A program made the translations under genes and the position numbers. A stretch of 15,504 nt of DNA, taken from Acidobacteriota bacterium. Its GTDB lineage: Bacteria > Acidobacteriota > UBA6911 > JACQSX01. Of this stretch, positions 1-15,504 are shown one piece after another. The stretch lies in the NCBI GenBank assembly GCA_036507075.1, contig DASXQR010000122.1:1-15504 (forward strand). Reading direction: 5' to 3'. The notes beneath the pieces are model-generated. The model worked only from the letters and a program-made list of their open reading frames with translations, ran no database searches and was not told the origin of the DNA. Position 1 is the first letter of the stretch, and every line of letters starts with the position of its first letter.

Positions 1-402
1 TCGGGGACGCCGCTCACCTTCATGGTGGCATCGCCGGCCGGTACGCTTGGCAACGGCCTGACCACCCGCGCCGATCTGGTAGGCGATCCGAAGCTGCCGC
101 ATCCGTCCACGGCGCTCTGGTTTAATAAGAGCGCATTGGCCGCGCCGCCGCTGTACCGGTATGGTAATTCCGGACAAGGGCTGATCGACGGGCCGGCAGA
201 CCATACGATAGATCTCGCATTGATGAAAAACTTCAATTTCACCGAAGAACGGTTTTTGCAGTTTCGCTGGGAAGTCTTCAACTCGATCAACAAAGTGAAC
301 TTGAATGAGCCCGACACCAGAATCGGCGTGGCCACCGCCGGCCAGATCTTCGGCGCCGGACAGGCGAGGCGGATGCAACTAGGACTCAAGTTCATCTTTT
401 AG
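1..402 (+). CDS. TonB-dependent receptor (Oar-like/carboxypeptidase-regulatory-domain type), C-terminal fragment; 5' part lies outside the window
   Basis: Frame is open from base 1 (SGTPLTFM...). Typical C-terminal barrel motifs: 'DLALMKNFNFTE', 'LQFRWEVFNSINKVN' and terminal 'RRMQLGLKFIF' ending in Phe. Confidence 0.85.
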   Translation, partial: SGTPLTFMVASPAGTLGNGLTTRADLVGDPKLPHPSTALWFNKSALAAPPLYRYGNSGQGLIDGPADHTIDLALMKNFNFTEERFLQFRWEVFNSINKVNLNEPDTRIGVATAGQIFGAGQARRMQLGLKFIF

Positions 403-419
403 TGCGTTGTTTGATGTTG

Positions 420-565
420 GCACGCGAAGCACAGAGCCACGTCCCGCGAGGGCGTGGCGCGGCAAGTCGACTGATTCTACGTGTTCAAGGCGCGAATGTC
501 TCCGTGAGCCGACTCACATGGTTCCCGCCACGCCCTTGCGGGACGTGACTCTGTGTTTCGCGTGC
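420..565. repeat. Inverted REP-like doublet (40-bp arms) between convergent genes
   Basis: 420-459 GCACGCGAAGCACAGAGCCACGTCCCGCGAGGGCGTGGCG matches the reverse complement of 526-565 at 37/40. Each arm has an internal CCACG..CGTG hairpin. Confidence 0.85.
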
Positions 566-606
566 GGTCCCGATCCACAATCGAGGATAAGGATCATCGG
601 TAGTTC

Positions 607-1719
607 TTAAACTCGATAACGATCAACCTTAGCCTCATCCAGTTCTACCCCCAGACCGGGGCCCGCGCCCGGTCTTGCCTCGCCGTCGCGAATACGGAGT
701 GGCTCAGCGAGCAGATCGTCTGTGTAATAGAGCGGGCCGATGATGTCGCACGGGAAGTCCTCGGCCGTGATTGCCAGCGTCGACATGGCCAGGTGAATCA
801 TGGCTGCGCTCCCGATTCCCATTTCCAGGTTACTGCCGACGGTGGCGCGCAGGCCTGCACTCCGGGCGAAATCCGCTATCGTTCGTGCCGGACCCAATCC
901 TCCCGCCTTTCCTACGTAGATTGAAAGCACGTCGGCAGCCTGGGCCTGCGCCAGGTTGGCGGCGTCTTCCAGCGAATAAAGACTTTCATCTGCAATGATC
1001 GGAATGCCGGACCGGCGCCGCACGTCGGCCATTCCGAAAAGGTCACGGGCCGGCACGGGCTGTTCGACAAAGAATATGTCATGTGCCGCAAGTCGCTTGA
1101 TCATCTCGACTGCTTCCTGGCTGCTCCATTTGCCGTTGGCGTCGACGCCAATCTTGACCTCCCGTCCCACAACGCTTCGCACCGCTTTGACGCGCGCGAC
1201 GTCCTGGTCGGCGTCGATTCCGACCTTCACCTTTAGCGCCCGAAAACCCTGGTGTAAAGCCCAGGTGGCGATCTTTGCTGCTTGAGCAGGCTCGACGCCG
1301 GAGACAGAGAACTTGAGCGGAATAAATTCGCGGGCGGGTCCTCCCCACAGTCGATACAAAGGAAGACCTCTGTGTTTACCTTCGATGTCCCAGAGTGCCA
1401 TCTCAACAGCGGCCTTTGTGAAATAATTTCCTGCGACCTTTCGGTTTATTTTTTGGCACAGCGGTTCGATTTCGGTTGGGTCCTCGTGGTGCAGCAGCGG
1501 CTCGAAATAGTAATGAATGAAATGAGCCGCCGACGTGTGATCCTCACCGCTCCAGGCCGGCGTGCAGGAAACCTCCCCCAACCCTGTGACGCCTTCGTCG
1601 GTGTGGATCCGGACGAGCAAAAAGGGCGAGATCGAATGCGACCCGCGCGAGGCTCTTATCATCAACTCCTGCTTGATGGGAACCTGTACGGGAATGCTTT
1701 CGATGCGAGTGATTTTCAT
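607..1719 (-). CDS. Enolase superfamily, mandelate racemase/muconate-lactonizing enzyme (MLE subgroup) protein
   Basis: N-terminal 'VRIHTDEGVTGLGE' and 'AAVEMALWDIEGK'. KVK motif (K163/K165), metal ligands D193 (DAN), E219 (EQP), D244 (DES), and C-terminal 'GPGLGVELD'. Confidence 0.92.
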   Translation of the reverse strand: MKITRIESIPVQVPIKQELMIRASRGSHSISPFLLVRIHTDEGVTGLGEVSCTPAWSGEDHTSAAHFIHYYFEPLLHHEDPTEIEPLCQKINRKVAGNYFTKAAVEMALWDIEGKHRGLPLYRLWGGPAREFIPLKFSVSGVEPAQAAKIATWALHQGFRALKVKVGIDADQDVARVKAVRSVVGREVKIGVDANGKWSSQEAVEMIKRLAAHDIFFVEQPVPARDLFGMADVRRRSGIPIIADESLYSLEDAANLAQAQAADVLSIYVGKAGGLGPARTIADFARSAGLRATVGSNLEMGIGSAAMIHLAMSTLAITAEDFPCDIIGPLYYTDDLLAEPLRIRDGEARPGAGPGLGVELDEAKVDRYRV

Positions 1720-1721
1720 TC

Positions 1722-1750
1722 CCTTGGCGCTCTTTGCGTTCTTGGCGGTT
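1722..1750. repeat. Half copy of the CTTTG(C/T)G-unit palindromic repeat family
   Basis: CCTTGGCGCTCTTTGCGTTCTTGGCGGTT lies between the DUF3830-like and MLE genes. It has the same 8-9 nt periodicity as the ACCACAAAG.. repeats. Confidence 0.55.
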
Positions 1751-2226
1751 CAGTCTTCCACCCGCTCAATCCTCAGCCGGCGCGGTCCCTGGCGACGCGA
1801 GGCGCGGCAGGCCTTTGCAAAGTCGACCCAATCGTACTTCCAGTCTCCCGGGATGCGCGCAAACAAGCTGGCAAAAGTCGGAACTCCTTCCGGTCCGCGA
1901 AGAATTACGCCGCGTCCATAGACAACGCAGATCTCTGCTGTTGGATTCTTCTGACTGGTGACATTTCCGCCCGGATCGCGGAAATAAAACAATTCTCCTG
2001 GAACGGGAATTTGAGCCTGGTTTTCGGCCGGAATGTCGGGCGGATTGTCCAACAGAACAAACACCTCAGCCCCCGAGTACTGGCCATGAATCAAACTCTG
2101 CTCCAGGGGCAGAAGGTTCCAGATGTAACGGCACACTTGAGGGGCTTCGTCATCGAGCATTTCAGCGACAACCTGCTCCCCCGTTTCGGGAAAGCTCAAG
2201 CGAACTCGACGTCTTTTCTGACCCAT
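1750..2226 (-). CDS. DUF3830-family (cyclophilin-like fold) protein
   Basis: 'AEMLDDEAPQVCRYIWNLLPLEQSLIHGQYSGAEVF', 'PAENQAQIPVPGELFYF' and 'EICVVYGRG' match the DUF3830 pattern as I recall it. Lies 30 bp upstream of the MLE gene on the same strand. Confidence 0.7.
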   Translation of the reverse strand: MGQKRRRVRLSFPETGEQVVAEMLDDEAPQVCRYIWNLLPLEQSLIHGQYSGAEVFVLLDNPPDIPAENQAQIPVPGELFYFRDPGGNVTSQKNPTAEICVVYGRGVILRGPEGVPTFASLFARIPGDWKYDWVDFAKACRASRRQGPRRLRIERVED

Positions 2227-2249
2227 TATTTGCGATTTATCGGAGTTCC

Positions 2250-2357
2250 AAATGCGGATTGCGGAATGCGGAATGCGGAATTGGCAAGTAGTGGGGCCTC
2301 AGCTTCGAAAACTTAACCTGGATATATTCCGCAATCCGCATTCCGCAATCCGCATTT
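2250..2357. repeat. Inverted heptamer tandem arrays (AATGCGG)n / (CCGCATT)n
   Basis: 2251-2280 AATGCGG ATTGCGG AATGCGG AATGCGG AA, and about 2326-2356 ATTCCGC AATCCGC ATTCCGC AATCCGC ATT, in the divergent intergenic region. Confidence 0.85.
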
Positions 2358-2364
2358 GACCGGG

Positions 2365-2393
2365 TGGCCAAACAAAATTCGATTCGATATCAT
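2365..2393 (+). promoter_or_regulatory. Possible sigma70 promoter of the sdh-like operon
   Basis: TGGCCA (2365-2370), 17-bp spacer, TATCAT (2388-2393), 13 nt before ATG 2407. No clear Shine-Dalgarno. Confidence 0.3.
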
Positions 2394-2406
2394 AGACGAA
2401 CCACGA

Positions 2407-3144
2407 ATGCGACAATACAAGTTTAGAATTGCCCGCTCTTCCGCAACCGGGAGCGCCGCAGCCGCACATGTTTTCGCGGTCGATCTCGAAGAGCGAATGA
2501 CCGTACTGGACGGGCTATTCAAGATCCAGCGGGAACAGGACCCCACACTTTCATTTCGCTGTTCCTGCCGCGTGGGAATGTGCGGAACCTGCACGGTGTA
2601 CGTGAACAGAATCCCGCGCCTGGCATGCAGAACCAGAGCGGCGACATTGAACGGTGATTTCATCGCCGTTGAGCCGCTGCCGCACCTTCCCGTGATCAAA
2701 GACCTGGTGGTTTCCATGGAGCCGTTCTTCGCTCAGTGGAAAAGAATTCTTCCCGCATTTCATCCCGCCGACCCGCAGTCTGTTGAATTGGCGCGCATTC
2801 CGCCCTCTTCGGAAGCGGCAGCCCATACGCACGAAAAACGCGATTGCATCACCTGCGGGGCGTGCTTTACTGCCTGCGGAATCAAGTCCAGCAGCGCGGC
2901 GTATCTGGGGCCGGCCGCCATCAACAAGGCGTTCTTGCGCCTGATGGACCCACGTGACGGCAGGGTGGAGGAGCGCCTGCGTGTGCTCAACGACGAGAAG
3001 GGCGGAATCTGGCGTTGTCACACCCAATTCAATTGCGTGGCGGTCTGTCCCAAGGGGATCAATCTGAATGATTCCATCGGCCGGTTAAAGCGCGCGATGC
3101 TCCGGCCGCAAAAACTGCTGGGGAAGAAGATTGCAACTCCATAG
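2407..3144 (+). CDS. sdhB: Succinate dehydrogenase/fumarate reductase-like iron-sulfur subunit
   Basis: [2Fe-2S] motif 'SCRVGMCGTC...RLAC', then 'EPLPHLPVIKDLVV', [4Fe-4S] 'CITCGACFTAC' and [3Fe-4S] 'WRCHTQFNCVAVCPKG'. Start moved to ATG 2407. Confidence 0.93.
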   Translation: MRQYKFRIARSSATGSAAAAHVFAVDLEERMTVLDGLFKIQREQDPTLSFRCSCRVGMCGTCTVYVNRIPRLACRTRAATLNGDFIAVEPLPHLPVIKDLVVSMEPFFAQWKRILPAFHPADPQSVELARIPPSSEAAAHTHEKRDCITCGACFTACGIKSSSAAYLGPAAINKAFLRLMDPRDGRVEERLRVLNDEKGGIWRCHTQFNCVAVCPKGINLNDSIGRLKRAMLRPQKLLGKKIATP

Positions 3145-3350
3145 GGTTTGCGAGTTACGGGTTTTCGAGTTGCGAGTTGGATTATTGGTGTCTTGGTGCC
3201 TTAGGGTTTGCGGGTTACGGGTTATCTGGTTGCGAGTTTGATTATTGGTGTCTTGGTGGTTCATGAGTTTTTTACCACCAAGGCACCAAAACAGTTCAAC
3301 TCGCAACCCGGAACACGATAACCCGTAAACCGGAACTTTACCGGAACTTT
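3142..3350. repeat. Composite palindrome: outer GGGTTNC-type tandem arms around an inner TTGGTGTCTTGGTGG/CCACCAAGGCACCAA core, with left arm duplicated
   Basis: 3142-3198 is imperfectly repeated at 3202-3258 (period 60). The right arm CAACTCGCAACCCGGAAC..AACCCGTAAAC is complementary. Related copies lie at about 3890-3995 and 4350-4502. Confidence 0.85.
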
Positions 3351-3352
3351 AA

Positions 3353-3742
3353 ATGAAACATTCAATCGAGTTGATCTTTCGGAAATACCGACAGGAGTAC
3401 AGCGGCGCGTTTGCCTGGCTGATCCAGCGGGTTACGGGTTTGCTGCTGCTTTTTTACCTGTTTCTGCACGTGCGCACGGTTCATAAGCTCAGCGAGGGGC
3501 CGGCTGCGTTTGACGAGGCGTTGAGATTTTTTCAGCAGCCTGTGTTCAAACTCCTGGAGATCGCGTTGTTGGGAGTGGTCGTTCTTCATGCGCTGAACGG
3601 AATTCGAATTACGCTGTTGGATCTGGGCGTGGGCCAAAAGAGAGAGCGGCAGCTCTTCTGGCGCTTTGCTATCGGCGTTGGGGCCCTATTATTCTGCGCC
3701 GGTGCGCTGCCCATTCTGCTGTTCGCAATTCTAAAGATCTGA
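3353..3742 (+). CDS. sdhC: Succinate dehydrogenase-like cytochrome b membrane anchor, large subunit
   Basis: Three hydrophobic helices. 'WLIQRVTGLLLLFYLFLHV' and 'LHALNGIRITLLD' motifs. Confidence 0.9.
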   Translation: MKHSIELIFRKYRQEYSGAFAWLIQRVTGLLLLFYLFLHVRTVHKLSEGPAAFDEALRFFQQPVFKLLEIALLGVVVLHALNGIRITLLDLGVGQKRERQLFWRFAIGVGALLFCAGALPILLFAILKI

Positions 3743-3757
3743 AAGACGGATTGCGGC

Positions 3758-3884
3758 TTGACGGATAAAAGGGACAGACCCCATTGACGGATAAAAGGGG
3801 ACAGACCCCATTAATTGTCCGCAAAAATTGCACTTAATTGAATTCAATTGGGGTCTGTCCCTTTTATCTGTCCCTTTTATCCGT
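3758..3884. repeat. REP-like GGGACAGACCCC element (two direct copies plus inverted copies)
   Basis: TTGACGGATAAAAGG(G)GACAGACCCCA occurs twice (3758-3810). An AT-rich spacer follows, then TGGGGTCTGTCCCTTTTATC and TGTCCCTTTTATCCGT (3849-3884). Confidence 0.85.
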
Positions 3885-3889
3885 ATCCG

Positions 3890-3995
3890 GGCAGTGAGTT
3901 GAACTGGCTTGGTGCCTTGGTGGTAAAAAAGCGATCAACCACCAAGGCACCAAGCCAGGTCAACCCGCAACCCGGAACCCGTTAACCCGTAACTT
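3890..3995. repeat. Composite palindrome, second copy
   Basis: GTTGAACTGGCTTGGTGCCTTGGTGGT ... ACCACCAAGGCACCAAGCCAGGTCAAC followed by CCGCAACCCGGAACCCGTTAACCCGTAAC. Confidence 0.85.
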
Positions 3996-4001
3996 CTTAA
4001 T

Positions 4002-4343
4002 ATGTATCGCAACGTCATCAACTGGTATTTACAACGAATTACCGGCGTGCTGCTGCTGTTGCTCCTGATCGCGCATTTCTGGGTGGAGCATTACGTTGCA
4101 GACAATGTCCGCCGGGGCGAGCTCACTTATCAGATCGTGCTGGCGCGAGTTTCGCATCCGTACTGGCAGGTCATCGATATTTCATTTCTTCTGATCGCGC
4201 TTTACCACGGTTTGAACGGAGTGCGTAATATTCTGCTGGATTACAACTTTAATCGTAGTACGGTTCGTGTTTGTACCGTTGCGCTTTTTCTGGTTGGTCT
4301 GGTCTGGGCGTACTGGGGGATTGAAGCGTTCAGTAAGCTCTAA
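4002..4343 (+). CDS. sdhD: Succinate dehydrogenase-like membrane anchor, small subunit
   Basis: 'WYLQRITGVLLLLLLIAHF', 'LTYQIVLARVSHPYW' and 'LYHGLNGVRNILLDY'. Three hydrophobic helices. Confidence 0.9.
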   Translation: MYRNVINWYLQRITGVLLLLLLIAHFWVEHYVADNVRRGELTYQIVLARVSHPYWQVIDISFLLIALYHGLNGVRNILLDYNFNRSTVRVCTVALFLVGLVWAYWGIEAFSKL

Positions 4344-4349
4344 GTTTGT

Positions 4350-4502
4350 CGGAGTTACGGGTTTCGGGTTTTCGGGTTACGGGTTCGGTAGGTCGTAGGC
4401 TGGTGTCTTGGTGGTTCATGAATTTTTACCACCAAGGCACCAAGCCGGCTCAACTCAGAACTCGAAACCCGAAAACCCGAAAACCCGAAAACCTGAAACC
4501 CG
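4350..4502. repeat. Composite palindrome, third copy
   Basis: (GGGTTTC/GGGTTAC)n left arm, core TGGTGTCTTGGTGGTTCATGAATTTTTACCACCAAGGCACCAA (near-identical to 3246-3290), and (AAACCCG)n right arm ending right before ATG 4503. Confidence 0.85.
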
Positions 4503-6212
4503 ATGGAACTCTTGACCGCAGACATTTTGATCATCGGCGCAGGAGGGGCGGGCCTCCTGGCGGCCCTGCACGCGCACGAAGCAGACCGGCGTCTGAAAAT
4601 CGTGATCGCGGTAAAGGGACTTCTCGGCCAAAGCGGCTGCACGCGCATGGTTCAGGGTGGATACAATGCCGTGCTGAATCCAGCCGACTCCCTGCAGCGC
4701 CATTTCGAGGACACCATGAAGGGAGGAGCCTTCTTGAACAACCAGGAACTGGCATGGATCCTTGTGGAAGACGCTCCCAAACGAATCATTGAACTGGAAA
4801 ACAAGGTCGGATGCCTTTTTGACCGCCGCGAGGATGGAACTATCCATCAGAAGCCGTTTGCCGGACAGTCTTTCGATCGCACTGTGCATAAAGGAGACCT
4901 CACCGGCATTGAAATTATGTCCAACCTTCGTGATTACATCCTCGAGCACGACATCCAGGTGCTCGAGGAATGCCGGGGTCTGGATTTTCTGCATAGCGGC
5001 AGCCGGATAAGCGGCGCGGTTCTTCTGGACATCCGGAGCGGCCGCTTGATTGCCGCGCGTGCCGCAGCCACCCTGGTTTGCACCGGCGGCGGCGCCACGA
5101 TGTATCGGATTTCGTCGCCGTCTCTGGAGAAGTCGGGCGACGGGATGGCGATGGCCTGTCGCGCGGGTGCGGACTTTCTCGACATGGAAATGATGCAATT
5201 TCATCCCACCGGCCTGCTGGTGGGACGTTCCATGGCAACCGGAGGCCTGCTGGAAGAAGGCCTGCGCGGAGCAGGCGCGCGGCTGTTCAACGGCCGTGGC
5301 GAACGATTCATGGAACGGTACGATCCGGAAAAGAAGGAACGCGCCACACGCGATGTGGTTTCACGCTCCAGCTACCTGGAAATAGCGGCCGGCCGCGGCA
5401 CCGCCGCAGGGGGCGTACTGCTGGATGCGAGCCACCTGGGGGAAGAATTTCTTCTCCGAAACTTCCCCGGTATGGTGGAACGCTGCCGTGATTATGGCTT
5501 TGATCTGCTGCATGAAGCGGTAGAAGTTTCTCCCAGCGCGCATTACCAGATGGGCGGAGTACGGATCGATGCGCAATGCCGCACCAGTCTGGACGGGCTG
5601 TTCGCGGCGGGAGAAGATGCCGGCGGAGTCCATGGGGCCAACCGGCTGGGAGGAAATGGAGTGGCCGACTCAGTCGTGTTCGGCGCCAGGGCGGGAGATG
5701 TCATGGTCGAATACGCCGGCACGACAGCGCCCGCAGAAATCTCCATGGCGGAAGCGGAATCGATCGGCGAACGCTGGTGTCGCTTCCTGCGGCAGGACCC
5801 ATCGGAAAATGTGTTCCACCTGCGCCAGGAACTGGAAGATCTGATGTGGGAGAAAGTAGGGGTGGTGCGCAACGAGGAGAAATTGTCCCAAGCGGTTTGC
5901 TCTCTCGTTTCTCTTCAAGAGCGGGTGGCGCGCGTCAGAGCCGGCGGCGGCGGGGAATACAATGCGGAATGGAACGAGGCCATCAATGTTGCTAACCTTG
6001 CTTTGGTTGCCGAAATGATTGCGCGCAGCGCGCGCATCCGCGAGGAAAGCCGCGGAGCGCATTTCCGGTCGGATTTTCCGGCCCCAGATGCGCGCTGGCT
6101 GAAAAACATCTGTGTGATGCGGGGGAACGGCGGGTTAGAATTTTCATTCCGGCCTTTGGTCTTCAGCCGTCTGCCGCCGCCGGATCTGGAGGCGCCGAAT
6201 GAGAAGAAATGA
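4503..6212 (+). CDS. sdhA: Succinate dehydrogenase/fumarate reductase-like flavoprotein subunit (atypical; SGCT motif)
   Basis: GAGGAG FAD loop, 'QFHPTG', 'TRDVV', 'AHYQMGG', 'HGANRLGGN' and 'ESRGAHFRSDFP'. Neighbours are sdhB/C/D-like genes. The symbol denotes the family, not a proven substrate. Confidence 0.88.
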   Translation: MELLTADILIIGAGGAGLLAALHAHEADRRLKIVIAVKGLLGQSGCTRMVQGGYNAVLNPADSLQRHFEDTMKGGAFLNNQELAWILVEDAPKRIIELENKVGCLFDRREDGTIHQKPFAGQSFDRTVHKGDLTGIEIMSNLRDYILEHDIQVLEECRGLDFLHSGSRISGAVLLDIRSGRLIAARAAATLVCTGGGATMYRISSPSLEKSGDGMAMACRAGADFLDMEMMQFHPTGLLVGRSMATGGLLEEGLRGAGARLFNGRGERFMERYDPEKKERATRDVVSRSSYLEIAAGRGTAAGGVLLDASHLGEEFLLRNFPGMVERCRDYGFDLLHEAVEVSPSAHYQMGGVRIDAQCRTSLDGLFAAGEDAGGVHGANRLGGNGVADSVVFGARAGDVMVEYAGTTAPAEISMAEAESIGERWCRFLRQDPSENVFHLRQELEDLMWEKVGVVRNEEKLSQAVCSLVSLQERVARVRAGGGGEYNAEWNEAINVANLALVAEMIARSARIREESRGAHFRSDFPAPDARWLKNICVMRGNGGLEFSFRPLVFSRLPPPDLEAPNEKK

Positions 6213-6256
6213 ACCACAAAGGCACAAAGATTTTGTGTCCTTCGTGTCTTTGTGGT
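6213..6256. repeat. ACCACAAAGGCACAAAG-type palindromic repeat
   Basis: ACCACAAAGGCACAAAGATTTTGTGTCCTTCGTGTCTTTGTGGT. Confidence 0.85.
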
Positions 6257-6270
6257 GAATGCAGGGGCTT

Positions 6271-7206
6271 ATGTCAAATTCAATTTACGACACCATCGAA
6301 GAAGTATCCCGAAACCTTTATCTGCTGGCGCTCAAAGATATCCCCCAGGATGTGCGCAAAGCCCTGGCCGGCGGTGCCCAGATAGAACAACAGAAGGGCA
6401 ACAGGACCGCCCTTCAGGTCCTTTCGACGATTCTCGAAAACATCAGAGTCGCAGACGAGCAGGACACTCTGGTCTGCCAGGATACCGGGATCCCTGTTTA
6501 CAAAGTGCTCGTCGGGAGCCGACTTGACCTCGATATTCCGGAGTTGAAGGACCGGATTCGCAAAGCCTGCGAGCGGGCCACAAAGGAACACCCGCTTCGG
6601 TCAAACTCGGTTCATCCATTGAGCCGGCAAAACACGCAAACCAATACAGGGCAGGGGATTCCCATCATCAAGCTCGACTTTGTTCGCGATGGCGACAATA
6701 TTGAGATACAAATGGCGCCCAAAGGATCGGGATCCGAGAACATGAGCTTTCTGAAAATGCTCAACCCGGCCGAAGGAATCCGGGGAATAAAGAAATTTGT
6801 GCTGCAGTGCGTTTTCGAATCCGGCGCCCGACCTTGCCCGCCCGTCATTGTGGGCGTCGGCCTGGGCGGGACTTCAGATCTGGCAATGCAGCTTGCCAAG
6901 GAGGCCAGTACTTTTCGCAGCATCGGTTCTTCCAATCCCGACCTTCAGGTTGCCGCGCTGGAGAAAGAGCTGCTGGAGAAGATAAATGAGACCGGCATCG
7001 GTCCTCAGGGCCTGGGTGGGACTACCACGGCTCTGGCGGTCCATGTCGAATGGGCACACACGCATATCACGCAAAATCCTGTGGCGGTGAATATGCAATG
7101 CTGGCGAGGAGAGCGCTCGCGCGCCGTCATCGAAAAGGATGGATCGGTGAGCTACGACCTGCCGGCGCCGGTGGTGCAGAAGAAAGTGGAGTCGTTCACG
7201 GTGTAA
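6271..7206 (+). CDS. Fe-S hydro-lyase, tartrate dehydratase/class I fumarate hydratase alpha subunit
   Basis: 'CQDTG', 'PKGSGSEN', 'PCPPVIVGVGLGGT', 'GIGPQGLGG' and 'VAVNMQCW' supply three cluster Cys. SD-like AGGGG precedes ATG 6271 (alternative start 6259). Confidence 0.92.
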   Translation: MSNSIYDTIEEVSRNLYLLALKDIPQDVRKALAGGAQIEQQKGNRTALQVLSTILENIRVADEQDTLVCQDTGIPVYKVLVGSRLDLDIPELKDRIRKACERATKEHPLRSNSVHPLSRQNTQTNTGQGIPIIKLDFVRDGDNIEIQMAPKGSGSENMSFLKMLNPAEGIRGIKKFVLQCVFESGARPCPPVIVGVGLGGTSDLAMQLAKEASTFRSIGSSNPDLQVAALEKELLEKINETGIGPQGLGGTTTALAVHVEWAHTHITQNPVAVNMQCWRGERSRAVIEKDGSVSYDLPAPVVQKKVESFTV

Positions 7207-7209
7207 AAA

Positions 7210-7262
7210 ACCACAAAGACACAAAGAACACAAAGTCTTTGTGTCCTTTGTGTTTTTGTGAT
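7210..7262. repeat. ACCACAAAG-type palindromic repeat
   Basis: ACCACAAAGACACAAAGAACACAAAG T CTTTGTGTCCTTTGTGTTTTTGTGAT. Confidence 0.85.
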
Positions 7263-7278
7263 GATCAAGGAGTGTCCC

Positions 7279-7857
7279 ATGGCTGAATACAACTTCCAGA
7301 CTCCGCTCAGTGAATCAGATGTACGCAAACTTCAGTTGGAAGACACCGTCACAATCAACGGCACCATCTTCGGCATTCGCGACGCGACGCAGATCCGCAT
7401 TTTCGACGAAGGCCAGGCGCCGCCCGCCGATCTTACCGGTTCGGTCTGCCTGCACACAGCCCCCGGTGTGCGAAAACTGCCCGATGGCAGTTACGCGAAA
7501 GTCTCGATCGGAACCACCACCAGCACGCGCATGGACCGCTTTGTTCCCGGGCTGCTGGAAAAATATGGAGTGCGCGCCATCGTGGGCAAAGGAGGATTGC
7601 TGGAGGGGAGCGCCGATGCAATGCAGCGGCACGGCGCTGTCTACCTGGCAATTGTGGGTGGAGCTGCGGCGCTGGAGACCATGCAGATCGAAGAAATTGA
7701 GAAAGTCTGGTGGGAGGATTTGATGCCGGAATGCCTCTGGAAGTTTCGCGTTCGGCAATTTGGGCCATTGATTGTGGCCATCGACGCCCACGGCAACAGC
7801 CTCTATCGCAACGTGCAGGAACAGGCAGCGGAGCGAATGAAGTCATTTGAATTCTGA
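7279..7857 (+). CDS. Fe-S hydro-lyase, tartrate dehydratase/class I fumarate hydratase beta subunit
   Basis: 'RDAT', 'GTTTSTRM', 'AIVGKGG', 'GGAAA' and 'FGPLIVAIDAHGNSL'. SD AAGGAG precedes ATG 7279. Confidence 0.92.
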   Translation: MAEYNFQTPLSESDVRKLQLEDTVTINGTIFGIRDATQIRIFDEGQAPPADLTGSVCLHTAPGVRKLPDGSYAKVSIGTTTSTRMDRFVPGLLEKYGVRAIVGKGGLLEGSADAMQRHGAVYLAIVGGAAALETMQIEEIEKVWWEDLMPECLWKFRVRQFGPLIVAIDAHGNSLYRNVQEQAAERMKSFEF

Positions 7858-7911
7858 ACCGATGCCGGTGATCACCACACAGGGGACACAGAAGAGCCCT
7901 GTGCTCTCTGT

Positions 7912-8407
7912 ACTACTAACAGCGAATTTGTTGTCGGATCGCGATGATTTTGCGCCCTTGATGAGAGCGTCAGAAAGGTCGGTCTGGCGGAAGCCCGGTT
8001 CAGCGGGCTTTTGTTTTTTGTTAGCCCCGGCTTTGAAGCCGGGGAGAGGAGCCCCAAGAATCTGACCTCAGGCCGCTTTAGCGGCCTTCATTGTCCGGCT
8101 TCAGCCATCGTCGCCAATTCCTGGCAGGATGCGGCTGGATTAGAGCAGGCCCCGGAAGGCTCAAGCCGAAAACGAAAGGCCGCTGAAGCGGCCTGGCTTG
8201 GTGGTGGGGATACCTAACCCCGGCTTAAAAGCCGGGGCTAACCGAAAAGCAAAAAGCCCGCTAAAGCGGGCTGACTGATGACCTCTTCTGGTTGCTGCTA
8301 TGCTGTCCTGCGCAACCTGTCGGCGATCTCTTGTTTTCTTGGCAAGATTCTTTAACTAATGACTAATGACCGATGACGCGTTTGGTTGCGGCCTACGGCC
8401 GCGCTAG
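7912..8407. mobile_element. Putative non-autonomous element E1 (ACTACTAAC ... TGGTTGCGGCCTACGGCCGCGCTAG) inserted in a CACCACA..TGTGGTG palindromic repeat
   Basis: Both termini are shared with 9996-10118. Removing it rejoins CTGTGCTCTCTGT|GCCTCTGTGGTG, the right arm of the repeat that starts at CACCAC 7873. Confidence 0.65.
7992..8272. repeat. REPIN-like mirror-symmetric multi-hairpin element
   Basis: Hairpins H1 7992-8009, H2 8021-8044, H3 8070-8087 and H4 8097-8106 are mirrored by H4' 8158-8167, H3' 8177-8194, H2' 8218-8241 and H1' 8255-8272. Confidence 0.85.
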
Positions 8408-9809
8408 GCCTCTGTGGTGGAGATTTTCGCGGTGGGTCACGCCGCTGGCGGTCGCGCTGGCGGTTTGGGTGGTACCCCACAGCGGCTACTCCCCAAAAAC
8501 ATGGGGCCTGCTCTCCATTTTTGCCGCCACCATTGCGGGAATCATCACACAGCCTCTCCCCTCAGGCGCAATCGTCCTGATCGGGATAACGGTAGCCAAT
8601 CTTTCCGGAGTTCTCACCATTCAGCAGACGCTTTCCGGTTTCGGCAATTCCACGGTCTGGCTGATTGTGGCCGCCTTCATGTTCGCCCGCGGTTTTATCC
8701 AGACAGGACTGGGTGAGCGCATCGCCTATATCTTCATTGATAAGTTCGCCGCCGGTCCTCTCCGGCTTGGTTATTCACTGGTGATGGCGGATCTGGTGAT
8801 GGCGCCGGTTACCGCATCCAACACGGCACGCGCCGGAGGAGTGCTGTTTCCGGTGGTGCAGAGCATCGCGCGCGTCTTTGATTCCCATCCCGGCCCCACC
8901 GCGGGCCGAATCGGCGCATTCCTGATGCTGCTGGTTTTTCATGGTGACGTGGTCGTCTCCGCGATGTTTCTCACATCGATGGCGGGAAACATACTGTTGG
9001 CGGGCCTGGCGGCGCAGGCCGGAGTAACGGTCCCCTGGGTGACGTGGATGCTGGCGGCGCTTGTCCCCGGCGCGGCGGCGCTGGCGCTGGTGCCTTACGC
9101 GGTCTTCCGGCTGTTTCCTCCCGAGTTGCGCGAGACGGAACCGGCGCGGCGTTTTGCCGCGGAGCGGCTGGCGGAAATCGGTTCGCTGACCGCCAGGGAG
9201 AATCGCATGCTGGCGGTTTTTGGGCTGGTGCTTTCGCTCTGGATCACCGGCACCTGGCATCAGATCTCAGCCACATCGGTTGCCTTTCTTGGAATCGTCT
9301 TGCTCCTGATTTTTCGAGTCCTGCAGTGGAAAGAAGTACTGGAAGAGAAGGGCGCATGGGATGCGCTGATCTGGTTTGGCGGTTTGGTCATGCTGGCCGA
9401 AAAGCTCAATGAGGCGGGGCTGATGAAGGCCTTTGCCGCTCGCGCCTCACTGCTGGTTCAGGGATGGACCGGAGTGGCCGCGCTTGTGCTGTTGCTGCTG
9501 ATATACTTTTTTGCCCACTACGCATTCGCCGGAAACACCGCTTACGTGACGGCAATATTTCCGGCATTCTTTGCCGTTGCGATTTCCTGCGGCGCTCCTC
9601 CCGTTCTTTCCGCGCTCGCGTTTGGATTCTTTACCAACATCAGCTCCGGCCTGACGCATTACGGCACCGCTCCCGGAGTGATTTATTTCGGCGCCGGTTT
9701 TGTAACACAAACCCAGTGGTGGAAGCTGGGATTCATCCTCTGCTCCCTGCAGTGCCTGATCTGGCTTGCCATCGGGCTGCCATGGTGGAAGCTGATGGGA
9801 TTGTGGTGA
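8373..9809 (+). CDS. DASS (SLC13) family anion transporter, CitT/TtdT-like
   Basis: 'TGLGERIAY', 'PVTASNTARAGGVLFP', 'SAMFLTSMAGN', 'AWDALIWFGGLV' and 'LTHYGTAPGVIYFGAGF'. Start codon uncertain because it lies inside repeat DNA. Confidence 0.92.
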   Translation: MTRLVAAYGRARPLWWRFSRWVTPLAVALAVWVVPHSGYSPKTWGLLSIFAATIAGIITQPLPSGAIVLIGITVANLSGVLTIQQTLSGFGNSTVWLIVAAFMFARGFIQTGLGERIAYIFIDKFAAGPLRLGYSLVMADLVMAPVTASNTARAGGVLFPVVQSIARVFDSHPGPTAGRIGAFLMLLVFHGDVVVSAMFLTSMAGNILLAGLAAQAGVTVPWVTWMLAALVPGAAALALVPYAVFRLFPPELRETEPARRFAAERLAEIGSLTARENRMLAVFGLVLSLWITGTWHQISATSVAFLGIVLLLIFRVLQWKEVLEEKGAWDALIWFGGLVMLAEKLNEAGLMKAFAARASLLVQGWTGVAALVLLLLIYFFAHYAFAGNTAYVTAIFPAFFAVAISCGAPPVLSALAFGFFTNISSGLTHYGTAPGVIYFGAGFVTQTQWWKLGFILCSLQCLIWLAIGLPWWKLMGLW

Positions 9810-9848
9810 CCGGAAAAAGCTTCACCGCGAAGGCGCAAAAGCGCGAAA

Positions 9849-9923
<75 letters not shown>

Positions 9924-9940
9924 TCGCGGCTGGGAATGAA

Positions 9941-9970
9941 ATTATAGAAGATGGGCAAATTCGAAGTCAA
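9941..9970 (-). promoter_or_regulatory. sigma70 promoter of tRNA-Gly
   Basis: Minus strand TTGACT (9970-9965), 18-bp spacer, TATAAT (9946-9941), 17 nt upstream of the tRNA 5' end. Confidence 0.75.
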
Positions 9971-9980
9971 TTGCAGGCGA

Positions 9981-10168
9981 CTTAGTGTCCTTTGTACTAC
10001 TAACCATGAGAATTTTCGCGGCCTGCGCAAATTATTCGGGAGCGGAGAGACGGCCTGAGGGCCGTCTCAGCTTGGCAGGACACCTCCTTGACTTTTGGTT
10101 GCGGCTTCGCCGCGCTAAGCCTTTGTGGTTTAAAAGCCTTTCACCACAAAGGCACAAAGGACACCAAG
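9981..10168. repeat. ACCACAAAG-type palindrome interrupted by element E2
   Basis: Rejoined left arm CTTAGTGTCCTTTGT|GCCTTTGTGGT matches the reverse complement of the right arm ACCACAAAGGCACAAAGGACACCAAG (10143-10168) at 25/26. Confidence 0.85.
9996..10118. mobile_element. Putative non-autonomous element E2 (123 bp; ACTACTAAC ... TGGTTGCGGCTTCGCCGCGCTAA)
   Basis: Cleanly interrupts the palindrome arm with no target duplication. Internal hairpin GAGACGGCC-TGAG-GGCCGTCTC at 10047-10068. Ends shared with E1. Confidence 0.72.
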
Positions 10169-10174
10169 ATACTC

Positions 10175-10203
10175 GTGACATTCCCTCCCTGCTGGTTGAC
10201 AAT
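10175..10203 (+). promoter_or_regulatory. Possible promoter giving a leaderless mRNA for the second DASS gene
   Basis: GTGACA, 17-bp spacer, GACAAT, 8 nt before ATG 10212. No SD. Confidence 0.25.
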
Positions 10204-10211
10204 CTGCTTGC

Positions 10212-11615
10212 ATGCTGCGCACGCTCCTGTTCGAAATCGAAAAGCGCATCTGGCTGCTGGTCGGGTTTGTATGCGTGCTGATCATTCAATGGCTTCCGAC
10301 ACCCGCCGGCCTGACCTTCCAGGGAAAGCAGATGCTGGCGATCGTTTTTTTTGCCATCATACTCTACGTCACCGAACCAATACCGCTGCCGGGCGTTGCC
10401 ACGCTGATCGTGGTGCTGCAGGCGCTCTATCGCATTGAGACGCCGCAGGAGCTGGCGCGCTCGCTGATGAGCGACTCCCTGCTTTTCATCATCTCCACAC
10501 TGATGCTCGCAGCGGCCGTGATCAAACAGAACCTGGACCAGCGGATGCTATGGTTTCTGCTCAATTTTACCGGGCCGAATATCTCCGCTGTGATTCTCGG
10601 GTTTGTGACCGTGTGCGCGCTGCTCACGTCGTTTCTGGGTGAATCGGCCACCGCCTCGATTATGCTGCCGGTCGCCCTGGTGCTGGTCCAGCTCTTTTCC
10701 GAGCGAAGCCGCGAAGCCCCCCGCTTTTCACCGGCGCTGTTGTTCAGCATCGCGTGCGGGTGTGCCTTTTCGGGTTTTGGCACCCCTTCCGGAGGCGCCC
10801 GGAACGCCATCATGATGGATTACTGGCAGCGTCTCAGCACGGTTCGGATGAGCTACCTTCATTGGATTCAATATGCCTACCCGCTGCTGCTGGTGCAATT
10901 GCCGCTGCTCTATTTTGCGGTGCGAAGTTCTTTTCGCTACCAGGAAACCGATGTATTCGAACCGATGGTGCTGCTGCGTCGCAAGGTGCGCGAGATGGAG
11001 CGCCTCAATGCCAGGGACTACCTCACCATCGGTGTTCTGATCCTCACTATTCTCATCTGGATGACTTCCAGCGCCACCTGGGGTCTGGGCATCCCCGGGA
11101 TCGTCGGGGTGAGCCTGATGATGATCTTTGGCATTCTGGATTGGGAAGATGTCAATCACCGCGTCAATTGGGGAGTGGTGATGCTGTACGCGGGAAGCGT
11201 CTCTATGGGTGTAGGCGTCTACATCAGCGGAGCCGCGGACTGGCTGGGTGCGTGGCTCACCAATTTCCTGGCGCGCACCGGCTTTACACATGGAACGGTG
11301 CTTCACTTTTGCATCGGCCTGATAGCGATGGCCATGTCAAGCCTGGTGGGAACAGCGGGCGCGGTCGCCATTCTGGGTCCGGTGGTGCTTCGACTGAGCG
11401 CGCTTACGCAAAACAATCCCATTATTCTGGGAATGATTCTGGTGATCACTGCGGCGGCGGCGAATTTCACGCCCATGAGTTCTCCCGCCTGCACCATTGT
11501 GTATGGGAGCGGCCGCGTGCGCGCGCGCGACTACCTGCGCGTGGGCTGGAAAATGAGTCTGATTTCTTTTGGTTTGGTGTTAGTCTTTGCCAGATATATC
11601 TGGCCGCGCTTCTGA
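10212..11615 (+). CDS. DASS (SLC13) family sodium:dicarboxylate/sulfate symporter-like transporter
   Basis: 'LPTPAGLTFQG', 'TEPIP', 'TASIMLPV', 'GFGTPSGGARNAI', 'VNWGVVMLYAG' and 'PMSSPACTIVYGSG'. Many hydrophobic helices. Confidence 0.88.
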   Translation: MLRTLLFEIEKRIWLLVGFVCVLIIQWLPTPAGLTFQGKQMLAIVFFAIILYVTEPIPLPGVATLIVVLQALYRIETPQELARSLMSDSLLFIISTLMLAAAVIKQNLDQRMLWFLLNFTGPNISAVILGFVTVCALLTSFLGESATASIMLPVALVLVQLFSERSREAPRFSPALLFSIACGCAFSGFGTPSGGARNAIMMDYWQRLSTVRMSYLHWIQYAYPLLLVQLPLLYFAVRSSFRYQETDVFEPMVLLRRKVREMERLNARDYLTIGVLILTILIWMTSSATWGLGIPGIVGVSLMMIFGILDWEDVNHRVNWGVVMLYAGSVSMGVGVYISGAADWLGAWLTNFLARTGFTHGTVLHFCIGLIAMAMSSLVGTAGAVAILGPVVLRLSALTQNNPIILGMILVITAAAANFTPMSSPACTIVYGSGRVRARDYLRVGWKMSLISFGLVLVFARYIWPRF

Positions 11616-11618
11616 CTT

Positions 11619-12545
11619 ATGAAACTGCTCGTTTGTATCGGAGGAGAAGTTTTCTCCACTGCAACCGTGCGGCTTGCCGTGGAGTTTGCCGCCAGGTTGC
11701 AGGCCGATCTTTCCATCCTTTATGTGGGAAGCCCCATCACACAGTTCCACCAAAAAGAAGTGCAACTGGCCAAGGAAAAACTGGCGCAGTGGATGATCGA
11801 AACGCCTGAAATGAAGGTCCTCAATTCGGCGCTCGATATTTTACGCGAGATGAATTTCCTGAAGCTGGACAATCAGGGACAACTCAACATCCGCCACGGA
11901 TTCAAGCCCGAAATCAGCGGCGCCTTTGAGTTCCATCTTTACGGAAGCCTGGGTCAAAACGTGCGGTTTCGGTACCGCGAAGGCGAGATCGTGGATAACA
12001 TCCGCAAAGAAACGGAGCAGGTTCACTACGATCTGGTTTTTGTCGGCGCCAGCCAGAAGCGCCGGCTGGTGCACCGTATCCTGCAGTTTGTCCCCAGCAA
12101 CACGATGATGATCAAAAAGGGAGCGACGCATCCGGAAAAATTCCTGCTGTGCGTGAAGCGTTCCAAATCGTCGCGCTCCGCGGCGTGGTTTACCATCCAG
12201 ATCGCGCAGTTGCTTTCCATGCCGATTGAAATCCTCGCCACGACCCGCTTCCCGGCCAAGGTGGCGCGGCTCAAGGTAATGACCGACCGTTACATGAAGG
12301 TGTGCGAACGGTATCAGATTCCCAGCAGCAGTTACGTACGCGTCGGCGGATTGGAGGATGCTGTGATGCAGGTTGCCACGCCGCTGCACCTGGTTGTGAT
12401 GGGTCCCAGCCGGGTGAATGAGCTGATGCAGTATTTCTTCGGCAGCCTGCCCGTGAAAATCTCGCAAAAAGTAAACGCCTCCATTCTGCTGGTCAAAGAA
12501 GAGCGCAAAGAAGAGTTGAAGAACCTGCTGCAAAGACCGGCCTGA
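11619..12545 (+). CDS. Universal stress protein with tandem USP domains
   Basis: 'KLLVCIGG..S..AVEFA..LQADLSILYV', 'YDLVFVGA', and second domain 'LVVMGPS...FFGSLPVKISQKVNASILLVK'. Starts 3 bp after the DASS stop. Confidence 0.8.
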   Translation: MKLLVCIGGEVFSTATVRLAVEFAARLQADLSILYVGSPITQFHQKEVQLAKEKLAQWMIETPEMKVLNSALDILREMNFLKLDNQGQLNIRHGFKPEISGAFEFHLYGSLGQNVRFRYREGEIVDNIRKETEQVHYDLVFVGASQKRRLVHRILQFVPSNTMMIKKGATHPEKFLLCVKRSKSSRSAAWFTIQIAQLLSMPIEILATTRFPAKVARLKVMTDRYMKVCERYQIPSSSYVRVGGLEDAVMQVATPLHLVVMGPSRVNELMQYFFGSLPVKISQKVNASILLVKEERKEELKNLLQRPA

Positions 12546-12564
12546 AGATTAGTTTCTCAGTTGA

Positions 12565-12625
12565 TCAGTCTGTCAGTCCATCAGTCTGTCAGTCCATCAG
12601 TCTGTCAGTCGATCAGTCTGTCAGT
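12565..12625. repeat. Octamer tandem repeat (TCAGTCTG/TCAGTCCA)n
   Basis: TCAGTCTG TCAGTCCA TCAGTCTG TCAGTCCA TCAGTCTG TCAGTCGA TCAGTCTG TCAGT. Confidence 0.9.
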
Positions 12626-12728
12626 TCCTCCGTTCCCCATAATCCCAGCCCGACAGTTTGAATTCACAGAACCACTGAAGAATGGGGGAAGCGTCTGCTT
12701 GAGGCTAATTCGTAGAAGCACTTACACG

Positions 12729-13410
12729 AGGCCCGAAGGGCCGCAAGGAAATAGCCCCGGCCGTCAGGCCGGGGAGCCCGGGTTAATAGCACCGAGCGCC
12801 GAAGGCGCGGCACTCGCAGCGAGCCCACAAAAATTTTGTCGCAGATTTTCAAGCTGGCCGGTTATGTAGATCATGGCTGGCAAATACATCTCGGCGAATC
12901 TTCATTTCGTCTGGAGCACAAAAGAGCGCAGGCAGCTGCTGAATCCGGAGTGGGAAGAACGTCTTTACGCCTACATTGGCGCCATCGTTTCGGCAAAGGG
13001 AGGCAAACTGATGGCCTGTGGAGGACAACCCGATCATATTCATCCCTATGTGTCCATGCCTTCCACTCTCTCGATAGCCGAGATGGTCAATGCCATCAAA
13101 TCAAATTCTACAAGATGGGTCCGGAGGATGTTTGACAGAAGATTTCAGTGGCAGGAGGGTTACGGAGCTTTCAGCGTGAGTAAATCGGTCGAGCAGACGG
13201 TCATTAGTTACATCAAGAACCAGGACAAGCACCACAAGCGAATCGATTTTAAGCGGGAGTTCCTGGCTTTACTGAAACGCCACGGCATTGCCTACGATCC
13301 TCGCCATATTTGGGATTGAGCGGAGGGTGTCGCGCCTTCGGCGCTCGGTGGTATGAATACACCTCCCCGGCCTGACGGCCGGGGCTATTTCCTTGCGGCC
13401 CTTCGGGCCT
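12729..13410. mobile_element. Y1/HUH transposase cassette bounded by about 85-bp inverted three-hairpin arms (REPtron/IS200-like)
   Basis: Arms at 12729-12813 and 13327-13410. 12729-12776 is a perfect 48-bp inverted match to 13363-13410, plus a 23/24 inner match. Confidence 0.8.
12873..13319 (+). CDS. tnpA: IS200/IS605-family Y1 (HUH) transposase TnpA
   Basis: 'HFVWSTKER', HUH motif 'DHIH', 'FQWQEGYGAFSVS' and catalytic Tyr in 'YIKNQDKHH'. Confidence 0.93.
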   Translation: MAGKYISANLHFVWSTKERRQLLNPEWEERLYAYIGAIVSAKGGKLMACGGQPDHIHPYVSMPSTLSIAEMVNAIKSNSTRWVRRMFDRRFQWQEGYGAFSVSKSVEQTVISYIKNQDKHHKRIDFKREFLALLKRHGIAYDPRHIWD

Positions 13411-13472
13411 GGAGGACCAGCGTTGAACATATCTTACAAATACGCCCTGCGGTGTGCCAAGCACCCTGCGTT

Positions 13473-13524
13473 TTAGCTATTAGCCAAGAGTTGAAAAGCT
13501 AAGAGCCGATAGCTGAGAGCTAAG
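13473..13524. repeat. Degenerate AGC-containing heptamer repeats
   Basis: TTAGCTATTAGCC ... AAAGCTA AGAGCCG ATAGCTG AGAGCTA AGA. Confidence 0.5.
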
Positions 13525-13533
13525 ACCAGCCCT

Positions 13534-13968
13534 ATGTCGTTACCCAGACTCTGGAGGCGAACAAAACGACAATTTCGGCGCTCGTTGCATCGACGGGCGC
13601 ACAAGCTCAGGCGGCGTCTGGCGCCTCGGGTGGGGAGCATTGGGGAAACGATTGCCCTAAGGTTTCTGCTGAAGAACGGATTCGATGTGCTGGCGCGAAA
13701 CTTCCGCATCGGAAAGGGGGAGCTTGACCTGATTGCCTACCAGGGAGAAGAGTTGGTGTTCGTCGAAATCAAGACACGGTCCCGTGCCGACGATTTTGCG
13801 CCGCAACTGGCGGTGACTCCGGCCAAGGAGGAACAAATCTTGCGCCTGGCCCGGGCATTCCGGCATCGGTATGGGCTGGAAGAAATGCCGGTTCGGTTTG
13901 ACGTGGTGGCGGTGACGTTGCGAGAAGAGCGGGAACCGAAAGTGGAGCATTTCGTAAAAGCGTTTTGA
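13534..13968 (+). CDS. yraN: YraN family (UPF0102) putative PD-(D/E)xK nuclease
   Basis: 'GETIALRFLLKNGFDVLARNFR..GELDLIA..LVFVEIKTR' and 'RFDVVAV'. Confidence 0.92.
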   Translation: MSLPRLWRRTKRQFRRSLHRRAHKLRRRLAPRVGSIGETIALRFLLKNGFDVLARNFRIGKGELDLIAYQGEELVFVEIKTRSRADDFAPQLAVTPAKEEQILRLARAFRHRYGLEEMPVRFDVVAVTLREEREPKVEHFVKAF

Positions 13969-13970
13969 AA

Positions 13971-14026
13971 ACCACAAAGACACAAAGGACACGAAGATCA
14001 TTTTGTGTTCTTTGTGCCTTTGTGGT
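13971..14026. repeat. ACCACAAAG-type palindrome between convergent yraN and lat (possible bidirectional terminator-like role)
   Basis: ACCACAAAGACACAAAGGACACGAAG ... TTTGTGTTCTTTGTGCCTTTGTGGT. This intact copy shows the uninterrupted TTTGT-GCCTTTG junction. Confidence 0.85.
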
Positions 14027-15366
14027 CAAAGCCCCTGCAGCACTTCGCGAATGACCGCCAGTCCTTCATCCAGCGTCTCGCGGTCAATGTTGAGGGCTGT
14101 GCGGAACCGGATCGAACGCTCCCCGCACGGCAGGATGATCAACCCCTTCCTGAAGCACTGTTCCCGAAAGCGGGCTCGCATTTCATTTCCGGGCAGATCG
14201 AGCGCGCAGAAAAGACCCCGGCCGCGTGCGTTGGAGATCAGGTGCGGGAAGCCGGCCTGCAGCCGCACGAGCTGGTCGTGCAGATAGGCGCCAGTGACAG
14301 CCGCCGCCGAAACCAACCGCTCGGATTCGATCGCTTCCAGATACAATTTGCACCGCACCATGTCCACCAGGTTGCCGCCCCAAGTGGAATTGATTCGGCT
14401 GGGAACATGGAAAACATTCTCCGGTTCGTCGTCGATGCGGTCGCTCGACATAATGCCGCAAACCTGCGTCTTCTTGCCAAAGGCGACAATATCAGGTTCT
14501 ACAAAATGTTCGTATGCCCACATTCTGCCGGTCAGACCCACGCCGGTCTGCACTTCATCGAAAATCAGAAGAGCTTCGTTTTCATCTGCCAATAAACGCA
14601 ACTGCTCGAGAAATTCCCGGCGGAAATGATTGTCGCCGCCTTCTCCCTGGATCGGCTCGATGATGATGGCAGCGATGTCATCGCGGTTTTGCGCAAATGC
14701 ATCCTTGATTTGACGGACGCTCTCTTCTTCTGCTCTGGTGACCTCCTCCAGGCTGCGCTCATCCAATGGGAAACTGATCTTGGGATTAAGCACGCGCGGC
14801 CAGTTGAATTTCGGAAAATAAGCCGTCTTGCGCACGTCGTAAGTGTTAGTCAACGAGAGCGTGTAGCCGGACCTGCCGTGAAAGGCCTGGCTGAAATGTA
14901 TCACCTGGCTCCCACGCTCCTCACGGTGCCCTTTCCTGAGGTTTCTGCGCACCTTCCAGTCGAAGGCGGTTTTGAGCGCGTTTTCGACGGCGAGGGCGCC
15001 GCCCTCCACCCAAAACAGATACTTCATGAAATCCGGCTTGGCGACGCGTGCGAAGGTTTTCACGAATCGGGCCATGCTGATTGAGTAAACATCGGCGTTG
15101 GAAACTTTAGTCACCGCTGCCTGCAGCAACTCTTTCTGTGCTTCACCGGTCCAGAGGTGAGGATGATTGAATCCGATGGGATGGGTAGCGAAGAAAGAAA
15201 AAAAATCTATGTAATAGCGATGGTGCAAAGCGTCATACAGCCTGCATCCCCGGGACTTTTCCAGGTCCACGACCAGCTCAAAACCGTCCACCAGCATGTG
15301 CCTGGAGAGCAGCGCGCGCACGTCGGACGGGTTCAGCGATTGCGGTCTGGAGTTTACAAGAGACAT
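14026..15366 (-). CDS. lat: L-lysine 6-(epsilon)-aminotransferase (class III PLP aminotransferase)
   Basis: 'DFFSFFA', 'EGGALAVENALKTAFDWK', 'FHGRSGYTLSLTNT', 'EPIQGEGGD', 'DEVQTG', 'AFGKK' and 'SRINSTWGGNLVDMVR'. Start is ATG 15366 or GTG 15372. Confidence 0.92.
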   Translation of the reverse strand: MSLVNSRPQSLNPSDVRALLSRHMLVDGFELVVDLEKSRGCRLYDALHHRYYIDFFSFFATHPIGFNHPHLWTGEAQKELLQAAVTKVSNADVYSISMARFVKTFARVAKPDFMKYLFWVEGGALAVENALKTAFDWKVRRNLRKGHREERGSQVIHFSQAFHGRSGYTLSLTNTYDVRKTAYFPKFNWPRVLNPKISFPLDERSLEEVTRAEEESVRQIKDAFAQNRDDIAAIIIEPIQGEGGDNHFRREFLEQLRLLADENEALLIFDEVQTGVGLTGRMWAYEHFVEPDIVAFGKKTQVCGIMSSDRIDDEPENVFHVPSRINSTWGGNLVDMVRCKLYLEAIESERLVSAAAVTGAYLHDQLVRLQAGFPHLISNARGRGLFCALDLPGNEMRARFREQCFRKGLIILPCGERSIRFRTALNIDRETLDEGLAVIREVLQGL

Positions 15367-15443
15367 CTTCACACCTTCAGTATCTCGTGGCAGGCAAACG
15401 GCCTTCGGCCGGACTTGGTTTCAGAATTCGAGTCAGAACTTTT

Positions 15444-15470
15444 CACCACAAAGGCACAAAGAGCACGAAG
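15444..15470. repeat. ACCACAAAG-type repeat arm
   Basis: CACCACAAAGGCACAAAGAGCACGAAG. Confidence 0.75.
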
Positions 15471-15504
15471 GGAAGACGTGGGGCCGGCAGAGGCCGGTCC
15501 GCGT

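Follow-up and report, generated by a model that had tools for sequence, protein, structure and literature searches.

What does a second complex II, encoded B-subunit first and followed by a split Fe-S hydro-lyase, do in a bacterium that also carries canonical versions of both enzymes? The question is raised by a 15,504-nucleotide stretch of an Acidobacteriota genome (G000), referred to here in its entirety as the window. Open reading frames and family matches place sdhB-C-D-A, the two genes of a class I hydro-lyase and a DASS transporter gene on its plus strand, and most of the window is covered, with few differences, by contigs from two metagenome runs on soil, one of which may represent the sample it came from. 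Its features are:

1-402, plus strand: 3' end of a TonB-dependent receptor gene; contig C226 ends with the body of the gene
607-1719, minus strand: enolase-superfamily enzyme, MLE subgroup (family match; KxK, D-E-D and K motif)
1750-2226, minus strand: DUF3830 protein (PF12903)
2407-3144, plus strand: Fe-S subunit, SdhB/FrdB-like, 245 aa (TIGR00384, 192.6 bits, cut-off 88)
3353-3742, plus strand: membrane anchor C, cytochrome b556-like (TIGR02970, 66 bits, cut-off 52.3)
4002-4343, plus strand: membrane anchor D (PF01127)
4503-6212, plus strand: flavoprotein (best model TfrA NF004900, 599.7 bits, cut-off 718; motifs; tree)
4638-4646, plus strand: Cys46-Thr-Arg48 of the flavoprotein (motif alignment)
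5253-5255, plus strand: Glu251 of the flavoprotein, in place of the substrate-binding Thr244 (alignment)
6271-7206 (alternative start 6259), plus strand: hydro-lyase alpha, class I [4Fe-4S] (TIGR00722, 302.8 bits, over cut-off)
7279-7857, plus strand: hydro-lyase beta (TIGR00723, 167.2 bits, cut-off 145.15)
8373-9809, plus strand: DASS transporter of the CitT/TtdT/DiT exchanger type (TIGR00785; closest PDB entries DiT1/6WTW)

The original prediction described this gene order, including the CitT/TtdT-like transporter and the divergent DUF3830-like and MLE genes, together with altered active-site motifs and a separation from housekeeping TCA genes, and each of these points was borne out. Because a canonical FrdA/SdhA-B-C-D set is found on contig C48 (NF006686, 880.8 bits, cut-off 854) and a second class I fumarase, in fused form, on contig C217, the module is a paralogue rather than the only SDH and fumarase of G000; NadB/AspA are also encoded elsewhere in the genome. 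Membership of the complex II superfamily is evident from the FAD_binding_2 and Succ_DH_flav_C domains of the flavoprotein, the cysteine motifs for [2Fe-2S], [4Fe-4S] and [3Fe-4S] clusters in SdhB, and the Sdh_cyt anchors, each of which has two candidate haem His motifs and which may be diheme. The four-subunit layout and the three Fe-S clusters are shared with SdhCDAB and FrdABCD, whereas the B-first order, the cotranscribed-looking hydratase and a subfamily with sulfonate-related neighbours set the module apart. Within that subfamily, B-anchor-anchor-A-alpha-beta is the commonest complete order (16 loci), and a further 11 loci show this order with a single anchor ORF called.

Motifs and tree place the flavoprotein in this widespread, uncharacterised subfamily, recognised by SGCTRMVQGG, LEEGLRG and NRLGGNGV. 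Converted from E. coli FrdA numbering to that of the window flavoprotein, the complex II catalytic set H232, R287, H355 and R390 is present, as are Glu245 and Arg248, but both marks of canonical SDH/FRD are missing: His44, the covalent-FAD ligand, is Cys46 (with one additional residue ahead of the site), and the substrate-twisting Thr244 is Glu251. In addition, Val46 has become Arg48, and Ser395 is replaced by Gly. The Cys and Arg occur in 120/120 subfamily sequences spanning the site, and Glu occupies the Thr244 position in 127/127, compared with Thr in 37/37 controls. Scores fall below the cut-offs of the SdhA and FrdA models listed (TIGR01812, 475.9 vs 567.3; TIGR01176, 354.4 vs 932.7). The top-scoring model is that of the methanogen thiol:fumarate reductase TfrA, an enzyme with Cys at the His44 position. 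Identity with TfrAB was rejected: the TfrA score is below its cut-off, the TfrB model gave 134.1 vs 385, membrane anchors are present, and the 245-aa SdhB aligns with the 488-position TfrB model at positions 5-219 only. PMC5773532 gives catalytic roles for the FrdA residues, with Thr244 needed for efficient catalysis. FrdA variants lacking the covalent His are unable to oxidise succinate, behaviour that by analogy would weigh against oxidation by the window flavoprotein.

The hydro-lyase is of the class I Fe-S type (FumA/TtdAB family), with alpha and beta domains and all three cluster Cys motifs retained, and its alpha subunit, at 313.9, scores above the cut-off of 276 for NF004885, a fumarate hydratase model. 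It shares the alpha/beta split and the Asp/His/Arg/Thr/Lys motifs with two-subunit class I fumarate hydratases and TtdAB, but differs from them in GPTT to GTTT, RDxAH to RDA(T/N/S)x and HxGP to HTAP changes; in the window's beta subunit, GTTTS.R stands for the canonical GPTTS.R and GIRDAT for ARD.AH. Identity to the genome's housekeeping fumarase is only 27-34%. L-tartrate dehydratase was considered and rejected (TtdA, 199.6 vs a cut-off of 365; TtdB, 160.4 vs 264). In the tree, the hydratase of the window's clade is the sister of SuyAB-linked hydratases from Bacillus and locus L051, with a support of 1.0. We propose the alpha/beta enzyme as a candidate sulfoacrylate hydratase.

Gene neighbourhoods give the subfamily a chemical context. 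Its neighbours across phyla are SuyAB-like sulfolactate lyase, sulfolactate dehydrogenases, and sulfite exporters or sulfite dehydrogenases. Outside the window's clade, 32 of 81 subfamily loci have at least one of the markers SuyA, SuyB, TauE and YeiH nearby, compared with 0/25 canonical loci, the counted loci being interrelated and the controls mostly from Rubrobacter; marker-bearing loci come from Bacillota, haloarchaea, Actinomycetota, Chloroflexota, Desulfobacterota and Alphaproteobacteria. The subfamily as a whole is associated with sulfolactate and sulfite genes. A sulfite dehydrogenase flanks the cluster in Pseudomonas MPC6 (SorT model, 666.9, cut-off 570) and in M. nodulans, and would-be feeders of 3-sulfopropionate are also found: NT-25 has GabD together with a sulfolactaldehyde-reductase-like dehydrogenase, L044/L112 have class III aminotransferases directly upstream, and the SuyAB cluster of G243 includes an SSADH-like gene. 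At loci without the hydratase, an ArgH/XcbC-like lyase often takes its place, with Suy genes in 8/9 such loci; XcbC, of the same family, yields sulfoacrylate according to PMC9457059. SlcC/ComC-SuyAB-TauE, which mineralise sulfolactate, the substrate of SuyAB, ComC and SlcC (PMC12421959), likewise recur near subfamily loci; SuyAB-type and XcbC enzymes act downstream or through other folds, and none lies within the window. The neighbouring split UxaA proteins (~100 + ~385 aa, in ComC/SlcC/TauE context) matched no curated Suy model.

The window's own clade is where the sulfonate reading has its weak points. None of the four markers was found at its 16 loci of at least 10 kb, nor at 22 CoA-ligase/CoA-transferase loci of the subfamily. 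SuyB orthologues are present in 2/10 clade genomes, both with ComC/SlcC-like neighbours (4/398 and 1/240 in sampled background genomes). In the 95.7% complete assembly of G000, the queries used found no SuyB orthologue: the best match, at 35%, is a full-length UxaA. Nor did they find ComDE, a CuyA-family match or an Xsc scoring over cut-off, so that recognisable SuyAB, CuyA, ComDE and Xsc are all lacking, a second weak point; elsewhere the genome encodes a single TauE and two Mo enzymes of the sulfite-oxidase family. Roseovarius nubinhibens and B. wadsworthia, both reportedly 3-sulfopropionate degraders, are not among the named matches listed (the best 120 twice plus 10 clusters, most without an organism name).

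Chemistry exactly as proposed for the module has been described for homotaurine and 3-sulfopropionate degradation in R. nubinhibens ISM, where PMC11489063 cites a thesis for a route via sulfoacrylate and sulfolactate, the citing passage naming no genes. A matching cluster responds to a sulfosugar: in Paracoccus wurundjeri Merri, Cluster 3 rose 20-1000-fold on sulfofucose relative to glucose (log2: Fe-S +5.5, 12.6 kDa protein +4.3, flavoprotein +9.9, alpha +6.1, beta +7.3), a sulfonate-type ABC transporter was also raised, and canonical SdhAB was slightly lower (PMC12421959 and its supplement). Cluster 3 shares the order Fe-S, gap, 12.6 kDa protein, flavoprotein, alpha, beta, also has TauE and the ABC transporter, and was matched to the module by gene order and mass alone, its protein masses being within 0.5 kDa of those of the P. 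versutus cluster; by analogy, it probably has the second hydratase type. The authors of PMC12421959 gave Cluster 3 no assigned function. Since 3-sulfopropionate would not be expected as an intermediate of sulfofucose breakdown, the induction may reflect sensing of sulfolactate or sulfite, or reverse flux.

We give roughly even chances to the explanation that the module is a catabolic complex II paralogue with a class I Fe-S hydratase, applying succinate-fumarate-malate chemistry to a C3 sulfonate. The flavoprotein would remove H2 from 3-sulfopropionate (-O3S-CH2-CH2-COO-) to give sulfoacrylate, with electrons travelling via the three Fe-S clusters and then the anchor haems to reach quinone and the aerobic chain, and the hydratase would add water at C2 to form 3-sulfolactate, which SuyAB, with ComC/SlcC, would convert to pyruvate and sulfite in relatives. 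His355 and Arg390 would grip the carboxylate end, leaving the sulfonate to the side altered by Thr244 to Glu and Val46 to Arg; a Glu next to an anionic sulfonate is counter-intuitive and weighs against this reading. The invariant Cys at the His44 site may carry an 8alpha-S-cysteinyl FAD, keeping the flavin at a potential sufficiently high for oxidation, a direction with which COX1 in 5/5 clade genomes tested is consistent. In G000, sulfolactate might be exported by the DASS exchanger or cleaved by an unrecognised lyase, for which the MLE-family enzyme is one candidate. The evidence picks out the sulfo-substituted acid from the analogues originally suggested, with little support for the amide, methyl, phosphono or tartrate compounds (the TtdA score is given above, and the neighbouring HAD protein resembles type II haloacid dehalogenases). 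If correct, the module may provide the missing genes of bacterial 3-sulfopropionate breakdown.

The same genes could run in reverse, with sulfolactate dehydrated to sulfoacrylate, quinol then reducing this to 3-sulfopropionate, and DASS exporting the product by exchange, as in malate/fumarate respiration. This would suit the loss of His44, which typically leaves only a reductase, the reductase TfrA as nearest model, induction on sulfofucose, whose intermediate is sulfolactate, the adjoining exchanger-type DASS in a genome with no desulfonating enzyme found, and an upstream SDR and lactonase that look like a sulfo-Entner-Doudoroff entry. We consider it unlikely, given that many carriers are aerobic (among them Bacillus, Methylobacterium, Rhodococcus and haloarchaea), that clusters hold 3-sulfopropionate-making feeders and sulfite-handling genes, and that DASS is not conserved.

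Similarly improbable is a move of the window's clade to an analogue without sulfur, for instance an amide of the succinamate type from a creatininase/GGT/amidohydrolase module, with Glu251 binding the amide NH2, which corresponds to the amide suggested in the original prediction. Against this stand the identity of the tested catalytic positions, Glu included, in SuyAB-linked members, the sister relationship of the hydratases, SuyAB-ComC-SlcC in two clade genomes, and a Mo-enzyme/NrfD pair common to L101/L144 and the SuyAB loci L041/L128. The marker-free clade loci, the conserved amidohydrolase-type partners and MLE/DUF3830 genes, the failure to find a desulfonase in G000 and the suitability of Glu for a neutral hydrogen-bond donor all speak for it.

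A sulfinate substrate is distinctly doubtful. Here 3-sulfinopropionate, from 3-mercaptopropionate oxidation, would pass through sulfinoacrylate and sulfinolactate to sulfinopyruvate, which sheds sulfite spontaneously, so that no lyase would be required and the missing SuyAB of G000 would be accounted for. At L137/L138 the next genes encode a class III CoA-transferase and a homologue of 3-sulfinopropionyl-CoA desulfinase (NF042439, 487 bits, cut-off 600; best PDB match 5AF7), and 2-hydroxyacid dehydrogenases occur without SuyAB in L054-L059, L091, L092 and L192; SuyAB, ComC and SlcC nevertheless act on sulfolactate, and both the thesis route, as cited in PMC11489063, and sulfofucose induction concern sulfonates. 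That the module is a plain second set of fumarate reductase/succinate dehydrogenase and fumarase for other conditions is very improbable. In its favour are the retention of the four catalytic residues and of every Fe-S motif, the alpha score over NF004885 and the link to the Krebs cycle that the authors of PMC12421959 drew for Cluster 3. Against it are the replacement in 127/127 sequences of Thr244 (needed for efficient catalysis according to PMC5773532), the canonical copies in G000, the neighbourhood signal, and canonical SdhAB remaining uninduced while the Paracoccus paralogue rose up to 1000-fold.

Turning to the flanking genes, DASS starts ~515 nt downstream of beta, with a terminator-like hairpin (7986-8015) in between, and is not a conserved module member, since no homologue at E<=1e-8 was found at any other subfamily locus compared; it is a local addition whose link to the module is uncertain. 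The module had been predicted to be self-contained, with DASS as its uptake system, a claim that is not supported, given this point, the failure to find a known desulfonating enzyme in the genome and the conserved partners located on an adjoining contig. Unlike DASS, the MLE and DUF3830 genes are conserved parts of the module in the window's clade: DUF3830 homologues are 63-76% identical in L007, L010, L132 and L178-L180, and MLE-family orthologues of at least 55% identity occur in 7/11 clade genomes, G000 included, with none above 48% among the other sampled genomes. The MLE-type enzyme is a candidate for an upstream step or an alternative sulfo-lyase. The cluster probably continues upstream onto contig C226, because the final 350 nt of that contig overlap window positions 1-350 at 95.7% identity and its end carries lactonase, SDR, creatininase and TonB-receptor genes. 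Amidohydrolase, lactonase, SDR, GGT, HAD-II and MLE genes are the neighbours at window-clade loci, and the TonB-dependent receptor spanning the window and C226 is 66% identical to the one adjoining the L007 cluster.

A C3 sulfur oxyacid, in one form or another, is the probable substrate of the complex II-like operon in the window, and for the specific route that we propose, oxidation of 3-sulfopropionate to sulfoacrylate followed by hydration to sulfolactate, the chances appear about even. A six-frame scan combined with family searches recovered the same genes as the original prediction, placed as follows.

2407-3144, SdhB-like protein
3353-3742 and 4002-4343, membrane anchors
4503-6212, flavoprotein
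6271-7206 (or starting at 6259), hydro-lyase alpha
7279-7857, hydro-lyase beta
8373-9809, DASS gene

DUF3830 and MLE-subgroup enolase genes lie upstream of the operon in divergent orientation. The DASS gene, an exchanger-type member, had been counted as a core part of the module, a role that we have dropped because a hairpin precedes it and its homologues are absent from the other loci compared. The proposed separation of the module from housekeeping genes was borne out. In G000, the genome of the window (assembly 95.7% complete), a canonical flavoprotein carrying RSHTVSAEGG and ITEASRG is encoded on contig C48, with genes for an Fe-S subunit and FrdC/FrdD anchors behind it (L001:5330-8568), and a fused class I fumarase lies on contig C217; the operon is thus a paralogue and not the only copy of either enzyme. 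Searching G000 by tblastn gave no further canonical SdhA; NadB-like and AspA-like genes are also present. In type, its housekeeping complex II corresponds to E. coli FrdABCD and not to SdhCDAB or SdhCAB.

The idea of a non-canonical succinate or fumarate analogue was retained in general form, and the neighbourhoods of related loci narrow it to a C3 sulfonate. The window flavoprotein belongs to a subfamily in which membership was set by any one of three motifs (SGCTRMVQGG, LEEGLRG or NRLGGNGV). With genes called by our own scripts and labelled by Pfam/NCBIfam, and with near-duplicates (L173, L125, L142, L105, L140 and L155) and loci under 10 kb dropped, 32 of the 81 subfamily loci from other clades than the window's had a SuyA-like, SuyB-like, TauE or YeiH gene nearby, against 0 of 25 canonical loci; the latter are mostly Rubrobacter, and related loci are not independent. 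None of the 16 window-clade loci had these markers nearby. Annotated plasmid records carry the following genes.

M. radiotolerans plasmid: SuyAB-like, ComC/SlcC-like, TauE
Pseudomonas MPC6 plasmid: TauE, YeiH, methylmalonate-semialdehyde dehydrogenase, SorT
Sulfitobacter THAF37 plasmid: TauE
P. seriniphilus plasmid: YeiH
P. versutus plasmid: YeiH, TauE, both dehydrogenases
haloarchaea: SuyAB-like, TauE, ArgH-like
M. nodulans: two Mo sulfite-dehydrogenase-type genes, YeiH, TauE
NT-25: YeiH, TauE, sulfolactaldehyde-reductase-like gene, gabD

The Sulfitobacter S190 record has none of the markers. According to PMC12421959, SlcC/ComC, SuyAB and TauE make up a sulfolactate mineralisation set. The split UxaA pairs at our loci are putative SuyAB, a label based on layout and context. 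The neighbourhoods as a whole point to C3 sulfonates.

A published proteome bears on the same question. PMC12421959 describes a ‘cluster 3’ of Paracoccus wurundjeri, containing fumarate- and tartrate-annotated proteins and TauE, that is up on sulfofucose and that its authors tentatively tie to the Krebs cycle. In its supplementary file 2, log2 changes are +5.5 for an Fe-S subunit (26.6 kDa), +4.3 for a 12.6 kDa protein, +9.9 for a flavoprotein (64.35 kDa), and +6.1 and +7.3 for alpha (34.7 kDa) and beta (24.6 kDa) subunits. The file also has a regulator, together with an ABC transporter of the sulfonate type (+5.8 to +9.8); on sulfofucose, canonical SdhA/B dropped by about 0.45 log2. The P. 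versutus cluster has the same gene order, with masses of 26.3, 12.65, 63.9, 34.95 and 24.55 kDa, and by order and mass alone ‘cluster 3’ would be a subfamily cluster. Its induction shows a tie to sulfonate metabolism and says nothing on substrate or direction. Degradation of 3-sulfopropionate was previously unpublished according to the 2024 paper PMC11489063. For R. nubinhibens that paper cites a thesis as the only source of an aerobic route, through sulfoacrylate and sulfolactate, and it calls the mechanism in B. wadsworthia open, as does a 2026 review. Among the papers listed by our literature searches, which left most subscription journals and the thesis outside their scope, none assigns genes to the 3-sulfopropionate/sulfoacrylate route. 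Our reading accounts for the strongly induced, unassigned ‘cluster 3’ and names candidate genes in cultured Paracoccus versutus, Methylobacterium radiotolerans, Rhodococcus jostii RHA1, Cupriavidus necator N-1 and Haloarcula. Because its members carry fumarate reductase or L-aspartate oxidase annotations, metabolic reconstructions likely misread the subfamily.

In the proposed scheme, the flavoprotein complex would oxidise 3-sulfopropionate to sulfoacrylate in a quinone-linked reaction, and sulfoacrylate could leave by several exits. A type 1 hydratase, the window's type, or an ArgH/XcbC-like lyase would add water at C2 to give sulfolactate, after which SuyAB would be required. A type 2 hydratase, or a CoA ligase with an enoyl-CoA hydratase, would instead hydrate C3, giving a bisulfite adduct that would fall apart into sulfite and malonate semialdehyde. 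Among loci of at least 10 kb, Suy genes accompany type 1 hydratases at 12 of 35 loci and ArgH/XcbC-like lyases at 8 of 9; they were found at 0 of 23 loci with type 2 hydratases and 0 of 22 with a CoA ligase or CoA-transferase. L088, one of the compared loci, carries a malonate-semialdehyde dehydrogenase gene, which fits the C3-hydration exit, and XcbC forms sulfoacrylate according to PMC9457059. In a FastTree phylogeny the hydratase of the window's clade groups as sister (support 1.0) to those of Bacillus and L051, which are SuyAB-linked. In a betaproteobacterial variant (L019-L039, L107, L118, L145, L154), a CoA ligase comes with two enoyl-CoA hydratases and an MmgE/PrpD protein, frequently also with a type II HAD, while hydratase and sulfite exporter are absent nearby.

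Aligned to E. coli FrdA, the window flavoprotein retains His232, Glu245, Arg248, Arg287, His355 and Arg390. The covalent-FAD residue His44 is replaced by Cys, preceded by one additional residue, Val46 by Arg and Thr244 by Glu. His44 is the FAD ligand required for succinate oxidation, and Thr244 twists the substrate, according to PMC5773532; PMC2680327 concurs on the flavin. Glu occupies the Thr244 position in 127/127 signature sequences, versus Thr in 37/37 controls, and Cys and Arg replace His44 and Val46 in all 120 that cover the site, an invariance that holds partly by definition since the motifs set membership. The signature sequences form one clade (support 0.91) in a FastTree phylogeny with a weakly supported backbone. 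The best curated model for the window flavoprotein is TfrA, with a score under the cut-off; a literature search on TfrA and FAD returned nothing relevant, and nothing on the subfamily was listed. The subfamily is common among marine Alphaproteobacteria; within the window's phylum it is rare, occurring in 3 of 401 genomes, including G000. Neither R. nubinhibens nor Bilophila is among the named matches of the subfamily search, which does not speak for its absence from them. L137 combines in one locus two flavoprotein/Fe-S pairs with a type 2 hydratase. The same sulfonate chemistry run as a reductase, for which loss of His44 is the main reason, seems unlikely; the main counter-argument is the invariant Cys with its one-residue insertion, which could form a cysteinyl-FAD. 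Such links occur in other flavoenzymes. On the oxidase reading that we favour, a membrane complex II would have something other than succinate as its physiological substrate, and its covalent flavin link might differ as well.

Evidence for a C3 sulfonate is weaker in the window's clade than in the wider subfamily; a sulfur-free analogue there seems unlikely. No SuyB orthologue, ComDE, CuyA-family member or Xsc was found in G000. Elsewhere this genome encodes one TauE, two enzymes of the sulfite-oxidase family and a ComC-like protein that scores under the cut-off. Yet SuyAB occurs together with ComC/SlcC-like genes in 2 of the 10 clade genomes, one of which has an SSADH-like gene besides; in the background sets, SuyAB is present in 4 of 398 and 1 of 240. 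L101 and L144 share with the SuyAB loci L041 and L128 a molybdopterin oxidoreductase and Fe-S/NrfD pair, which is 60% identical between L041 and L144 and may be a membrane sulfite oxidase. A DsrA search matched no genome, controls included, and so carries no information.

The MLE-family gene tracks this clade: 7 of 11 genomes have an orthologue of at least 55%, and no match above 48% turned up in the remaining genomes sampled. Its companions are DUF3830, creatininase, SSF transporter, SDR, lactonase, GGT-like, HAD-II and aldehyde dehydrogenase genes, a set that may either make the substrate or remove sulfite. An Atlas search with DUF3830 returned DUF3830 clusters alone. Because the end of contig C226 overlaps window positions 1-350 at 95.7% and bears several companion genes, the locus likely continues there, and L196:4117-17724 is likely its upstream half. 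That stretch encodes a GGT-like protein with a twin-arginine-like leader, an SSF transporter, lactonase, SDR, creatininase, a TonB receptor, and 826-aa and 321-aa proteins without Pfam hits. We propose that the MLE-family enzyme could be a new, SuyAB-independent sulfo-lyase. That it replaces SuyAB is only partly supported: both occur in genome G401 and neither in G403 and G406, and MLE also accompanies type 2 hydratases in L010 and L053. The broadest claim, a widespread, undescribed class of complex II acting as 3-sulfopropionate:quinone oxidoreductase, with cysteinyl-FAD, four convergent sulfoacrylate exits and possibly this sulfo-lyase in G000, seems less likely than not.

3-Sulfinopropionate is a distinctly unlikely substrate, suggested by genes for a 3-sulfinopropionyl-CoA desulfinase homologue and a class III CoA-transferase that come immediately after that of the flavoprotein (L137 SdhA region, L138:3643-6223). 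An ordinary SDH/FRD is very improbable. The module would work similarly to complex II and fumarase and belongs to both superfamilies, but its flavoprotein lacks the His44 and Thr244 that define the canonical enzymes. A phosphonate was rejected, as the neighbouring HAD protein scores above the cut-off of the type II haloacid dehalogenase model and the markers are sulfur-specific, and tartrate was ruled out on TtdAB cut-offs. At L021, L037, L039, L050 and L051 the cluster is flanked by glutamate-mutase-like genes, of the E/S/L kind in Betaproteobacteria and S/L-like in Desulfobacteraceae. They prompted a methylsuccinate/mesaconate reading, not adopted because L051 also bears Suy/TauE genes; speculatively, a B12 mutase might act there on a sulfonate counterpart of glutamate, homocysteate for example.

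Downstream of the operon, the window contains the following.

9849-9923, minus strand, tRNA-Gly(GCC)
10212-12545, plus strand, second, unrelated DASS gene and universal stress protein
12873-13319, plus strand, IS200-family transposase, ordinary
13534-13968, plus strand, YraN protein, ordinary
14026-15372, minus strand, L-lysine 6-transaminase, ordinary

No tie to the cluster was found for the first two entries. A promoter scan did no better than chance (3 found, 3.0 expected), no plasmid match was found, and there were no RNA datasets among the listed holders. The closest relatives among titled records are Acidobacteriota, Planctomycetota and Gemmatimonadota, and soil metagenome contigs cover most of the window with few differences; the run that matches best may be the source sample. 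Intergenic spaces are filled by several families of short palindromic, REP-like repeats (2240-2360, 3139-3335, 3742-3994, 4346-4500, 6213-6258, 7210-7264, 7986-8272 and 10140-10169), whose contig depth in soil runs is very high, so that they count as widespread.
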